Shown here: in pieces, positions 1 to 64,000 of the stretch | Layout: every line of letters begins with the position of its first letter | Numbering within the stretch: position 1 is the first letter of the stretch | Assembly: GCA_963824735.1 (NCBI GenBank) | Contig: CAWGQH010000005.1 | Coordinates: 35,193 to 99,192 of the forward strand | Source: an uncultured Chloroflexia bacterium | GTDB lineage: Bacteria > Chloroflexota > Limnocylindria > Limnocylindrales > CSP1-4 | Length of the DNA stretch: 64,000 nt | Reading direction: 5' to 3' | The notes under the pieces: generated by a model | Database searches by the model: none | Seen by the model: the letters and a program-made list of their open reading frames with translations, nothing else | What the model was told of the DNA's origin: nothing | Translations under genes and position numbers: made by a program

Positions 1-158
1 CATACCTGCGGACCGTCGTGCTCGGCAGCCACCTGGCGCGGCTCCCCCAATCCGAGCACGACACGTTCGTCCGCGCCGTCGCGGACGGTCTGCGCGAGCC
101 CGTGATCGACTACGTCCGCCTCAACATCGTTGCCCGTCGGTCAGCCCGGCAGACATGA
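1..158 (+). CDS. 3' end of an unidentified CDS entering from upstream of the window (partial)
   Basis: Frame is open from the window edge to TGA at 156-158 (…VRAVADGLREPVIDYVRLNIVARRSARQT*). No motif recognised. Confidence 0.25.
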   Translation, partial: YLRTVVLGSHLARLPQSEHDTFVRAVADGLREPVIDYVRLNIVARRSARQT

Positions 159-835
159 CGAGGCCGGGCGGTGAGCTCCGCCCGGCCCGTGTGATGACGT
201 GAGGGCGTCCCTAGGTCGTGTCGCCGCTCGAGCTGCTCGAGGTCGGCGGAGGCTCCGAGGGCGGGGTTTCGGTGGAAGCGGCCGGTGGCCTGGGCGCGGC
301 TCTCGGTGGAAGCGGCCGGTGGCCTGGGCGGGGCTTCCGCAGGCGCAGCCGGCGCGGCCGACGCGGGCGGCGGAGCTGCGGCGGGCGGCGGACCTGCTGC
401 GGGCGGAGCCGATGAGGTCGAGCTGGCCGACATGTTCGGCAACGCCGGTTTCTCCACCTGGTACTCCTGCCATGCGCCCCACACCATCAGCAGCGCGCCG
501 ATGACGTAGAGGGCGAGCGCAAGCAACCCGCTGATGCCGAGGATGCCGAGGTAGGCGAACCAGTCGAGCAGATTCAGCACGGCGCCGAGCGCCACGATCG
601 CGGCAACGGCGAGGACGATGAGCGAGACAGCGATCGGCCACTTGATGTCCGGGTTCGCGTACTTGAGATAGAGGACGACGAGCACCGCGACGGCGCCGAG
701 AAGACCGAGCGAGCCGATGCCCAATCCACGGGCGGTGAGCCCAACGATCCAACCCAAGATGATGAGGAGGGCGCCGATCCCGGTCAGCCGCTCGCGTGGG
801 TTGAGCTTGTTCCAGATCTCCTGGACCTGTGCCAT
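110..835 (-). CDS. Integral membrane protein (about 4 TM helices) with Pro/Ala-rich tail. C-terminal frame disturbed by a 34-bp tandem duplication.
   Basis: ATG at 833-835. Hydrophobic helices (GIGALLIILGWIVGL…, LGAVAVLVVLYL…, IAVSLIVLAVAAIVALGAV…, LGILGISGLLALALYVIGALLMV). Low-complexity PAAGPPPAAAPPP region. Confidence 0.5.
   Translation of the reverse strand: MAQVQEIWNKLNPRERLTGIGALLIILGWIVGLTARGLGIGSLGLLGAVAVLVVLYLKYANPDIKWPIAVSLIVLAVAAIVALGAVLNLLDWFAYLGILGISGLLALALYVIGALLMVWGAWQEYQVEKPALPNMSASSTSSAPPAAGPPPAAAPPPASAAPAAPAEAPPRPPAASTESRAQATGRFHRNPALGASADLEQLERRHDLGTPSRHHTGRAELTARPRHVCRADRRATMLRRT
269..336. repeat. Imperfect 34-bp tandem duplication (copies 269-302 and 303-336)
   Basis: tcggtggaagcggccggtggcctgggcg occurs twice head-to-tail. 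The 34-bp period is not a multiple of 3, so it shifts the frame of the overlapping membrane-protein gene. Confidence 0.7.
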
Positions 836-949
836 CGAACCCCTTCCTTCCTCGGCCCGCCGTTACCGACGGGCGCATCCCGTGGCGTAGGGTACTCACC
901 TGCGCAACCGGTGACTAGGGTTCGCGGGCGGTTCGGTTCAGGTTCGGGT

Positions 950-1498
950 TCAGGTTCGAACGCGAAATGGCGCACCGTGGCCGGGGACGATCACGTCGGC
1001 TGCCTCGATCAGCCGCTGCCGGCTGCCCGTGAGCACGGCCTGATCCCGACAGAACGGATCGATCGCCGGCGTCCGGTCGCCGTGCCACCAGCAATGCGTC
1101 ATCGCGTAGACGCCGTCGTCGGCCTCGACGATGAGCGACGCGTCCTGCTCCGTATGGCCGGGTGTCAACCAGAGCTGTGCGTGCGGCGACAGTCGATGCC
1201 CATCACCGTCGTGGTCGAGCCAGAGGTCGCCGATGTAGCGCGCCCAGAAGTCGACCACTTCGGCGTTTGGGAACAGCGCCACGTTCATCGTGTGGTCCGG
1301 GTGATGGTGGCTCAGGAAGACGTGGGTCACTGCTTCCGGCGCGACCCCGAGCCCGGCCAGCGGATCAAGGATCAGCGAGCGTGCGGCGACCATCCCCGGA
1401 TCGACCACGATCGTCGCGTCCGCGTCCCGCACGAGGACGACCGTGCTGCCGACACGCTCGCCGGTGTAGCCGTTGTGGAGGACGTTGACGGTTGCCAT
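950..1498 (-). CDS. MBL-fold metallo-hydrolase
   Basis: HHHPDHT and VIVPGHG motifs typical of metallo-beta-lactamase fold. Real start taken as ATG at 1496-1498 (MATVNVLHNGY…); the longer upstream ORF extension is Arg/Pro-rich junk. Confidence 0.75.
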   Translation of the reverse strand: MATVNVLHNGYTGERVGSTVVLVRDADATIVVDPGMVAARSLILDPLAGLGVAPEAVTHVFLSHHHPDHTMNVALFPNAEVVDFWARYIGDLWLDHDGDGHRLSPHAQLWLTPGHTEQDASLIVEADDGVYAMTHCWWHGDRTPAIDPFCRDQAVLTGSRQRLIEAADVIVPGHGAPFRVRT

Positions 1499-1592
1499 CG
1501 CGGCGATGGTAGCGGCGCGGCGAAACCGCGGAGCCGCGTCGCGCGGGACGGGATCGGGAGCGCCGCACGGCGCCGTCTGGCAGACTGCCGCG

Positions 1593-3244
1593 ATGCCTGA
1601 CGATCCCACCACTCCTGCCGATCTCGTCCTGCTCGGGGGCGCGCTGCGCACGATGGTTCCGGCGAGCCCCCGCGCCGAAGCGCTCGCGGTTCGCGACGGA
1701 CGGATCGTCGCCGTCGGGGGCGACGAGGGCATCCGCGACCACATCGGACCGCGGACGCGCGTGGTGGAACTTGGCGGGCGGACCGTCACACCCGGGTTCC
1801 AGGACGCCCACGTCCACCCGATCGGCGCAGGGCTCGACGCGATCCGCTGCAACCTGCACGGCCTACCGGGCCGCGACGCGTACCTCGCCGCAATCGCCGA
1901 CTACGCCGCGAGCCACCCCGACGTCCCGTGGATCACAGGGGGCGGCTGGGCGATGCCCGACTTCCCGGGAGGCACGCCGCGCGCCGAGGACCTCGATCGT
2001 GTCGTCCCGGATCGGCCGGTCTTCCTGCCGAACAAGGATGGCCACGGCGCCTGGGTGAACACGCGCGCCCTCGAGCTCGCCGGCATCACCTCGGCAACCC
2101 CCGACCCGGCCGACGGCCGGATCGAGCGCGACCCGGACGGCTCGCCCACGGGCACCCTCCACGAGGGCGCCGCGGAGCTGGTCGAACGCCTCATTCCTTC
2201 AGACACCGCCGAGGACATGCTCGAGGCACTTGATTTCGCCCAGGGCGAGCTCCACCGGCTCGGGATCACGGCCTGGCAGGACGCCTGGGTATTGCCCGAC
2301 ATGATCGACGCCTACCGCCGGTTCGCGGAGCAGGGTGGGCTGACCGCGCGGGTGGTCGGCGCGCACTGGTGGGATCGCGGACGCGGGCTGGAACAGATCG
2401 ACGGCCTGGCTGGACCTCCGGGAGCGCGCGTCCTTCGGCCGGTTCCGGGCAACGAGCGTCAAGCTCATCCTCGACGGCGTTGCCGAGAACTTCACCGCCG
2501 CCTTGCTCGGTCCGTACCTCGACGGGGCGGGCGCGCCCACCGCCAACAGCGGCATCGACTTCATCGACCCCAAGGTCCTGGCCGATGCCGTGACCCGCAT
2601 CGATGCCCTCGGCTTTCAGCCGCACTTCCACGCGATCGGCGACCGGGCGGTGCGCAACGCGCTCGATGCGGTCGCGGCGGCGCGTGCAGCCAACGGCCCC
2701 TCGGACACGCGACCCGCACGTCGCCCACATCCAGGTCATCCACCCCGACGACATCCCGCGCTTCGCGCCGCTCGGCGTGGTGGCCAACGCGCAGCCCTAC
2801 TGGGCGATGCGCGAAGACCAGATGGAGCGTCTCACCATCCCGTTCCTTGGACCCGAGCGCTCGTCCTGGCAGTACCCGTTCGGATCCCTGCTGCGCGCCG
2901 GCGCGCGGCTGGCGATGGGCTCCGACTGGAGCGTTTCGACCGCGAACCCGTTGCTCCAGATCGAAGTCGCGGTCAACCGGGTCGCCGATTACGACCGGGA
3001 GGATCCGCCGTTCCTGCCCGAAGAGCGCATCACGCTCGACGAGGCGCTGGCAGCCTTCACGATCGGCAGCGCATACGTCAGCCACCTCGACGCGGAGACC
3101 GGAACGCTCGAGCCCGGCAAGCTGGCGGACCTGGCTGTCCTGGACCGTGACGTGTACGACCGTGCCAGCGGGCCGATCGGCGACGCGCGGGTCATCGGCA
3201 CGTTCGTGGAGGGCGTCGCGGTCCACGACGAACTGCCGGGCTAG
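1593..3244 (+). CDS. Amidohydrolase-3 family metal-dependent hydrolase (two apparent frameshifts)
   Basis: ATG at 1593 (MPDDPTT…). N-terminal …TPGFQDAHVHPIGAG… and central HFHAIGDRAV… motifs. C-terminal GSDWSVSTANPL…HDELPG. The reading frame moves 0->1 near 2405-2420 and 1->2 near 2705-2715, yet all three segments align to one amidohydrolase. Confidence 0.7.
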
Positions 3245-3386
3245 CGGGCATAGCCGAAGCGGAAACGGCACATGGACGGTCGTCCATACGGATTCGGCGT
3301 CGCATGTCGGTATGGCGTGAACGTGCGCCGCGCGATGCTCCTGGTGCGCCACACGAAAAGAGGCGGCGCGGAAAGGAGAACCGACG

Positions 3387-3589
3387 TGAGCCACTTCGCA
3401 CACTTCCTCATGGCCCAGGAGCTTCTCGAGCTCAGCGCCCGGCAAGCCCGCTCCGAGGCCGTCTCCTCGAAGCCGGGTATCGGCGAGAAGGTGACCGCGG
3501 CTCTCCGCGGCCTCCGCTTCCGAGCCACGCTCGGCGCCGCCGAGCCGCCCGCTCTGCCCGCCCTCCTCGACTATCCAAGCCGGAGCTGA
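3387..3589 (+). CDS. Small hypothetical protein (67 aa)
   Basis: GTG at 3387 preceded by SD-like AAAGGAGAA. Non-biased composition. Followed by a strong hairpin terminator. Confidence 0.3.
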
Positions 3590-3624
3590 TCCCTTCCAGC
3601 TCCGCTCCTCGATCCCATACACGC

Positions 3625-3662
3625 AGACCTCCGCTCCTCCTCCAGCGGAGGTCTTCGTGTGT
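3625..3662. terminator. Bidirectional rho-independent-type hairpin between convergent genes
   Basis: Perfect 11-bp inverted repeat agacctccgct / agcggaggtct (3625-3635, 3644-3654) with 8-nt loop, followed by TCGTGTGT. Confidence 0.45.
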
Positions 3663-3676
3663 CCGGAGCAATTTCG

Positions 3677-4276
3677 CTAGGCGCCCGGCAGGTCCGCCGG
3701 CTCGTCGACGTCGCGCAGCGTGCGCGCATCGGGGTCGAGCGGGCGCCACTCCTCCTCCGCAAGCACGCGCACGGGCAGTCGGTTGGTGAGTGCCCCGAGC
3801 CGTCGTTCCCCTTGCGCGAGCAGGCGCCGCGCGGCATCGGTCCCGGCACCGGTGCGCACCGCGAACGGCAGCTGTTGCCGGCGCCCGCGATGCTCGAGGA
3901 GCGCCGCGTCGGCCGACGACGCGACGAGCGCGCGGATGAGCAGCGCCAGGACGGCGCGTTCGAGACTCGGCATGTCGCCGCCGGCGACGACCACGAGGGG
4001 TTCGCGCGCGGCGATGAGGCCGGTCATGCAGCCGGCGAGTGGGCCCTCGAACGGCGCCTCGTCGTGGACGAGTCGAACGCCGTCGGGGACCGCGAGGTCG
4101 ACGTCCGGCGGCGCCACCACGATCACATCGGTTGCGACGGCGGCCACGGCTTCGGTGGCATGGTGGAGCAACGGCCGCCCGTCGACCGGCTCGACCAGCT
4201 TGTCGCGGCCGAAACGCTTCGACCTGCCCCCCGCGAGGACGATCGCGCTGACAGCAGGAAGCGCGGCCGCGGTCAC
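3677..4276 (-). CDS. mobA: Molybdenum cofactor guanylyltransferase MobA
   Basis: LAGGRSKRFGRDKL nucleotide-binding motif. GTG start at 4274-4276 overlaps the selB stop (GTGA), indicating translational coupling. 199 aa. Confidence 0.8.
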   Translation of the reverse strand: MTAAALPAVSAIVLAGGRSKRFGRDKLVEPVDGRPLLHHATEAVAAVATDVIVVAPPDVDLAVPDGVRLVHDEAPFEGPLAGCMTGLIAAREPLVVVAGGDMPSLERAVLALLIRALVASSADAALLEHRGRRQQLPFAVRTGAGTDAARRLLAQGERRLGALTNRLPVRVLAEEEWRPLDPDARTLRDVDEPADLPGA

Positions 4277-6129
4277 GCTCCGCCTCGAACGCCCGCCGGT
4301 GCCCGCGGACCCGGCACGTGGCCGGCAGGCGTGCGCAGGAGGATGCCGCGTCGATCGAGGTCCTCGAGGATCGCGAGCACGTAGCGGCGGCTGGTCCCGG
4401 TCGCGTCGCGGAATGCTGCGGGGGTGAGGGGCTCGCGGCCCGCCAGCGCGAGCGCCTTCGCCGCCAGGTCGCGGTACGTCGGCATGGCGTAGGCCAGGTC
4501 CTCGTCGAGGACGACGATCCGACCGCCACGCTCGAGCTCGCGGATCGCCGCGGGCGGGCAACCGGCGGCGGCGGCGGCTTCACGCAGCGAGGGCGGCGCG
4601 AGGACCGCGAGGCCCTCCACGAGGCGGTCCATCGCCGCGGCGACCTCTGGTTCGGCGGCGGCCGGCTGGTGGTCGGGCGCGCGGACCCGGTCGCCATCCC
4701 GCACCAGGCGTCCTTCCGACGCCAGGTGGTCCACGAGGACGGCTGCACGCGCCGCAGCATCAGCCGCATTCACCGTCGCCTGGCGTCGGAGCGCCCGGGC
4801 TGCTGCTGACCGGACGGCCGCCAGGGTCGGGCCGGCGTCCCCCGGCTGCGCGGCGTGGTGCGCTCGTACGGCGTCGAGGGCAGCGGCGGACGCCGCGTCG
4901 CGGACGTCGGGCGCCACGTCCCGCTCGCTCGCGATGATTCCATGGAGCTCGACACGTGCGGCCTGGACGGCCGCGCGATCGCCGGCCTGCACGGCCGCGG
5001 CCAGGGCCGCCACTCGTTCGGGGGTCTGCCGCCGCCGGGAGACGCCCCGAGCGGGCAGCGGATCGAGGATGACGCCGCCAACCACCGCAGGTCCGGACGT
5101 TGCCGCCCGCCGAAGCACGAACCGGTCACCCGTCGCCGCAGCCAGCGTAGGCATCGAGCCGCAGCACGGCGGCAACGGCACCCCCCGGGAGGTCGAGGGC
5201 GTCACGGCCGCTTCGACCAACGGCCGCCTCCGCCGCGGCCGTTCCGAGGTGGACCCGGAAGCGTGCCCGATCCGGGACCGGGGCGGCGAGCATGACGAGC
5301 CACCGGTCCGAGGGGTGCACGTCCGGGTCGCTCGTGAGGACGACGCCACGGTGCAGGCCGGCTGCGGCTTCACCCGCGAGGTTGAGCGCGGTGCGGCCGC
5401 CGCCGGCGACCTCCTCCACCGGCGCGCCGTGGACCTGGACCTCGCGAACGCGCACGTCGGCGTCGCCCGGCACGACCCGCAGGTTCGCCCCACGCGGCAG
5501 CGGCCCGCCGCGGAGCGTGCCCGTGACGACCGTTCCCCGGCCCTTGATCCGGAACGCGCGGTCGACGGCGAGGCGCACCGGCCGAGCGGATTGCGCCACC
5601 CAGGCTGGATCGGCCAGCACGCGGTCGCGGAGTTCCACGAGCCCGGCCCGCAGCCTCTTCGATCCCGTCCCCTGTGCTCCCCGACACGACCACGATCGGC
5701 GCCCCAGCCAATGCCGTGGAGGCGAGTCGTGCGACCGACCGCCTCGCACACCTCGCCCGTCCGCTCCCCGGGCACGAGATCTGCCTTGGTGATGGCCACG
5801 AGCGCGTGCCTGACGGCCAGTGCGTCGAGCAGGTCGATGTGCTCGTGGGTCTGGGCGCGGAGACCGTCATCGGCGGCCACCACGAGCAACGCTGCATCGA
5901 TCTCGCCGGCACCAACGAGCATGTTGCCGACGAGCCGGTCGTGGCCGGGGACGTCGACGAAGTCGAGCTCGGTCCCGTCGGGCAACACGAGGTGCGCATA
6001 CCCGACGTCGATCGTCATCCCGCGGCGGCGCTCCTCCGGAAGGCGGTCTGCGTCGATGCCCGTGAGCGCGCGGAGAAGCGTCGTCTTGCCGTGGTCGATG
6101 TGGCCGGCCGTGCCGACGACCACGGTCAC
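4273..6129 (-). CDS. selB: Selenocysteine-specific elongation factor SelB (about three apparent frameshifts)
   Basis: G domain GTAGHIDHGKTTLL…DVPGH…ITKADL. LAGAPIVVVSGSTGDGIEE in a second frame. Domain II/III (RLAVDRAFRIKGRGTVVTGT…) in a third frame. C-terminal GDRFVLRR…VVGGVILDP and winged-helix tail back in the first frame. Shifts near 5750-5770, 5650-5660 and 5150-5180. ATGA overlap with selA. Confidence 0.8.
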   Translation of the reverse strand: MTVVVGTAGHIDHGKTTLLRALTGIDADRLPEERRRGMTIDVGYAHLVLPDGTELDFVDVPGHDRLVGNMLVGAGEIDAALLVVAADDGLRAQTHEHIDLLDALAVRHALVAITKADLVPGERTGEVCEAVGRTTRLHGIGWGADRGRVGEHRGRDRRGCGPGSWNSATACWPIQPGWRNPLGRCASPSTARSGSRAGERSSRARSAAGRCRVGRTCGSCRATPTCAFARSRSTARRWRRSPAAAAPRSTSRVKPQPACTVASSSRATRTCTPRTGGSSCSPPRSRIGHASGSTSERPRRRRPLVEAAVTPSTSRGVPLPPCCGSMPTLAAATGDRFVLRRAATSGPAVVGGVILDPLPARGVSRRRQTPERVAALAAAVQAGDRAAVQAARVELHGIIASERDVAPDVRDAASAAALDAVRAHHAAQPGDAGPTLAAVRSAAARALRRQATVNAADAAARAAVLVDHLASEGRLVRDGDRVRAPDHQPAAAEPEVAAAMDRLVEGLAVLAPPSLREAAAAAGCPPAAIRELERGGRIVVLDEDLAYAMPTYRDLAAKALALAGREPLTPAAFRDATGTSRRYVLAILEDLDRRGILLRTPAGHVPGPRAPAGVRGGA

Positions 6130-7537
6130 CGGGCGCGAGCTGCTTCGATGGCCGCGGCGATTGCGCCGGCGAGAAGATCCGGCGGATGCAGCGGATCGTC
6201 GAGGACCGTGCGCAGATCGAGCACGACCCGGCGGTCCTCAACTCGCGCGATCACACAGGGCGAGCCATGTCGCAGCGCTGCGACGACGCGGTCCGCTGAA
6301 CGAACCGCGAGCGCGACACCCCACGAAGGCAGCGTTTCGCCCGGCAGCGACCCGCCGCCGACGGTGGCGCGCAATTCGACGACCGAGGCAGCGGCAGCGT
6401 CTGGCAATGCGGCGGCGAGCGCCGTGGCTCGCTCACGCAGGGTGCCCGGCGCCACGGCGATCATCCGCCAGACCGGGATCGCGGTTTCCGCGCGGCCTGC
6501 CGAATACAGCGCGAGCGTCGCGGCAACCCCAGCCAGGGTGGCCTTGTCGGGCCGCATCGCCCGCGCGAGGGGGTCCTTGCGCATCTTCGCAACGAGGTTC
6601 GCGCGACCGACGACCAGCCCGGCCTGCGGGCCGCCGACCAGCTTGTCGCCGCTGAACGTGACGACGTCCGAACCGGCGGCAAGTCGCTCGGTCGGCATCG
6701 GCTCATGTGCAAGTCCGAAGCGGGCGGTGTCGAGCAGCGCGCCGCTCCCGAGGTCGTCGACCACGACCGCTCCGTGGCGGTGCGCCAGCTCCGCCACCTC
6801 CCGCGCATCGGGCGCCTCGACGAAACCCGCTCTGCGCGAAGTTCGACGGATGAACGCGCAGCACCATCCGGGCGCGACCCTCGGCCAGCGGCGCCTCGAA
6901 GTCCGCCGCGCGGGTCCGGTTCGTCGTGCCCACCTCGATCAGCCGCGCGCCGGCCCGCCGGACGATCTCCGGGATGCGCACGCCACCGCCGATCTCGACC
7001 AGCTCGCCCCGGCTGACCGCCACCCCGCCGCGGCCCGCAAGGCCGACGGCGAGCGCCACGGCCGCCGCGTTGTTGTTCGTGACGAGGGCGTCCTCGGCAC
7101 CGGTCAGCTCCACCAGCAGGTCCTCGGCGGCGCGGAAGCGGTGGCCCCGACGGCCCGTCTCACGGTCGAGCTCGAGCAGCAGGTAGTTGCTCGCCGCATC
7201 CACGGCGATCGCCGCGGCGTCCAGGGGCCACGGTGCCCGCCCGAGGTTGGTGTGGACGATCACTCCGGTCGCGTTGATCACCGGCACGAGCGCCTCGACC
7301 AGGGATCGCTCGCGAGCGATCAGGACGTTCTCGACCTCGTCGCCGAGCGCTTCCACATCCCGTGGCCAATTGACCCTCGCGCAATCGCATGCGCTCGTCG
7401 TCGACGACCTCCCGGGCGACGTCGCGCAGCACGACCGGGTCGACCACGGCCCCGTCAAGCTGCGCGCGCACGGCCGCCAGCACCCGTTCGACGCTCGGTG
7501 GCCGGGGACTGCCCGATTTGGCCGCGTGCTTGGCCAT
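6126..7537 (-). CDS. selA: L-seryl-tRNA(Sec) selenium transferase SelA (two apparent frameshifts)
   Basis: N-terminal MAKHAAKSGSPRPPSVERVLAAVRAQL, central …VINATGVIVHTNLGRAPW…VSRGELVEIGGGVRIPE…VGTTNRT…VHPSNFAQSGF, and C-terminal …TFSGDKLVGGPQAGLVVGR… lie in three different frames. Shifts near 7385 and 6830. ATG at 7535-7537 with GGAGGA SD. Confidence 0.8.
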
Positions 7538-7546
7538 CGATCCTCC

Positions 7547-7643
7547 TGGCGGGAGCGCATGGGAGTCGAACCCACCGCGCGACGCCGAGCGCCGCGCCAC
7601 TGGTTTTGAAGACCAGGGGAGCCACCGGGCCCCAACCGCCCCC
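7547..7643 (-). tRNA. selC: tRNA-Sec (selenocysteine tRNA), anticodon UCA
   Basis: Minus-strand sequence GGGGGCGG TT GGGGCC CGGT GGCTCC C CTGGT CTTCAAA ACCAG [long variable arm] GTGGG TTCGACT CCCAT GCGCTCCC G CCA. Sec-type features: 6-bp D stem with 4-nt D loop, UCA anticodon in a CUUCAAA loop, about 23-nt variable arm, TTCGACT T-loop, encoded CCA. Lies immediately upstream of selA. Confidence 0.85.
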
Positions 7644-7665
7644 TCGTCGATGGTAGCGGTTCAGC

Positions 7666-7956
7666 TCAGCGAGCCGACCGGGACGACTTACCCGATCGGG
7701 CGTCCTGGATCGTGACAACGATCACAAGGTCATCGGACTCGTCGTAGTGGTAGACGATCAGCATCCAGGGCCACGGCCCAAGGATCGACCGAAACCCCTG
7801 CCAGCGGCCCGGGAGCGCAGGACCGAGGAGCGGGAACGTCGCCAAGGGTTGGATCGACCGTCGAACCCGGTCGCGGGTCGACGCGGGGAGGCCGTGCGAC
7901 GCGATCAGCCGGTCGAGATCCTATTTCGCAGGTTCCGCGACGACGACGGTCGCCAC
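7666..7956 (-). pseudogene. ParE/RelE-family toxin, disrupted by in-frame amber codon
   Basis: GTG 6 nt after the antitoxin stop. Frame reads VATVVVAEPAK-TAG(7921-7923)-DLDRLIASHGLPASTRDRVRRSIQPLATFPLLGPALPGRWQGFRSILGPWPWMLIVYHYDESDDLVIVVTIQDARS…, a ParE-like fold (…FPLLG…R…IVY…V…I…I…). A single amber interrupts it. Confidence 0.45.
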
Positions 7957-7962
7957 GGCCGA

Positions 7963-8232
7963 TCAGAGCTCGTCGAGCGGCAGGAACCGACCGGCGCGCG
8001 CAGCGGCAAGTCCCTCCTGGGCTCGTTCCAATGCGCCCGGAATGGAGTCGAGGATCTCGGTGATCGTGCTCGCGTCCGGGTCCGCCTGATCCAGCGCGGA
8101 CGACAGCAGAGATCGCGCGATCGTCCCGGGCTGAACGTAGACACGCTCGGCGACCGCGTGAAGCTTTGCCGCGTGTTCGTCATCGAGCTGGACGTTGAAG
8201 CGATTCGATCGCTCTTCGGACACCGTCGTCAC
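7963..8232 (-). CDS. Ribbon-helix-helix (ParD/CopG-like) antitoxin
   Basis: 89 aa with GTG start. …NRFNVQLDDEHAAKLHAVAER… RHH signature. Directly upstream of the ParE-like frame. Confidence 0.5.
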   Translation of the reverse strand: MTTVSEERSNRFNVQLDDEHAAKLHAVAERVYVQPGTIARSLLSSALDQADPDASTITEILDSIPGALERAQEGLAAARAGRFLPLDEL

Positions 8233-8343
8233 CTGGGTACACTGATCTGCACGAAAAGTGTATCGAAGACGCTAGCGGCAATGGTCCGACCGGGTCAAGC
8301 CTCAGCCGCCTTTCGTCCTCGTAGCGGCATATCATCCAACCGC

Positions 8344-9407
8344 ATGACCACGCTCGAAACGCTGCCACCGATCCGCCTGACCGAGCTGACCGACTGCGGT
8401 GGCTGCGCCGCCAAGCTCGGGGCCGACCTGTTGAGCGACGCGCTCAGCGGGCTGGGAGCGGAAGGGGCGCCCGACGGAGCTCATCGCCGGCCTGGCACCA
8501 CCCGACGACGCGGCCGCCTATCGAGTCAGCCCGGAGCTCGCCATCATCGGCACGCTCGACTTCTTTCCACCGCTCGTCGACGACGCCCGGACGTACGGCG
8601 AGATCGCCGCGGCCAACGCCCTCTCGGACGTGTTCGCGATGGGCGGCCGGGTGCTCTTCGCGCTGTCGATCGCGGCATTCCCCGAGGACCTGCCGCGGGA
8701 CACCCTGGCCGCGATCTTCGACGGGGCATCGGCGAAGGTGCGCGAAGCGGGCGGCACGCTCGCGGGCGGTCACACGATCCGGGACCCCGAGCCCAAGTAC
8801 GGCCTGGCGGTCATCGGCGCGGCGCACCCCGACCGCCTCTTGCGCAAGGGCGGTGCCCGACCCGGTGACCGGCTGCTGCTGACCAAGCGGCTGGGGACGG
8901 GCGTGCTCGTGTCGGGCTCGCGCCAGGGGCGGACCGCGCCCGAGGACCTCGCCGCGGCGGTCGACCAGATGCGGACGTTGAACCGGGCGGCTTCGGAAGT
9001 GCTCGTCGAAGCGGGCGTCAACGCGGCGACCGACGTGACCGGCTTCGGCCTGCTCGGCCACGGCCTCGAGATGGCCCGCGCGTCCGGCGCCCGGTTCACG
9101 TTCGAGGCCGGCTCCCTGCCGGTCCTCGCCGGCGCGCTCGAGCTGGCGGCCGCCGGCGTCGAGACCGGCGGGGCAGCCCACAACCGGCGCTTCGTCGCCG
9201 ACGCGCTGACCGTCGCGGATGGAGTGGCACCCGAGCTCGTGACGCTCGCCCACGATCCGCAGACCTCCGGCGGGCTGCTGGCGGCCGTACCACCCGACCG
9301 CGTCGACGCGATCGAGGCCGCGCTCGACGAACGCAGGCGTCGAGCACTGGTGGATCGGCTCGGTCGATACGGACTCGACCGCCACAGGGACCGTCGCACT
9401 GACCTAG
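8344..9407 (+). CDS. selD: Selenide, water dikinase SelD (Cys-type; two apparent frameshifts)
   Basis: ATG at 8344 (MTTLETLPPIRLTELTDCGGCAAKLG…). …DDAAAYRV…LDFFPPLVDDARTYGEIAAANALSDVFAMGG…AGGHTIRDPEPKYGLAVIG…VTGFGLLGH…DPQTSGGLL. Frame shifts near 8460 (extra G in a GGGG run) and near 9335. Third frame ends …GVEHWWIGSVDTDSTATGTVALT* at TAG 9405-9407. Active site has Cys (CGGC), not Sec. Confidence 0.8.
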
Positions 9408-9463
9408 CGATTTCGGCCCGAACGGCCCATCCCGTCGGCGCCGGCGCCCGCCACGCTCGCGCC

Positions 9464-9808
9464 ATGCGTCAGCGAATCGCCCTCGCCGCGATCAAGGGCA
9501 TCCACACTGTCGCGTTCGCGGTGATCGCCACGTCGATCCTTGTCGTGCTCCTCGACGGGCTGCGGGGCCGCCCGACCCGGCGCACGGCAGCTGCCCTCGG
9601 AATCGCGCTGACCGAATGCGCCGTCTTTGCCGCGAATGGGTTCGTCTGTCCTTTGACACCGCTCGCCGAACGCCACGGTGCGCGACGCGGCTCGGTCAGC
9701 GACATCTTTCTGCCCGACGTGGTCGCCGAGAACCTGACCTGGTCCGCATCGACCGTCCTCGTGATCGGGATCGCCCTCAACGCCCGAGCGATCAGACGAG
9801 GTCGCTGA
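9464..9808 (+). CDS. Small membrane protein (2-3 TM), function unknown
   Basis: ATG at 9464. Hydrophobic helices IHTVAFAVIATSILVVLL and TWSASTVLVIGIAL. In frame with the spurious selD extension. Confidence 0.4.
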   Translation: MRQRIALAAIKGIHTVAFAVIATSILVVLLDGLRGRPTRRTAAALGIALTECAVFAANGFVCPLTPLAERHGARRGSVSDIFLPDVVAENLTWSASTVLVIGIALNARAIRRGR

Positions 9809-9838
9809 CCGCAGGTCAAGGCCCCTACACTCTGTGCC

Positions 9839-10540
9839 GTGCCTGCCCGCCTCGTCGCCCTGATCCCGGGCTACAACGAGGGTCCGCGGATCGGGCCGGT
9901 CGTCGAGGCGACGCTACGCCATCTCCCGGTCCTGGTCGTCGACGACGGCTCGGCGGACGACACCGCCGATCAGGCGCGCGCCGCTGGTGCGACGGTCATC
10001 GAACAGCGCCCGAACCAGGGCAAGGGCGCGGCACTCCGCCTGGGCTTCGAACGTGCCATCGCCGAGGGCTACAACGCCGTCCTCACGCTCGATGCCGACG
10101 GCCAGCACGACCCGGCGGAAATCCCGAAGTTCGTGGCCGCGTACGAGGCGGATCCGCGTCCGGACCTCGTCATCGGCCGGCGCAACTTCCGCACGATGCC
10201 ACCGACGCGCCGCCTCGCCAACGAGCTCGGCGGCCGCGCATTCTCATGGGCCGTCGGCCAGCCGATCCCCGACAACCAGTCCGGCTACCGGCTGATCGGA
10301 CGGCGGGTCATGGAGGCGACGCTCGGCAGCGACGAGGGCGGGTTCGAGTTCGAGGTCGAGATGATCACGACGTGCATCCGCCTCGGCGGCACGATCGCGT
10401 GGGTCCCGATCCGGACGATCTACGGCGCGCCGTCGCACATCCGGCCGCTCGACCACCTGCGCCACTTCATCCGGATCGTCCGGAAGGCACGTCGCGACGT
10501 GCGGACGCCCGCGGGGCTGACCGGCGCCGCCGATCCCCTC
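9839..10540 (+). CDS. Family-2 glycosyltransferase (DPM/GtrB-like); 3' end uncertain
   Basis: N-terminal 225 aa: IPGYNEGPRIGPVVEA…VVDDGSADDT…LDADGQHDP…QSGYRL. The ORF runs on to 12886 only as an antisense shadow of the LuxR gene. Confidence 0.65.
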
Positions 10541-13500
10541 CTGGTCGAAGCCGAGTCGCAGCGCCATCGCGACTGCCGCCCCGCGACCGCCGACGCCGAG
10601 CTTGCCGAGGATGTTGGACACGTGGACCGAAGCCGTCTTGTCGCTGATGAACAGGGCCTCTCCGATCTCACGATTGGTCAGGCCACCCGTCAGCAGCCCG
10701 AGCACCTCCCGCTCGCGGGCCGTCAGGCCCACGCCGAGATCGTCGCCGCCATCGGTCTCCCCGCCGAGATCGATGCGCGCCCGGCCCGCGAGGCCCGCGA
10801 CGGCCGCGAGCAACGGTTCGGCACCGAGCCGCGCTGCGGTGTCGGCCGCCGAGCGCAACGCTGCGGCGGCCTCCTCGCGCGCGGCACCGGTGGCCAGGAC
10901 CGTCTCGGCAAGGTGGAGACGACAGGTTGCCGCCTCGTAGACATACCCCAGGTCGTCGTACGCCTCGATCGCCGCCGTCCATGCTGCGATGTCGGACTGT
11001 CCGGCGAGCCGGAGGCGATCCGCGGCCCCATGGCGGACATAGGCCCGGAGCGTCGGTGGCCAACGCCCGGCGTCCGAGCCAAGGGCCAAAGCGGCCTCGT
11101 CCAGGATCCGAACGAGACGGAGGCCGCGCGCCTGCGCGGTCGCTACGCCGTCCGCGTCCCGTCGTCGCGTCGCGCGATCGGCCTCGTCGGCCTCCGCGGC
11201 CAGCGCCGCGCACAGCAGCCACCAGAGCGGGGCATCGTGGGCCGGATCCGCCGAGATGCTGAGCGCCTCGTCGATGGCGCTCCGGACCCGATCGATGTTG
11301 CCGCCGACGCGACCGAGGACGATGGCGGCGCGCATCACCCAGACGCGGTCGATGACGGCGTCCCCGGGACCGACGGCCTCGGACGCCGCTGCGAAGAGCT
11401 CAGCTGCTCCTTCCACGTCGCCGCGCATGGCGCAGATCTCGGCCAGCGATTCGAGATACCAGGGTGCGGAGCGACCCCCGTCCGCCTGCGCAAGCTCGGT
11501 CTCGCACAGGGCCACGGCCTCGTCCCAACGACCGAGATCGATGTAGCCGTCGACGATGTCGGTGACGAGGAACGGCCGGAAGCGGCGGAGCGAGCCGATC
11601 CGCGCCTGGCGGTCGAGCTCGTCGCGGATCAGTGCGTCAGCTTCTACATGCCGGCCACCCAGACACAGCGCGTAACTCAGCTGGCTGACCGCGATCCCGG
11701 ACCGGGGGTCGCCGGCAGCCAGGAACAGCGCATGTGCCTCGCGGAGGTCGGCGATGCCCTCGTCGAGCAACCCGTACGCCGCCCGGCCGGCGCCGATGCC
11801 CAGCAGCGCGCCGGCTTCGATGCCGACCTCGCCGGAGCGGCGCGCGGCCTCGATCGTCGCGTCGGCCGTGCGGACGATCTCGGGATAGCGGCCCATCCCC
11901 CACAGCAAGACGCCCCGCGTGGTCAGAAGCCGCGCGGTCCCGATCCCGGGGAAGTCGGAGCCAATCCACCCGAGCGCATGGTCGACGACCGTCAGGGCGC
12001 CGGCCTGGTCGCCGAGCTCCGAGAGGTACCAGGCGAGCCGGTCCGTTCGCCGCGCCCATGCTTCGCCGGGCGATGCGGTGTTGCCATCCGGTCCGCGCTC
12101 GATCGCCAGGCGAGCAAGCTCCACGGCGCGGCGGACACTGCCGGCGCTCGACGCAGAGGCCGCCGCACTGTCGTAGAGAGATGGCAGGTCGGTCCCCGTC
12201 TCCGACTCGGGATCGGCAACGCGGCTCCAGAGCCGGATGGCTCGCTCGAAATGCTCGAGTGCCTCGTCGTGAGCGAACACAGCCGCAGCCGCACGGCCTG
12301 CCCGAACCGACGCCCCGATTGCACGTCGATCGTCGTGGGCGCCGTGCCAGTGGTAGGCGAGCTCGGCGGTCAACCTTGCGTCCCCGTCCCAGTCGGCCGG
12401 GCCGCGGGTCGTAAGCGCCTCTGCGACGAGCGCATGGAGCGCGCTGCGCTCGGTCGGGAGCAGGTCCTCGTAGGCGACCTCCCGGACCAGCGCGTGGCGG
12501 AAATCGTACGCCGGGCCTCCATCGGTCTCGACCGGAACGAGCATGTGCTGATCCACGGCGTCGCGGAGGTCGTCGACGAGATCGGGCTCTGCGCGGTCGG
12601 CAACCGACGCGAGCAGGTCATGCTCCGCGCGCCGACCGATGACCGCCGCAATGCGCAGCACTCGCTGCGTCTCCTGGGCCAGGCCGGACAGCCTCGCGAG
12701 CAGGATCTCCTGGAGCGTCGGCGAGACGACGCCACGACGATCCCGAGAGGAACTCGTGAGCAGTTCCTCGACGAAGAACGGATTGCCATCCGACCGGCCC
12801 AGCACGTCCTCGACGAAACGCGCGCCGGGCACGGTTCCGAGGATCCCGGCGATCTGGGCCTGGACCTCGTCACGGTCGAGGCGTGAAAGGTCGATGCGCT
12901 CGACGGACGGCAGCCTTTCGAGAAGCGCGAGCAGCGGCAGCAGCGGATGCCGCCGCGTCAACTCGTCCGACCGGTACGTCCCGATCAGGACCAACCGCTC
13001 GTCGCGTAGCCGTCCCGCGAGGAACGTGAGCAGGGCGCGCGACGACGGATCGGCCCAGTGCAGATCCTCGAGCACGAGCACGATCGGTCGTGTCCAGCGC
13101 AAGGCGGCCCAGCACGTCGAGCACGGCTTCGAAGAGGCGCGGGCGCGAATCGACCCCGTCGTCGGGAGAGTGAACAGGGGAGGCCGGCGCGTCGCCGAGG
13201 CCGGGCACCAGGCGGGCGAGGTGGACGGCGCCGTCACCCGCTGCCTCGATGATCTGCTCGCGACCAACCTCGGCCAGCAGCGACCGAAACGCCTCGGTGA
13301 AGGGGCCGTAGGGCAGGTCGCTGTCGCCAAGTCCGATCGCGCCGCCGACGATGACGCCGAAGCCTTCGGCTCGAGCCATCGAGCTGGCCTCGGTCACGAG
13401 GCGCGTCTTCCCGACGCCGGCCTCTCCGGAGACGAGGACCGTCGAGGGCACGCCGCCCGATGCGCGGTCGCGCGCGGCGCGGAGCCGGTCGAGTTCGGCG

Positions 13501-13553
13501 AGGCGACCGGCCAGGGTCGGACTCACGACGCGGGTCGACATCGCGGGCATCAT
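10244..13553 (-). CDS. LAL-family (large ATP-binding LuxR) transcriptional regulator. At least one apparent frameshift; true stop probably near 10550.
   Basis: N-terminal AAA/NACHT-like VLVSGEAGVGKTRLV. …LVLEDLHWADPSS…LVLIGTYR in a different frame (shift near 13075). TPR-like middle. C-terminal HTH REREVLGLLTGGLTNREIGEALFISDKTASVHVSNILGKLGV. The 100 aa after …LRLGF look like a spurious extension. Confidence 0.7.
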
Positions 13554-13969
13554 CGACCCTGCCGCGACGGCGAGCAACGGATCAGCGGCCCCGCCGCCCG
13601 ATCGGTGACCGCCGGCCCATCTCAGTGGCGCGCGAAGCGGGCCACAAGGCGGCGGAGCCGAAAGGCTTCGTCCGTCCTGATACCGGTGGTCGGCCACGGC
13701 GGCCACGTCGTCGTCCGGGAGCGGCGGCACATCAGGCCGCCGGTGGAGGGCGCGCCATTCGTCGTCGGCGCGCCGACGGGCTTCGTCGCCAGAAAGGGCT
13801 CCCAGCGCCAGCAATCTTCCAAGTCCGTTCATCGGTCGTTCCCCGCTCGGTCAGCAGATCTCATGCTTCCACGATCGGACTAAGGGGCCGGGGATGCGCA
13901 TCGGGAGAACGCTCATTTCTCGGCGCGAGCGCTACACTCGTGCGGTCAGCTCCGCAGGAGGCCACCGCA
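13554..13969. promoter_or_regulatory. Divergent intergenic/promoter region between the LAL regulator and the Sec-containing fdhA
   Basis: 415 bp without convincing coding signal. Contains short inverted repeats (e.g. aacGCTCatttctcggcgcGAGCgct). AGGAGG SD sits 8 nt before the fdhA GTG. Confidence 0.3.
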
Positions 13970-15886
13970 GTGGCAAAGGCCTACGTTCGACTGACCCAGC
14001 CCCTCGTCCGCGACACGAAGGGCGGCGAGCTTCGACCCGCGACGTGGGACGAGGCGCTCGACCGGACCGTCGCCGGGTTCAGGACCGCGAACGCGGCCCA
14101 CGGCCCGTCGACATTCGGCATCTTCAGCTGCAGCAAGGCGACCAACGAGGTCAACTTCGCGGCGCAGAAGTTCAGCCGGGCGGTCCTGGGCAGCAACAAC
14201 ATCGACAGCTGCAACCGCACCTGACACGCCCCGAGCGTCGCCGGTCTGGCGACGGTGTTCGGTGCCGGTGGCGGCACAAGTTCATACCGTGAGATCGAAG
14301 AGACGGACCTGATCGTCCTGTGGGGCAGCAACGCCCGCGAGACGCACCCGATCTTCTTCCACCACCTCCTGCGCGGCGTGCGCAACGGCGCGCGCCTGTT
14401 CGCGGTCGATCCGCGGCGGACATCCTCGGCCGAATGGGCCGACACGTGGCTGGGTCTCGATGTCGGCAGCGACATCGCGCTGGCCAACGCCGTCGGCCGC
14501 GAGATCATCGCGGCGGGCCTCCAGCACCGCGAGTTCATCGAGCGGGCGACGTCGGACTTCGAGGCCTATCGCGCCGGCGTCGAGCCCTACACGCTCGAAT
14601 ACGCCCAGCGCGAGACCGGCGTGCCGGCCGATGCGATCCGCGAGCTGGCCCACGCCTTCGCGAAGGCCGACCGGGCGATGATCTGCTGGACGCTCGGCAT
14701 CACCGAGCACCACAACGCGGTCGACAACGTCCTCGCGCTCATCAACCTGGCGCTGCTGACCGGGCACGTTGGGAAGTACGGCAGCGGTCTCAACCCCCTG
14801 CGTGGCCAGAACAACGTGCAGGGCGGCGGCGACATGGGCGCGATCCCCGATCGGCTACCCGGCTTCCAGCACGTCGAGAACGACCGGCTTCGGGCGAAGT
14901 TCGAACAGGCGTGGGGGGTGACGATCCCGGACAAGCGCGGCCGCCACCTGACGGCGATGTGCGACGCGATGGCGTGCGGCGACCAGCGCCTGCTGTACGT
15001 GATCGGCGAGAACCCGGCCCAGTCGGAGGCCGACCAGGGCCGCATGCGCGGCATGCTCGAAGGCCTCGAGTTCCTCGTCGTCCAGGACCTGTTCCTGACG
15101 AAGACGGCGGAGCTGGCGGACGTCGTCCTGCCGGCGGCGGCCTCGTGGGCCGAGAGCGAAGGGACGGTCACGAACTCGGAACGGCGCGTCCAGCGCGTGC
15201 GCAAGGCGAAGGAGCCGCCCGGCGACGCGCGCGACGACCTGTGGATCATCGCCGAGCTCGCGCGCCGAATGGGCAGCGACTGGGGCTGGTCCGGCGCCGA
15301 GGACGCCTGGAACGAGCTGCGGACCCTGTCGCCGATGCACGCCGGAATGACGTACGCGCGGCTCGACGAGCTCGATGGCATCCAGTGGCCGTGCTACGAC
15401 GAGGACCACCCGGGCGAGCTGTTCCTCCACTCGCGGCTGTGGGAGGACCCGGTCCCGGGGATGCGCGCGCCGTTCGTGGCGGTCGAGCACGACCCGCCGG
15501 TCGACCGCCTCGACGACGACTTCCCGATCCGGCTCACGACCGGCCGCCGGCTCGACTCGTACAACACGGGCGTCCAGACCGCGGGCTACACATCGCCGCT
15601 GCGGCGCGGCGAGTCGCTCGACATCTCCCCGGAGGATGCCGCCGCGTACGGGCTCGTCGACGGCGAGCGCGTCTGCGTCACCTCGCGGCGCGGGCAGGTC
15701 GAGGCGCCGATCCGGATCGACGAGTCGCTGCGGCCAGGGCTGACGTTCATGACGCTCCATTTCCAGGACGACGTCGCGACGAACCTGCTGACCATCGACG
15801 CATGGGACCCGAAGTCGGGCACGGCCGAGTTCAAGGCCACGGCGATCCGCATCGAGAAGCTCCCGGCGGCCGAACCCGTCGCCTGA
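13970..15886 (+). CDS. fdhA: Formate dehydrogenase alpha, Mo-bisPGD catalytic module. Selenoprotein with in-frame UGA at 14222-14224; lacks the N-terminal Fe-S domain.
   Basis: GTG 13970 after AGGAGG. Aligns with E. coli FdhF from about residue 45: ELRPATWDEAL…, SNNIDSCNRT-U-HAPSVAGL (U = TGA) matching FdhF NNVDCCARVUHGPSVAGL, GQNNVQGGGDMGA…, C-terminal …AEFKATAIRIEK. The two tool ORFs 13460-14224 and 14255-15886 are in the same frame, separated only by the TGA. Confidence 0.85.
14232..14258 (+). promoter_or_regulatory. Bacterial SECIS-like hairpin downstream of the UGA-Sec codon
   Basis: 12 nt after the TGA: gtcgcc GGUCU ggcgac (14237-14253, 6-7 bp stem). Apical loop carries GGUC, as in the E. 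coli fdhF SECIS. Confidence 0.55.
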
Positions 15887-16205
15887 GCCGCACCTCTCGC
15901 CGCCGCCGTGATGTCCCGTGGCCGGCCACGTTCATGGCCTCGGGCTCAGCCGGTAAGACCGGCCGTGCTCGGTGCATGGACGCTGCGAACGGAGCGCTCC
16001 GCGGATCCCCTGCAACCAGCCTCCGCTCGGGCGGATAGGACGCTGGATTCCTCGCCCATGGTCACGCCGGGCCGGAACGTTCCGGTTCGGGGCCGATATC
16101 GTCGTCCCCTGTGCTCCCAGCGTCCATGGACCAAGAACCGCCGTGGCGATCCAGGTGGTGGGCCGGCGGCGTCTCGGCGAGCGGCGTCAGCCGGCGCGAG
16201 CGGGG

Positions 16206-17435
16206 TCAGCCGGACGAGGGCGGCGTGGGCGGCGGGATGGGCGTGTACGGCATCGAGGTGGACGGCGGGTCTGCCTCTCCGGAGTCGCCCTGGTCACGCC
16301 GGAGCACCAGCTCCAGGCCGATGATCAGCACGGCCGCGAGCAGTGCCACCTCCAGCCCGACGGCGATCCACAGCACGACCAGCGCGACCAGGGCGAGCCC
16401 GATCCGCTCCCTCGACCGCTCCGAGCTGAACGACGCCCTCGAGACCGAAGGCCGGCCAAACGCGTAGACAACGATGGCGATGATCCCGAGGACAAGCAGG
16501 ATGAGAGCGCCCAGCCGCGGAAGTCGGAAAGCGTGGCATCGAGGATCGACGCGAACGGCGCCGCGCAGTCCCTTGCTCGCGATCGAGGCGGTCATGCGCG
16601 TCGCTCGCCGCCCTCGTGAACAGCCGAGCGAGCAAGAAGGTGACGATCGTGCCGAGGGCGAGATAGATCACCATGCGGCGCCGGTTCCCCGACAGCCAGA
16701 TCGCGAGCGCGACGAGCGCCACGGCGAGCGCCATCAGGACGATGACGACGAGGTCGAAGACGCGGACGGCCGTCTGGGCGGTCTCCAGCCGTTCGACCGG
16801 CATGAGCGGGATCGTGCCGAAGTCCTCGGGGAAGCGTCACGCCGAGCCGGGTCTCGAGGATCCCCCGGACGACGCCGGGCGGCTCCGCCGTTGCGGGATC
16901 GGGAAGCTGCGACGTCAGGGGCGATGATCCCTGCGGTCTGCAACTCCTGGAGCGCGACGAGCAGCGCCGGGTAGACCTCGAGCACCACCTGGCCGTCGAC
17001 GACGGTCACCGCCTCCGCCCGGTCGCGGAGCAGGTTCATCACCCGCTCGTGGGCGAACGCCAGCGTCCTCGTCAGGGCCTGCTGCATGCGCGGCTCGGCG
17101 AGCAGCGTCTCGAGGCGGCGCGTCAGCCCGTCCTGCAGCGCGAGGGTGACGGGTCCTGCGATCGCAGTCACCCGCTCGGGCAGCACATTCGCCAGGCGCG
17201 ACTGGACGTCGAGCGTGGTGACGACCTGCGTGCTGATGCGTGCCGCCAGCGGGTCGATGACCTCGGGGTCGTCGAGCACGTCGCTGGCAAGCGCCGTGAA
17301 CCGATCCGAGTTCAACGCGACCTGGTGCGCCCAGACAGCCACCGTCGCGACGACGATCGTGATGCACGCGAGGACCAGGCTGATCCCCGCCAGGACGCTG
17401 CGCCTCCGCGACACGCGCCTTCCGCCGGCGTCCAT
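16206..17435 (-). CDS. Membrane protein of unknown function (N-terminal TM, extracytoplasmic domain, 3-4 C-terminal TM; two apparent frameshifts)
   Basis: ATG 17433-17435 preceded by GGGGAGGG. Three consecutive frames each carry plausible protein sequence (…LAGISLVLACITIVVATVAVW…, …VFDLVVIVLMALAVALVALAIW…, …IGLALVALVVLWIAVGLEVALLAAVLIIGL…). Confidence 0.45.
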
Positions 17436-17545
17436 CTGGCCCTCCCCATTTCGCTCCATGTAACGCGGACCACAGTAGCAGCCGCCTGTCGGGCGAAGCG
17501 CAGGACGGGCGCCACGCGCATCCACGCCCCTCGTACCATCACGCC

Positions 17546-19260
17546 ATGCGCAACCCGCTGCCGATCGCGATCCTGGCCGCCGCGCAGTTCGTGATGGTGC
17601 TCGACAGCAGCGTCATGAACGTGTCGATCTCGCAGATCGTGGCCGACCTCGACACCACGATCCAGGGCGTCCAGCTGGCCATCACCGCGTACACGCTCGT
17701 CATGGCCGCGTTCATGCTCGTCGGCGCGAAGCTGGGCGACATCTGGGGACGCGATCGGGCCTTCGCGGTCGGCCTGGTGGTCTACGCCACGGGCTCGTTC
17801 ATCACGGCCATCAGCCCGAACCTCGCCGTCCTGCTCTTCGGCTGGTCGCTGATCGAGGGCCTCGGGGCGGTGCTCGTGGTCCCCGCGATCGCGGCGCTCG
17901 TCGCGCAGAACTACGAGGGCAAGGAGCGGGCGCTGGCCTACGGGATCGTCGGTGGCGTCGCGGCAGCCGCGATCGCGGCCGGTCCGGTGATCGGCGGCTG
18001 GGTGACGACCACGTTCACGTGGCGCCTGGTGTTCGTCGGCGAGGTCTTCATCGTTGCCGTCATCCTGCTCACCCGGAAGCGCATGAAGTCCGCGCCCGCC
18101 GAACCGAACCCGCCGAGCCTCGACATCGTCGGCGCCGCCCTCTCGGCGAGCGGCCTGGCGATCATCGTGCTGGCCATCCTCCAGAGCAGCACGTGGGGCT
18201 TCATCCTGCCGCGCGTGGTCCCGGTCATCGCCGGTCGCGAGATCACGCCGCTCGGGTTCTCCGTGGTGCCGTTCCTGATCCTCGCCGGGCTCGGCCTCCT
18301 GTTCGTCTTCGAGGCCTGGGAGCAGCGCCTCGCCCGGCTCGGTCGCGACCGACTGCTCGACTCCGCGCTGCTCGGGATCGTCCACCTTCGCGCCGGGCTG
18401 GCGACCCTCGGCGCCCAGCAGCTGGTCCTGCTCGGGACGTTCTTCGTGCTCCCCGTCTACCTCCAGGTCGTCCTCGGGCTCAATGCCCTGGAGACCGGCC
18501 TGCGCCTGCTGCCGATGTCGGTGACGATGCTGATCGCGGCGCTGACCGGCCCGAAGATCGCCGCCCGGCGGTCGCCGAAGGCCGTGTGCCGGCTCGGCCT
18601 GGTGGCGATCTCGGTCGCGGCGGTCGTCCTGCTGGCGACCCTCGACATCGAGCTCAACGACGTCGGGTTCCTGGTCGGACTCGCGGTGTTCGGCGTCGGG
18701 GCCGGGTTGCTCGCATCGCAGCTCGGGAACGTGATCATCTCGGCGGCCCCACCCGCGCAGACGAACGAGGCCGGCGGCCTCCGGTCTGCTCGCATCGCAG
18801 CTCGGGAACGTGATCATCTCGGCCGCACCGCCGGAGCAGACGAACGAGGCCGGCGGTCTTCAGGGCACGGCCCAGAACCTCGGCGCATCGCTCGGGACGG
18901 CGCTCATCGGCGCGATCCTGCTGATCGGGCTGACAAACGGGTTCGTGGAGCGGATCACGGCGAACGAGGAGCTCCCCGCCGAGCTTCGGACGACCGTTGC
19001 CACGGCGGCGAGCGAGCAGGGGCTCGAAGTCATCCCGGTCACGGAGGTCGAGCAGTTCCTGACGGACGCCGGCCTCCCGCCCGACCAGGCCGAGGCCATC
19101 GCGACGGACTACGGCGCCGCGCAGCTCGACGGCCTCCGGCTGGCCCTCGGCGGGGTCGCGCTGCTGGCGCTGCTCGGCCTGTTCTTCACCCGGAACCTGC
19201 CCGACCGGTCGACCCAGGAGGAGGCTGGTCGCCGAAGAACCCGTTCCGGTGGCGGCACCG
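17546..19260 (+). CDS. MFS transporter, DHA2 (14-TM drug:H+ antiporter-like), interrupted by a 79-bp tandem duplication; 3' end approximate
   Basis: N-terminal MRNPLPIAILAAAQFVMVLDSSVMNVSISQI… and multiple TM helices. After the duplication the frame continues …QGTAQNLGASLGTALIGAILLIGL…LLALLGLFFTRNLPDR. Confidence 0.7.
18711..18868. repeat. Imperfect 79-bp tandem duplication inside the MFS gene
   Basis: cgcatcgcagctcgggaacgtgatcatctcggc…cagacgaacgaggccggcgg occurs twice (18711-18789, 18790-18868) with several substitutions. The 79-bp period gives a +1 frameshift. Both copies encode LASQLGNVIISAAPP(A/E)QTNEAGGL. Confidence 0.75.
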
Positions 19261-19302
19261 GCCGGCTGACTCGGCGCCCGCCGGGCGCCTACACTCGGGG
19301 CG

Positions 19303-19900
19303 ATGGATCTGCACGTCATCGGGCCCCTCGCGTCCCCGGCCGAGCGGGCCGCGGTCGACGCGGTCCTCGGGCCACCGGCGACTCGCTGGGTCGGCGGTGA
19401 GCGAACGCCCGGTTCCGAGGGCCACGTGTCCCACGGCGGCCACGCCGCCCGCTCGCGACGCGATCTGCTGCTCCCGGTACTGCACGCGGTCCAGGACCGC
19501 ATCGGCTGGATCAGCCAGCCGGCCCTGAACTACGTCTGCAAGCGGCTGACGATCCCGCCGGCCGAGGCCTACGGCGTGGCCACGTTCTACGCGCTGTTCG
19601 CGACGAAGCCGCGGCCACCGGTCGTGGCCCACCTGTGCGACGACATCGCCTGCCGGCTGGCCGGCGCCGAGACGGTGATCGGCGACGTGGAGCGGGCGCT
19701 CGGTCCGGAGGGGCAGCCCTCCGCCGATGGAGAGCGAACCTGGCTCCGATCGCCCTGCCTCGGCCTGTGCGACCGCGCGCCCGCGGCACTGGTCACCGTC
19801 GCCGGTGCCGCAGCCGGTGACGATGGCAGCGGCCCCGGTCGACGCCGCCGGGATCGTGGCCCGGATGGCGCCTGGTTACAACGGCCGCGGCCGGCACGCC
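19303..19900 (+). CDS. fdsG: NAD-dependent formate dehydrogenase gamma subunit (NuoE-like 2Fe-2S protein); 3' end/junction with the next gene unclear
   Basis: …GVATFYALF…HLCDDIACRLAG…CLGLCDRAPAALV (four-Cys 2Fe-2S pattern of the NuoE/24-kDa family). Frame ambiguities in 19800-19910; possible fusion to the NuoF-like gene. Confidence 0.65.
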
Positions 19901-19910
19901 CGAAGACGCC

Positions 19911-21144
19911 GTGCCGCAAGCCGGCCAAGCGGACCTCCGACTCCTGGCACGGGTGGGCGTCGTCGATCCGACGTCCCTTGACGACTACCGCGCCCACGGC
20001 GGCTTCCGCGCCCTCGAGCGCGCTCGCGCGATCGGGCCGGAGCAGGTGATCGACGAGGTCACGAGGTCCGGGCTCCTCGGCCGCGGCGGCGCGGCGTTCC
20101 CCACCGGGCGCAAGTGGGCGGCCGTGGCCGCCCAGCAGGCCCAGCCCCACTACCTGGTCTGCAACGCGGACGAGTCGGAGCCCGGCACGTTCAAGGACCG
20201 GGTGCTCATGGAGGGCGACCCGTTCGCGGTCATCGAAGCGATGGCGATCGAGGCGTTCGCCGTCGGGGCGGGCAAGGCCTACCTCTACATTCGCGGCGAG
20301 TACCCGCTGGCCGAAGCACGGATCGCGAACGCGATCACGGCGGCGACCGAAGCCGGCCTGCTCGACGGGCTCGACATCGAGCTGCGACGTGGGGCAGGCG
20401 CCTACATCTGCGGCGAGGAGACGGCGCTGTTCGAGTCGATCGAAGGAAAGCGCGGCGAGCCGCGCAACAAGCCGCCGTACCCGGTGGAAGTCGGCCTGTT
20501 CGACAAACCGACGGCCGTCAACAACGTCGAGACGATCGTCAACGTGCTGCTGATCGTGGGCGAGGACGGCGGTGCGGAGGCGTTCAAGGCGATCGGCACC
20601 GAGGGCTCGACCGGCCCGAAGCTGTTCTGCCTGTCGGGCAACGTCGAACGACCCGGGCACGTACGAGGTCCCGTTCGGGACGACGCTCGGCGAGCTGCTC
20701 GCGCTCGGCGGCGGCGTCCCCGGCGGTCGGGAGATCAAGGCGATCCTGCTCGGCGGGGCCGCCGGCGTGTTCGTGGGGCCCGATGCGCTCGACCTGCCGC
20801 TGACCTTCGAGGCCACGCGCGCCGCCGGGGCGACCCTCGGCTCGGGCGTCGTGATGGTGTTCGACGAGCGCGCCGACCTCGTCGGCACGCTGACCCGGAT
20901 CGCCCAGTTCTTCCGCGACGAGTCGTGCGGGCAGTGCGTCCCGTGCCGGGTCGGGACGGTCCGCCAGGAGGAGCTGCTCGCCCGCCTCGCGGCAGGTTCG
21001 GGCGTGCGCTCGCGCGAGGACGAGCTCGTGCTGCTGCGCGAGGTCGGGCAGGCGATGCGCGACGCCTCGATCTGCGGGCTCGGCCAGACCGCGTCCTCGG
21101 CGATCGAATCGGCGTTCCGACAACCCGGGCTGGTGGCCCTGTGA
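19911..21144 (+). CDS. fdsB: NAD-dependent formate dehydrogenase beta subunit (NuoF-like; NAD/FMN-binding, 4Fe-4S), one apparent frameshift
   Basis: GRGGAAFPTGRKW…YLVCNADESEPGTFKDR…YLYIRGEY…YICGEETALFESIEG. After a frame change near 20650 (extra G in cccggg): …TYEVPFGTTLGELL…ESCGQCVPCRVGT…CGLGQ. Stop 21142-21144. Confidence 0.8.
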
Positions 21145-22214
21145 GCGACGACCTGCAGCGCACGGCCGCGCCGCGCTTCCCTGTCGCAGCGGTGACGCAG
21201 GTTTCGCCGATCGTGCTCGAGCCGCCGGCCCGACCAAGCCGGATCCCGCAGCCGCCGCCGGTCGAGGCCCCGCCGCAGGTCGAGCTGACGATCGACGGCG
21301 TCACCGTCACGGTCCCGCAGGGCTCGACGATCCTCGACGCCTGCCGGGCGCTCGCGGTCGACACGCCGACGCTGTGCTACGCCGACAACCTCACGCCGGT
21401 CAACGTCTGCCGGGTCTGCGTCGTCGAGGTCACCGGGTCGCGCGTCCTCGTGCCGTCCTGTTCGCGCAAGGCCGAGCCCGGGATGGAGGTCTTCACCGAC
21501 TCCGAGCGCGTGCGCACGTCGCGCAAGGTCGTGCTCGAGCTGCTCGGCTCGTCGGTCGACCTGTCGCTGGCCGGCCCGGCCGTGCCCGACGGCTCGCTCG
21601 CGGACTGGTCGCAACGCTACGGCGCGGACCCGAGCCGCTTCGGGCCGCCGGCCGAGCCCGCGGCCGCCGGCGAGCGCGACACCCACGACCCGGGCCATCA
21701 CCACGCGCCCCACGGTGACGCGGAGACGGCCACGGTCGCGCAGCCGGTCAAGGTCGACAACGACCTGTACGTGCGGGACTACGCGAAGTGCGTGCTCTGC
21801 TACAAGTGCGTCGAGGCGTGCGGCGAGGACGCCCAGAACACGTTCGCGATCGCCGTCGCGGGGCGCGGCTTCGACGCCCGCATCTCGACCGAGTACGCGA
21901 CGCCGCTGCCGACGTCGGCGTGCGTCTACTGCGGCAACTGCATCGGCGCCTGTCCGACCGGCGCGCTGATGTTCAAGTCGGAGCACGACATGCGCGCCGA
22001 AGGGACGTGGGACGAGTCGGCGCAGACCGTGACCAACACGATCTGCCCGTACTGCGGCGTCGGCTGCTCGCTGGACCTCCACGTCCAGGACGACGAGATC
22101 GTCAAGGTGACCTCACCGCTCGACTCGAGCGTCACCGAGGGCCACCTCTGCATCAAGGGCCGCTTCGGCTTCGAGTTCGTCAACGAGCGCCCCGGCCGTC
22201 CGAACCAGAGCTGA
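21141..22214 (+). CDS. fdsA: Formate dehydrogenase alpha subunit, N-terminal Fe-S module only (NuoG-like; ends at the start of the MopB domain)
   Basis: GTG 21141 overlapping the fdsB stop (GTGA). 2Fe-2S ferredoxin part (…LCYADNLTPVNVCRVCVVEV…SCSR), two 4Fe-4S motifs (CVLCYKCVEACGE, CVYCGNCIGACPTGA), MopB N-terminal cluster CPYCGVGCSLDLH…CIKGRFGFEFVNE, then stop at 22212-22214. Confidence 0.8.
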   Translation: MSDDLQRTAAPRFPVAAVTQVSPIVLEPPARPSRIPQPPPVEAPPQVELTIDGVTVTVPQGSTILDACRALAVDTPTLCYADNLTPVNVCRVCVVEVTGSRVLVPSCSRKAEPGMEVFTDSERVRTSRKVVLELLGSSVDLSLAGPAVPDGSLADWSQRYGADPSRFGPPAEPAAAGERDTHDPGHHHAPHGDAETATVAQPVKVDNDLYVRDYAKCVLCYKCVEACGEDAQNTFAIAVAGRGFDARISTEYATPLPTSACVYCGNCIGACPTGALMFKSEHDMRAEGTWDESAQTVTNTICPYCGVGCSLDLHVQDDEIVKVTSPLDSSVTEGHLCIKGRFGFEFVNERPGRPNQS

Positions 22215-22216
22215 GC

Positions 22217-22256
22217 GGGTCGGCCGACGGAGATCCGGACCGGCCGACCCTTTGGC
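22217..22256. terminator. Hairpin terminator between convergent fdsA-N and the TolB-like gene
   Basis: Perfect 10-bp inverted repeat gggtcggccg … cggccgaccc (22217-22226 / 22241-22250) followed by TTTGG. Confidence 0.45.
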
Positions 22257-22276
22257 GTCCTGTTCAGGGCCGGCGG

Positions 22277-23185
22277 TCACCTCGCGGCTGCCATGCCGGA
22301 ACCGACTGCAGCCCGAACGAGGCTGACCAGGTGGATCGTGCCGTCGCCCAGATCCACGTAGCGGTTGGCCCGGTCGTCGAACCGGAGGAACGCGATGAAG
22401 CGCCCGTCCGGCGACCACGAGTCCCGAAGTCGTCCGTCGGGCCGCCGACGACGACGTGCTGATCGCTCCCGTCCGCATTCATGACCAGGATGTCGCCCGG
22501 GTCGCCGGCGGCGTACGAGAACTTCGATCCGTCAGGGCTCCAGTCCGGGGTCTGGTCCTTGAAGACCGGATCGAACGTGAGCTGGGTCTGCCCGTTGCCG
22601 TTGGCGTCCATGACGAACACCTGGCCGGTGTCGTCGATGCGGGAGCTCGTGAAGACGATCTTTGTGCCGTCCGGCGACCAGGCCGGGTTGCCGTCGAACC
22701 CAGGATCCGTCGTGAGCTGGGTGAGATCCGTTCCGTCCGCGTCGATCCGCCAGATGTCGTCGTTCGTGCCGCCCGGCAGGCGCCCGGCGAAGACCAGCTG
22801 CGTGCCGTCCGGCGAGAAGTCGGGGAACGTCATCCGACCGCCCAGGTTCGTCAGCTGGCGCTTGTCCTCGCCGTTGGCCTTCATCGTCCAGATCTCGATG
22901 ATCCCGCCCCGTGCGCGAATGCCGTGACACCACGCGATCTGCTTGCCATCACTCGACCACGCGGGGCACGCGTCGAAGTCCACGTGATCGGTCAGCCGCA
23001 GGCGCGCCTGTCCGTTCGGCAGCGTCGAATAGAGGTCGACGTTCCCCTCGACGTCGGCGCCGAAGACGATCCTTCCATTGACGCGAGCCCGGATAGGTGG
23101 CCGCGACCGGTTGAACCAGCGCGCCCGCGAGGGCCGCTGCGGCTACCAATCCCGCCAAGGTTCTCGTTCGTGCTCGATTGCGCAT
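22277..23185 (-). CDS. TolB-like periplasmic beta-propeller (PD40/WD40-like repeats) protein, two apparent frameshifts
   Basis: Signal-like N-terminus MRNRARTRTLAGLVAAAALAGALV. Repeated …SPDG(T/K)…(V/F)…S/R…DG… blades (AWSSDGKQIAW, FSPDGTQLVF, AWSPDGTKIVF, DWSPDGSKFSY, SWSPDGRFIAF). Frame changes near 23085 and 22430. Confidence 0.6.
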
Positions 23186-23292
23186 TGCCGATCGTACTCC
23201 TTCGTGTCGACTCCATCGGGAACAGACATCTGGGCATGGCGAACCAAGGGGCACCTCCGTCGGGGAATTTCGATTTGAGCGGGTCGTCGAGC

Positions 23293-24435
23293 TCAGGGCC
23301 TGACGGCGTCCACCTGCAACAGCAGATCGCTGGCCGCCGTCGACACCCAGAGCGAGTCGTCTATCCAGTAGGAGTCCATGAACGTCGAACCCGGGAGCGG
23401 GATCTGGAATGCGAGCTCATTGGTGTCCGGATCGACGGCCGAGATTCCATTCGGGTTCGACGCCCAGACGTAGCCCCCGCCAAACGACAGGCCGAGCGAA
23501 GGGCTCGTCCCGAACCCCTCGATCGTCGCAATCACCTCGCCTGTTTCTGGATCGACTCGGACAAGCTCGAGCTGCCGGTTACGGACCCACAGCGAATCGA
23601 ACCCCAGCTCGAGCTCCACCGGGCCGAACCCGACGTCGACCGTGTCGGTCACCTCGGCGGCAACGGGATCGATCCGCACCAGGGCGTTGCCGGCATCGCA
23701 GGCAACCCAGATGGCATCGGCGGCGAGCACGATCTGCTTGGGCTCCTCGCGGGACGTCGATCGATGCGAGGACTTCGCCGGTCGCCATGTCGACGCGGAC
23801 GACGTTGCCGTTCTCGTCGAACCCCCAGACCGTGTCGCCATCCTTGGCAACCGTGAACCCCGGGATGCCTTCGAACCGTTCCAGCTCGCGTCCCGTACTG
23901 CGGGTCGACGCGCACGAGTACCTGCTCCGCGCCCTTCTGGACCCAGAGGTCGGCACCCTTCGAGGAACATCCAGTGAGCCGCCGTCGACCATGAGCCGGA
24001 TTGCAGGCCAGTGGAGGGATCGATCCCCCTGACGCCAACGTCGTCGGCCTGGACCCAGACTCGGGACGGCGTCGCGAGGACCTGCCACGTGTCGGCCCCG
24101 AGGTCGATCTGGCGCACGACCTGCGGATACGGGTTCGGCGTGCTGGTTGGCGCAGATGACGGAGTCGGAGCCGGGACGAACACGAGAGCCGGCCGGCCGC
24201 CGAGTCCGATAACGGCCGCCAAGCCGCCGGCGATGAGCAGCGCGGCTGCCACGGCCAGCAGGCGGAGCGGTGGACGTGTGATCGGCCCGCGACGGAGGAT
24301 CGGGCGACGCTCCTGGCGCGTCGTCGCGAGGGTCGCGAGGATCCTGCTCGGAGACGCGCTCGGCGGACACGCGGCGCCTCCCGCGCATCGAGCCAGCGCC
24401 AACCCGAACGTCGAGATCCTGATCGCGTAGTTCAT
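23293..24435 (-). CDS. Putative anti-sigma factor with single TM and extracytoplasmic beta-propeller-like domain (internal apparent frameshifts)
   Basis: ATGA overlap with the upstream ECF sigma gene. TM LLAVAAALLIAGGLAAVIGL. Conserved-looking …VRVDPETGEVIATIEGFG…/…VRVDMATGEVLASIDVP… repeats lie in two frames. Confidence 0.5.
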   Translation of the reverse strand: MNYAIRISTFGLALARCAGGAACPPSASPSRILATLATTRQERRPILRRGPITRPPLRLLAVAAALLIAGGLAAVIGLGGRPALVFVPAPTPSSAPTSTPNPYPQVVRQIDLGADTWQVLATPSRVWVQADDVGVRGIDPSTGLQSGSWSTAAHWMFLEGCRPLGPEGRGAGTRARRPAVRDASWNGSKASRGSRLPRMATRSGGSTRTATSSASTWRPAKSSHRSTSREEPKQIVLAADAIWVACDAGNALVRIDPVAAEVTDTVDVGFGPVELELGFDSLWVRNRQLELVRVDPETGEVIATIEGFGTSPSLGLSFGGGYVWASNPNGISAVDPDTNELAFQIPLPGSTFMDSYWIDDSLWVSTAASDLLLQVDAVRP

Positions 24436-24977
24436 GCGATCACCCGTGCCGTTGGCAACTCGTCGTCGAGCTCGAGCGATTCGCGCATCGCGCGCATCGC
24501 GTAGTGGAGGCGCGAACGGATGGTTCCGGTGGGAATGCCAAGCGTGCGGCCGACCTCGACAAGCGGCAGGCCGACGTGATGGTGGAGCACGATCACGGCC
24601 CGGTGATCGACTGACAGGCGTCGAAATGCCCGATCGAGCCGATCACGGTCGTCGACCTGCTGCTCCCGCTCGATGGAATCGACCGCAAGGTCGAGCGGCA
24701 CGGACGAATGGACCTCCCACGGACGGCGACGCACCTCGTCACGGCACGCGTTGACGACGAGCCGGTAGAGCCACGCCTCGAACCTCGCGGGCTCGCGGAG
24801 CGCACGGAGCTTGCGCCACGCGTTGATCACCGCGATGTGGGTTGCTTCCTCGGCGAGGTCCGTGTCGCCGAGGATCTGGAACGCCACCGGGAGCAGGCGC
24901 TCGACAGCCGGCGGAACGAGGGCCGCGAAGGCCTCCCGGTCGCCGTCCTGTGCTCGTCGCACCAGCTCGGTGTCCAT
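24432..24977 (-). CDS. ECF (sigma-70 family group 4) RNA polymerase sigma factor
   Basis: Region 2 …AFAALVPPAVERLLPVAFQILGDTDLAEEATHIAVINAWRKL… and region 4 …LSVDHRAVIVLHHHVGLPLVEVGRTLGIPTGTIRSRLHYAMRAM. Confidence 0.8.
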   Translation of the reverse strand: MDTELVRRAQDGDREAFAALVPPAVERLLPVAFQILGDTDLAEEATHIAVINAWRKLRALREPARFEAWLYRLVVNACRDEVRRRPWEVHSSVPLDLAVDSIEREQQVDDRDRLDRAFRRLSVDHRAVIVLHHHVGLPLVEVGRTLGIPTGTIRSRLHYAMRAMRESLELDDELPTARVIA

Positions 24978-25070
24978 GCCACCCTCGCGGGCCAGCCGCA
25001 TCTCGGCTGTTCGACATCATGACGCGGCCACGGCGACGAAACGTTCAATTCGCCCGCCAGGCGGCCGGAT

Positions 25071-25946
25071 CTACCCCCAGCCGACGAGGTCGCGCAGGTC
25101 GATCCGGTCGTCGTGGGTGTAGACGTTGAAGCCGTCGCCGCGGAGGAAGCCGACGAGCGTGACGCCGAGCCGTTCCGCGGCCGAGATCGCGAGGTCCGAC
25201 GGCGCCGACACGGCACAGAGGATCGGGATGCCGGCGACGGCCGCCTTCTGGACGATCTCGAAGCTCACCCGACCGGACACCATCAGGATCGTGTCGTGGA
25301 GCGGGAGCCGGCCCGCGAGCACCTGCGACCCGATCGCCTTGTCGAGCGCGTTGTGCCGCCCGACGTCCTCGCGCAGCACGAGCAGCTCGCCGGTCGTTGA
25401 GAACAGCCCCGACGCGTGCAGGCCGCCGGTCTCGTCGAACGCCCGCTGAGCGGCACGCAGCGCGTCCGGTAGCGCCAGGATCGTCGAGCGGGCGACGACC
25501 GGTGCGCCGGCCGGGATCGGCTCGGCGCGGAGGGCCACCTCGTCGAGCGAGGCCTTGCCGCAGATCCCGCAGGACGCCGTGGCGATGAAATGGCGCTCGG
25601 CAACGCGCGAGGCATCGAAGGCGCTCGACAGGCGAACCACCGCGGTGTCGTCCGGCTGGTTCATCGTCGTTGGATCGCCGGTCTCGACCCGGAGCACCTC
25701 CGGGCCCTCGATGAGGCCCTCGGTGCGCAGGAACCCGACCGCCAGTTCGTCCTCGTAGCCGGGAGTCCGCATCGTCACGGCCACAGCCACCGGCTCCTGC
25801 TTCGGCCCGGCAGCGCGGATCTCGAGCGGCTCCTCACCGACCACGCGATCCGCTCGAACCTCGAGCCCATCGCCGCGGACGGCGATGATCCGCGTCGTCG
25901 TCACGTGGCGTGTAGGTGGCGGGACCTCGTCGATTCGATCTGTCAT
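25071..25946 (-). CDS. fdhD: Formate dehydrogenase accessory sulfurtransferase FdhD
   Basis: ATG 25944-25946. Motifs …ATASCGICGKASLDEV… and …EDVGRHNALDKAIG…. Confidence 0.85.
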   Translation of the reverse strand: MTDRIDEVPPPTRHVTTTRIIAVRGDGLEVRADRVVGEEPLEIRAAGPKQEPVAVAVTMRTPGYEDELAVGFLRTEGLIEGPEVLRVETGDPTTMNQPDDTAVVRLSSAFDASRVAERHFIATASCGICGKASLDEVALRAEPIPAGAPVVARSTILALPDALRAAQRAFDETGGLHASGLFSTTGELLVLREDVGRHNALDKAIGSQVLAGRLPLHDTILMVSGRVSFEIVQKAAVAGIPILCAVSAPSDLAISAAERLGVTLVGFLRGDGFNVYTHDDRIDLRDLVGWG

Positions 25947-26067
25947 CGCGTTCGAGTCTAGTACCCGGCGTACCGGTCGCGGACCGGACCGATGGCGAGT
26001 CGATTTCGCCTTGACCAGTCGGGCATACTGCCGCCGCGGGACGTGCCCGCGAGGGATAGGAGGGGTC

Positions 26068-26789
26068 GTGAGCGACTGGGTCTGCGGCCGCTGCAAGTCG
26101 GTCAATCGAGAGCGCGCGGCCGCGTGCTACAGCTGCGGCGGGATCCGCGGCGCCATCCAGCTGGAGCCGAGTGGTGCGGTCGCCACACCAGCGTCGGCGA
26201 TGGGTACGAGGGCAGTGCCGGCTTCGCCCGAGGCAGCCGGGGCACCGGTCGCCGCGGCTCCGTTGGCCACGGCCACGCTCGCGAGCGGGATCCCCGTCGC
26301 CGAGGTGACGGCACCGGCACGGTCGCGCCGGCCGAGCCGGCGACGATGGGCGATATCGCCGGCGGCGTCATCGGCGGAGCCATCGGGGCGGTCCTGGCGA
26401 CCGCGCTGTGGTACGGCGTCGTGGCGATCACCAACTGGCAGGTCGGGATCATCGCGGTCGCGGTCGGCTTCATCGTCGGCCAGGGCGTCGTGTTCGGAGC
26501 TGGCCGCCACCCATCGATCGCGCTCGTGCCGATCAGCGTGGTATTCACGCTGGTATCGCTGGTCGTCAGCGAATACCTGATCGCGCGGCATTTCCTCGGG
26601 ATCGCGGCCGCCGAGATCTCGGCCGAGTTCGGGGTAACGATCGCCGAGGTGGAGGCCGAGTTCGCGTCGCCGATCGAGCTGCTCCGGTTCTCGCTCGAGA
26701 CCGAGCCGATCACGCTGCTGTTCTGGGCGATCGCGGGCTGGGAGGCCTTCATCATCCCGATGCGGGCAGCGACGCGCTCGCGGTCCTGA
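26068..26789 (+). CDS. Zinc-ribbon plus multi-TM membrane protein (one apparent frameshift)
   Basis: GTG 26068 after AGGAGG. N-terminal CGRCKSVNRERAAACYSCGG (CxxC…CxxC). After a frame change near 26340: …IAGGVIGGAIGAVLATALWYGVVAI… with 4 hydrophobic helices. Confidence 0.5.
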
Positions 26790-27041
26790 CCGGGGCCCGC
26801 CGGAAGCACTCCCGTTCCGCGGCACTCCGCCGATGCTTCCACCGAAGCGAAACGATCGCCGAAACCAGAGGGCGCCGACGAGTTCGGCCATCCGGTGGAT
26901 GAGCCGAACTTGAGCCGCTGACCAGCCGATTTCGCGGGCGGCACGCCGGAATCCGGCCGTCGGTGCCTGCGATAGTTCCGCATGAGTGGAAGCATCTGCA
27001 AGGTGCCCTGAAACAGACGCCTGTTCGGGCGGCGTGCGCGC

Positions 27042-27545
27042 ATGGCGTTGACCGGCGCGCACTCCAGCTTCGTCGCGCAGGCGCGGACGGCCACGCTCGG
27101 GACGATCGCCGAGGACGGTCGCCCGCGCCTCGTCCCGATCTGCTTCGTCCTCGACGGCGACGTGCTGTTCACGCCGATCGACGAGAAGCCGAAGCGGGGC
27201 ACGGACCCGCGCCGGCTCGCGCGCATCCGCGACATCGAGCGGCGAGCTGACGTGACGGTGCTCATCGATCGCTGGGACGAGGACTGGACCAACCTGGCCT
27301 GGCTCCGGATCGACGGTCGCGCAAGCCTTGCCGAGGATCCTGCCGAACGCGCCTCGGCCATCGCCGCGCTCCGCGCGAAATACCCGCAGTACGCGGGCCA
27401 CGACCTTGAACACCGCCCGCTGATCCGGATCGCGATCGAGCGGGTGCGGAGCTGGGGCGACCTCAGCGATCCAGGAAGATCGAATCCCCCATCGGGCGAA
27501 GGCAGTGCGTCGAGCTCATCGCCTGGTGGTAGCCACCCGCGTTGA
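27042..27545 (+). CDS. PPOX-class F420-dependent enzyme family protein (pyridoxamine 5'-phosphate oxidase-like); 3' end probably over-extended
   Basis: …ATLGTIAEDGRPRLVPICFVLDGDVLFTPIDEKPKR…DIERRADVTVLIDRWDEDWTNLAWLRIDGRA… The last ~25 aa overlap the convergent decarboxylase gene. Confidence 0.6.
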   Translation: MALTGAHSSFVAQARTATLGTIAEDGRPRLVPICFVLDGDVLFTPIDEKPKRGTDPRRLARIRDIERRADVTVLIDRWDEDWTNLAWLRIDGRASLAEDPAERASAIAALRAKYPQYAGHDLEHRPLIRIAIERVRSWGDLSDPGRSNPPSGEGSASSSSPGGSHPR

Positions 27546-28692
27546 GCAGGGCCACGATGTCGCCCTCGGCGACCGGCGCCATCGGGTAATCCTCGGCGAA
27601 CACGTCGCTCGCCTCGTTGATGTGCCCGGCAACGGTGACGACCTCGGTCCGCGGCGCATCGACGGCCGCCACGGGCAGGATCTCCTGCAGGTAGCCGTAG
27701 ATGAAGTACGCGCAGTTGAGGTTCCAGCCGAGGTCGAGCCCGACGAACGTGACGCCGCCACGCTCCTCGACCGTGACGACCTCGCCGAGCAGGATCGCGG
27801 CGTCCTTCGACAGGTAGTCGCCGGGCTCCGCCGCGGCGATGACGCCCAGCGGCCCGAGGTGGCGCGCAAGCAGCGCGGCATAGGCGTCGAGGTCCACGGC
27901 CGGCTCGTCGTCGCGAGCCGGCACGCCGATCCCGCCGCCGACGTTCACCTCACCGATCGGGCAGCCCGCGGCCATCAGCCACTCGGTCGCCTCCACGGCG
28001 CGGACCAGCGCGGCCTCGAAAGCCCCAAGGCCGTCGCCGAGCCAGCCGGAACCGGCGTGGAAGTGGACGGTGTCGATGAGAAGGTCGTGCTCGCGGGCGA
28101 CCGCCAGAGCCTCCTCGAGCCGGTCCAGCCCAATGCCGAACTTCGTCGGCCGGCCGCTGTACTCGAGGTGCGCCCGATAGCCGGCACCGGCTCCCGGGTC
28201 GATGCGCAGGCCGATGGTGCGCCCCGGAGCGCGCCGGCCGTAGCGACGGACCTGGCTGATGGCGTCGAGGTTGACGTGGATGTCGTGGGCGAGGAGCACG
28301 TCGAGGTCCCGCTCCGAGACGTTCGTCCCGGTGTAGCTGATCTCGTCGGCGCGCCAGCCGCATTCGAGGGCCCGAAGGACCTCGCCCGGCGAGCACGCAT
28401 CGATCCCCACCGCGTCCGGCGAACCGGGCGTGCCGAGACCCCGGAACACCTCGAGGACCTCGGGGAGTGGGTTGGCCTTCAGCGCGAACCGGAGGCGGAA
28501 CGGGATGCCGGCACGGGCAGCTGCGTCCTGCAGTCGGCGCGCATTCTCGGCGTACCGGCGGCGGTCGTACACGAACAGCGGCGTGCCGTGCCGGCGCGCC
28601 AGCGCCTCGGCGTCCTCGCCACAGATCGTCAGGCGCCCGTCACGGGACTCGAGGCCGGGCCGCCGCCACCACTCGGGCGCGGCCTGCGTCAC
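27463..28692 (-). CDS. PLP-dependent decarboxylase, Orn/DAP/Arg decarboxylase (fold-III) family
   Basis: GTG 28690-28692 overlapping the upstream small ORF's stop (GTGA). …GTPLFVYD…FALKANP…HFHAGSG…GGGIGV…EPGDYL…AGGYHQAMSS…. Confidence 0.8.
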   Translation of the reverse strand: MTQAAPEWWRRPGLESRDGRLTICGEDAEALARRHGTPLFVYDRRRYAENARRLQDAAARAGIPFRLRFALKANPLPEVLEVFRGLGTPGSPDAVGIDACSPGEVLRALECGWRADEISYTGTNVSERDLDVLLAHDIHVNLDAISQVRRYGRRAPGRTIGLRIDPGAGAGYRAHLEYSGRPTKFGIGLDRLEEALAVAREHDLLIDTVHFHAGSGWLGDGLGAFEAALVRAVEATEWLMAAGCPIGEVNVGGGIGVPARDDEPAVDLDAYAALLARHLGPLGVIAAAEPGDYLSKDAAILLGEVVTVEERGGVTFVGLDLGWNLNCAYFIYGYLQEILPVAAVDAPRTEVVTVAGHINEASDVFAEDYPMAPVAEGDIVALLNAGGYHQAMSSTHCLRPMGDSIFLDR

Positions 28693-28946
28693 GCGGTGTG
28701 CGGGTGGGCGTGGCCTCGGGGCGTCCAGCGGTCGGGACCCTCTTCGACGGGGACCCCGATGGACTCGAGCATGCGGCGGGAGGCGAGGGCGACCTCGACG
28801 ATCGCGGCCTCGAACGCCTCGCTGTTGCGGGCGGATGGTTCGCGGTACCCGCTGAGCTTGCGGACGAACTGGCGAGCGGCTGCGTCGATCTCTCCGGTCG
28901 TCGCGGTCGCCTCGGGACGGCGGAGAGTCTTGATGCTTCGGCACAT
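28689..28946 (-). CDS. DUF2277-like small protein (85 aa), translationally coupled to the decarboxylase
   Basis: MCRSIKTLRRPEATATTGEIDAAARQFVRKLSGYREPSARNSEAFEAAIVEVALASRRML… resembles the MCRNI… family of small actinobacterial proteins (identification from memory, not a search). Confidence 0.5.
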   Translation of the reverse strand: MCRSIKTLRRPEATATTGEIDAAARQFVRKLSGYREPSARNSEAFEAAIVEVALASRRMLESIGVPVEEGPDRWTPRGHAHPHTA

Positions 28947-28984
28947 GGCGCCAGCCTACACCGGGCGCGGTACGGTAGCCCGCG

Positions 28985-29888
28985 ATGTCGACCGAGCGGC
29001 CACGGCGGCGCCTCCTTCGCCCTGCGACGATCCTCCTGGCGGTCCTTGCCGGCCTGGCGATCGGGTTCGGCGCCGACGTCGCGCGCAGCGGCGGGTTCGG
29101 ATCGTGGCTGGCGCGCCACGGCCTGCCGCCGCCGTACCTGCCGCAGGGCGAGCGCTACGACATCGGGGAGCGGTCGCTGTACCTCGACTGCCGGGGGAGC
29201 GGCAGCCCGACGGTCGTGCTCGAGGCCGGCTCGGGCTCCGACAGCGCGACCTGGAGCGCGGTCCACGACGCGATCGCCGCGACGACCCGGACGTGCGCCT
29301 ACGATCGGGCGGGCCGCGGCCGCAGTGACGACCGCGAAACGCACACGCTCGCGGATGCGGTCACGGACTTGCGCGCGCTGCTCGAAGCGGCGGGCGAAGC
29401 CGGGCCCATTCGTCATCGCCGGCCACTCGCTCGGCGGGTCGTACGCCCGGGTGTTCGCCGCGACCTACCCGGACGACATGGCCGGGGCGGTGCTCGTGGA
29501 CTCGTTCGAGCCCGACGTCCAGGACGACCGCATCCACCCGCTCCTCGGCGAGCTCCAGCCCGAGTACGAGGGACAGCTCGACGGTCTGCGGGCGCACGTG
29601 TCCCGCGTCGACGGGCTCGACTGGGAGGCCAGCGAGGAGCAGCTCCGGGCGGCGTCCTTCGAGGGCATCCCGCTCGAGGTGCTGGTGGCGGCCCGCTACG
29701 AGCCGCGCCTGGATGCCGCCACGAACGAGGTGATCGCAGACACGTGGCGCGAGGGCATGGAATCGCTGTCGCCGGGCCGGACGACCTACACGATCGTCTA
29801 CGGCGCCGGCCACAACATCCACATCGACCGACCCGACACGGTGATCGACGCCGTGGGTCGCCTCGTCGACGCCGCTCGCGGCGACTGA
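28985..29888 (+). CDS. Alpha/beta hydrolase fold protein (one apparent frameshift)
   Basis: N-terminal TM/signal. …TVVLEAGSGSDSATW…CAYDRAGRGRSD. After a frame change near 29400, nucleophile elbow VIAGHSLGG and …YGAGHNIHIDRPD. Confidence 0.65.
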
Positions 29889-29911
29889 CCGCCGGGCTAT
29901 CCTCCCAATCC

Positions 29912-31288
29912 ATGGACCTCCCGCGGACGATCATCGAGCCGTTCCGCATCCACGCCGTCGAGCCCATCCGCATCACGACGCGCGACGAGCGCGCGGCGGC
30001 GCTCGAGGCGGCGGGCTGGAACCTGTTCGCGATCCACGCCGAGGACGTGCTCATCGACCTGCTGACCGACTCGGGAACCGGGGCGATGAGCCGCGACCAG
30101 TGGGCGGCGGTCCAGCACGGCGACGAGTCGTACGCCGGCTCGCCGTCGTGGTACGCGTTCCTCGAGGCGGTCCAGGAGCTGTTCCCGTTCCCGCACGTCA
30201 TCCCGACCCACCAGGGTCGGGCGGCCGAGAAGATCCTGTTCAGCGTCCTGGGCGGGCCGGACAAGGTCATCCCCAACAACACCCACTTCGACACCACGCG
30301 CGCCAACGTGGAGTTCACGGGCGCCGAGGCGGTCGACCTCGTCATCCCCGAGGGCGGCGACCCACAGGCGATCCATCCGTTCAAGGGGAACATGGACATC
30401 GATCGGCTCGAGTCCCTGCTCGACGCCAACGGCGACCGCGTCCCGGTCGTCTTCGTCACCGTCACGAACAACTCGGGCGGCGGCCAGCCGGTCTCGCTCG
30501 AGAACCTGCGCGCGGTCCGTGCCGTGTGCGACCGCCATGGCGTCCCGCTGTTCCTCGATGCCTGCCGGTTCGCCGAGAACGCGTGGTTCATCAAGACCCG
30601 CGAGCCGGGCCAGGCGGACCGCTCGGTCATCGACATCGTCCACGACATGGCGGCCCTCGCCGACGGCATGACGATGAGTGCCAAGAAGGACGGGCTCGCC
30701 AACATCGGCGGCTGGCTCGCGATGCGCGATTCGGCGCTCGCGGAGCAGTGCCGCAACATGCTCATCCTGACCGAGGGCTTCCCGACGTACGGCGGTCTCG
30801 CCGGCCGCGACCTCGAGGCGATCGCCCAGGGCCTGCGCGAGGTCGTCGACGACGACTACCTGCGCTACCGCATTCGATCGACTGCCTACCTCGGCGAGGC
30901 ACTCGATTCGGCCGGCGTTCCGGTCGTCAAGCCATACGGCGGCCATGCCGTGTACCTCGACGCCCGGGCGCTCCTGCCGCACGTGCCCCCGCTCGAGTAC
31001 CCCGGCCAGGCGCTCGCCATCGCGCTCTACCTCGAGGGTGGGATCCGCGGCTGCGAGATCGGCACGGTGATGTTCGGGCGGCACCCGGACGGCACCGAGA
31101 CGCCGGCCGCGATGGACCTCGTGCGGCTGGCCATCCCGCGCCGCACCTACACGCAGAGCCACATCGACTACGTCATCGAGGTGGTGACCGCGGTCGCCGC
31201 ACAGGCAGCGGAACTGCGCGGCTACCGGATCGCCGACGAGCCACCGGCCCTGCGCCACTTCACGGCGCGGTTCGAGCCCATCAGCTAG
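29912..31288 (+). CDS. Tryptophanase / tyrosine phenol-lyase family beta-eliminating lyase (PLP-dependent)
   Basis: 458 aa, intact. …FRIHAVEPIRITTRDER…IDLLTDSGTGAMS… PLP-lysine region …MSAKKDGLANIGGWLAM…. …EGFPTYGGLAGRDLEAIAQGL. Confidence 0.85.
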   Translation: MDLPRTIIEPFRIHAVEPIRITTRDERAAALEAAGWNLFAIHAEDVLIDLLTDSGTGAMSRDQWAAVQHGDESYAGSPSWYAFLEAVQELFPFPHVIPTHQGRAAEKILFSVLGGPDKVIPNNTHFDTTRANVEFTGAEAVDLVIPEGGDPQAIHPFKGNMDIDRLESLLDANGDRVPVVFVTVTNNSGGGQPVSLENLRAVRAVCDRHGVPLFLDACRFAENAWFIKTREPGQADRSVIDIVHDMAALADGMTMSAKKDGLANIGGWLAMRDSALAEQCRNMLILTEGFPTYGGLAGRDLEAIAQGLREVVDDDYLRYRIRSTAYLGEALDSAGVPVVKPYGGHAVYLDARALLPHVPPLEYPGQALAIALYLEGGIRGCEIGTVMFGRHPDGTETPAAMDLVRLAIPRRTYTQSHIDYVIEVVTAVAAQAAELRGYRIADEPPALRHFTARFEPIS

Positions 31289-31297
31289 GGGAGCAGG

Positions 31298-32337
31298 ATG
31301 TTCAGCTTCGGTCGCAACCGGGCCGACGACCCCGGCGCCGAGTTCTGGAAGTGGTGGCCGGGCGCCCGCGATGGGATCGCGAAGGCAATCGTCAGCGGGG
31401 CATTCAACGACCGGATCGTCAACGACATCACCAAGCATGTCCGGCGGGTGCACCCGCAGATGGCGTGGGAGCTGCAGCCCGGGTCGCAGGCGGCCCACGC
31501 GTTCTGCCTGTCTCCCGAGGGCAACCCGGAGCTGCGCCAGGTGGCGCTGCGCTGGCTCGAACGGGCGCCGACGCCGGATGCGACGTGGGAATACCACCCC
31601 TCGAAGCAGCCGGCGAAGTCGTTGATGACGCTGATGGTCGCCGGTGGGCAGTTCGATCTCGAGGAGATGCGCGCGAGCACGGCCTGGGACGAGACGCGAC
31701 GCCTCGTCGACGTCCGGCTATGGCACCCCCGCTTTCCCGATGTGCCCGAGCCCGTCCGGTTGCAGGCGGCCTTCCTGTTCCTCGACCACCTGCTTGGCGA
31801 GGACGGCGTCGAGCGCTGGATCGGCGCGATCGAGCTGTTCGAAGGGCCGACCAGTGGGCGTACGCCGGCTGAGCTCAAGGCCGAGGTCGAGCGCCACGCA
31901 GCCGAGCCGAAGGGCGAGGCGACCTGGGTCAACGGCGAGGTCACGCGGCCCGACGGCACCGTGCGAACTGCTCATCGCCGATGCCGCGCTGAAGCGGATC
32001 GACCATCCCTTCCACGACTGGTGGGTGTGGGTCCAGATGCTGTGGGGCGCCGATCGCTTTCCGACGGACGAGGAAGCAGAACAGTTGAACGCAGGAGGAG
32101 GACAACTTCCTCGAGCGCATGGGTGAGCGCGCGATCCTCGCCGCCCGCGTCACCGTGCCGGGCAGCCGAACGTGGCACTTCGTGGCGCCCGACTTCGAGA
32201 AGATGCGCCCCGCGATCGACGGCTGGGCGGAGTGGCTGCCGGACTCGCTGTCGCCCGGGCTCCCCCAACGCCGGCTCAAGATCGACGGCGGCCAGGACAT
32301 GACCTGGCAGTTCCAGCGGGACCTGGGTATTCGGTGA
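31298..32337 (+). CDS. Hypothetical protein (domain of unknown function; two apparent frameshifts)
   Basis: Non-biased sequence across three consecutive frames (MFSFGRNRADDPGAEFWKWWPG…, …LIADAALKRIDHPFHDWWVWVQMLWGADRFPTDEE…, …RTWHFVAPDFEKMRPAIDGWAEWLPD…). Stop overlaps the ZIP start (GTGA). Confidence 0.45.
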
Positions 32338-33080
32338 TCGAGGCCCTGTTCTGGGGCGGCCTGGGCGCGTCCGCGCTGCTCGTGGGCGCGGTGATGGCGT
32401 TCCTCGCCAACGTTCCGAAGCACGTCCAGGGGCTCATCCTCGCCTTCGGGGCAGGGACACTCATCGGCGCGGTCGCCTACGAGCTGTTCGAGGAAGCCGT
32501 CGAGCTCTCGGTGAGCGGCATCGACGTGGCGATCGGGTTCGGGCTCGGGGCGACGGTCTTCTATCTCGGCAGCCTCGGCATCGACCGCCTGTCGCCCGAG
32601 CCAGCCCGAGGCGCCCGACGGCATGGCTTCGAAGCGCGACCCGCGCACGAGCGGCCTCGCGCTCGTGCTCGGCGCGGTGCTCGACGGGATCCCCGAGTCG
32701 GTCGTCCTGGGCCTGTCGCTGCTCGGCCGGTCAGGGGGTCAGCGTCGCCGTCCTTGTGGCGGTCTTCATCTCGAACATCCCCGAGGGCCTGTCCGCGAGC
32801 GAGGACCTCGCCGATGCGGGCCTCAAGCGGATGCGCATCCTCGGCCTGTGGGTCCTCGTCGTCGCGGTGAGCGCGCTTGCCGCCGCGTTCGGCTTCGGCG
32901 TGCTCGGCAAGATGGGACCGCACGTGGTCGTGCTCCTTGACTCGTTCGCCGCCGGCGCGATCCTCGCGATGCTCGCCGAGTCGATGATCCCGGAGGCCTA
33001 CGAGCAGGGCGGCCGCGCGGTCGGGCCTCGCGACGACCCTGGGGTTCGCGATCGCGGCAGCGCTGTCGTTCCAGACGTGA
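32334..33080 (+). CDS. ZIP-family (ZupT-like) divalent metal transporter, two to three apparent frameshifts
   Basis: GTG 32334. …GGLGASALLVGAVMAFLA…, …LVLGAVLDGIPESVVLGLSLL…, …VAVFISNIPEGLSA…FAAGAILAMLAESMIPEAYEQGG… spread over three frames. Confidence 0.6.
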
Positions 33081-33115
33081 GCATCGGCTGGCGCGACGTC
33101 GTCGAGCGGTTCGCG

Positions 33116-33513
33116 ATGGCGGCCCATCCCGAGGGTGGCTGGTACGTGGAGACGTGGCGGGCCGACCCGCCGCCTGGCGGCGCAGGGCGGCCGATCGCGA
33201 GCGCGATCCTGTTCCTGCTGCCGGCCGGCGAGGAATCCCGCTGGCATCGGGTCGACGCCGACGAGCTGTGGCAGTACTCGGCGGGCGATCCGCTGGAGCT
33301 GCGCATCGCGCCGTCGGACGGCGGGCCGGTGAGCACGACATCGGCTCGGCCCGGACGTCACGGCCGGCGACGTGGTCCAGGTCGTGGTGCCGGCGGGCGC
33401 GTGGCAGGCGGCGCGCCCGCTGGGCGCGTGGACCCTCGTGGGCTGCGTCGTGGCGCCGGCCTTCTCGTTCGATGGGTTCGAGCTCGCTCCCGAGGGTTGG
33501 GAGCCGGACTGAC
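33116..33513 (+). CDS. Cupin-domain (DUF985-like) protein, one apparent frameshift
   Basis: MAAHPEGGWYVETWRAD…ASAILFLLPAGEESRWHRVDADELWQYSAGDPLELRI…, then after a shift …VVQVVVPAGAWQAARPLGAWTLVGCVVAPAFSFDGFELA. Confidence 0.55.
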
Positions 33514-33593
33514 GATTTAACCCCGATCCTCCGGCACGGCACTCATAGTGGATGAAGCGTCCCGCCCAGGGGCGCGAAGAGGGAGCCGGATGG

Positions 33594-34151
33594 ATGGACC
33601 TGGCGCTCGTCGAAGCAGCGCGGTCCGGGGACGAGGAGGCGTTCGCCTCCATCGCCCGCGGCTCGGCTGACCGGCTGTTCGCCGTCGCGCATCGGATCCT
33701 GCGTGACGTCGGACGCGCCGAGGACGCCGTCCAGCAAACGCTCGTCACGGCGTGGCGGGACCTTCCCGCGCTCCGCGACATCGAGCGTTTCGAGGCCTGG
33801 ATTCATCGAATCCTGGTCCACACCTGCTATGCCGAGGCGAAGCGCGCCTCGAAGTGGTCAGCCAACGTCGTGGCCCTGCCCATGGACGGGCCCGCGACGC
33901 CGGACACCACCGTCAGCATCGAAACGCGCGACGCGCTGGATCGAGGGTTCCGCCGGCTGCCGACGGAGCAACGCGCGGCTTTCGTGCTGCATCACTACCT
34001 CGGCTGGTCGGTCGGGGAGATCGCCGAGAACCTCGGCGTCCCGACCGAAACGATCAGGTCGAGGCTCCGCTACGCGACTTCCACCCTCCGGGCGGCGCTC
34101 GACGCCGATGACCGGACGACCAGCATCACGTCCCGGGAGCGGATGGCATGA
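33594..34151 (+). CDS. ECF RNA polymerase sigma factor
   Basis: …EEAFASIARGSADRLFAVAHRILRDVGRAEDAVQQTLVTAWRDLPALRD…FEAWIHRILVHTC…LPTEQRAAFVLHHYLGWSVGEIAENLGVPTETIRSRLRYA. ATGA overlap with the downstream anti-sigma gene. Confidence 0.8.
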   Translation: MDLALVEAARSGDEEAFASIARGSADRLFAVAHRILRDVGRAEDAVQQTLVTAWRDLPALRDIERFEAWIHRILVHTCYAEAKRASKWSANVVALPMDGPATPDTTVSIETRDALDRGFRRLPTEQRAAFVLHHYLGWSVGEIAENLGVPTETIRSRLRYATSTLRAALDADDRTTSITSRERMA

Positions 34152-34940
34152 ACGAGAACGAATTCGATCGAACCGCCCGAGCCTGGCTCGATGACGGCCC
34201 GACCCGAATGTCCGACCGAGCCCTGCTGTCCGCCCTCGAGGAGATCCACACGACTCGACAGCGCCGTGCCTGGTGGCCGGCGCGGAGGGCAACACCTGTG
34301 AACATCTTCGTGCGAGCGGCCATTGCCGCGGTCCTCGTGGTCGGCGTCGGCCTCGTGGCCATCAACGTCCTTCCGCGCCAGCCGGACGGATCGAGCGTCG
34401 GCGGCCAACCCAGCGCAAGCCCGTCGCCGAGCGCTTCAGGCGTCGCCTTCGCAGCCCCGGCCCCGTCAGCGGCGGCCATTCCCGAGCTGACGCAGACCTA
34501 TGTCTCGTCGCTCAACGGCTTCTCGATCGGCTACCCCGACGGCTTCGAGATCGAGCCGGCGACGGTGCTCTGCGGTGCCTCTCGTCGAACAGGAAAACAA
34601 GGAGTTCGATTTCATTCACAGCGGGACGTACTCCTTCCGGGGCGCATCCACGGCGGCCCCGGATGGGGTTGTGATCGATGAGTGGATCGACCGGGCCGTT
34701 GGGTATCAGCCCGGCGGCTGCGGTGTACCTCGCAGCGAGCAACCCGAGATCACCATCGATGGGCAACCGGGGCGCGTCTGGGAGGGGTGTCCCGGCGAGA
34801 TCGAGGCGACGGTCGTCGTCGGCGGGCGCGTGTATCTCTTCACCCTGTTCGGCGACGGTGTCTCCAGGGCGCTCTTCGACGCCTACGCGTCCACGATCGA
34901 TCTGCGCCCGGAGGAAGCAGCGAGCCCGGCGCCGTCGTGA
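34148..34940 (+). CDS. Putative anti-sigma factor (cytoplasmic N-domain, one TM, extracytoplasmic domain), one apparent frameshift
   Basis: TM VNIFVRAAIAAVLVVGVGLVAINVL. C-terminal domain continues in another frame after about 34575 (…IDGQPGRVWEGCPGEIEATVVVGGRVYLFTLFGDG…). Confidence 0.5.
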
Positions 34941-35101
34941 TCGAATCGGGTCAGCAGGGAGCCGGCTGCGCGCCGGCTCTCGCCCGCCCATTCCGCGGGA
35001 TCAGACTTCTTTCCGCGATGACACTTCCCGGCATCATTGATGCCGGGAAGTTGCATCACAGAAGAGAGAGCGTTTCCGCGCGTGCTCAGGCCGCCCGGAG
35101 C

Positions 35102-36314
35102 TCAGACCGCGCCTTCGCGCATCCCCCAGGGCGAGCCGTACTCGGTGAGCAGGTCGAGGAAGGGCACCGCGTCGAACGCCTCCGGCCCGAGGACGCCGGT
35201 CCCGGTCCATGTGCCTGAGGCGAGCAGTTCGAGCGCCACGACCGGGTTGATCGCCGTCTGCCAGACGACGGCCTGGGAGCCGTCGAGGGCCATGGTCGTC
35301 TCGTTGTCGACCACGTGGTACAGGTAGACCTCGCGGGCACGGCCGTCCTTCGTGCCCGTGACCCACACGCCGGCACAGGTCTTGCCGCGCATCCGGTCGC
35401 CGAGCGTGGCGGGATCCGGGAGCGCGGCGGCCACCACGTCCCGTGGCGCCACCTCGACCCCGCCGACCCGCAGCTTGTCGGTCCGGTCGAGACCCAGCAT
35501 GTGCAGCGTCTTCAGCACCCCGATGAACTCGTCGCCGAGGCCGTATTTGAAGGTCACCCGCCGCGCGTTCACCCAGCGCGGGATCAGCAGGACCTCTTCG
35601 TGCTCGACGTTGACGCATTCGACCGGCCCGATCCCCTCCGGGAAGTCGAACGTCTCGGGCTCGGAGAACGGCGGCGTGGTGTACCAGCCCCGCTCGCGCT
35701 CCCAGACGACCGGCGGGTTGAGGCACTCCTCGATCGTCGTCCAGATCGAGAATGACGGCGCGAAGTCGTAGCCGTCGACCACGAGGTTGGCGCCGTCGCG
35801 CACGCCGATCTCGTCGATCTCGTCGAACAGGTGGTCGGCGGCGTAGCGGGCGAAGACGTCCGACAGGCCGGGTTCGACGCCGATCCCGACAAGTGCCAGG
35901 CGGCCGGCCGTTTCCCAGTCGGTCGCCCTGCCGAACTGCTCGTCACCGAGCTTGACGCCGGTCCGCTCGTACGGTGCGTCCGGATCCGGCCGCGACAGCG
36001 ACATCGCCATGTCGAGGTAGTTCGCCCCGGCCGCGAACGCGCCCTCGAAGATCGGCATGACGAAGCGCGGGTCGACCGCGTTCAGGACGTGGGTGCTGCC
36101 GTGCTCGCGGGCCAGCGCCGCGACGGCCGCCGGATCCGAGGCGTCCACCCGGGCAGCCACGAAGCGGGGGTCGCCATCGAGCCGCGGCGATGGCACGCTC
36201 CGCGCGGGCGGGGTCGTAGTCGGCCACGACGACCTGCTCATAGAACGAGCGGCGCGCCGCGATCGGGACGACGGCGCTGCCGACGCCTCCGGCGCCGACG
36301 ACGAGGATTCGCAT
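35102..36314 (-). CDS. Saccharopine dehydrogenase NADP-binding domain protein (one apparent frameshift)
   Basis: Rossmann N-terminus MRILVVGAGGVGSAVV…VVADYDPARAERA. Rest of protein in another frame (shift near 36180): …HVLNAVDPRFVMPIFEGAFAAGANYLDMAMS… to …LLTEYGSPWGMREGAV. Confidence 0.7.
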
Positions 36315-36330
36315 CGCGCTCAGCGCGCGC

Positions 36331-36930
36331 TCAGCCGGGTGGTCGGCGCCACTCGATCGGTCCCGTGAAGCAGTGGTTGAGCGCCTTGCACGCCCCGTAC
36401 GAGAGATCGAACTGGCGATCGTCGACGTACGGACCTCGATCGATGACGGGAACCGTCACGACCTTGCCGTTGTGCCGGAACTGGACCTTCGTCCCGCACG
36501 GCAGCGTGCGGTGGGCGACGCCCATGATCGTCTTCGTGTAGGTCTGGCCGCAGGCGGTGCCGTTGCCGAAGAAGCCGCCTCCGTACCAGCTGATCTCGGG
36601 GTCGCGCTTCCACGTGTTCTTCACGAGCGCGCCGCCCTTGGCCTTGGGCTGGGCAGCCGTAACCCTGCCCTCGGGGGCTTCGGTTCGCTTGTCCGGCTCG
36701 ATGAGCTTCGAGCGTTCGTCCAGGGCTCCTGCGGAGCGGCTCCCCGGATCGAGGGGCTGAATCGTCGTTGCCGGTCCCTGGACTGCTGCCGCGACCTCGA
36801 CTTGCGCGAAGAGGTCGGGATCGGTCTCGAGCGGGAGGCTTGGGCCTCGTGACCCGACCGGTCCGGGGACGGCGACCGCGGCGATCGCGGCGGTGAGCGC
36901 CACGACCGCGACGACCCTTGGGTGTCGCAC
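36331..36930 (-). CDS. Secreted RlpA-like double-psi beta-barrel (DPBB) domain protein; start approximate
   Basis: Signal-like VVAVVALTAAIAAVAVPG. C-terminal …ISWYGGGFFGNGTACGQTYTKTIMGVAHRTLPCGTKVQFRHNGKVVTVPVIDRGPY… typical of RlpA/expansin-like DPBB. Confidence 0.55.
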   Translation of the reverse strand: MRHPRVVAVVALTAAIAAVAVPGPVGSRGPSLPLETDPDLFAQVEVAAAVQGPATTIQPLDPGSRSAGALDERSKLIEPDKRTEAPEGRVTAAQPKAKGGALVKNTWKRDPEISWYGGGFFGNGTACGQTYTKTIMGVAHRTLPCGTKVQFRHNGKVVTVPVIDRGPYVDDRQFDLSYGACKALNHCFTGPIEWRRPPG

Positions 36931-37034
36931 GTCGAGAGGGACTATACGGTAGATCACTGCCCGACGCACGGGGGTGGCCCCCGGGTCGCACTCCGGATCG
37001 CTCGGCGCGAACCGGTTCGTGCCAGACTCGGGCC

Positions 37035-37943
37035 GTGCCCACGCTCCGAATCGCGGTCGAAGGACCACTCGATCTGGCCCGGACGCTGGCCCCGCTGCGG
37101 CGCGGCTACGGCGACCCGACGATGCGTCTCGCGGAACGCCGCTGCTGGCGCGCGACGCGCACCGCGGACGGTCCCGCCACGGTCGCGCTCGAGGTCCAGG
37201 GCGACACGGTGCTCGCCGAGGCGTGGGGACCCGGCGCCGACCGTGCCCTCGCCGCCGTTCCGTGGCTGATCGGACTCCACGACGACCGCACCGGCTTCCG
37301 GCCGCTGCATCCCGTGATCGCCGAGCTCGACCGCCGCTTCCGGGGCGTGCGCATCGGCCGGAGTGGTGCCGTCCTCGAGTCGCTGGTTCCGGGGATCCTC
37401 GAGCAGAAGGTGACCGGCGAGGAGGCACGGCGAGCCTTCCGTGGCCTGGTCCGGGCCTTCGGCGAACCGGCGCCGGGCCCGGAGGCGTTCAACCTGCGGC
37501 TGCCGCCGGCGCCCGAACGGCTGGCCGCGCTCCCCTACTACGGGTACCACGCCTTCGGCATCGAACGCCGGCGGGCCGAGGTCATCCGACGGGTCGCGGC
37601 CCGGGCCACCTGGTTCGAGGCGACCGTCGACCTGCCCCTCGACGAGGCATACGCCCGGTTGACGGCGCTGCCCGGCCTCGGACCGTGGACCGCCGCCGAG
37701 GTCGCCGTCCGTGCCCTGGGCGACGCCGACGCCGTGAGCGTCGGCGACTACCACCTGCCGAACCTGGTCGGCTCGGTGCTCGCGGGGGAACGCGGGGGCG
37801 ATGACGCCCGGATGCTCGAGCTGCTCGAGCCGTATCGCCCGCACCGCGCTCGAGTCATCCGCCTGATCGAGTCGGCCGGCGCCGCGTTGTGGGGCGCCCG
37901 ACGCGGCCCGCGCATGGCCCTGCGCCGGATCGAGTCGATATGA
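37035..37943 (+). CDS. DNA-3-methyladenine glycosylase II family (AlkA-like, HhH-GPD) protein
   Basis: GTG 37035. …LIGLHDD…GVRIGRSGAVLESLVPGILEQKVTGEEARRAF…LPGLGPWTAAEVAVRALGDADAVSVGDYHL…. Confidence 0.7.
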   Translation: MPTLRIAVEGPLDLARTLAPLRRGYGDPTMRLAERRCWRATRTADGPATVALEVQGDTVLAEAWGPGADRALAAVPWLIGLHDDRTGFRPLHPVIAELDRRFRGVRIGRSGAVLESLVPGILEQKVTGEEARRAFRGLVRAFGEPAPGPEAFNLRLPPAPERLAALPYYGYHAFGIERRRAEVIRRVAARATWFEATVDLPLDEAYARLTALPGLGPWTAAEVAVRALGDADAVSVGDYHLPNLVGSVLAGERGGDDARMLELLEPYRPHRARVIRLIESAGAALWGARRGPRMALRRIESI

Positions 37944-38942
37944 GCCGGCCGTCGCGGCGCGACCGGACCACACGGGGCGCCGAGCGCTCGGCTGCCGGCG
38001 ACGCGGCGAGCTGGTCGGGACCGCCGACCGAACCGGGTCCGACGGCTCGAGCGCCTGCGCTCCCTGTTCGCCTCCGGCGAGCCGATCCTCGCCGACGGGG
38101 CGATGGGCACGATGCTGTTCGCCGCCGGGCTCTCGTCGGGCGACCCACCGGAGACCTGGAACCTCGCCCACCCGGACGTCATTCGTGGGGTGCACCGCGG
38201 CTACCTCGACGCCGGGTCGCGGATCCTCCTGACGAACACGTTCGGCGCCAACCGCCTCCGGCTCGCCCTGCATCGGCTCGAGGACCGCGTCGAGCAGCTC
38301 AACCGGACCGCCGCGATCCTGCTCCGCGCCGAGGTGACCGCCGCGGGCGTGGAGGCGCTGGTGGCCGGTGACATCGGGCCGAGCGGGGAGATCATGGCGC
38401 CCCTCGGGACCCTCGAACGCGAGGCCGCGATCGACGTGTTCGCCGAGCAGGCCGGAGCCCTCGCGGCGGGTGGCGTGGACCTGTTCTGGATCGAGACGAT
38501 GTCCGACCTGGGCGAGATGGCGGCAGCGATCGCCGGCGCGCGGCGTGCCTCTCCCGCGACGCCGGTCGTGGCGACGATGACGTTCGACACCCGCGGCCAC
38601 ACGATGATGGGCGTCTCGCCGGAGGACGCGGCTCGCGCCCTCAGCGCGCTCGGGGTCGATGCGATCGGCGGAAACTGCGGGAACGGCCCGGACGAGATCC
38701 AGCCGGTCATCGAGCGGATGCGTGCGGTCGCCCCCGATCTGCCGCTCGTCGCAAAGCCGAACATCGGGATCCCGGTATTCGTCGGGGCGCGCGCCGAGTA
38801 CCGCACGCCCCCGGAGACGATGGCGACCGAGGCCACCGCCCTGCGAATGCGCGGTGCGACGGTGATCGGCGCGTGCTGTGGCAGCACGCCGGCCCATCTC
38901 GAGGCGATGGCCGGGGCGCTCGGGGTCAGCGCCAAAACCTGA
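37940..38942 (+). CDS. Homocysteine S-methyltransferase (MmuM/BHMT-like) domain protein; N-terminus uncertain (possible frameshift before 38043)
   Basis: ATG 37940 overlaps the AlkA-like stop (ATGA). Confident from 38103: …ADGAMGTMLF…LLTNTFGANR…GDIGPSG…DLFWIETMSDL…DAIGGNCGNGP…GACCGSTPAHL. Confidence 0.65.
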
Positions 38943-39011
38943 CGAAGCCGCGAAGCCGGCCGATCCATGCGGACCGGCCGGCCGGGCGGCGCTGGCGGCG
39001 GGGGTCGACCG

Positions 39012-40409
39012 TCAGCGCGGGCGGATGTTCTGGTTGCGGCGGAACAGGTTCGACGGGTCGTAGCGGCGCTTGACGTCGACCAGGCGCTCGTAGGTGCCGG
39101 CCGGGTAGGCGTCGCGGACGCGGGCATCGCCCTCGTCCTCGAGGAAGTTCGAGTAGACGCCGCTCGCCTTCGGGGCGATGGCGGCGAAGTAGCGATTGAC
39201 CCAGGCGTCCGCCTCGGACCGGTCTTCGCCATGAGCCGCGTGCATCGCCAGCATCACGGTCGCGCCGCGGTGGGCGAACGCGGTGGCCTCGGCCGGCACG
39301 TCGGCCATCGCGCCGCCGAGGACGCGGATCTGGGTGAAGTCCATGCCCTGGCCGGGGGCCGCGGCCATCTCGCGCAGGATCGTGTCGACTGCCTCGTCGT
39401 CGAGCGTGTCGAGGAACGCCGAGCGCATGCTCCCCGCGCCGGGCTTCGAACCCTCGGCGGTGAACTGGTAGATGCCGGGGTACGGCATCGGCGCGGCGAG
39501 CTCGCCGAGCGGGGTCGCGAGCCGGCGGAACGGCTCGAGCGCCGCCTGGCCGGCCTCGGGATCGCCATCGAAGACGAACATCACGATGACCGCCGGCTTG
39601 AAATGATGCTCCGGGGCCAGGAACGGCAGGGGCGGTGCCGCGTTGAGGACGAACGTGATCGTCGACAGCTCGCGTGGAGCCGCGGCTGCGACCGGGACGA
39701 GGCCGCGCAGCACGTCGGCCGTCGGCGGCAGCAGGACCGCTCCGCCGAGGATCATGCCGACCGGGTAGAGCCGGTACTGGAAGCGGGTGACGACGCCGAA
39801 GTTTCCGCCGCCGCCGCGAACCGCCCAGAACAGGTCCGGGTGCTCGGTCTCGCTGGCGATCAGCTGCCGTCCGTCGGCGGTCACGATCTCGACTGCGACG
39901 AGCGCATCGATGGTGAGGCCGTGCTTGCGGACGAGCCAGCCGACGCCGCCACCGAGCGTCAGCCCGGCGATGCCGACGGAGCCCGTGTCGCCGAACGGCG
40001 TGGCCAGGCCGTGGGCTGCGGCCGCCTCGGTGAACTCGATCGCGGTGAGGCCGGGCTGTGCCCAGGCGATCCGCGCGTCGGGATCGATGTGCAGACCGCG
40101 CATGTCGGCGAGGTCGAGGACGATGCCACCGTCGACAGTGCCGTGGCCGGCAAGGCTGTGGCCGCCGCCACGGACCGCGAGCTCGAGCTCGTTGTCGCGA
40201 GCGAAGCAGATCGTGTTCGAGACGTCGCGCGCATCGGCGGCGCGGACGATCGCGAGGGGCCGGACATCGACCGCCGCCTGGTGTACCTGGCGGGCGGCCT
40301 CGTACTCGTCGTCGCCCGGCAGGATCAGTCGACCGTTGAGGCTGCCGCCGAGCGCTTCGAGATCGAGCGGCTCGGCAAGGAGGGGGCGGCGCAGGATCGT
40401 GGCTTCCAA
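39012..40409 (-). CDS. FAD-linked oxidase (PCMH-type FAD-binding domain; BBE/VAO-like)
   Basis: 465 aa, intact. …VRGGGHSLAGHGTVDGGIVLDLADM…FGDTGSVGIAGLTLGGGVGWLVRKHG…VRGGGGNFGVVTRF…. Confidence 0.85.
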   Translation of the reverse strand: MEATILRRPLLAEPLDLEALGGSLNGRLILPGDDEYEAARQVHQAAVDVRPLAIVRAADARDVSNTICFARDNELELAVRGGGHSLAGHGTVDGGIVLDLADMRGLHIDPDARIAWAQPGLTAIEFTEAAAAHGLATPFGDTGSVGIAGLTLGGGVGWLVRKHGLTIDALVAVEIVTADGRQLIASETEHPDLFWAVRGGGGNFGVVTRFQYRLYPVGMILGGAVLLPPTADVLRGLVPVAAAAPRELSTITFVLNAAPPLPFLAPEHHFKPAVIVMFVFDGDPEAGQAALEPFRRLATPLGELAAPMPYPGIYQFTAEGSKPGAGSMRSAFLDTLDDEAVDTILREMAAAPGQGMDFTQIRVLGGAMADVPAEATAFAHRGATVMLAMHAAHGEDRSEADAWVNRYFAAIAPKASGVYSNFLEDEGDARVRDAYPAGTYERLVDVKRRYDPSNLFRRNQNIRPR

Positions 40410-40513
40410 GGGTTGTGCTCCTCGTGGGGACTCGAGGCTGGGGGGTTGTCTGCGATCGAACCTACGTCGCAGCCGCTGCCTCGACAGTCGGCGTCAGGCC
40501 GGTCCGCGAAGCC

Positions 40514-41333
40514 GATGTCCGTCGGGGGCGGCATGGACATCCGTCCAGCAACCGTTCTCAGGACGCCCTCAGAAACCGGCGAGACGATCGGGGAACTCGC
40601 GGTCGAACGACCGCCACTGACCGCACAGCGCAGCACGGAGGTCCACGCCTTGACCACCTTCGAAACGGTCCCGGCAGCCGGGTCACCGCGCCCGCCCCGC
40701 CCACCGCGAGCACCCCGCTGGCGGGTAGCGACGCTGGCCGGCGCGACGCTCGTCCTCGTCGGCGGAGCCGCCATTGCGATGGCTGCCTCGCCGGAGCCTT
40801 CGACGGCACCGAACCCCGAAACCACGGCACAGCCGGACGGCACGACCGACGGCGGGCGGCTGTTCCGGCCACTGCTGCGCGGGCTCGGCCTTGGCGACGG
40901 GTTCGCCGGCGTCGCCGGGCGCCACGGCGGGTTCGCTGCCGGCAACATCACGATCAGCGCGATCAACGGCTCGTCGGTCTCGCTCGAGACCGTCGACGGC
41001 TGGACACGCACGATCACCGTCACCGACGAGACGACGATCCTCAAGGAGGGCGAGGAGATCGCCCTGTCCGATCTCCAGGTCGGCGACAAGATCCGCTTCC
41101 GGCAGACCGTCGACGACGCCGGGAACTACACGGTCACGGCGATCGCCGTCGTGCTGCCGTCGGTCATCGGCCAGGCCACGGCCGTCGACGGCGACAGCAT
41201 CACGCTGTCCCAGCCCGACGGGTCCAGCGTCACGGTCCACGTCGACAGCTCGACCGAGTTCACGGTCGGCGGCGAGACGGACAAGTCGGTGGCCGACGTC
41301 GAGGTCGGCATGATCGTCGCGCGCGAGCGGTGA
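40514..41333 (+). CDS. Membrane-anchored protein with two DUF5666-like beta-rich repeats
   Basis: ATG 40514 or 40532. Pro-rich linker, TM VATLAGATLVLVGGAAIAMAA. Repeats …TVDGWTRTITVTDETTILKEGEEIALSDLQVGDKIRF… and …TAVDGDSITLSQPDGSSVTVHVDSSTEFTVGGE…VGMIV. Confidence 0.5.
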
Positions 41334-41577
41334 GGAGCGGGGCGACGGGTCACTCGACGCATCGCGGGTCCGTGCCGGCACGATCTGGGACGGTCTGGGT
41401 CGGGGAATGGGGCGCGGCCACGGACCGGGGAAGTGGCGCCTCCCCGACGACGCGGCCCCGTCCGCGGCACCCGAGAACTCCTCGAGCAACGCGAGCTGAT
41501 CGCGCCAATCACCGAACACTCCAGGCGTCGGGTCCTCCTCCCCTCGACGTCATGCATTCCTGGGGGAGTGCACCAAC

Positions 41578-41627
41578 GCCCGGGCCCGCAAGGGTCCGGG
41601 CGTTTCGGTGTCCGCGGCGCGCCGCGG
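41578..41627 (+). terminator. Two consecutive GC-rich hairpins (possible terminator or RNA 3' end) preceding a lower-GC island
   Basis: gcccgggccc GCAA gggtccgggc (10-bp stem, GNRA loop; 41578-41601) followed by GTTTCGG. Then perfect 16-nt palindrome ccgcggcgcgccgcgg (41612-41627). Confidence 0.3.
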
Positions 41628-41858
41628 CCGGGCCGTGGCAGCCCAGGTAGTGGCCAGATATTCGCCCCCGTACTGAAAGTCCGAACCTGGGCGCTCCGAA
41701 CCCCCGAGTTATCGGCCAGATAGCACGGACGGTGTGGTTTTGGCCACCAAGTGGTGCCCTGGAGCCGCGAATCCGGGCTCAGGTTCTGACCTTCAATCAC
41801 CGTGGCTGATGTTTGGCCACTACCGGCCTCACGACGCCGGCGCGACGAGCCGCGGCCG

Positions 41859-43217
41859 CTAGCCTGCCGACCCGGCCCCGACCAGCGGCAGCACGGCCCG
41901 GAAGCGCGCCCCGCCCGACGGCCCGTTCGAGACCATGATCCGGCCGCCGTGCTGCTCGACGATCGTGCGGGCGATGGCCAGGCCGAGGCCCGTGCCGCCC
42001 GACGGCGCGCCCTGCGCCCGCCAGAAGCGGTCGAACACGTGGGGCATGTCGGCGTCGCGGATGCCCGGGCCGTCATCCTCGACGTCGAGCGTGGCCGCGG
42101 AGCCGTCGGCCCGCACGACGACCCGCACCTCGCCGCCGCGGGGCGTGTGGCGCAGCGCGTTGTCGACGAGGATCGTCACGACCTGCCGCACACGGGCAGC
42201 GTCCGCACGCACGACGGCCGGGGCCGGGTCCACGCTGAGGCGCACGCCGCGGTCGCCGGCCGCTTTCGTCAGCGACGACGCGGCCTCGGCCACGACATCG
42301 CCGAGATCGGTCGGCATGGGCGTGAGCGTGAGCGCCCCCGAATCGGACCGGGCGAGCAGCAACAGGTCGTCGACGAGGCCGGTGAGGTGCGTCACCTCGG
42401 CGTCGATGTCGTCCAGCGCCTCCGTCTGCTCGCGCAAGGGCACCTCGGGCTGACGGCGCAGGTGCTCGACCGAGCTGCGCACGACCGTGAGCGGCGTCCG
42501 CAGCTCGTGGCTCGCGTCGGCGGCGAACTCGCGCTGGCGGCGCAGGGCCCCGCGCTGGGAGGCGAGTGAATCGCGGATCGGCACGAGCGCGCGCTCCGCG
42601 TAGACCGCCCCGAACGCGAGCGCCACGAGCACGACGATCGCGCCGCCCACGAGGAGCACACGGATCATCGCGTCGAGGGTCTGCTGCTCGGTGATGCGGT
42701 CCTGGGCGATCTGCAGGAAAGCCGGCTCGCCGGTCCGCGTCTCGAGCCTGTCGGTGAGGACGCGCACGGGCACCGTCCCGTTGGCGGTCTCCGCGGTCCC
42801 CGTCCTGATGTCCTCACCGGTGACTGCGGCCGCGTCGATCGAGGCGAGCAGCGGCAACCCGTCGGGGGTCGCAGGTCCGGTCGGCAGAATCGGCTGTCCC
42901 TGCTCGTCGACGAGCAGGGCGATGGTTCCGGACGCGCGGCCGCCGAAGATCTGCCCCAACGACGGGCCGGGCCTCCCCGACTGGAGGGCGTGCTCGATCT
43001 CGCTGTGGCGGGCCTCGAGCTGCGCCGTCCCGGCGGCCTCGAGCTGGCGAGCCACGATGGCGTACATCGCGATGCCGAGCACGAGCAGCACGATGAGCGT
43101 CGACAGCCCGCTCCAGGCGATCAGCCGGAAGCGGACGCGCCGGATCAGGCGGGCGTCGGCGGCCAGGCTCGGATCAGCGGCCGCGTCGCCAGCTACGGGA
43201 GCGGAACGGTCAGGCAC
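41859..43217 (-). CDS. Two-component sensor histidine kinase (2 TM, HAMP, HisKA, HATPase_c)
   Basis: GTG 43215-43217 overlapping the response-regulator stop (GTGCCTGA). H-box …FAADASHELRTPLTVV…. N/G boxes …VVTILVDNALRHTP…DDGPGI…GGTGLGLAIA…. Confidence 0.85.
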   Translation of the reverse strand: MPDRSAPVAGDAAADPSLAADARLIRRVRFRLIAWSGLSTLIVLLVLGIAMYAIVARQLEAAGTAQLEARHSEIEHALQSGRPGPSLGQIFGGRASGTIALLVDEQGQPILPTGPATPDGLPLLASIDAAAVTGEDIRTGTAETANGTVPVRVLTDRLETRTGEPAFLQIAQDRITEQQTLDAMIRVLLVGGAIVVLVALAFGAVYAERALVPIRDSLASQRGALRRQREFAADASHELRTPLTVVRSSVEHLRRQPEVPLREQTEALDDIDAEVTHLTGLVDDLLLLARSDSGALTLTPMPTDLGDVVAEAASSLTKAAGDRGVRLSVDPAPAVVRADAARVRQVVTILVDNALRHTPRGGEVRVVVRADGSAATLDVEDDGPGIRDADMPHVFDRFWRAQGAPSGGTGLGLAIARTIVEQHGGRIMVSNGPSGGARFRAVLPLVGAGSAG

Positions 43218-43887
43218 CGCGCAGACGGTACCCGACGCCGCGGACCGTCTCGATCCACGAACCCGCCGGGCCCAGCTTGGTCCGGAGGTAGTGGACGTAG
43301 GCGTCGACGGCGTTCGGCGTGACCGCGACGCTGAACGGCCACGCCTGGTCGAGCAGCTGGTCGCGGCTGAGGGTTTGGCCGGCATGGCGGAGCAGGCATT
43401 CGAGCAACGAGAACTCGCGCGGGCTGAGATCGACCGTCCGGCCCTCAACCGTTACCGTGCGCGCCGCCTCGTCGAGCACGATGGGCCCCGCCACGAGACG
43501 CGGGCTCGAGCGTCGACGCCCGTTGCCCGAACGCCGGCCGAGGGCGCGGAGGCGGGCCGCCAGCTCTTCGTAGGCAAACGGCTTCACGAGGTAGTCATCG
43601 GCCCCGGCATCGAGGCCGGCGACGCGATCGCCGACCGTGTCGCGGGCGGTGAGCATGATGATCGCGAGGTCCTCGTCGGCGGTGCGCAGCCGGCGGGCGA
43701 CCTCGAGGCCATTGATGTCCGGCAGCCCGATGTCGAGGATGACCGCATCGATCCCGTCGGTCGCGTCGGCCAGTTCGAGCGCCGTCCCGCCGTCCTGCGC
43801 CAGCTCCACCACGTGGCGGTCGGCCTCGAGCAGCCGGCGCAGCGCCCGGCGGAGTCGTTCGTCGTCCTCGACGACCAGCAGATGCAT
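43210..43887 (-). CDS. OmpR-family response regulator
   Basis: Receiver MHLLVVEDDERL…LDIGLPDINGLEV…IIMLTARD… and winged-helix …AARTVTVEGRTVDLSPREFSLLECLLRHAGQTLSRDQLLDQAW…VDAYVHYLRTKL…. Confidence 0.85.
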   Translation of the reverse strand: MHLLVVEDDERLRRALRRLLEADRHVVELAQDGGTALELADATDGIDAVILDIGLPDINGLEVARRLRTADEDLAIIMLTARDTVGDRVAGLDAGADDYLVKPFAYEELAARLRALGRRSGNGRRRSSPRLVAGPIVLDEAARTVTVEGRTVDLSPREFSLLECLLRHAGQTLSRDQLLDQAWPFSVAVTPNAVDAYVHYLRTKLGPAGSWIETVRGVGYRLRGA

Positions 43888-43889
43888 CG

Positions 43890-44727
43890 TCAGGCGTCCT
43901 GGGCCTGCGTGAACTGGAGCTGGAATTCCATCGTGCCGTTCTCGTCGATCGACAGCACGCGCATCGACTCCGGCGCCGTCATGCCGTAGTCACCGAAGGC
44001 GACCGGCAGCGATCCGACGACGGTCACGACCCCGTTGGACAGCTGCGCCTCGAGCGGGATCTCGACCCGCTGGGTGACGCCGTGCAGCGTCAGGTCGCCG
44101 ATGGCAGTCGCCGCGATCGCCTCGCCCTCGGCAGGCGCGGCGTCGAGCTCGATCGGTTCCGCGAGGACGAATGTCGCCGTGGGGAAGCTGTCGGTCTCGA
44201 GCCCCTGCCGGCCGAGCTGGCCGTCGCGCATCCCGCTGTCGCTCTGGAGCGTGGTGAGGTCGGCCTCGAAGGTCGCCTCGCTGATGGTGGACCCGGCCAG
44301 CGTGAGCGTGCCGGTCACGTCGGGCGTGCGCCCGACCGCCGTCGAGGTGCCGATCCCGACCAGCTCCTCGGTCACGCGGTAGCCGACGAACGAGCCGGAG
44401 AAGTCGCTGAACGAGCCGATCGACGGGTCGATGGTCCACGTGCCGTCGAGGCCGGTCAGCCACGGCGGCCGAGGCTGCAGGAGCGGCGGACTCGGCGGCA
44501 CTGGACTCGGCAGCAGCGGGCTCCTCGCTGGCTGGTGCCTCGGTCGTGTCAGTGGTCGGAGCGGCAGTCGGGACGACGGCGAGGGCCACCTCGGCAGGTG
44601 CCGCCGGCCGCATGAAGAGATACCAGGCCCCGGCCGCCGCGGCGGCGAGGACCGCCACGGCCACGACGATCAGGAACAGTCGCAGCCAGGAGGGTCGAGA
44701 GGTGGAGGCAGGATGCGAGGAAGACAC
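43890..44727 (-). CDS. YceI-like family periplasmic/membrane-anchored protein (one apparent frameshift)
   Basis: N-terminal TM LRLFLIVVAVAVLAAAAAGAWYLF plus Ala/Glu-rich linker. After a shift near 44470, YceI-like body …GTWTIDPSIGSFSDFSGSFVGYRVTEEL…GTLTLAGSTISEATFEADLTTLQSD…TATFVLAEPIEL…LTLHGVTQRVEIPLEAQL…. First gene of the yceI-RR-HK operon. Confidence 0.65.
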
Positions 44728-44812
44728 GGATCGGACTCCGAATGGCGGCTTCGAACGCCATCATTGCAGCAAGTCCGTCTGAGAGGCGCCTGAGAAGTTC
44801 CTTCGAGCCGGC

Positions 44813-45559
44813 TTACTGGGTCGGTGAGGCCCCGGACTCGGCTGCGTCCTGCTGCTTGCAGTGGCCGGGCGGCCAGCAGCCACCGAACTTCTGCCCCTTC
44901 TTCGCGGCCTTCTCTGCCCAGCGCGCGGCCTTCTCCTCCGACCAGCCCGGGTGCCGCTCCCCGACCCGCTTCCAGCCGCCGGCCCACGGCGGCTTGCCGG
45001 GCTCCCGGACCACCGTGCCGTTCACCGTCATGACGTCGACCTCGGTCGAGCCTTCGGCGGCCTCACCGGTGATCGTCACGCTCTGGCCGACGAACGGCTT
45101 GAGCGGGTGATTGTCGCCGTGGTACCAGGGTGGTCCGGCGTCGAGCTGGTAGGTCGTCCCGCCGCTCGTGAGCTCGTAGCTCGGATCGCCATCATCGTCG
45201 GTCCCCGCGGTCACGGTGCCCTCCAGGGTCACGGGCTGCTCAGGAACCTTGTCCTTCTTCTCCTTCGGGCCCTTGTCGGGCTTTCCCTGCTCGGGCTCGG
45301 CGGCCCGCTCCGCGGGCGCAGCAGACTCGTCCGGCGCGACGGACTCCTCGGGTTCGGTCGACTCCTCGGGTTCAGCGGACTCCACGAGCTCGGCCGACGG
45401 CGCGACCGCGGCGGAACCCTCGGGCTCCGCCGAGGGCGGCGTGCCGGGCGAGGCGCTCGGGTCGGCGGCCAGCGTCGGCAGCGCGACGACGGCGAGCATG
45501 ACGATCAGCGTCGCGACCGCGGCCAGCGGCCGTGCCCGACGGCCGATCTGCGTACGCAT
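44813..45559 (-). CDS. Secreted protein with Glu/Pro-rich linker and C-terminal globular domain, function unknown
   Basis: ATG 45557-45559. Signal MRTQIGRRARPLAAVATLIVMLAVVALPTLAADP. Low-complexity (S/A/E/P) region. C-terminal …PVTLEGTVTAGTDDDGDPSYELTSGGTTYQLDAGPPWYHGDNHPL…TITGEAAEGSTEVDVMTVNG…. Confidence 0.45.
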   Translation of the reverse strand: MRTQIGRRARPLAAVATLIVMLAVVALPTLAADPSASPGTPPSAEPEGSAAVAPSAELVESAEPEESTEPEESVAPDESAAPAERAAEPEQGKPDKGPKEKKDKVPEQPVTLEGTVTAGTDDDGDPSYELTSGGTTYQLDAGPPWYHGDNHPLKPFVGQSVTITGEAAEGSTEVDVMTVNGTVVREPGKPPWAGGWKRVGERHPGWSEEKAARWAEKAAKKGQKFGGCWPPGHCKQQDAAESGASPTQ

Positions 45560-45665
45560 TCCAGGCCCCTCAGCGTTGGACATCCGGCGCAGCGTACGCC
45601 TGCCACGACCAGTTTGGAAGGCTTCTGGTGCATCGTCGCACCACGAGTCTCGTACGATCTCCGGC

Positions 45666-46190
45666 ATGGCACGAGCGACGAGCGCCGGCATCCTGCTCTA
45701 CCGGCGCGGCGCTGACGGCGAACGGCTCGAGGTCCTGCTCGCCCATCCGGGCGGACCATGGTTCGCGGCCAAGGACGCCGGTCACTGGTCGATCCCCAAG
45801 GGCGAGGCCCACGAGGACGAGAGCCTGCTCGACGTCGCGCACCGTGAGTTCGCCGAAGAGACCGGGCACGACGTCCCGAGTGCGCCACCGATCGAGCTCG
45901 GCTCGATCGTCCAGAAGGGCGGCAAGCGGGTGCACGCGTGGGCGGTCGAGGGCGACCTGGACCCCGCGCTCGCACATTCGAACCTGTTCGAGACCGAATG
46001 GCCGCCGCGGTCCGGGCGCCGGGCGCAGTTCCCCGAGATCGACCGCGTGGCGTGGTTCGGCCCCGACGAGGCGCGACGGATGATCAAACCGACCCAGATT
46101 CCGCTGCTCGAGCGGCTCGAGGAGGCCCTCGACGGGCAGGTCGGTGCAGCAGCGGCCACCGGATCTGTGCTAGACCTCGGCGATGGCTGA
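45666..46190 (+). CDS. NUDIX hydrolase
   Basis: Nudix box GHWSIPKGEAHEDESLLDVAHREFAEETG. 174 aa. Stop overlaps the next gene's start. Confidence 0.8.
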   Translation: MARATSAGILLYRRGADGERLEVLLAHPGGPWFAAKDAGHWSIPKGEAHEDESLLDVAHREFAEETGHDVPSAPPIELGSIVQKGGKRVHAWAVEGDLDPALAHSNLFETEWPPRSGRRAQFPEIDRVAWFGPDEARRMIKPTQIPLLERLEEALDGQVGAAAATGSVLDLGDG

Positions 46191-46983
46191 GACGCAGCAG
46201 TCCTTCGAACGCCCGGCACCGTCGGCCCCGGCCTCGGCCTACCCACGCGAGTGGATCGCCGAACACCTGGCGGAGGAACGGCGCAACAGCGCGCTGCTCG
46301 GTGAAGCGCGCGAGGTCGTGTTCGGAGCCCAGGACGGCATCGTCTCGACGCTCGCGGTCGTGGCGACCGTTGCCGGGGCAACCGGCGAGCCGTTCGCGAT
46401 CGTCGTGGCCGGCATCGCGGCGGCCCTGGCGGGCGTCTTCTCGATGGCCGCCGGCGAGTACATCGGCTCGAAGAGCCAGCGCGAGATCTTCGACGCCCAG
46501 GTCGAGGGCGAGCGGACCGAGGTCGAGGAGCGGCCGGGCGAATCCGAGGCCGAGGTGGCGTACATGCTCGCCGAGGAGGGGCTCGGCGAGGAGGACGCGG
46601 CTCGGGTCGCGGCGATCATGGCCCGGCACCCTGAGGTGCTCCTGCGCACGATGGTGAGCCGCGAGCTCGGCATCCAGGTCGACGAGAGCCACGGCGGTCC
46701 CGTGCAGGGCGCGCTGCTCATGGGTGCGGCGTTCGGCCTGGGCGCGGCAGTGCCGATCATCCCGTTCCTCGTGCTCCCGGTCGAGACCGCGCTGCCGGCC
46801 GCCATCGTCCTCGCCGGGATCGTGCTGTTCGGCATCGGCGTGGTGAAGAGCCGCCTGACGAAGCGTTCGCCGATCGCCGCCGGGGCGGAGGTCCTCGCGC
46901 TGGGGGCGCTGGCCGGGATCGTCGGCTACCTGTTCGGGACGATCCTGCCGCAGCTGCTCGGCGTGGCCGGCATCGCGGCCTGA
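46183..46983 (+). CDS. VIT1/CCC1-family (DUF125) iron/manganese transporter
   Basis: …VFGAQDGIVSTLAVVATVAGA…SMAAGEYIGSKSQREIFD…, internal Glu-rich cytoplasmic loop, C-terminal TMs. Intact, 266 aa. Confidence 0.8.
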   Translation: MAETQQSFERPAPSAPASAYPREWIAEHLAEERRNSALLGEAREVVFGAQDGIVSTLAVVATVAGATGEPFAIVVAGIAAALAGVFSMAAGEYIGSKSQREIFDAQVEGERTEVEERPGESEAEVAYMLAEEGLGEEDAARVAAIMARHPEVLLRTMVSRELGIQVDESHGGPVQGALLMGAAFGLGAAVPIIPFLVLPVETALPAAIVLAGIVLFGIGVVKSRLTKRSPIAAGAEVLALGALAGIVGYLFGTILPQLLGVAGIAA

Positions 46984-47000
46984 CGACGACCGCCGCGCCG

Positions 47001-48219
47001 ATGGACCGGCGGCGTGACATCGCGATCCTGCTCACGATGCGGGGCCTGCGGCTGGGCGCCTACGGCGGCCTGGCCGTGGTCATCGCGCTGTACCTGGTCG
47101 AGATCGGGCTGACCCCGGGTGAGGTGGGGCTGCTGCTGGCCCTCACGCTGGCCGGCGACACGCTCGGTCTCGCTGCTGTTGACGACGCACGCCGACCGGA
47201 TCGGGCGCGGGAGGACGCTCGTCATCGGTGCCGCGCTGATGACGCTGGGTGGCCTCGTGTTCGCCGTGACCGGGCAGTTCGCCGTGCTGCTGGCTGCCTC
47301 GATCGTCGCGGTGCTCAGCCCCACGGGCAACGAGGTCGGCCCGTTCCTCGCCGTCGAGCAGGCGGCGCTCAGCCAGGTGGTGTCCGGGAAGCAGCGCACG
47401 AACGCATTCGCCTGGTACCAGCTTGTCGGGGCGATGGCGGCGGCCGTCGGTGCCCTCGCGGCGGGCGTCGTCGTCCAGGTGCTGCTTGACGGGGGAGCCG
47501 GGGCGGCAGAGGCATACCGGTCGGTGATCGTGGCGTATGCCCTGATCGGCGTCGCGATCGGCCTGCTCGCAATGCTGCTCACGCGTGCCGTGGAGCCGGA
47601 CGCTCCCCCGGCCGACGCTTCCGTGCGGCGGCGGCTCGGGCTCCACCGGTCGCGACGCGTCGTCGCCGAGCTCTCGGCATTGTTCGCGCTCGACGCGTTC
47701 GGCGGCGGGTTCGTCGTCCAGAGCGTCGTGGCGCTGTGGTTCGGGTTGCGCTGGGAGGTGGAGCCGGCGGTGCTCGGGGCGATCTTCTTCGGGGCGAACG
47801 CGCTCGCCGGGCTGTCGGGCCTGGTCGCCGCGCGGCTTGCGGCCCGATTCGGCCTGATCGAGACGATGGTCGGGACGCACCTCCCCTCGAACGTGATGCT
47901 GATCCTGGTGCCGTTCATGCCGACGCTCGAGCTGGCGATCGCGCTGTTCGTTGCCCGGTTTGCGATCAGCCAGATGGACGTCCCGACCCGCCAGTCCTAC
48001 ACGATGGCCGTCGTCGAGCCGGACGAGCGCTCCGCGGCGGCCGGCATCTCGGGGATCGCGCGCACGGGCGGGGCGGCAGCGGGCGCAGCGCTGGCGGTGC
48101 CGCTCGTCGCGGCGTCGGTGCTCGGTGGCGGGCTGCCGTTCGTCATCGGGGGATCGCTCAAGATCGCCTACGACCTGACCCTGTGGCGGCGGTTCCGGTC
48201 GCGTCGCCCGCGCGACTGA
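47001..48219 (+). CDS. MFS transporter (12 TM), one apparent frameshift near 47170
   Basis: MDRRRDIAILLTMRGLRLGAYGGLAVVIALYLVEIGL… continues in a second frame …LLTTHADRIGRGRTLVIGAALMTLGGLVFAV…QMDVPTRQSYTMAVVEPDERSAAAGISGIARTGG…. Confidence 0.65.
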
Positions 48220-48333
48220 CACGAGGCGCCTTGTCATCCAGTCACGCGGTGAATGGACATGAACCTGGGCACGGTAAGCAGCAGCGAAGCGCCGGTTGAC
48301 TGACAGACAAGGGCGCCTTGGCATCCTGCGCGG

Positions 48334-49054
48334 GTGGGCAGGAACCAGCGGGAACGCAAGCAGCGACGCGAACGCCGCAAGGACCGCGGGCGCTGGACGG
48401 CGCAGGTCTTCGAGGGCCCACCGACCGGGCCGAACGTCGTCAGCGCGAGCCTCGAGGAGGTCCTCGCCGCGCTCGAGACGATGCCCCAGGAGCTCACCTG
48501 GGAGTCGATCGCCCCGGAGGTGGTCCCGCTCTTCCAGCGCGTGCGGCCATACCACGAGTCGATGCCCGAGCAGCTCCGGGTCGTCGTGCCGCCGGGGCTC
48601 AGCGTCGGGTTCGGCGTGGACATCGGGCCTGCGTTCATCACCGATCAGCCCGGAGATGGCCGCCGACTGGGGCGTGCCACCGGACGAGATCCTCGGCCGG
48701 GCCGTCGCCAACCTCGAGCAGCGCATGGCCGCCGTCCGGCCGCACGACGTCCACGACGGCACGGTCGGCGACGTGCCCGTCCGCATCCTGCAATCGCCGA
48801 CCGGCTCGGCCTCGACCTACGTGCTGGCGCCGGGCGCCCTCGGGCGAATCCTCGGTCCGCACCGCCAGCTGGTGCTGGCGCCGATGCGCAACCTGCTCAT
48901 CTCGCTGCCGGTCACGGCCGACCGCGAGTTCGCCGCGTGGCTGTTCGACGAGTTCGCCTCACAGGACCCGAACTGCCTGGCGCCCGCCGCCTTCGTGGTC
49001 GGCGACGGGACGCTGGCACTCGAGCCGCTCGGCGCGTCGTACGGGGCAGCCTAA
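48334..49054 (+). CDS. Hypothetical protein (one apparent frameshift near 48650)
   Basis: Lys/Arg-rich N-terminus, then …LEEVLAALETMPQELTWESIAPEVVPLFQRVRPYHESMPEQLRVVVPPGLSVGFGVDIGPAFITDQ… and, in a second frame, …WGVPPDEILGRAVANLEQRMAAVRPHDVHDGTVGDVPVRILQSP…. Confidence 0.4.
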
Positions 49055-49168
49055 GACACACGAACTGCGATTTTCGGGACGGGCGGCTCTATCTCGTCGC
49101 GCGCCCACGCTCCTAGCGTGAGCGAGACGCGCCCCGCGTAGCGGGCCGCGAACGTTGAGATCGGGCGC

Positions 49169-49905
49169 ATGATCAATCCCGCGCGGGTCATCGACGATCG
49201 CTTGCTGCCGTCCTCGACCGAGCCGCACGAGAACCGGGCCAATTCCGTCCTGCGGCCGGTCGTGTTCGGCGCAAACGACGGCCTAGTGTCGAATTCACCT
49301 TGGTCATGGGCGTCGCCGCCGCCTCCGCCAATGCCGGCGTCGTCCTGCTGGCTGGTATCGCCGGCCTCCTGGCGGGCGCTTTCAGCATGGGTGTCGGCGA
49401 GTACATCTCGGTGCAGAGCCAGCGTGAGCTGCTCGACTACCAGATCGCGTTTCAGCGCAAGCAGCTCCGCGAGGTCCCGGACCAGGAACGAGCGATCCTG
49501 GCCCGGATCTACATGGAGCGCGGGTTTAGCGAGGAGGAGGCTGCCCGCTTCGTGGACGCCGTTTTCGATGAACCGGACCATGCCCTCCGTCTCCTCATCC
49601 ACGAAGAGGTGGGGCTCGACGTCCGGTCGATCGGCTCACCCCTCAGCGCGGCTCTCGGGTCGTTCGTCGCGTTCACGGTCGGCGCTGCGATCCCGGTCCT
49701 GCCTTTCCTCATGGTCGACGGTGGGCAGGCGCTCGCGGTCACCCTCGTCGCGAGCCTGGCCGCGCTGGCGCTGCTCGGCGGCGCCATCGCCAGCTTTACC
49801 CGGCGCTCCCTCCCGTTCGGCGCGGTCCGCCAGGTCCTGCTCGGGAGCTTCGCGGCGCTGGTCACCTACGCCGTGGGGCAGGTCATCGGGGTCGGACTGG
49901 TCTGA
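49169..49905 (+). CDS. Second VIT1/CCC1-family transporter (one apparent frameshift near 49295)
   Basis: …VVFGANDGLVSN then, after a 1-nt shift at an aatt(t)c run, …LVMGVAAASANAGVVLLAGIAGLLAGAFSMGVGEYISVQSQRELLD…, C-terminal TMs. Confidence 0.65.
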
Positions 49906-49960
49906 CCCCGCACTGGCCGGGCCGAACGTCTGTGTGCCGTCCGACCCCCCACCCGCTCGC

Positions 49961-51638
49961 TCAGCGACCCAGGTCGCGCCGCCGGATGCCCCACACGCCG
50001 AGAGCGATGCCGCCGACCGCGAGGACGAGGCAGGCGACGACGCCGCCCGGATCCCAGATCCCGATCATCGGCTGGCCGAGGTGCGAGCTGAGCGCGAGCT
50101 GCGGATCGGGTCCGGGACGGCCAGCGCGGGACCGAGGAAGTCGAACAGCCAGGTGAGGATCGTCACGAGCGCGACGACCGGCCCCGCGAGGCGGGAGCGG
50201 AACAGGCCGGCAACGGCGATGCCGATGCCGGCCAGTGCTGCCGCGTACAGGGCGAGCGAGAGCGTGCCGACGATCGGCGTCAGCACGTCGCCGCCGCGTC
50301 GCCCCGCCGAGGCCGATGCCGAGCATCGTGAGCCCGACGAACGCGGCGATGCCCAGCAGCACGCCGATCGCGCCCGGACCCCCCAGCGCGCCGTGACAGG
50401 GGCGTCGCGAGCACGATCTCGGTCCGCCCCGACGACTCGTCCGAGGCCCAGGCCCCCACCAGCGTCGCCGCCGCGAGCCCGGACAGGATCAGGCCGAACT
50501 CGATGAACACCAGCTGGAGGAAGGCCGCCGGGACTGTTCAGGTCGATGTCGGGGAACACCTGGTTGATGAGCTGGGTGAACGCCGGCGATTCGCCGATCT
50601 GCTCGACGAACGACTTGCCGACGGGCCCATCACGAGCCCGAAGAAGCCCAGGCCGATGCCCCACGCGAGGGCCGTTGCAAGAGCTCGGCGAAGGTGCGTC
50701 CGGTCGGACCGCGCAGGCCCTTCAGCGCACGCGGGAGGCTCGGCGTCGGGATCGGCTGGTCTGGCCGATGTCACGGCGGACGAATGCCTCGATGCCGATG
50801 GCCAGGAGCACGACGGTCACGACCGCCACGAGCAGCAGCGATGCCCAGTCGTACGCTCCGGCGAGCGGGAGATGGTTGGTCGTCCAGCCGAACCAGGTGA
50901 GGTTCGCGAACGGTGCCAGCTCGGGGATCGCCGTCTGGTAGCCGTTGAGCAGGAAGCCGCCGAACATCACGGCACCGGCGATGCCCGCGGCCGACCCGCG
51001 GCCGACGAAGGGCGCCAGAGCGAACGCAAGCGACCCGGCGACCAGCGCGGTGAGCCACAGCCAGCGGCAAACCCGAACGCGGCCTGGATCGGGATCTCGT
51101 CGCCGGGCAGCGTCCCGAAGGTGCCGGCGGCGGCCGTGGCGACGAACACGAACACCATCGCCAGCGTGAGCATCACGACGTGGCCGGCGACCTTCTCGAT
51201 CGCGATCCGCCGGCGGGTCACGGGCGAGGCGGCGAGGATCTCCATGCTGCCCCGCCGGGTTTCGACGGCGAGCGTGGCGGACAGGGCGAGGATCGACCAC
51301 AGCGCGGTGACCAGGGGGAAGAACCCGCCGTACTTGTACTGGATGTAGCCACCGAGTGCTTCGACATTGACCGCCCGGCCGGCGAGGCCCTGCAGGATCG
51401 GCGGAACGGCGGTCACCAGGTTGCCGATCTCCTGGCGCGACTCGGGGGTCGAGAACTCGGACGCGATCGCCTGCGCGACGATCACCAGCAGGACGCCGAT
51501 GAACAGCGCGACCGCGATCGCCGCCCGGCGCGAGTCGCGGATGGTCTTGCCGAAGACGCTGCCGAAGCCGAAGATCCGGCTGCGCAGGTTCGGTGCGACG
51601 AGGGGTGCCGCGGACTGCGGCTGGACGGTTGCGGTCAT
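49961..51638 (-). CDS. ABC-2 type transporter permease (several apparent frameshifts; 3' end approximate)
   Basis: ATG 51636-51638. …IFGFGSVFGKTIRDSRRAAIAVALFIGVLLVIVAQAI…SMEILAASPVTRRRIAIEKVAGHVVML… Further TM-rich segments (…LWLTALVAGSLAFALAPFV…, …LAIGIEAFVRRD…, …MLLGIAAFVGLTMLGIGLGG…) lie in other frames down to about 49961. Confidence 0.6.
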
Positions 51639-51642
51639 CGGG

Positions 51643-52551
51643 TCATGCCACCTCGGCCGGCGTGCTCGACCGGCCGTACTCGGCGAGGAACGTCTCCTCG
51701 AGGGACGGCTCACGCGACACGAAGTCGATCACCTCGTGACGCGCGGCGGCGTGCACGACCGGGGTGATCGGTCCCGACACGCGCATGGTGATGGTGTGAT
51801 CGGTGGCGACCACCTCGGACACACCGGGGATCGCCTCGAACTCGCCCACCGGCGGGGCGGCGGCAAAGCGCAGCTCCACCTGGTGATGGGCCATGTCGCG
51901 CAGCGCCTCGACGCGGTCGACCCGCGTCAGCTGCCCGTCGCGGATGATCGCCACCCGGTCGCAGGTCTTCTCGACCTCGCTCAGGATGTGGCTCGACATG
52001 AAGATCGTGCGGCCCTCGGCCTTGGCCTCGCGGATGACGTCGTAGAACGTCTGCTGGACGAGCGGGTCGAGGCCGGACGTCGGCTCGTCGAGCAGCAGCA
52101 GATCGGGCCGATGCTGGAGCGCGACGACGAGCCCGATCTTCTGCTTGTTGCCCTTCGAGTATTCCTTGAACTTGCGGGTCGGATCGACCTCGAGGCGGCC
52201 GATCAGCTCGGCCTGGTAGACCGGGTCGACCCCGCCCCGCAGGTTCGCGAAGTACTCGATCGTCTGGCCGCCGGTGAGCTTGTCGTAGAGGACGAACTCA
52301 CCCGGCAGGTAGCCGAGGCGGCGGTGGATCGCGACCGGGTCGACGGTGGTGTCGATGCCGAAGATCGACGCCTTGCCGCTCGTCGGGCGGATGTGGTTGA
52401 GGAGCGTCCGGATCATCGTCGTCTTGCCGGCCCCGTTGGGGCCGAGGAAGCCGAACGCCTCCCCTTCGCGGACCTCGAGATCGACCTCGACGATGCCCCG
52501 GTGCTGACCGTAGAACTTGGTCAGCTTCTCGGCCTGGATGATGGCGGTCAT
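51643..52551 (-). CDS. ABC transporter ATP-binding protein
   Basis: Walker A GPNGAGKTT, signature YSKGNKQK, Walker B LLLLDEPTSGLD, H-loop SSHIL. ATG 52549-52551. Confidence 0.85.
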   Translation of the reverse strand: MTAIIQAEKLTKFYGQHRGIVEVDLEVREGEAFGFLGPNGAGKTTMIRTLLNHIRPTSGKASIFGIDTTVDPVAIHRRLGYLPGEFVLYDKLTGGQTIEYFANLRGGVDPVYQAELIGRLEVDPTRKFKEYSKGNKQKIGLVVALQHRPDLLLLDEPTSGLDPLVQQTFYDVIREAKAEGRTIFMSSHILSEVEKTCDRVAIIRDGQLTRVDRVEALRDMAHHQVELRFAAAPPVGEFEAIPGVSEVVATDHTITMRVSGPITPVVHAAARHEVIDFVSREPSLEETFLAEYGRSSTPAEVA

Positions 52552-52582
52552 TGCTCGACGCTCCTTCGCGCGTGCCTGGAAG

Positions 52583-53269
52583 TCAGTTGAACCATTCGTG
52601 GAGGAGACGGTCGTCGGGCCACCAGCGGAGCGAACCGCTGGGAGCGCCGAGGATCCGTTCCATCGCCTCGGGGTAGGCGTTGAGCGCCCCCTCGACGACC
52701 TCGAACGGGATCTCGCCCGCGTGGTTGCCGAGGAAGAGCGTGCTCGCATGCTCGTTCGCGCCGAGCAGGAGCGCGACGATGACGCGCGCCGAGTGCTCCG
52801 GGGAGGTGACCGTGAAGGTCCCCTCGGTAACGCCCTGGCGGATGATCGCGCTGAGAATCGGCATCATCGCGCCGACCACGCCGCGCCGGAACTTCTCGCG
52901 AACGATCGCGTTGTCGTCGGACAGCCACGTCTCGAGCACGGCCAGCAGCAGCTCGCGGCGCTGGGTCTTCCAGCTGGCGATGCCCTGGAACATGCCGTTG
53001 TACTTCTCGAGGGCCGTGCGATCCGGGTCGGCGAGCAGCGGTTCGAGCTCGGCCGTGGCCATCGTCACCATGCGCGCGATGACCGCCTCGAGCAGCGCCG
53101 CCTTCGAATCGAAGTAGTGGTAGAAGGCGCCCTTCGACGTCCCGACTTCGTCCAGGACGTCCTGGACGCTCATCTGCTCGTAGCCCTTCGCCTGGATCAG
53201 GCCCTGCGCGGCGTCCAGGAACGTGTCGCGACGGACGGCGTGGACCTCGGGGTTGAGCGTGCGTGCCAT
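52583..53269 (-). CDS. TetR/AcrR-family transcriptional regulator
   Basis: N-terminal HTH …RDTFLDAAQGLIQAKGYEQMSVQDVLDEVGTSKGAFYHYFDSKAALL…. 228 aa, intact. Confidence 0.85.
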   Translation of the reverse strand: MARTLNPEVHAVRRDTFLDAAQGLIQAKGYEQMSVQDVLDEVGTSKGAFYHYFDSKAALLEAVIARMVTMATAELEPLLADPDRTALEKYNGMFQGIASWKTQRRELLLAVLETWLSDDNAIVREKFRRGVVGAMMPILSAIIRQGVTEGTFTVTSPEHSARVIVALLLGANEHASTLFLGNHAGEIPFEVVEGALNAYPEAMERILGAPSGSLRWWPDDRLLHEWFN

Positions 53270-53281
53270 CTGGCTCCGATT

Positions 53282-53304
53282 AATAGACCGACTGTCGGTC
53301 TAAT
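53282..53304. promoter_or_regulatory. Palindromic operator candidate for the adjacent TetR-family regulator
   Basis: TAGACCGAC-T-GTCGGTCTA (53284-53302), a perfect 9-bp inverted repeat flanked by AT-rich ttaata/taataa. Unusual in 70% GC DNA. Sits between the divergent tetR and LLM-oxidoreductase starts. Confidence 0.5.
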
Positions 53305-53367
53305 AATACGCCGGCCGTCAAGAATGGTCCGGCGACGGATGCCGGCACCCGGTGCCAGAATGCCGCG

Positions 53368-54270
53368 ATGAAGATCGGTGCCATCGTTCCCCAGGGCTGG
53401 ACCGGCGAGTACGACGGTTGGGACACGCGCGACGCGTGGCGGCGGACCGTCGAGGTCGCCCGGCAGGCCGATCGCCTCGGATTCGAGTCGATCTGGCTGT
53501 ACGACCACTTCCACACGGTCCCCCGCCCGACCGACGAGATCACGTTCGAGTCGTTCACGACGCTCTCGGCGCTGGCGGGCTTGACCGAGCGGGTCCGGCT
53601 CGGCCACATCGTCATCTGCACCTCGTTCCGCAACCCGGCCCTGACGGCCAAGATGATCTCGACGATGGATGCAATCAGCGGCGGCCGGATGGAGCTGGGC
53701 ATCGGCGCCGGCTGGAAGCGCGACGAGTGGCTCGCCTACGACTACGGCTTCCCCGAGACGAAGGAACGGCTGGCGATCCTCGCCGACCACCTCGAAGTGA
53801 TCGACGCGATGCTGCGGGGCGACAAGCACGCCCACGCAACCTACGCCGGGACGCACGCGAGCGTTCGGAACGCGATCAACGTCCCCAAGCCGCTCCAGCA
53901 GCCACGCGTGCCGATCATGGTCGGCGGCAACGGGCCCAACGTCACCTGGCGCCTGGCGGCCCGGCATGCCGACGAGCTCAACGTCGACGGGATGTCGCCG
54001 AGTGAGGTTGCCGAGGCGCTCCCCGTGATCCGGGCACGGTGCGAGGAGATCGACCGGGATCCGGCGACGCTGGCGGTGTCCGTCCACATCTGGAAGGCCG
54101 ACGCAGCGACGAGCGGTGCGCGCCGGGTGGACCTCCTCGCGGGCTATCGGGAATTGGGCGTCTCGCGCGTGATGGCGCTCGTCGAGGCATCGACGACGAG
54201 TGACGATGCCCTGGAATCGCTGCGGGCGGACGCCGAGCAAGCCGGCCTCGACCTCGCGCCGCGCGCATGA
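53368..54270 (+). CDS. LLM-class (luciferase-like) F420-dependent oxidoreductase
   Basis: …LGFESIWLYDHFHTVP…LGHIVICTSFRNPALTAKMISTMDAISGGRMELGIGAGW…PIMVGGNGP…. 300 aa, intact. Confidence 0.85.
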   Translation: MKIGAIVPQGWTGEYDGWDTRDAWRRTVEVARQADRLGFESIWLYDHFHTVPRPTDEITFESFTTLSALAGLTERVRLGHIVICTSFRNPALTAKMISTMDAISGGRMELGIGAGWKRDEWLAYDYGFPETKERLAILADHLEVIDAMLRGDKHAHATYAGTHASVRNAINVPKPLQQPRVPIMVGGNGPNVTWRLAARHADELNVDGMSPSEVAEALPVIRARCEEIDRDPATLAVSVHIWKADAATSGARRVDLLAGYRELGVSRVMALVEASTTSDDALESLRADAEQAGLDLAPRA

Positions 54271-54956
54271 GCCGTGCGGGCGCGGTGGCCGTGCTGGCCG
54301 TCGTTGTCGTCGCCGGCTGTGCCTCCACCGTCCAGCCGACACCGTCGGCGTCAGCCAGCGCGCCGGCCGCTGAATCGCCCGCCGGCGAGTCGCCGGGCGC
54401 GTCGGCGGCGGCCGGACCGCTGGAGATCCGGGGAGGCGCCCTGGCGCCGGGCACCTACACCCACAGCGGGTTCGAACCACGGGTCACGTTCGAGGTCGGC
54501 GAGGGCTGGCAGGGCGTGCAGAACGCGAGCGGGTTCTTCGACGTCCAACAGGACCCCGACACCCCGGATGTGATCGCGGTGCAGTTCGGGAACGTCGACG
54601 GGGTCGTCGGGGCGGACGGATCGACGGTCGAGATCGGCAGCGCCGCCGAGGCGGTGCCGATCATCCGCGAGAACCCGGGCATCACGGTGCTCGGCGAGAG
54701 CCCGTCACTGATGTCCGGCCTCGAAGGGTTCACCGTGGAGGTCGAGAACGCCGCCGACGGCGACGCCCCCGTGCTGCGCGTGCCGGCCGGGCCGCTGGCG
54801 ATCTCCCCCGAGCGGCGCCTCTGGGCGTCGTTCTTCGACACGCCGGAGGGCGTCCTCGCGGTCCTCGTCGGCGGCTCGGTCGCACGCTGGGACGAGACGC
54901 TGGCAATCGCCGAGCCGGTCCTCGAATCCGTCCGGATCGGCGACGAGGCGCCCTGA
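54267..54956 (+). CDS. Lipoprotein of unknown function
   Basis: Signal plus lipobox MSRAGAVAVLAVVVVAGCAS. Ala/Ser/Pro-rich linker then globular domain. ATGA overlap with the LLM gene. Confidence 0.6.
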   Translation: MSRAGAVAVLAVVVVAGCASTVQPTPSASASAPAAESPAGESPGASAAAGPLEIRGGALAPGTYTHSGFEPRVTFEVGEGWQGVQNASGFFDVQQDPDTPDVIAVQFGNVDGVVGADGSTVEIGSAAEAVPIIRENPGITVLGESPSLMSGLEGFTVEVENAADGDAPVLRVPAGPLAISPERRLWASFFDTPEGVLAVLVGGSVARWDETLAIAEPVLESVRIGDEAP

Positions 54957-54961
54957 CCCCG

Positions 54962-55976
54962 ATGCGAGCCTTCGTCATCAGCGGCCCCGAGCCAGGGTGA
55001 GGTGCGCGACGTCGAGCCACCGCGCGCGGAGCCGGGGCTGGTCGTCGTGGAGGTGGATCGCGTCGGCCTGTGCGGGACCGACGAGGAGCTCTTCAGCGGC
55101 GGGATGTCGTACCTCGAGACGGCCGAGGCGGCGTACCCCGTCCGCCCGGGCCACGAGTGGGCGGGCCGGGTGGTGGAGGTCGGTGAGGGCGTCGACGCGT
55201 CGTGGATCGACGCACGGGTCACCGGCGACACGATGCTGGGCGACGGGACGTGCCACCTCTGCCGCAGCGGGCGCCAGCACCTGTGCCCGGACCGCTACGA
55301 GATCGGGCTGCGACGCGGCTGGCCGGGCGCCCTCGCCGAGCGGCTGCCCGTCCCCGAGCGCGCGCTCCTCCGCCTCCCCGACGCGGTGGACCCGCAGCTC
55401 GGGGCGCTCGTCGAACCCAGCGGAAACGCCGTTCGCGCCCTGCGAGCCGCCGAGGTGCGACCGGGTGAGCGACTCCTGGTGTTCGGTCCCGGCACGATCG
55501 GATTGCTCGTCGCCCTGTTCGCCCGGGCCGACGGCGTTGACGTCCACCTGGTCGGCCGGAGCGAGCGGTCGCAAGCGTTCGCCAGGTCGCTCGGGTTCGA
55601 GCACGTGTGGACCGACGACACGATCCCCGACCTTCGCTACGACGCGGCCGTGGATGCCTCCAGCGCGCCGCAGCTCCCGGCTCGCGCGATCGAGCTCGTG
55701 GACCCCGGCCGGCGCGTCTCCCTGATCGGCATCGCGGGCGAGCCCAGCCCGGCCGACACCCGGGCGATCATCTTTCGCGAGCTGACCGTGGTCGGTGTCC
55801 TCAGCGCGTCAGGCGGCCTGGAAGAGGCGATCGAACGCCTCGCGTCAGGGACGCTGGACCCGCGCCCGCTCGTTGCCGCAACCGTCGGTCTCGACGAGGT
55901 CGCCGCGGTGCTCGGCGGACGGCGCGACCCGGCCTGGGGACCCGGCCCGAAGGTCCACGTGGACCCGCGGCGCTAG
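54962..55976 (+). CDS. Zinc-binding alcohol dehydrogenase (MDR family), one apparent frameshift near 55000
   Basis: MRAFVISGPEPG then, after a shift at ccaggg, …EVRDVEPPRAEPGLVVVEVDRVGLCGTDEELFSG…PGHEWAGRVVEVG…CHLCRSGRQHLC…LVFGPGTIGLLVA…. Confidence 0.7.
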
Positions 55977-55989
55977 CGGATCCGCCGCC

Positions 55990-56324
55990 TCACTCGAGCG
56001 CAGCCTCCACGTCGTAGCCTGCCGCGAGCGCGATGCGCGGCGCGGCGGACACGACCCGCGCAGACCCGACGATCCCCGCTACGGCCAGCAGCGTCGCCAG
56101 GAGGTCCTCCTGCCTCGCGCCGAGCCGCTGGGCCTCCTCCACGGCCGAGCGGAAGGATGCCGGCGGCGCGTCGATGGCGATCAGCGCCGCAAGGTGGACG
56201 AGTGCCTCGGTCCGCGGGTCGAGGCGTCCCACGCCGCGACGCGGCATGTCGTCGCCCAGCCCCGCGAGCAGGCCGGCATCGCCGATCGTCAGGCGCCGGA
56301 AGACCTCCTCGGCCGTCGTTCCCA
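55990..56324 (-). CDS. Carboxymuconolactone decarboxylase (AhpD-like) family protein
   Basis: ATG 56322-56324 preceded by GGAAGGGAG. MGTTAEEVFRRL…RTEALVHLAALIAIDAPPASFRSAVEEAQRLGARQEDLLATLLAVAGIVG…. Confidence 0.7.
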
Positions 56325-56384
56325 TCGTTCGCTCCCTTCCAAGCTCGAGCGGCCGGCTGTTGAGATCGTTTGGCGTCGGGCTAC

Positions 56385-57267
56385 GCATCCGAACCCCCCT
56401 TTGCGGCGGAGCGGGGCGGCCTCGCTCAGGTCGCCTTCGGCCCGCCGCCTTCGCCAGCTCCTTGGCGAAGTACTCCAACGCAGTCCGGGTCTTGGTCTGC
56501 TGGACGCCAGTCAGCACCACGCCGCGTCCCTTCAGGTAGGTGCGCGTTTCGGCCGCGACGTTGAACGCCTCGGTCGGTGCGCATTTCGTCGACAGCTCGA
56601 GGATCCGCGAGCCGTCCGGGTAGAGCCACAGCTCGACGACCATTGGCCGGACGGCGGTCGGGCCGCCCCCTTCCAACTGGGCGTCGAACCTGCCCTTCAG
56701 GCAGAACGTGGGCCCGAGCGGGATCAGCGCGTCGAGGTCGATGCCCTCCGGCGCGTGCTGCTGGAAGAACGCGCGCTGCGGCTTCGAGAAGAGCTTGCGG
56801 ATCGGTCGCCCGCCCCGAACGGCATCCCAGACCTGGGCGCCATCGGTCCGGCCCTTGAACGAGCCCGAGCAGACATAGCCGCCCGGCAGGATGTCGACCT
56901 CCACGTTGAAGCTCGCGTCGGCGCGCAGCTCGGGCGACAGGTCGGCCGGATTCACCGGGCGCAGCTTGATCACGGTGTCGCCCTTGCCACCCTGGATCCG
57001 CCGGGCGCGCACGACGAGGCCTGCCCGGTTCAGTGCCAGGTCGGGCGTGTCGAAGAAGTAGACCTGGCGGGGCTGCGTCTCGACGGGGTCGAGCGGCAAG
57101 CCCTGGACCGTGTCGCGGTGGGATGCCGGGGGGACCGTGAGCTTGAGCTCCGTGCTGTCCGCGCCCCGCAGGAGACCCATGAGCGACGTCAGCTCCTCGT
57201 CGGTCATGCGGCGGGGCTCACGCCCCGCTCGCGGCGCGCGCGGCTTGGCGGCCGAGACGGTGGTCAT
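56385..57267 (-). CDS. CYTH-like domain protein (hypothetical); 3' end uncertain. Tool ORF reads through into the CMD gene, so a frameshift near the end is likely.
   Basis: Start overlaps the Ppx/GppA stop (ATGA). …STELKLTVPP…QVYFFDTPDLALNRAGLVVRARRIQGGKGDTVIKLRP…VELWLYPDGSRILELSTKC…. Confidence 0.45.
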
Positions 57268-58784
57268 GATGCTGCCCTCGCTTCCCTGTGGTCCTCTGCG
57301 CCGAACCGCTCGTCGAGGACGCCGTGGCGCAGCCCGCGATCGCTGACGACCAACGAGTCCGCGCCGAGCTTGTCCATCACGGTTCGCACGATGCAGGCGC
57401 CGGCCAGGATCACTTCGGCCCGCTTGGGCTGGAGGCCGACGATGGCCCGGCGCTCCTCCGTGCCCGTGGACCGGTATTGCTCGATCTGGCGGTCGATCTC
57501 GGCTCGCTCCAGCACCGCGCCCTGGACACGGTCCGGGTCGTACGGGTCGAGCGCCAGCTTCACCGCGGTGAGGTTCGTGATCGCGCCACCCATGCCCACG
57601 AGCGAGTCGACTGCGGGGCGGCCGTCGACCCGCTCCAGGTCCCCGGCGATCGCGGCGCAGGCCTCGGCAAGGACCTCGGGAGTGACCGCATCGTGCAGTC
57701 CGAAGCGCTCCGTGTAGCGCACCGCGCCGACGTTCACGCTGAAGCGCTCGTCGACCGAGCCGTCGTGGCCGAATGTCAGCTGGGTGCTGCCGCCACCCGT
57801 GTCGAGCACAGCGAGCGTCCCGTGCGGGCTGTCAAGCCCGGAGCGGACGGCCTGGAACGCGAGCCGGCTCTCTTCCTCGCCAGGGATGACGTCGACCGTG
57901 ACCCCGGTCCGCCCGGCGATCGTCGCGAGGACCGCGTCCCGGTTGCTCGCCATCCGCAGGCCGGCCGTGCCGACGGCGGCAATCGCCAGGACGTCGAGGG
58001 ACCTGGCCTCCTCGACCATCTCCTCGAGCGCCGCCACGGTCCGCTCGACGGCGGCGGGACTGATGGCCCCGGTCGCCTCGATCCCCTCTCCCAGCCGCGT
58101 CAGCTCGGCGCGGTCGACGAGGGTGCTCCAGCCGTCGCCTGTTCGCTCCGCCACGTGGAACTTGATGGAGTTGGTCCCGCAGTCGAGCACGGCGTAGCGC
58201 TCAGCGGTGCCCGCCAGGATGCGGGCAAGACCCGCCGGATAGGCGGTATTGAGGTAGTCGGCGAGGCCAAGCGTGCGAACCTCATCCGCCACGGCCGCCG
58301 CGTCTTCGCCTTCGACTGCGAATGTCCTGGCGTTCCTCTGGTCGGCCACGACGTCCGTGATCTCCGCCGAGCAGCCGTTCGGGGCATACCGGACGCGCCG
58401 TTTGTGCACGGACACGGCCCGGATGCCTCGGGATGGCCCGGTGAACGTGCTCAGGAACTCGTCGAGCGACCAGGCATCCCGATCGAGCTCGGGGAGCGGC
58501 ACGTGGAGCGCATCGAACACGCGCTCCACGTTCGCCCGATCGATCGGGAACGACGCCTTGAGGACCGGCGTCCACTGCTGGAGCCCGAACCCGTCGGTCG
58601 CCAGCAGCTGCTTGATGTCCATGAGCTCGGCACGGACCTTGACGGTCTCGCCGGCGCCCGACAGGAGGTAGACCTCGTCGCTCTCCTGCGTGTCGACGGG
58701 CGCCAGATGACGCCAGCCGTCCTCGGCAACGCGGGCGCCCGGACCGAACGTGCGCCACTCCCAGCGGCCCGCGCTCCCTGTCAC
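57264..58784 (-). CDS. Ppx/GppA-family phosphatase with N-terminal CYTH-like domain (fusion)
   Basis: GTG 58782-58784 after AAAGGGG. N-terminal …GRWEWRTFGPG… (CYTH-like ExExK-type start). C-terminal Ppx/GppA …YAVLDCGTNSIKFHVAE…AIAAVGTAGLRMASN…VIPGEEESRLAFQAV…AVLDTGGGSTQL…. Confidence 0.8.
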   Translation of the reverse strand: MTGSAGRWEWRTFGPGARVAEDGWRHLAPVDTQESDEVYLLSGAGETVKVRAELMDIKQLLATDGFGLQQWTPVLKASFPIDRANVERVFDALHVPLPELDRDAWSLDEFLSTFTGPSRGIRAVSVHKRRVRYAPNGCSAEITDVVADQRNARTFAVEGEDAAAVADEVRTLGLADYLNTAYPAGLARILAGTAERYAVLDCGTNSIKFHVAERTGDGWSTLVDRAELTRLGEGIEATGAISPAAVERTVAALEEMVEEARSLDVLAIAAVGTAGLRMASNRDAVLATIAGRTGVTVDVIPGEEESRLAFQAVRSGLDSPHGTLAVLDTGGGSTQLTFGHDGSVDERFSVNVGAVRYTERFGLHDAVTPEVLAEACAAIAGDLERVDGRPAVDSLVGMGGAITNLTAVKLALDPYDPDRVQGAVLERAEIDRQIEQYRSTGTEERRAIVGLQPKRAEVILAGACIVRTVMDKLGADSLVVSDRGLRHGVLDERFGAEDHREARAAS

Positions 58785-58847
58785 GTGCGCCCCTTTCGCG
58801 GCGCCCCCGCCCGTCGCAGGGGCGCCGATCCCGCTCGCTCGGTGGTG

Positions 58848-59252
58848 TCAGGCCTGGTCGTCGTAGCCGTCGATGAACTGGCTCTTGATGTCCTTCGAAT
58901 TCAGGTAAAGGATGATCAGCGCCGGCATGATCGCGGACGCGAAGCCCACGCCGGTTCCCGGGGCCTCGAGGAACCACAGGAACGCCTCGAACAGCGCGAA
59001 GCCCGCGACGATCATGGCGAACAGCCAGGCCCAGCGCTGCATTGCCCACAGGCCGAATGCCGCGATGATCCAGGCGACGCCCGCGGCCAGGGCCAGCCAG
59101 CCCCACAGACCCGACTGCTCGTACGCGGGCAGGTCGCCGAGCACGCCGAACCAGTCGAAGCCGATGATCCGCAGCCCGAGGTAGATCCAGTAGAAGCCGG
59201 CGATAGCCGCGAAGAAGCCGATGACCGAAACCAGGATGGGCGGGTTACGCAT
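58848..59252 (-). CDS. Small membrane protein (4 TM; W-rich), function unknown
   Basis: ATG 59250-59252. …ILVSVIGFFAAIAGFYWIYLGL…GLWGWLALAAGVAWIIAAFGLWAM…WLFAMIVAGFALFEAFLWF…FASAIMPALIILYL…. Confidence 0.5.
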   Translation of the reverse strand: MRNPPILVSVIGFFAAIAGFYWIYLGLRIIGFDWFGVLGDLPAYEQSGLWGWLALAAGVAWIIAAFGLWAMQRWAWLFAMIVAGFALFEAFLWFLEAPGTGVGFASAIMPALIILYLNSKDIKSQFIDGYDDQA

Positions 59253-59467
59253 GCACTCTCCATCTCCGTGACACTCTGCGTGACACTTTGTGGGGAGAGG
59301 GTGGCACGGCCGCTCCGCGCCGCATCCTCCGGTTTGGATGAGAGTGGTGCCGGCGCCCTCGACCGGGGTGAGTGGCGGAGCTACCGTGATACCTACGGAA
59401 CCGGGGGTTGACGGGCCCGCTGGCCGCCTCGACACTGGGCTCCTGACCGGGATCGTCCCCCTCGTAT

Positions 59468-61957
59468 GTGGACGGGGGAAGGAGGGACGATGCGCGATCG
59501 TTCGACATCGGTGCGGGGGCGACCGGCTCGATTGCGCTCCCAGCTTCCGATTCCGGTAGCCGACGCGGGGTGAGTCCCATCGATCGACCCGAGCGATCCT
59601 TCGCGACTGGGCCCGAACGCGGGCGCCGGCCGACATCCGCCCGGGTCGAGCACCTGCCGCCGGCCTGGCCGCTGCTCGAGGCCAAGCTCGAGTCCCCCGG
59701 CGAACGCGCGGGAGCCGTCGATCGGGAACGCGTCGTTTCGACCCTGCTCGCGCCACCCGGCTCGCCGATCGTGTCGTTGGTCGCTCCTCCCGGCTACGGC
59801 AAGACAACGGTTCTCGCCCAATGGGCCGCGCGCGAGCCTCGCCCGGTCGCCTGGCTGACGCTCGATGCGCTGGACAACGACCCGGTCATCCTCGTCCGCT
59901 ACCTCGTCGCCGCCCTCGGGCGCATCGGACCCGTGGATCCGTCGATCGCCACCGGCCACGCCGCGTCGCGGGATCGCATCCTCGGCGCGGCGATCCCGCG
60001 CCTCGTGTCCGAGGTGTATCGCTGGCGCGGACCGGCACTGCTGATCCTCGACGACGCGCATCGCCTCGAGGACCGGACATGCCTCGACGCGCTCACCGCG
60101 CTGCTCGACCACCTGCCACCCAACCTCAGCGTCGCGCTGGCCGGCCGGACCGAGCCGGGGGTGCCGTTCGGGCGCTATCGCGCGGACGGGCAGCTCCTCG
60201 AGATCGGCCCGGGTTCGCTCGCGCTCGATATCGAAGAGACAGCGGCGCTCGCCCGAACGTCCGGGTGCGAGCTCGACGCGGATGGCGTGCTGGAGCTGCA
60301 TCGGCGAACGGAGGGCTGGCCGGTCGGGACCTACCTGGCATCGATCGCCTGCCGGCGGGCCGGGAGTCCGCGCGGCGTGTCGATCGCCGTCTCCGGCGGT
60401 GACCGCTACATCGCGTCCTACCTGGCATCCGAGCTGACCCAGAGCCTCGGCGAGGACGACCTGCGGTTCCTCACCCGGACCGCGATCGTGGAGGTGGTGA
60501 CACCCGCTGTTGCCGAAGTCGTCGCCGAGATGGCCGATGCCGGCGCCCGTCTGGAAAGCCTCGTTGGGCGCCACCTGCTCATCCAGGAGATCGGCCGGCG
60601 TCCGCTCGCCTACCGCTACAACAACCTGCTGCGGGAGTTCCTCCTTGCCGAGCTCGAGCGGCGCGAGCCGGGCCGGGCAGTGGCGCTTCACCGCGCGGCT
60701 GCAGCCTGGTACCGCGATTCCGGCAACCTGGACCTCGCGATCGAGCACGCGCTCGCCGGTGGCGCGCTCGACGAAGCGGCGACGATCGTCGCGACGTCCG
60801 GGCCTCCGCTCTACGATCGGGGGCACTTCGCGACCGTCGAGCGCCGTCTGGGTCGCCTCAATCCGGCCGATTTCGAGCGACACCCATCCGTCGCCGTCCT
60901 CGCCGGGTGGGTCCACCTGCAGTCGGGCAGGCCCGCGGATGCGCTCCGGATGGCCGCCATCGCCGACGCCGCGGTCGACCCGGGTGTCCTCTCCCACGGG
61001 TCGGGATCGTTCGAGTCGCAGCGGGCGCTCCTCCGCGCCGTCATGTGTCCCGACGGACCGCGGCGCATGCTCGCCGACGCCTCGCTCGCGGTCGACGAGG
61101 CCCGTCCCGACAGCCAGTGGCACGCCAACGCCCTCTGGCTGCAGAGCGCCGCCCACCTCCTGCTCGGCAACCTCGAGACGGCGGACGACATCCTCGCCGA
61201 GGCCGTCGCCGACGGTGAATACGGCGCGACGCTGACGGTCGGCGCCTGGGCGCTCCAGGCGGGGATCCGGATCCGGCATGGCGACTGGGATGCCGCCGGG
61301 GCCGCGGCCGACGAGGCCCGCCGTCGCCTCGAGGCCCTGCAGTCGGGCGACCTGCTGTCCGCGCTGGCTGTCTTCGCCGTTGCCGCCCGCGTGGCGATCC
61401 GTCGCGGAGACTTCGACCTCGCCCGGGACTGCCTTGTCCGCGCCCAGCTGGTGCGGCCGCTGGCCAGCCATGCGGCGCCGTGGATCTCGGTCGATGCGCT
61501 GCTCGAGATCGCTCGCGCATACCTGGCGATCTCGGACCCGGCCGGCGCCCAGATCGCGCTGCGCGAGGCGGAGCAGATCGTGCGGCGGCGTCCGGCGCTC
61601 GGGATCCTCACCGCGGAGCTGATCGAGATCCGGGCACAGCTCGCGGGCTCGACCTCGACGCTGGTCGGCTCGTCCGCCCTGACGAACGCGGAGCTGCGGA
61701 TCCTGCCGCTGCTGCCGACCTACCTGTCGTTCCAGGACATCGCCGACCGCCTGGGCGTGTCACGCAACACGGTCAAGACGCACGCGATGTCGATCTACGG
61801 CAAGGTCTGGGCGTCGTCCAGGGGTGAGGCGGTCGAGCGCGCGGTCGCGCTGGGCCTGCTCGAGCCGTATCCGGGCCTCGAGCCAGTCGAGACGCCCGTC
61901 GACGCGCAAGACACCGACACCGACGCCGACGCCGACGGCTCAGCCATCGCGTCCTGA
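59468..61957 (+). CDS. LAL/MalT-like LuxR-family transcriptional regulator (intact, 829 aa)
   Basis: P-loop …VAPPGYGKTTVLAQWA…, …LILDDAHRLED…, TPR-like middle. C-terminal HTH …LTNAELRILPLLPTYLSFQDIADRLGVSRNTVKTHAMSIYGKVWASSRGEAVERA…. Confidence 0.8.
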   Translation: MDGGRRDDARSFDIGAGATGSIALPASDSGSRRGVSPIDRPERSFATGPERGRRPTSARVEHLPPAWPLLEAKLESPGERAGAVDRERVVSTLLAPPGSPIVSLVAPPGYGKTTVLAQWAAREPRPVAWLTLDALDNDPVILVRYLVAALGRIGPVDPSIATGHAASRDRILGAAIPRLVSEVYRWRGPALLILDDAHRLEDRTCLDALTALLDHLPPNLSVALAGRTEPGVPFGRYRADGQLLEIGPGSLALDIEETAALARTSGCELDADGVLELHRRTEGWPVGTYLASIACRRAGSPRGVSIAVSGGDRYIASYLASELTQSLGEDDLRFLTRTAIVEVVTPAVAEVVAEMADAGARLESLVGRHLLIQEIGRRPLAYRYNNLLREFLLAELERREPGRAVALHRAAAAWYRDSGNLDLAIEHALAGGALDEAATIVATSGPPLYDRGHFATVERRLGRLNPADFERHPSVAVLAGWVHLQSGRPADALRMAAIADAAVDPGVLSHGSGSFESQRALLRAVMCPDGPRRMLADASLAVDEARPDSQWHANALWLQSAAHLLLGNLETADDILAEAVADGEYGATLTVGAWALQAGIRIRHGDWDAAGAAADEARRRLEALQSGDLLSALAVFAVAARVAIRRGDFDLARDCLVRAQLVRPLASHAAPWISVDALLEIARAYLAISDPAGAQIALREAEQIVRRRPALGILTAELIEIRAQLAGSTSTLVGSSALTNAELRILPLLPTYLSFQDIADRLGVSRNTVKTHAMSIYGKVWASSRGEAVERAVALGLLEPYPGLEPVETPVDAQDTDTDADADGSAIAS

Positions 61958-62024
61958 CGGATCACCCACACGAAGAAGCCGGCCCCGCCTGAACGGGGCC
62001 GGCCTTTCGATTCGCGGGGCTGGA

Positions 62025-62381
62025 TCAGGCCGAAGCCACGATCTTCGCCTTCAGGTTCTCGTACTCCTGGTCGTTGACGACGCCGGCCGCCTTGAGATCG
62101 GCCAGCTTCTGCAGCTCATCGGTGGTTGACACCTTCGACGCAGCCTGCGCCATCGCCAGCCCACGCACGTCGGTCGCAGTGACCTTCGGGCGGGTGATGA
62201 TGTAGCTGATGCAGCCGATGAACGGCAGGATCAGCATGAAGAGGATCCACACGGCCTTGATGCCGCCGCCCAGGTCGTCGCGCCGGAATACGTCCAGAAA
62301 GCACGAGACGAAGATCCACAGCGCCATCAGCCAGAAGAAGAAGAACGTGATGGCGATGATCCAGTCACCCAAAGAATTCAC
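62025..62381 (-). CDS. PLDc_N (phospholipase-D-nuclease N-terminal) plus SHOCT domain membrane protein
   Basis: …WIIAITFFFFWLMALWIFVSCFLDVFRRDDLGGGIKAVWILFMLILPFIGCISYII… and C-terminal SHOCT …LQKLADLKAAGVVNDQEYENLKAKIV. Confidence 0.65.
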   Translation of the reverse strand: MNSLGDWIIAITFFFFWLMALWIFVSCFLDVFRRDDLGGGIKAVWILFMLILPFIGCISYIITRPKVTATDVRGLAMAQAASKVSTTDELQKLADLKAAGVVNDQEYENLKAKIVASA

Positions 62382-62439
62382 TCACTACCTCCTGCGACCT
62401 CGGGGCTTGCCCGGGTCCCTATAGCCGGCCGGTGGCCGG

Positions 62440-62757
62440 TCAGCCTCCGGCGAGCACCTTCGCCTTGGCGGCCGCGAACTCCTCGTCACTCAGAACGCCC
62501 GATTCGTGGAGCTGGCCGAGCTGCTTCAACTGTTCCATGTCAATGGTGCCGCTCGGTGCCGGCGCAGCCGCGGGCGGGGGTGCCGCCTGCGCATCTGCAA
62601 CTCCCTGCTCGTACGCAGATTGGTCGGCTGCCTGCTGCTGAGCCGCCTGGTTGGCGTACTTCTGCTCCTGGTGGTGACGGACCGCGCCTGCGGTGCCGGC
62701 CACCACTGCCGTGGTCGCTGCTGCCCGCATGAGTGGCCTGCCGCGTCGTCGCATCAT
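62440..62757 (-). CDS. SHOCT-domain protein
   Basis: N-terminal TM-like RPLMRAAATTAVVAGTAGAV, Gln/Ala-rich linker. C-terminal SHOCT …MEQLKQLGQLHESGVLSDEEFAAAKAKVLAG. Confidence 0.55.
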   Translation of the reverse strand: MMRRRGRPLMRAAATTAVVAGTAGAVRHHQEQKYANQAAQQQAADQSAYEQGVADAQAAPPPAAAPAPSGTIDMEQLKQLGQLHESGVLSDEEFAAAKAKVLAGG

Positions 62758-62788
62758 CGTGTGTTCTCCTTTTCAACTCTGGTCCGGA

Positions 62789-63235
62789 TCACGCCAGTGC
62801 GGCGGCGGCTTCGGCCGCCGCGAGCTCTTCGGTGAGCTCCTCGAGGACCTCGGGCGGGATCGTTGCGCGGGCAACGAGGAAGCCGCCCTTGTCCTGGATG
62901 GCGTCCTTGATGTCGACGGCCCAGTGGTGCTCGAAGAGCAGCGCGAGCGCCGACGTCTCGGGCGGCAAGGTCTCCGCGAGCGTCTGGACATCCTCTGCCG
63001 TGAACAGGGCCATCCGGTTCCTGAGCAGCGGCGCGAACGACTCGAAGGCAGGGTCGTCCTTGGCGTCGATCTCGAGGACCGCCGTGTTGCCCGACCCGTC
63101 GACGTCGATCATCACGATGTCGACGATCCGGATGATGCCCGAGTCGACGACCTTGCCGATCTCGCGGGCGATGCTGCCGTCGAAGTTCCCCTTCCGGAAC
63201 CCGATGACGGTGTACTCCAACGGTCCGAGTGTCAT
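62789..63235 (-). CDS. Hypothetical cytoplasmic protein (DUF; 148 aa)
   Basis: ATG 63233-63235 with GGAGGA SD. MTLGPLEYTVIGFRKGNFDGSIAREIGKVVDSGIIRIVDIVMIDVDGSGNTAVLEIDAKDD… Upstream ORF extension is Arg-rich junk. Confidence 0.5.
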   Translation of the reverse strand: MTLGPLEYTVIGFRKGNFDGSIAREIGKVVDSGIIRIVDIVMIDVDGSGNTAVLEIDAKDDPAFESFAPLLRNRMALFTAEDVQTLAETLPPETSALALLFEHHWAVDIKDAIQDKGGFLVARATIPPEVLEELTEELAAAEAAAALA

Positions 63236-63321
63236 GCTCGTCCTCCAGTCTTCCGCGCCGGCACGTACCTCGGGCCCGCGCAACTTGTTGCTGCCAGCGC
63301 GTTCGCGCCGGCGTTGTCGGC

Positions 63322-64000
63322 TCACCCTGCGCTCGCGACGGCAGGCGCCGCGCTGGCCTGTGCCAGCGGCGGCGTGTCGGTCGTCCGGATGTGCAGGAGC
63401 TTCTTGATCTCCGCCACCGCGATGACCGCCAACGACAGGACCAGGCAGATGACCCACTGCTCGGTCGAGAGGTTCACGGTGTCGAGGATGCGGTTGAGGA
63501 GGCCGAGCTCCGAGGCCGCAACGTGGCGACGATCGCCAGCGCCCCGGTCTTCAGCAGGGTCGGGTTGGCCAGGGTCTCGGCGCTCACGATGGACTTCTCT
63601 TCGTGTGCGGTCTCGAATGCGAACCAGATGTTGGCCAGCGAGAACACCGTGAGACCCATCGTGCGCGCCACGGCCTCGCCGTAGACCGGCGTCGCCCACG
63701 AGATGACGCCCAGGGTGACGACGGCCATCGTGAAGCCCGCGATCACGAGCCAGATGAGCATCCGGCGCCCGAGGATCGGCACGCTCGGGGGCCGCGGGTG
63801 CGTCGAGCATCAGGTCGTCGCGCGCCTTGCCGTAGCCGAGCCCGACGGCGAGGAAGACCGTCACCGTGAAGTTGACCCACAGGGTCTGGAGCGGCAGGAA
63901 CGGGATGCCCTCCGCGATGAACAGCAGGCTGGCGCCGAGGAACGTCACGATGAACCCGAACAGCTGGCCCATCTGGTAGCGGATGTAGCGGACGAGGTTG
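63322..64000 (-). CDS. Cation-transporting P-type ATPase, C-terminal transmembrane segment (partial; continues beyond window; apparent frameshifts)
   Basis: Cation_ATPase_C-like …FLPLQTLWVNFTVTVFLAVGLGYG… and further TM helices in two frames (…MLIWLVIAGFTMAVVTLGVISWAT…, …EQWVICLVLSLAVIAVAEIKKLL…). Confidence 0.6.
   Translation of the reverse strand, partial: NLVRYIRYQMGQLFGFIVTFLGASLLFIAEGIPFLPLQTLWVNFTVTVFLAVGLGYGKARDDLMLDAPAAPERADPRAPDAHLARDRGLHDGRRHPGRHLVGDAGLRRGRGAHDGSHGVLAGQHLVRIRDRTRREVHRERRDPGQPDPAEDRGAGDRRHVAASELGLLNRILDTVNLSTEQWVICLVLSLAVIAVAEIKKLLHIRTTDTPPLAQASAAPAVASAG

Follow-up and report, generated by a model that had tools for sequence, protein, structure and literature searches.

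The catalytic subunit of formate dehydrogenase (FDH) is encoded by two separate genes in the DNA of an uncultured Chloroflexia bacterium analysed here (a stretch of 64 kb, hereafter called the window): one for the catalytic half (C piece) and, further downstream on the same strand, one for the Fe-S half (N piece). This division had been proposed in a first-pass annotation of the DNA and was confirmed by Pfam domains, translations and alignments. With a probability of roughly 0.8, both genes encode subunits of a single cytoplasmic, NAD(P)-linked, selenocysteine (Sec)-containing Mo/W formate dehydrogenase that would belong to a widespread split-alpha family. The features of the window that bear on this reading are the following:

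4273-7635, minus strand: selB (4273-6129; Pfam GTP_EFTU and SelB-wing_3) and selA (6126-7635; Pfam SelA)
7547-7643, minus strand: tRNA-Sec, anticodon TCA (ARAGORN)
8400-9808, plus strand: selD-like gene (Pfam AIRS/AIRS_C), frame change near 8470 in the frame translations
10244-13832, minus strand: divergent LAL-type regulator (Pfam AAA_16, TPR, GerE), two frames as assembled
13956-13961, plus strand: Shine-Dalgarno sequence AGGAGG, 8 nt 5' of the GTG start at 13970, read from the sequence
13970-15886, plus strand: catalytic half (C piece), Mo/W-bisPGD formate dehydrogenase body, GTG start, Sec at codon 85
14222-14224, plus strand: in-frame Sec codon TGA within the motif SCNRT-U-HAPSVAGL
14236-14254, plus strand: SECIS-like hairpin found by folding, 6-7 bp stem, GGUCU apical loop, beginning 14 nt past the UGA
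16206-17525, minus strand: cargo, membrane protein gene(s) of unknown family, three frames as assembled (ORF translations)
17546-19400, plus strand: cargo, DHA2/EmrB-type efflux MFS transporter (Pfam MFS_1)
19303-21144, plus strand: fused nuoE-nuoF (diaphorase) with [2Fe-2S], FMN/NAD(P) site and [4Fe-4S], in three frames (Pfam)
21141-22214, plus strand: Fe-S half (N piece) with [2Fe-2S], a 2x[4Fe-4S] ferredoxin domain and the MopB Fe4S4 domain (FS0)
22217-22255, plus strand: terminator-like hairpin, GC-rich, with TTTGG behind it, immediately 3' of the N-piece stop, fold -27.7 kcal/mol
25071-26105, minus strand: fdhD, sulfurtransferase/chaperone for the FDH Mo-bisPGD (Pfam FdhD-NarQ, E 5e-66)

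Both halves are intact open reading frames, of 1074 nt for the N piece and 1917 nt for the C piece. Pfam places Fer2_4, the 2x[4Fe-4S] ferredoxin domain and Molybdop_Fe4S4 on the N piece, in agreement with the cluster content first read from its translation, and finds no pterin domain there; the Molybdop_Fe4S4 match, which covers 2-54 of the 55 profile positions, extends to residue 348 of the 357, and its motif C-x2-C-x3-C...C-x-K is invariant throughout the alignment. On the C piece, the Molybdopterin profile matches from residue 7 (positions 1-352 of 353) and is followed by Molydop_binding, with no Fe4S4 domain detected in the Pfam search, so that the one profile closes the N piece and the other opens the C piece. 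In alignments, N residues 39-348 correspond to residues 18-304 of Rhodobacter capsulatus FdsA and C residues 7-628 to FdsA 308-931, the alignment of the C piece to E. coli FdhF begins at FdhF residue 61, and the 672 positions of TIGR01591 (Fdh-alpha) are parted between the two genes at about 51/52. As the junction lies at FdsA residues 304/308, nothing is lost or duplicated, and no further MopB or NuoG-like copy was found in the 64-kb window. Together with starts and stops of both halves that are conserved in dozens of genomes, this supports a fission that is clean, as had been suspected, and falls on a domain boundary, and neither a random break nor an artefact.

The assembly of the window contains many frameshifts, most likely consensus errors: nuoEF, selA, selD and the genes for the LAL regulator, the membrane protein and the MFS transporter are affected. 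In place of the fdsGB operon described earlier there is a single fused nuoEF gene (2Fe-2S_thioredx, Complex1_51K, SLBB and NADH_4Fe-4S in Pfam) carrying three 1-nt insertions at about 19807, 19883 and 20658; it is intact in relatives at 614-633 aa. Were its three frameshifts real, the strain of the window would have no working enzyme. The SelA profile is matched in two overlapping reading frames, at positions 1-155 and 164-366. Nor are the intervening membrane protein and MFS genes intact as assembled: the latter is disrupted by a 79-nt tandem duplication (18702-18859) that is absent from two independent assemblies, L085 and L086, and TIGR00711 matches the intact L086 orthologue. The minus-strand membrane protein gene(s) gave no significant Pfam match, and both assemblies carry counterparts at the same place. 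Such damage, and the decayed operons of some actinomycetes (L087, a deletion remnant, and L088, a fragmented operon), would fit a fused fdsA/fdhA gene that was broken by rearrangement or misjoining into non-functional pieces. We consider this exceedingly improbable, given the intact frames of both halves and the same split with identical start and stop positions in at least 80 species-level genomes. The split is no misassembly, since the window is collinear over 3.0-26.3 kb with L085 and L086, which share 92-96 % nucleotide identity with it and one of which has an intact 614-aa nuoEF. Among close relatives no fused N-C copy was found, the nearest proteins of at least 760 aa being only 36-48 % identical to N.

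Stand-alone homologues of the two halves number thousands of database proteins. The best 120 homologues of the N piece all measure 334-392 aa with an identical domain set and 75-98 % identity, and their stop is conserved after ...GRFGFEFVNERP. For the C piece, the GTG start and the Shine-Dalgarno sequence, which the first-pass annotation had rightly picked out, are kept across about 58 related loci, with a GGAGG-like motif at the equivalent site. Among the 65 related loci with enough flank, the C piece lies upstream of nuoEF-N on the same strand in 61; in the other four it was not found inside the fetched flank, and at locus L059 the N piece is present without nuoEF; these exceptions count against a single enzyme. 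The split loci span about nine phyla, including Chloroflexota, Actinomycetota, Acidobacteriota, Planctomycetota and Rokubacteria, and the identities of the N and C pieces to the window correlate over the loci (r = 0.77).

These data also bear on the earlier view that the selenoprotein half had been relocated under its own LAL regulator following a recent, lineage-specific fission. In the window and its closest relatives, 3.4-3.8 kb including minus-strand genes do separate the catalytic gene from nuoEF, and a LAL regulator stands upstream in divergent orientation. A recent event is very unlikely, however, as the fission is common to some nine phyla and deeply diverged from fused forms, and as a contiguous three-gene operon, with a gap of at most 250 bp between the end of C and nuoEF, is present in 43 of the 61 loci. 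All 61 have the catalytic gene upstream of nuoEF, so that nothing was relocated and DNA was inserted instead; the inserts vary from 0.66 to 4.9 kb, and their gene content differs among loci with called genes. The window is a member of a subgroup with variable cargo after the catalytic gene, and the large distance between C and N in the window is due to this lineage-specific insertion. Measured from the C-piece stop, it amounts to 3.4 kb to nuoE and 5.25 kb to the N-piece start, less than the 6 kb first estimated. The LAL regulator is indeed present in the window, L085 and L086, but it is missing from L001 and L002, and in other relatives the place upstream of the operon is taken by selD, an aldo-keto reductase or other genes; outside the closest relatives it is no conserved operon partner.

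The C piece was recognized from the start as the selenoprotein half, and a TGA stands at the Sec position in essentially all related loci. Nearly all of the best 120 C-piece homologues are annotated with about 542 aa, beginning just past the TGA, with a few longer entries, and the 84-aa open reading frame preceding it was called independently on very many contigs. In the SECIS-like stem, 93 % of cells are paired over 38 distinct sequences, compared to 16-78 % with the partner slid, a difference confounded by coding constraint; one compensatory pair, C-G to G-C in three sequences, amounts to weak covariation that codon constraints likewise confound. Sec decoding of the C piece is plausible, because tRNA-Sec, selA, selB and selD all lie within 10 kb and the codon is followed by the SECIS-like hairpin with its GGUCU loop and its covariation.

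With regard to function, TIGR01591 is the best NCBIfam model for the C piece (E 1.5e-165); the part after the TGA covers positions 141-672 and scores 552 bits, below the cut-off of 666. The NasC and NasA models match as well (E 1e-106 and 1e-93), as might be expected if the protein were not a formate dehydrogenase but a different NAD(P)H-coupled MopB enzyme, for instance one resembling assimilatory nitrate reductase. Such an identity is highly unlikely in view of the much better Fdh-alpha match, the active site with its Sec-His pair and ...PLRGQNNVQG arginine motif typical of FDH, and the adjacent fdhD, which exceeds the cut-off of NF001943 (274 against 269 bits) and is found downstream of the N piece in relatives, too. 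The best-matching solved structures, FdhF, HDCR FdhF, F420-dependent FDH and FdsA, are all formate dehydrogenases.

MopB enzymes without an FS0 cluster exist, for example the DMSO and TMAO reductases, and stand-alone HoxU-type proteins resembling the NuoG N-terminus are known. The two halves could accordingly work independently, NuoEF and the Fe-S protein as a HoxEFU-like diaphorase for some other partner and the MopB protein as a cluster-free oxidoreductase with a different acceptor or substrate. The N piece matches the HoxU model NF005745 (E 4e-38), and a few loci have no C piece nearby. Yet independent products are unlikely: the HoxU score of 131 bits stays far under the cut-off of 333, the Fe4S4 domain that concludes the N piece is MopB-specific and has no role without a MopB partner, and the synteny and the correlated identities of the halves described above point to joint function. 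The C piece, moreover, aligns to FdsA and FdhF with E values of 1e-124 to 1e-147 and belongs to the FS0-dependent FdhF/FdsA lineage; it is unrelated to the cluster-free DMSO reductase types, which reach 1e-31 compared to 1e-147 for FdhF types.

The reading as a single split enzyme finds its closest counterpart in FdsABG(D) from R. capsulatus and Cupriavidus necator (PDB 6TG9/6TGA; PMC7171172), which shares the NuoE-like [2Fe-2S], the NuoF-like FMN/[4Fe-4S], the NuoG/HoxU-like Fe-S front and the FdhF-like Mo-bisPGD body, and whose alpha subunit is jointly covered by N and C over FdsA 18-931. The ligands of clusters A1, A2, A3, A5 and B6 are all retained, whereas the four of A4, a cluster off the electron pathway in FdsA (PMC7171172), are replaced in every family member by V139, a gap, G145 and G151. 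The split family lacks A4, which is His-ligated and sits at the dimer interface, and keeps every on-pathway cluster. It further differs in dividing alpha into two polypeptides, in the fusion of NuoE and NuoF, in Sec instead of Cys in the active site and in the gene order catalytic half, nuoEF, Fe-S half. The arrangement is not the textbook Fds one, as the first-pass annotation had sensed.

Moorella thermoacetica-type FdhAB pairs its alpha subunit with a fused NuoEF-type beta subunit. NAD(P)-dependent FdhAB, also described from Chloroflexi (PMC5736913), is likewise cytoplasmic, often contains Sec and has a single NuoE-NuoF-like flavoprotein partner, but there a single alpha polypeptide of about 900 aa unites Fe-S domains and MopB body, whereas the split family is divided and its genes permuted. 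HoxU of the bidirectional [NiFe] hydrogenases (HoxEFU) similarly is a stand-alone NuoG N-terminal-like Fe-S subunit that connects a flavoprotein of the NuoEF type with a separate catalytic subunit; it serves a hydrogenase and has no MopB Fe4S4 domain. Formylmethanofuran dehydrogenase (FwdB/FwdD) is a MopB enzyme with one canonical domain on a separate subunit. Methanothermobacter FDH provides another such precedent (PMC7171172). Both detach the C-terminal cap (Molydop_binding), in contrast to the split family, which detaches the N-terminal FS0 along with all of the Fe-S chain ahead of it. In 2016, a Sec-containing fdhA with nuoEF immediately behind it was reported from a planctomycete and Plesiocystis pacifica, with evidence for horizontal transfer among Planctomycetes, Proteobacteria and Acidobacteria (PMC4807772). 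It is probably the same operon family, although neither the missing Fe-S front end of fdhA nor the third gene supplying it was reported there, and the operon, regarded then as nearly unique, proves widespread here. No description of the present split was found in the searchable literature.

Whereas domain content, junction, conservation, synteny and Sec machinery were observed directly, the physical complex, its electron path and its cofactor specificity we infer, the electron path by homology to the R. capsulatus enzyme only. Formate would be oxidised by the cluster-free catalytic subunit at the Sec-Mo/W-bisPGD site, and the electrons would pass to the FS0 [4Fe-4S], which the Fe-S subunit would contribute in trans with its C-terminal domain, then through the two ferredoxin-type [4Fe-4S] and the [2Fe-2S] of the same subunit to the NuoF-type [4Fe-4S], FMN and NAD(P)+; catalysis may also proceed in the opposite direction. 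This route would equal the on-pathway chain A1-A2-A3-A5-B6-FMN of Rhodobacter FdsABG.

At the level of expression, the GTG start of the N piece overlaps the nuoEF stop (GTGA), which suggests that the two genes are still translationally coupled in the lineage of the window; the hairpin behind the N-piece stop was not detected by a consensus scan. As a consequence of the cargo insertion, the catalytic gene would now be transcribed alone and no longer together with its partners, which counts against the one-enzyme reading.

The canonical alpha subunit would thus be permanently divided between its FS0 domain and its pterin-binding body, in an ancestral operon running from the catalytic half through fused nuoEF to the Fe-S half with fdhD nearby, into which the lineage of the window has taken up about 3.4 kb of unrelated cargo behind the catalytic gene. 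The split itself is an old three-gene design common to many soil bacterial phyla, and the lineage-specific feature is only the few kilobases of unrelated genes between the parts.

The formate dehydrogenase alpha subunit is divided over two genes that lie 5.25 kb apart on the same strand, and no other MopB or NuoG-like sequence was found within the 64-kb window. The features that carry the argument are the following:

13970-15886, plus strand: catalytic half, a Mo/W-bisPGD formate dehydrogenase body of 638 codons with one in-frame TGA
14222-14224, plus strand: the in-frame TGA (selenocysteine codon), in the motif SCNRT-U-HAPSVAGL
14236-14254, plus strand: SECIS-like hairpin, GUCGCC-GGUCU-GGCGAC, starting 14 nt past the UGA
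21141-22214, plus strand: Fe-S half of 357 aa; its Pfam domains are Fer2_4, a ferredoxin domain for two clusters, and Molybdop_Fe4S4
22217-22255, plus strand: terminator-like hairpin, a 10-bp GC-rich stem followed by TTTGG, directly 3' of the TGA stop of the Fe-S half
25071-26105, minus strand: fdhD, scoring above the NCBIfam cut-off

According to Pfam, the catalytic half consists of a Molybdopterin domain (E 5e-68) and a Molydop_binding domain (E 9e-27) and nothing else. From residue 7 on it covers positions 1-352 of the 353 in the Molybdopterin profile; with the match beginning at profile position 1, Pfam finds no proximal Fe4S4 (FS0) domain in this polypeptide, and Fe-S ligands are absent from it. 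The closest solved structures in a PDB comparison are FdhF, the FdhF of HDCR, F420-FDH and FdsA, the alpha subunit of Rhodobacter capsulatus formate dehydrogenase, with E-values of 1e-124 to 1e-147, and in the alignment both the active-site Sec-His pair (NRT-U-HAPSVAGL) and the conserved-Arg motif NPLRGQNNVQG match FdhF-type motifs. The 543 aa following the TGA, scored alone against TIGR01591, reach 552 bits over profile positions 141-672, the curated cut-off being 666 bits. Judged by its sequence, the product is a catalytic subunit of the FdhF/FdsA lineage with predicted formate dehydrogenase activity. An AGGAGG motif is located 8 nt upstream of the GTG start, in line with the separate initiation that had been proposed.

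In the Fe-S half, positions 2-54 of the 55 in the Molybdop_Fe4S4 profile are matched, the domain ending at residue 348, and this half supplies TIGR01591 positions 1-51, while positions 141-672 are found in the post-TGA part of the catalytic half. The Pfam content and this division of a single profile bear out the split and the junction as described in the first-pass annotation, which had also suggested aligning both pieces to FdhF and FdsA. In that alignment to the solved structures, the Fe-S half corresponds to FdsA residues 18-304. The catalytic half covers FdsA from 308 to 931, and its match to E. coli FdhF begins at residue 61; the two halves are exactly complementary, and their homology to FdsA is enough to fix the fold.

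In the homologue alignment of the Fe-S half 16 cysteines are invariant, and their spacings (C-x10-C-x2-C-x13-C, two copies of C-x2-C-x2-C-x3-C, and C-x2-C-x3-C...C) suit one [2Fe-2S] and three [4Fe-4S] clusters; the Fe4S4 domain also retains the Lys of its C-x-K motif. In the R. capsulatus enzyme electrons pass from bis-MGD through clusters A1, A2, A3, A5 and B6 to FMN, with cluster A4 (His117, Cys121, Cys124, Cys130) located off this path at the dimer interface (PMC7171172). The ligands for the on-pathway clusters A1, A2, A3 and A5 are all retained in the family. Within product residues 137-152 all four ligands of the His-ligated cluster (A4 of FdsA, N5-type of NuoG) are replaced; the A4 positions are taken by V139, a gap, G145 and G151, these replacements being invariant in the family, and Pfam gives no match to NADH-G_4Fe-4S_3 (PF10588, N5-type) in this protein. 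An FdsA-type dimer is probably not formed by the predicted complex. A conserved GHHH motif was furthermore observed between the [2Fe-2S] and ferredoxin domains. The Fe-S half is similar in logic to HoxU, from which it differs by its additional MopB Fe4S4 domain and by a score far below the cut-off of the HoxU model NF005745 (131 versus 333 bits), and no hydrogenase genes are located near it.

At its 5' end, the Fe-S half is joined to the fused nuoE-nuoF gene by a GTGA at 21141-21144, in which the nuoEF stop overlaps the start of the Fe-S half. Its own stop is conserved among homologues, a few residues past ...CIKGRFGFEFVNERP, and the hairpin at 22217-22255, spotted by eye, looks like an intrinsic terminator; a promoter and terminator consensus scan was uninformative in this DNA of 71% G+C and missed it. 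Read-through of the TGA stop was considered as well and rejected: no homology was seen in the downstream frame, relatives differ in their tails, and the terminator-like hairpin follows.

Where the catalytic half has its in-frame TGA, P0396 and P0400, homologues of the Nonomuraea type, have Cys. The hairpin behind the TGA is kept in 38 distinct sequences, with 93% of cells paired compared to 16-78% in slid controls, and includes one compensatory pair, C-G to G-C, arising from two synonymous third-position changes. With its GGUCU apical loop it fits a bacterial SECIS element and resembles that of E. coli fdhF, although coding constraint weakens the test. The genes for tRNA-Sec (7547-7643), selA, selB and selD all lie between the 4.2- and 9.8-kb marks of the window, a short way upstream of the catalytic half, selA and selD being frameshifted as assembled. 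A stretch of about 1.75 kb (7660-9411) that includes most of the selD-like gene is missing from two otherwise collinear contigs (L085 and L086), a difference that could represent a presence/absence polymorphism of selD beside tRNA-Sec. We rejected a strict tie of the split to selenocysteine, since actinomycetes, for example Nonomuraea, also have Cys-type catalytic halves whose short N-terminus is the same.

L085 and L086 stem from other ENA samples and are collinear with window positions 3.0-26.3 kb at 82-96% nucleotide identity, sharing the gene order selB-selA, LAL regulator, catalytic half, minus-strand membrane genes, MFS gene, nuoEF, Fe-S half, PD40 protein and fdhD. Misassembly as the source of the split is excluded, and the earlier view that it is no random break holds. 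Reading frames in the window are nevertheless disturbed as assembled. What had been taken for an fdsGB operon is one fused nuoEF gene (19303-21144), which reads through frames 1, 2 and 3 and back to 1; relative to the intact 614-aa nuoEF of L085 it carries three 1-nt insertions near 19807, 19883 and 20658 as well as a 6-nt deletion. The selA (6126-7635), selD (~8400-9808) and LAL regulator (10244-13832) genes are each split between two frames. The genes intervening between the two halves, described as intact, are likewise disrupted: the minus-strand membrane protein gene at 16206-17525 is split between frames, and the MFS gene is shifted by a 79-nt tandem duplication (18702-18859, copies 90% identical), which is absent from L085 and L086 and probably an assembly artefact. 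Different genes are broken in L085 and L086, and the alignment of the window with L085 contains 38 gap openings in 6 kb of DNA that is mostly coding. These disruptions are most simply explained by consensus errors of a long-read assembly, with real decay in this strain as a possible alternative.

The split itself recurs far beyond this lineage. A protein search with the Fe-S half returned at least 8000 homologues; the best 120, which we inspected, measure 334-392 aa at 75-98% identity with the same domain set, and none of them carries a Molybdopterin domain. For the catalytic half, nearly all of the best 120 among likewise at least 8000 matches are proteins of ~542 aa, the part called after the TGA. 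Its first 150 residues used as query retrieved many independently called 84-aa ORFs with the same start codon and ending at the TGA, none of which contains an Fe4S4 domain. The catalytic halves of the relatives begin with a start codon of their own (ATG, GTG or TTG) and a GGAGG-like motif, 4-7 codons ahead of the conserved RLTxPLVR, and likewise read TGA where selenocysteine stands. Scanning one genome per species turned up at least 596 candidate relatives, the best 80 of which belong to Chloroflexota, Actinomycetota, Acidobacteriota, Planctomycetota, Rokubacteria, Eisenbacteria, Binatia, Armatimonadota and a spirochaete MAG. The closest among the relatives listed are labelled Candidatus Limnocylindrales and are up to 91% identical; the window most likely belongs to this group.

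Synteny was assessed by tblastn mapping of four modules in the 65 loci having enough upstream flank. The search of related genomes that the first-pass annotation had called for thereby found the same split, the catalytic half lying upstream of fused nuoEF and the Fe-S half on one strand in 61 of the 65; it was never found downstream of, or fused to, the Fe-S half among the mapped loci. The catalytic half ends no more than 250 bp from nuoE in 43 of these 61 loci, and an insert of 0.66-4.9 kb separates the two in the other 18, mostly from Chloroflexota. Loci whose Fe-S half is more similar to that of the window also tend to have a more similar catalytic half (r = 0.77 for the two identities). 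In a representative-library search that returned mostly fragments, the long and presumably fused proteins closest to the Fe-S half share only 36-48% identity with it, and the split family therefore represents an old, separate clade. The proposal of a clean fission with relocation thus stands in its first part: the fission is real and clean, yet it is ancient and widespread, the normal state is a contiguous permuted operon, and the kilobases between the halves stem from a lineage-specific insertion.

Several loci deviate from this order. L025, L027, L050 and L074 contain nuoEF and the Fe-S half without a catalytic half within the fetched flank, and L059 (Chthonomonadaceae) has the Fe-S half without detectable nuoEF; the partners may be encoded elsewhere in the genome or be absent. 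Two actinomycete genomes with Cys-type halves harbor the operon as a deletion remnant or in fragments. In Nonomuraea polychroma (L087, 8001-8738) a fusion joins the first ~170 residues of a Cys-type catalytic half to a C-terminal portion of FdhD and has the look of what a deletion left of the entire operon. In another actinomycete assembly (L088, 8001-13500) the operon is complete but broken into many small ORFs.

In the window, the 3.4 kb between the catalytic half and nuoE hold one or more minus-strand membrane protein genes that belong to no recognised family, and an efflux MFS gene of the DHA2/EmrB type. This insert is unrelated cargo, and other relatives carry a guanylate cyclase gene, or YCII, PIN and other genes, at the same spot. 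An OxlT-like formate/oxalate transporter was considered for the MFS gene and rejected because it matches DHA2/EmrB efflux models. As a minus-strand gene intervenes, the catalytic half must now be transcribed separately; among the loci compared, the divergent LAL regulator occurs in the closest relatives only. On the other side of the operon, fdhD directly follows the Fe-S half in relatives. In the window a PD40/WD40-like beta-propeller gene, whose repeats form the direct-repeat family D1, an unassigned 380-aa ORF and an ECF sigma factor gene (24432-25001) lie in between on the minus strand, over 22264-24998, and may be a second insertion. A 30-nt inverted repeat (13759-13788 and 22425-22454, 80% complementary) brackets the region from the catalytic half through the Fe-S half; it is likely due to chance in DNA of 71% GC.

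Like FdsABG, the family encodes a NuoE-like and NuoF-like diaphorase together with the alpha parts, here as fused nuoEF directly upstream of the Fe-S half. The FdsABG alpha subunit, however, is a single polypeptide of ~950 aa combining NuoG-like Fe-S domains with the MopB body, whereas two genes are used here, with nuoEF between them in all relatives mapped. The Moorella FdhAB enzyme has two subunits, the beta subunit being a NuoEF-type fusion. Two-subunit FdhAB enzymes of this kind have also been described for deep-sea Chloroflexi (PMC5736913). The split enzyme would work like these and like FdsABG. With respect to both FdsABG and FdhAB, the family lacks two defining features, the single alpha polypeptide and cluster A4. 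To our knowledge, every structurally characterised metal-dependent formate dehydrogenase has its FS0 domain and pterin site in one chain, and we know of no detached FS0 domain. Detachment of the MopB C-terminal cap has a precedent in FwdD, and the Methanothermobacter formate dehydrogenase likewise possesses a detached C-terminal cap. (PMC7171172 describes the latter.) An fdhA-nuoEF operon was reported in 2016 from a planctomycete and Plesiocystis pacifica and thought nearly unique, with no mention of the split (PMC4807772). We found no description of the split in the searchable literature, including a 2026 review; most subscription journals are outside this coverage, and absence from it is no proof. 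The split family is abundant in databases and apparently undescribed.

The fused NuoEF contributes the NuoE [2Fe-2S], FMN/NAD(P) and NuoF [4Fe-4S] domains, its orthologue being intact in L085. Together with both halves, it would make up a soluble formate dehydrogenase or CO2 reductase linked to NAD(P), in which the FS0 cluster would be provided in trans to a cluster-free Sec-Mo/W-bisPGD subunit. As to origin, we speculate that the order catalytic half-E-F-Fe-S half is what remained of a tandemly duplicated E-F-(N-C) operon after loss of its outer parts. Tentatively, and with a chance of roughly one in four, the split would be adaptive rather than neutral: a cluster-free Sec-pterin cartridge would be matured separately, by insertion of Sec and by FdhD-dependent loading of Mo/W-bisPGD, before docking onto a pre-assembled NuoEF-FeS diaphorase presenting FS0 in trans. 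If so, failed UGA decoding would yield just an 84-aa peptide and no truncated Fe-S protein competing for NuoEF, the level of the catalytic subunit could be regulated independently, as permitted by the insertion in the window lineage, and the complex would be the first MopB enzyme to receive its proximal [4Fe-4S] cluster from another polypeptide.

Metal-dependent formate dehydrogenases are intensively studied for CO2 reduction. The family shows that the catalytic body and the whole of its Fe-S wire can come apart at one defined point, corresponding to FdsA residue 304/308, which would offer a natural blueprint for modular or split formate dehydrogenase engineering. Its relevance lies mainly with specialists in molybdenum enzymes and formate dehydrogenase engineering and with metagenome annotation, and it overturns no principle. 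The split family seems to be common among uncultured soil members of Chloroflexota, Actinomycetota, Acidobacteria and Planctomycetes. Gene callers end the catalytic ORF at its Sec codon, and the Fe-S gene goes by '2Fe-2S protein', 'HndD' or 'YjgC' in annotation pipelines; counts of this formate dehydrogenase from metagenomic surveys are therefore probably too low.

Follow-up and report, generated by a model that had tools for sequence, protein, structure and literature searches.

A UGA codon within a Chloroflexota formate dehydrogenase gene very probably encodes selenocysteine and is followed by a conserved SECIS-like hairpin

A single TGA triplet separates two open reading frames (ORFs) that lie in the same frame within a 64,000-nucleotide stretch of DNA from an uncultured soil Chloroflexia bacterium (hereafter the window), which raises the question of whether it ends a gene or is decoded as selenocysteine (Sec). 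The features of the gene concerned are as follows.

14222..14224, + strand: UGA, very probable selenocysteine codon (codon 85), aligned with Sec140 (1aa6) and Cys386 (6tg9)
13970..15886, + strand: formate dehydrogenase catalytic (Mo/W-bisPGD) subunit, 638 codons including one in-frame UGA
13957..13961, + strand: putative Shine-Dalgarno GGAGG, read from the sequence, separated by 8 nt from the start codon GTG 13970
14237..14253, + strand: predicted SECIS core hairpin, 6-bp stem GUCGCC/GGCGAC with loop GGUCU, which folds and is paired in relatives

An earlier note on this DNA had described an in-frame TGA between the ORFs 13460-14224 and 14255-15886, and both the coordinates and the translation across the triplet (SNNIDSCNRT*HAPSVAGLATVFG, exact) were confirmed. 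It had also put the TGA at the Sec site of FdhF, and when the alignment was run the triplet indeed fell on X140 (Sec) of E. coli FDH-H (1aa6, motif NNVDCCARVXHGPSVAGL), in an ungapped block where 7qv7, 7bkb and 6tg9 carry Cys. The catalytic His lies directly after the TGA and RGQ is also present in the protein; the site reads U-H-A-P in the window protein, U-H-x-P being the metal-ligand-site motif of Sec-containing formate dehydrogenases (Table 1 in PMC13188914). As to the N-terminal part, for which the ORF 13460-14224 had been named, the frame is right, but the true start is most likely GTG 13970 and not ATG 13460, since the N-terminal piece of the relatives has the same length, 84 codons.

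A scan found relatives of the gene in 584 species-level genomes, and 80 of these, from several soil phyla, were fetched. The TGA stands at the site in 83 of 83 sequences (82 related loci fetched plus the window), with protein identity among the related loci ranging from 72 to 98%, and the loci bearing it belong to at least five phyla: Chloroflexota/Limnocylindria, Acidobacteriota, Methylomirabilota, Planctomycetota and Actinomycetota MAGs. An actinobacterial origin of the window, which its GC content had at first suggested, was discarded because its nearest genomes are MAGs of Chloroflexota/Limnocylindria. Past the TGA the frame remains open for 546-569 more codons in 79 of 81 loci and for 432 and 741 codons in the remaining two, one further related locus that reaches the contig end being left out of this count. 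Reassignment of TGA as a sense codon is ruled out, as the same gene terminates in TGA in 57 of 82 loci, the window included (15884-15886). The best 120 database homologues are ORFs of about 542 aa, every one of them starting just past the TGA site, and 84-aa N-terminal fragments are abundant in databases, one cluster having 992 members.

The protein carries the Pfam domains Molybdopterin and Molydop_binding, its PDB matches are FdhF-type formate dehydrogenases (1e-147 to 1e-137), and the stretch of R. capsulatus FdsA that it matches in the PDB search comprises residues 308-931. The TIGR01591 Fdh-alpha model scores 658.9 bits where 666.25 would be needed to pass, and is matched at profile positions 52-672 only, a shortfall that corresponds to the missing Fe4S4 domain, and the second-best family model, NasC, reaches just 404 bits. 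The N-terminal [4Fe-4S] domain (Molybdop_Fe4S4) is absent from the catalytic polypeptide, whose alignments to every solved formate dehydrogenase begin at chain residue ~61 or ~308 of the solved enzyme. The gene, previously named fdhA, encodes a formate dehydrogenase catalytic subunit but not a complete FdhF-type alpha subunit. Its active-site motif U-H...R-G-Q is present, with H86 and PLRGQNNVQG aligning with the FdhF-type enzymes. Classified by active-site motif, for which RGQ, RGH and RGE Arg types are distinguished and "C/UH RGQ" denotes class I (PMC8808070), the predicted catalytic subunit falls in class I.

Twelve nucleotides downstream of the TGA begins the predicted hairpin, composed of the 5' arm GTCGCC (14237-14242), the loop GGTCT (14243-14247) and the 3' arm GGCGAC (14248-14253), and extended in the window by a seventh pair, C14236-G14254. 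From the stem of 6-7 bp reported earlier at this distance, six pairs form a perfect helix without a bulge in 82 of 82 sequences, whereas the seventh pair and the extended lower stem are not conserved among the relatives (35% paired). The isolated 19-mer hairpin folds with -11.9 kcal/mol (z = -3.5; 0 of 200 shuffles equally good). Folding with flanking sequence, by which the earlier proposal was to stand or fall, gave the hairpin in three of four contexts (the minimum free energy (MFE) folds of 41, 65 and 111 nt), and it is found in all 82 relatives; in the 69-nt context the MFE picks another fold, without the hairpin. With longer flanks the folding z of -0.05 to -1.0 is about chance level in sequence of ~70% GC and uninformative because of that GC-richness.

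The hairpin agrees with the bSECIS model (PMC13188914) throughout: a loop of 3-9 nt (here 5 nt) with a G within its first two positions (here GG), a stem of 4-16 bp (6-7 bp), a UGA-to-loop distance of 16-37 nt (18 nt) and an MFE of at most -7.5 kcal/mol, compared with the -11.9 kcal/mol above. Since this model is permissive, passing it is necessary but weak evidence, and the weight comes from the comparative data. In the covariance-model check suggested earlier, the Rfam families SECIS_2 / SECIS_3 (RF01988, RF01989) matched the right spot, exactly 14217-14272, when 14150-14350 was searched at a permissive E-value, but with only 14.3 bits for SECIS_3 and 13.4 bits for SECIS_2 (E 1.4-7) against gathering thresholds of 63 and 70, too low for the matches to count as evidence; a search of the whole window at gathering thresholds returned only tRNA-Sec and no SECIS family. 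A covariance model built from 83 hairpins and searched over the window gave a self-match of 69.7 bits and a runner-up of 13 bits, finding there no second SECIS of the same type and nothing resembling a SECIS ahead of selA.

Comparison among the relatives provided the stronger argument. The loop is GGUCU in 78 of 82 sequences, the Gly +7 codon is GGT in 78/82, and the loop variants GGGCU and GGACU occur in Methylomirabilota and Planctomycetota. Codon entropy amounts to 0-0.32 bits at codons +5 to +9 (GTC GCC GGT CTG GCG) and to 1.3-1.8 bits at flanking four-fold Ala/Pro/Ser/Thr/Val/Gly codons, the low synonymous variation coinciding exactly with the hairpin codons. Three stem variants were seen, U-A to U.G (7), C-G to U.G (12) and C-G to U-A (1), and pairing is kept in all three. 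Covariation is not significant (110 of 500 shuffles match the observed score, four of the six pairs being invariant), so the RNA argument rests on conservation and not on compensatory change. The conserved peptide SVAGLAT dictates part of the hairpin sequence. Four Cys-type homologues, with TGT/TGC at the site, use different VAGL codons followed by Ser-Ala, and no equivalent hairpin was found in these four. Because synonymous sites are constrained, pairing is 100% and the hairpin is lost in the Cys-type homologues, we conclude that the RNA structure is under selection beyond protein coding; judged on these alignments, the comparative evidence lifts the hairpin far above chance. The constancy of the 17-nt element across phyla, at protein identities down to 72%, might reflect either horizontal spread of a module or an unusually strict SelB code.

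The window also encodes a tRNA-Sec and well-conserved selA, selB and selD, absent from the earlier note, 4-10 kb upstream of the UGA-containing gene.

7547..7643, - strand: tRNA-Sec (selC), anticodon UCA, encoded CCA end; ARAGORN and Rfam RF01852
6126..7537, - strand: selA (selenocysteine synthase); Pfam SelA and TIGR00474, each on two ORF pieces
4273..6129, - strand: selB (Sec-specific elongation factor); Pfam GTP_EFTU and SelB-wing_3, TIGR00475
8344..9370 (end approximate), + strand: selD (selenophosphate synthetase); TIGR00476, Pfam AIRS/AIRS_C, tblastn

The tRNA-Sec scores 70.7 bits with RF01852 (gathering threshold 47), and the selA ATG at 7537, opening the N-terminus MAKHAAKSGSPRPPSVERV, lies 9 nt past its 3' end. 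SelB ends in a winged-helix domain of the SECIS-binding type (SelB-wing_3), the binding itself being predicted, and SelD, whose C-terminal piece scores 230 bits with TIGR00476 (cut-off 125), is of the Cys type (TDCGGCAAK). A scan of 60 related loci located a tRNA-Sec within 10 kb upstream of the gene in 36 of them. Taken at face value, the frameshifts in selA, selB and selD of the window would mean a broken Sec pathway: selA is spread over at least three frames (tblastn against the intact SelA of the related locus L001), selB has two frameshifts (three tblastn segments, frames -3/-2/-3) and selD is likewise frameshifted. However, frameshifts in SelA/SelB/NuoEF affect 11 of 21 "contig_"-type MFD/ENA assemblies and 0 of 13 other assemblies, and since they are tied to this long-read assembly type and not to biology, those in the window are probably assembly artefacts. 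A homopolymer test, in which 24% of the indels between the window and the related locus L003 adjoin runs of at least 3 (background 21%), is uninformative because the two genomes are 5-16% apart.

These data have to be weighed against other explanations of the TGA. If it were a real stop, there would be two products, the N-terminal one a peptide of 84 aa and the other a protein of ~543 aa begun at GTG 14255, and a GTG is present at that position, while automatic annotation of the relatives shows exactly such a split. Yet the 30-nt stretch between the ORFs encodes HAPSVAGLAT, a peptide that never varies and that contains the catalytic His, and its codons +2 to +4 change only synonymously, so it must be translated in frame; codon +11 is GTG in just 43/82 and otherwise GTC, GTT, GTA or Ile, so that no start codon is conserved; and neither product would hold the metal ligand position, all of which leaves two separate products very improbable. 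The UGA might instead be decoded as a standard residue, with no selenium involved, by a near-cognate tRNA (Trp/Cys) or by Ser- or Cys-charged tRNA-Sec; E. coli formate dehydrogenases are known to show selC-independent and Cys-for-Sec events (PMC3636253). One relative even has W at the site in its database translation (P0124), probably from a caller using another code. We regard such decoding as highly unlikely, given that a tRNA-Sec/selA/selB/selD cluster accompanies the gene in the window (as a tRNA-Sec does in the 36/60 relatives), that leaky read-through has no need of a hairpin whose synonymous sites are conserved and whose loop starts with G at the canonical distance, and that lineages using Cys encode TGT/TGC outright.

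The TGA might also be suspected of being a nonsense mutation in a pseudogene, or a misread TGC/TGT in an assembly of low quality, since neighbouring genes of the window carry many frameshifts. The errors of the window, however, are indels and not substitutions, they follow assembly type as described above, and the fdhA frame is intact over its 638 codons; the identical TGA recurs in 82 independent assemblies, short-read ones among them. This explanation carries a negligible probability, and conservation of the TGA in 83/83 sequences effectively rules it out.

Further genes for the enzyme and its cofactor are found in the window.

3689..4267, - strand: mobA-like molybdenum cofactor guanylyltransferase; TIGR02665 92.7 bits, under the cut-off of 151.85
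19303..21141, + strand: NuoE/NuoF-like fusion; Pfam 2Fe-2S_thioredx and Complex1_51K
21189..22214, + strand: Fe-S subunit, counterpart of the N-terminal third of FdsA; Pfam Fer2_4, Fer4 and Molybdop_Fe4S4
25077..25919, - strand: fdhD, formate dehydrogenase accessory sulfurtransferase; NF001943 275 bits, cut-off 269

The mobA-like gene adjoins selB, as does its homologue in the related loci L001 and L002. The NuoE/NuoF-like fusion, the equivalent of FdsG plus FdsB (2Fe-2S, FMN/NAD site), has two frameshifts in the window and an unbroken 614-aa orthologue in L001 and L002. FdhD shares 81% identity with that of L001 by tblastn. The Fe-S ORF aligns with residues 18-304 of 6tg9_A, with Molybdop_Fe4S4 at its C-terminal end, and its orthologues in L001 and L002 measure 357-361 aa. 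The alpha subunit is split, its Fe4S4 domain residing on a polypeptide separate from the catalytic part, and the same split occurs in L001, L002 and actinobacterial loci. A search of the available literature turned up no paper that connects Limnocylindria with selenocysteine or reports a split FdsA, which is not proof of absence. We tentatively raise the possibility that the gene represents an undescribed, very widespread NAD-linked variant of FdsABG, with a split alpha subunit, a Sec-containing catalytic half and its own selC-selAB-selD/mobA/fdhD island, although we consider this rather doubtful.

Our preferred reading is that the UGA at 14222-14224 very probably specifies Sec, the Mo/W ligand of the formate dehydrogenase catalytic subunit. 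Decoding would follow the established bacterial pathway: serine would be charged onto the tRNA-Sec and converted to Sec by SelA with selenophosphate from SelD, the complex of SelB, GTP and Sec-tRNA-Sec is predicted to bind the GUCGCC-GGUCU-GGCGAC hairpin of the mRNA through the C-terminal winged-helix domains of SelB, and the tethered complex would compete with RF2 for the A site and bring Sec there. The 638-residue Sec protein with its U-H...R-G-Q active site would then probably join the Fe-S subunit and the NuoE/F-like subunit in an FdsABG-like, NAD-linked formate dehydrogenase, whose cofactor may be matured by FdhD and the MobA-like protein.

No bacterial selenoprotein family is more widespread than FdhA, and one more Sec-containing formate dehydrogenase therefore leaves understanding unchanged; a Sec codon plus recoding hairpin in fdhA is an ordinary case, routinely split into two ORFs by gene callers. 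Public protein collections accordingly mis-annotate the gene as ORFs of 84 aa and ~542 aa, and as a consequence metabolic reconstructions probably under-call formate dehydrogenase and selenium dependence in Limnocylindria, a class abundant in soil, and in its relatives. Moreover, FdsABG enzymes are oxygen-tolerant and NAD-linked, and a Sec-containing, split-alpha relative may interest work on formate/CO2 biocatalysis.

Compared with fdhF of E. coli and Salmonella (FDH-H), the putative Sec occupies the homologous position of N-N-[IV]-D-x-C-x-R-x-U-H-x-P-S-V-A-G-L, a C follows the UGA, the hairpin lies in the coding region right after it, and GGUCU, coding for Gly-Leu, occupies nt 22-26 in both, the U of the UGA being nt 1. 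The enterobacterial fdhF SECIS reads UGACACGGCCCAUCGGUUGCAGGUCUGCACC (PMC4489274), and a conserved loop G ~20 nt downstream and a stem of 6-8 bp have been described (PMC4605307). The GGUC-type likeness to E. coli fdhF claimed in the earlier note extends to the loop register and the bSECIS model, but not to the bulged U of the upper stem, which is reported to be important there (U18 in the numbering of PMC4489274) and is missing in the window, where position 18 is a C paired with G30. In addition, the window loop has 5 nt and is closed by C-G, whereas that of fdhF is GGUC closed by A-U, and no long lower stem is conserved; unlike FdhF, the protein has no Fe4S4 domain at its N-terminus, and the genes beside it are NuoE/F-like and not hydrogenase-3. 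The resemblance to FdsABG of Rhodobacter capsulatus and Cupriavidus necator (6tg9) lies in the Fe-S ORF (18-304) and the catalytic ORF (308-931), which together tile FdsA, and in the NuoE-like and NuoF-like partners and FdhD encoded close by; the window differs in having an alpha subunit made of two polypeptides that part where the Fe4S4 and Mo domains meet, in the fusion of the NuoE- and NuoF-like parts, in the predicted replacement of Cys386 by Sec and in the distance of 3.4 kb between the catalytic gene and the other subunit genes. With the mycobacterial selC-selAB cluster (PMC13449736) the locus shares high GC, a selC that immediately precedes selA and shares its strand, a formate dehydrogenase as apparently the sole selenoprotein target nearby, and a Sec gene overlooked by gene callers, because UGA is the common stop codon. 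Unlike that cluster, the window belongs to the phylum Chloroflexota, class Limnocylindria (closest MAGs), and whereas the mycobacterial enzyme is an FDH-O/N-type major subunit (PMC13449736), the one predicted here is of the FdsA-like cytoplasmic type.

Canonical bacterial selenocysteine insertion at the TGA 14222-14224 is the best-supported reading of the fdhA locus. The TGA is in frame with the mechanical ORFs on either side of it (13460-14224 and 14255-15886), and reading through it yields SNNIDSCNRT*HAPSVAGLATVFG; both the coordinates and the read-through translation claimed in an earlier note on this DNA were confirmed. The start of fdhA is most likely the GTG at 13970, with GGAGG at 13957-13961 ahead of it, rather than the ATG at 13460, as the N-terminal piece in relatives comprises exactly 84 codons. 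The 638-residue read-through product contains the Pfam domains Molybdopterin and Molydop_binding, and its best solved relatives are without exception formate dehydrogenases: HDCR FdhF (7qv7, 1e-147), the formate dehydrogenase structure 7bkb (1e-144), E. coli FDH-H (1aa6, 6e-140) and R. capsulatus FdsA (6tg9, 1e-124). NCBIfam TIGR01591 (Fdh-alpha) scored 658.9 bits over profile positions 52-672, slightly short of the 666.25 cut-off, the runner-up family being NasC with 404 bits. The TGA had been proposed to occupy the Sec site of FdhF, and in an ungapped alignment block it falls on X140, the selenocysteine of FDH-H (NNVDCCARVXHGPSVAGL), and also on the Cys ligand of Cys-type enzymes; in the 6tg9 alignment query residue 7 corresponds to residue 308, hence codon 85 to Cys386. 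The His beside the Sec position and the RGQ arginine motif were both found, by which the product belongs to the 'C/UH RGQ' class of formate dehydrogenases (PMC8808070).

Among the best 120 matches in a search of 5.8 billion proteins, nearly all were ORFs of ~542 aa with 84-85% query coverage, all starting just past the TGA, and the N-terminal 150 residues used as query retrieved many 84-aa fragments, one cluster of which has 992 member sequences. In public gene calls (database entries P0002-P0120 and P0144-P0240) the gene is cut on a very large scale into 84-aa and ~542-aa ORFs; entry P0124 has W at the Sec position, as though called under a TGA=Trp code. A scan of species-representative genomes yielded 584 relatives, of which 80 loci were fetched, and conservation was counted on 82 loci plus the window. 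The fetched loci are in majority Chloroflexota/'Candidatus Limnocylindrales' MAGs, the closest being MFD00392.bin.3.213 (98% amino-acid identity), together with Acidobacteriota, Methylomirabilota/Rokubacteria, Planctomycetota and Gaiellales. The Sec-site codon is TGA in all 82 loci and in the window (83/83), which rules out a pseudogene or a sequencing error at this position. Of 81 loci in which a stop is reached, 79 have an open frame of 546-569 codons past the TGA and the remaining two have 432 and 741 codons; one further locus ends at a contig edge. TGA is also the fdhA terminator in 57/82 loci, window included, and is thus a normal stop there, recoded at the Sec site only. That the TGA is a true stop between two separate products is very improbable, given that the 30-nt 'gap' shows coding-type conservation and the GTG is not conserved (43/82).

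The hairpin described in the earlier note, a GTCGCC/GGCGAC stem 12 nt past the TGA closing GGUCU, was found at 14237-14253:

14237-14242, + strand, 5' arm, GTCGCC
14243-14247, + strand, loop, GGTCT
14248-14253, + strand, 3' arm, GGCGAC

C14236-G14254 adds a seventh pair in the window, one that forms in just 35% of sequences. The isolated 19-mer folds at -11.9 kcal/mol (z = -3.5). With flanking sequence included, the minimum free energy structure bore out the proposed folding at 41, 65 and 111 nt and lacked the hairpin at 69 nt. Since the z-scores of longer stretches range from -0.05 to -1.0, thermodynamics by itself is unpersuasive in this ~70% GC DNA. In a set of 82 distinct sequences, codon entropy is 0-0.32 bits at positions +5 to +9 past the TGA (GTC GCC GGT CTG GCG), compared with 1.3-1.8 bits for adjacent four-/six-fold codons (Ala +2, Pro +3, Ser +4, Thr +10, Val +11, Gly +13 to +17), and Gly +7 is GGT in 78/82, while nearby Gly positions employ all four codons. 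Each of the six stem positions forms a standard pair in 82/82 sequences; the variants, which result from Ala to Val and Thr to Ala replacements, all preserve pairing (U-A to U.G in 7 sequences, C-G to U.G in 12 and C-G to U-A in 1). As the covariation test of the stem was not significant, with four of six pairs invariant and 110/500 shuffles matching the observed score, the case for selection is built on suppressed synonymous change, not compensatory change, and on this comparison we take the hairpin to be under RNA-level selection. Four Cys-type homologues from Streptomyces/Nonomuraea-type genomes, with TGT or TGC at the site, served as control. Their VAGL codons are GTC GCC GGG CTG, GTG GCG GGG CTG or GTC GCG GGC CTG, followed by Ser-Ala; an equivalent of the hairpin was found in none of the four, the corresponding 19 nt forming other structures of -3.4 to -7.2 kcal/mol.

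The consensus bacterial SECIS (PMC13188914) has a loop of 3-9 nt with G at the first two positions, a stem of 4-16 bp, a UGA-to-loop distance of 16-37 nt and an MFE of -7.5 kcal/mol or lower; the hairpin has a 5-nt loop beginning with GG, a 6-7 bp stem, 18-nt spacing and -11.9 kcal/mol. A stem of 6-8 bp and a conserved loop G ~20 nt past the UGA are likewise described (PMC4605307). The suggested kinship with the GGUC loop motif of E. coli fdhF holds, as GGUCU occupies nt 22-26 both here and in the enterobacterial fdhF SECIS (PMC4489274), whose bulged U is missing from the window hairpin. Rfam SECIS_3 (14219-14272) and SECIS_2 (14217-14271) lie on the site, at low scores of 14.3 and 13.4 bits, respectively. 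A covariance model built from 83 hairpins detected no second copy in the window (next match 13 bits). GGUCU forms the loop in 78 cases, with GGGCU in three (loci L043, L048 and L049, Rokubacteria/Methylomirabilota) and GGACU in one (L066, Planctomycetia). These variants replace the U at loop position 3, whose importance in the E. coli element has been reported, and SelB recognition of the loop may differ in these lineages.

Genes for selenocysteine synthesis and insertion are located in the same window:

7547-7643, - strand, tRNA-Sec (ARAGORN; Rfam 70.7 bits)
7537-6126, - strand, selA, start 9 nt past the tRNA CCA end, GGAGG ahead
6129-4273, - strand, selB, with GTP_EFTU and SelB-wing_3 winged-helix domains
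4267-3689, - strand, MobA-like gene
8344-9370, + strand, selD, divergent from tRNA-Sec/selA
25919-25077, - strand, fdhD

At 7535-7643 (-) the tRNA-Sec gene with its encoded CCA is followed immediately by GGAGG and, 9 nt off, the selA ATG, an arrangement that suggests co-transcription of selC, selA and selB, as described for mycobacteria. A scan of 60 related loci placed tRNA-Sec at most 10 kb upstream of the gene with the TGA in 36 cases, all Chloroflexota-type. A 1.75-kb selD segment (7659-9411) is missing from the two closest relatives, L002 (~4771-4776) and L003 (~5049-5055), whose alignment runs from the tRNA-Sec region to ~9412 without interval; their selD must presumably be located elsewhere or be absent. 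The ORF 8630-9808 (+), holding the SelD C-terminal half, continues for ~130 codons beyond SelD homology with a hydrophobic stretch (…AIKGIHTVAFAVIATSILVVLLDG…), which could be a small membrane-protein gene joined by a frame error or a genuine extension. Directly upstream of fdhA, and divergent, lies a large LuxR-family regulator (10244-13540, -), whose L002 orthologues have an AAA_16 ATPase and a GerE-type HTH; it is a candidate regulator of fdhA.

In canonical insertion, SelB-GTP-Sec-tRNA-Sec would be tethered via the hairpin 12 nt past the UGA and compete there with RF2, yielding a Mo/W-bisPGD active site with a Sec ligand. Selenium-independent read-through of the UGA would leave both the linked sel cluster and the constrained hairpin unexplained, and we consider it highly unlikely. 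The finding of the earlier note, a Sec codon with a SECIS-like hairpin, is correct.

Between 1473 and 22214 nearly every gene needs at least one frame change, and fdhA needs none. Two are required in selB, at least two each in selA and selD, and two in the NuoEF-like gene; the features affected in addition to the sel genes are:

1473-3320, amidohydrolase
10244-13540, - strand, LuxR-type regulator
17546-19528, MFS transporter
19303-21141, NuoEF-like gene

The shifted segments retain 52-88% identity to intact orthologues, and in a comparison of 34 related loci SelA/SelB/NuoEF are multi-frame in 11/21 'MFD/contig_' assemblies versus 0/13 others. The MFD genomes are Nanopore-based MAGs. We concluded that the frameshifts probably represent consensus indel errors, not pathway decay. 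The assembly errors are indels and the fdhA frame is intact; the TGA, a conserved base triplet, is thus not an indel artefact.

The Fe-S ORF 21189-22214 (NuoG-like) aligned to FdsA residues 18-304 and the catalytic ORF to residues 308-931; the Fe4S4 domain is not part of the catalytic polypeptide and lies at the C-terminus of the separate Fe-S protein. Taken together, the two ORFs span an FdsA-type alpha subunit that is divided where its Fe4S4 and Mo domains meet. NuoE/NuoF-like genes, with the two parts fused (614 aa in relatives), precede the Fe-S gene at 19303-21141, and a distance of 3.4 kb separates the catalytic gene of the window from those of the other subunits. We infer an NAD-linked FdsABG-like formate dehydrogenase of three polypeptides. 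Besides the window, L001, L002, L083 and L086 show this division of the alpha subunit, which is shared by Chloroflexota and Cys-type loci of actinobacteria and is thus real and old.

Our literature search found nothing tying Limnocylindria to selenocysteine and no description of a Sec-bearing split-alpha architecture. Of the bacterial selenoprotein families, FdhA is described as the most widespread (PMC13188914). The Sec codon, hairpin type and gene neighbourhood are textbook; new are the lineage, the extent of mis-annotation and the Sec-bearing split-alpha architecture.
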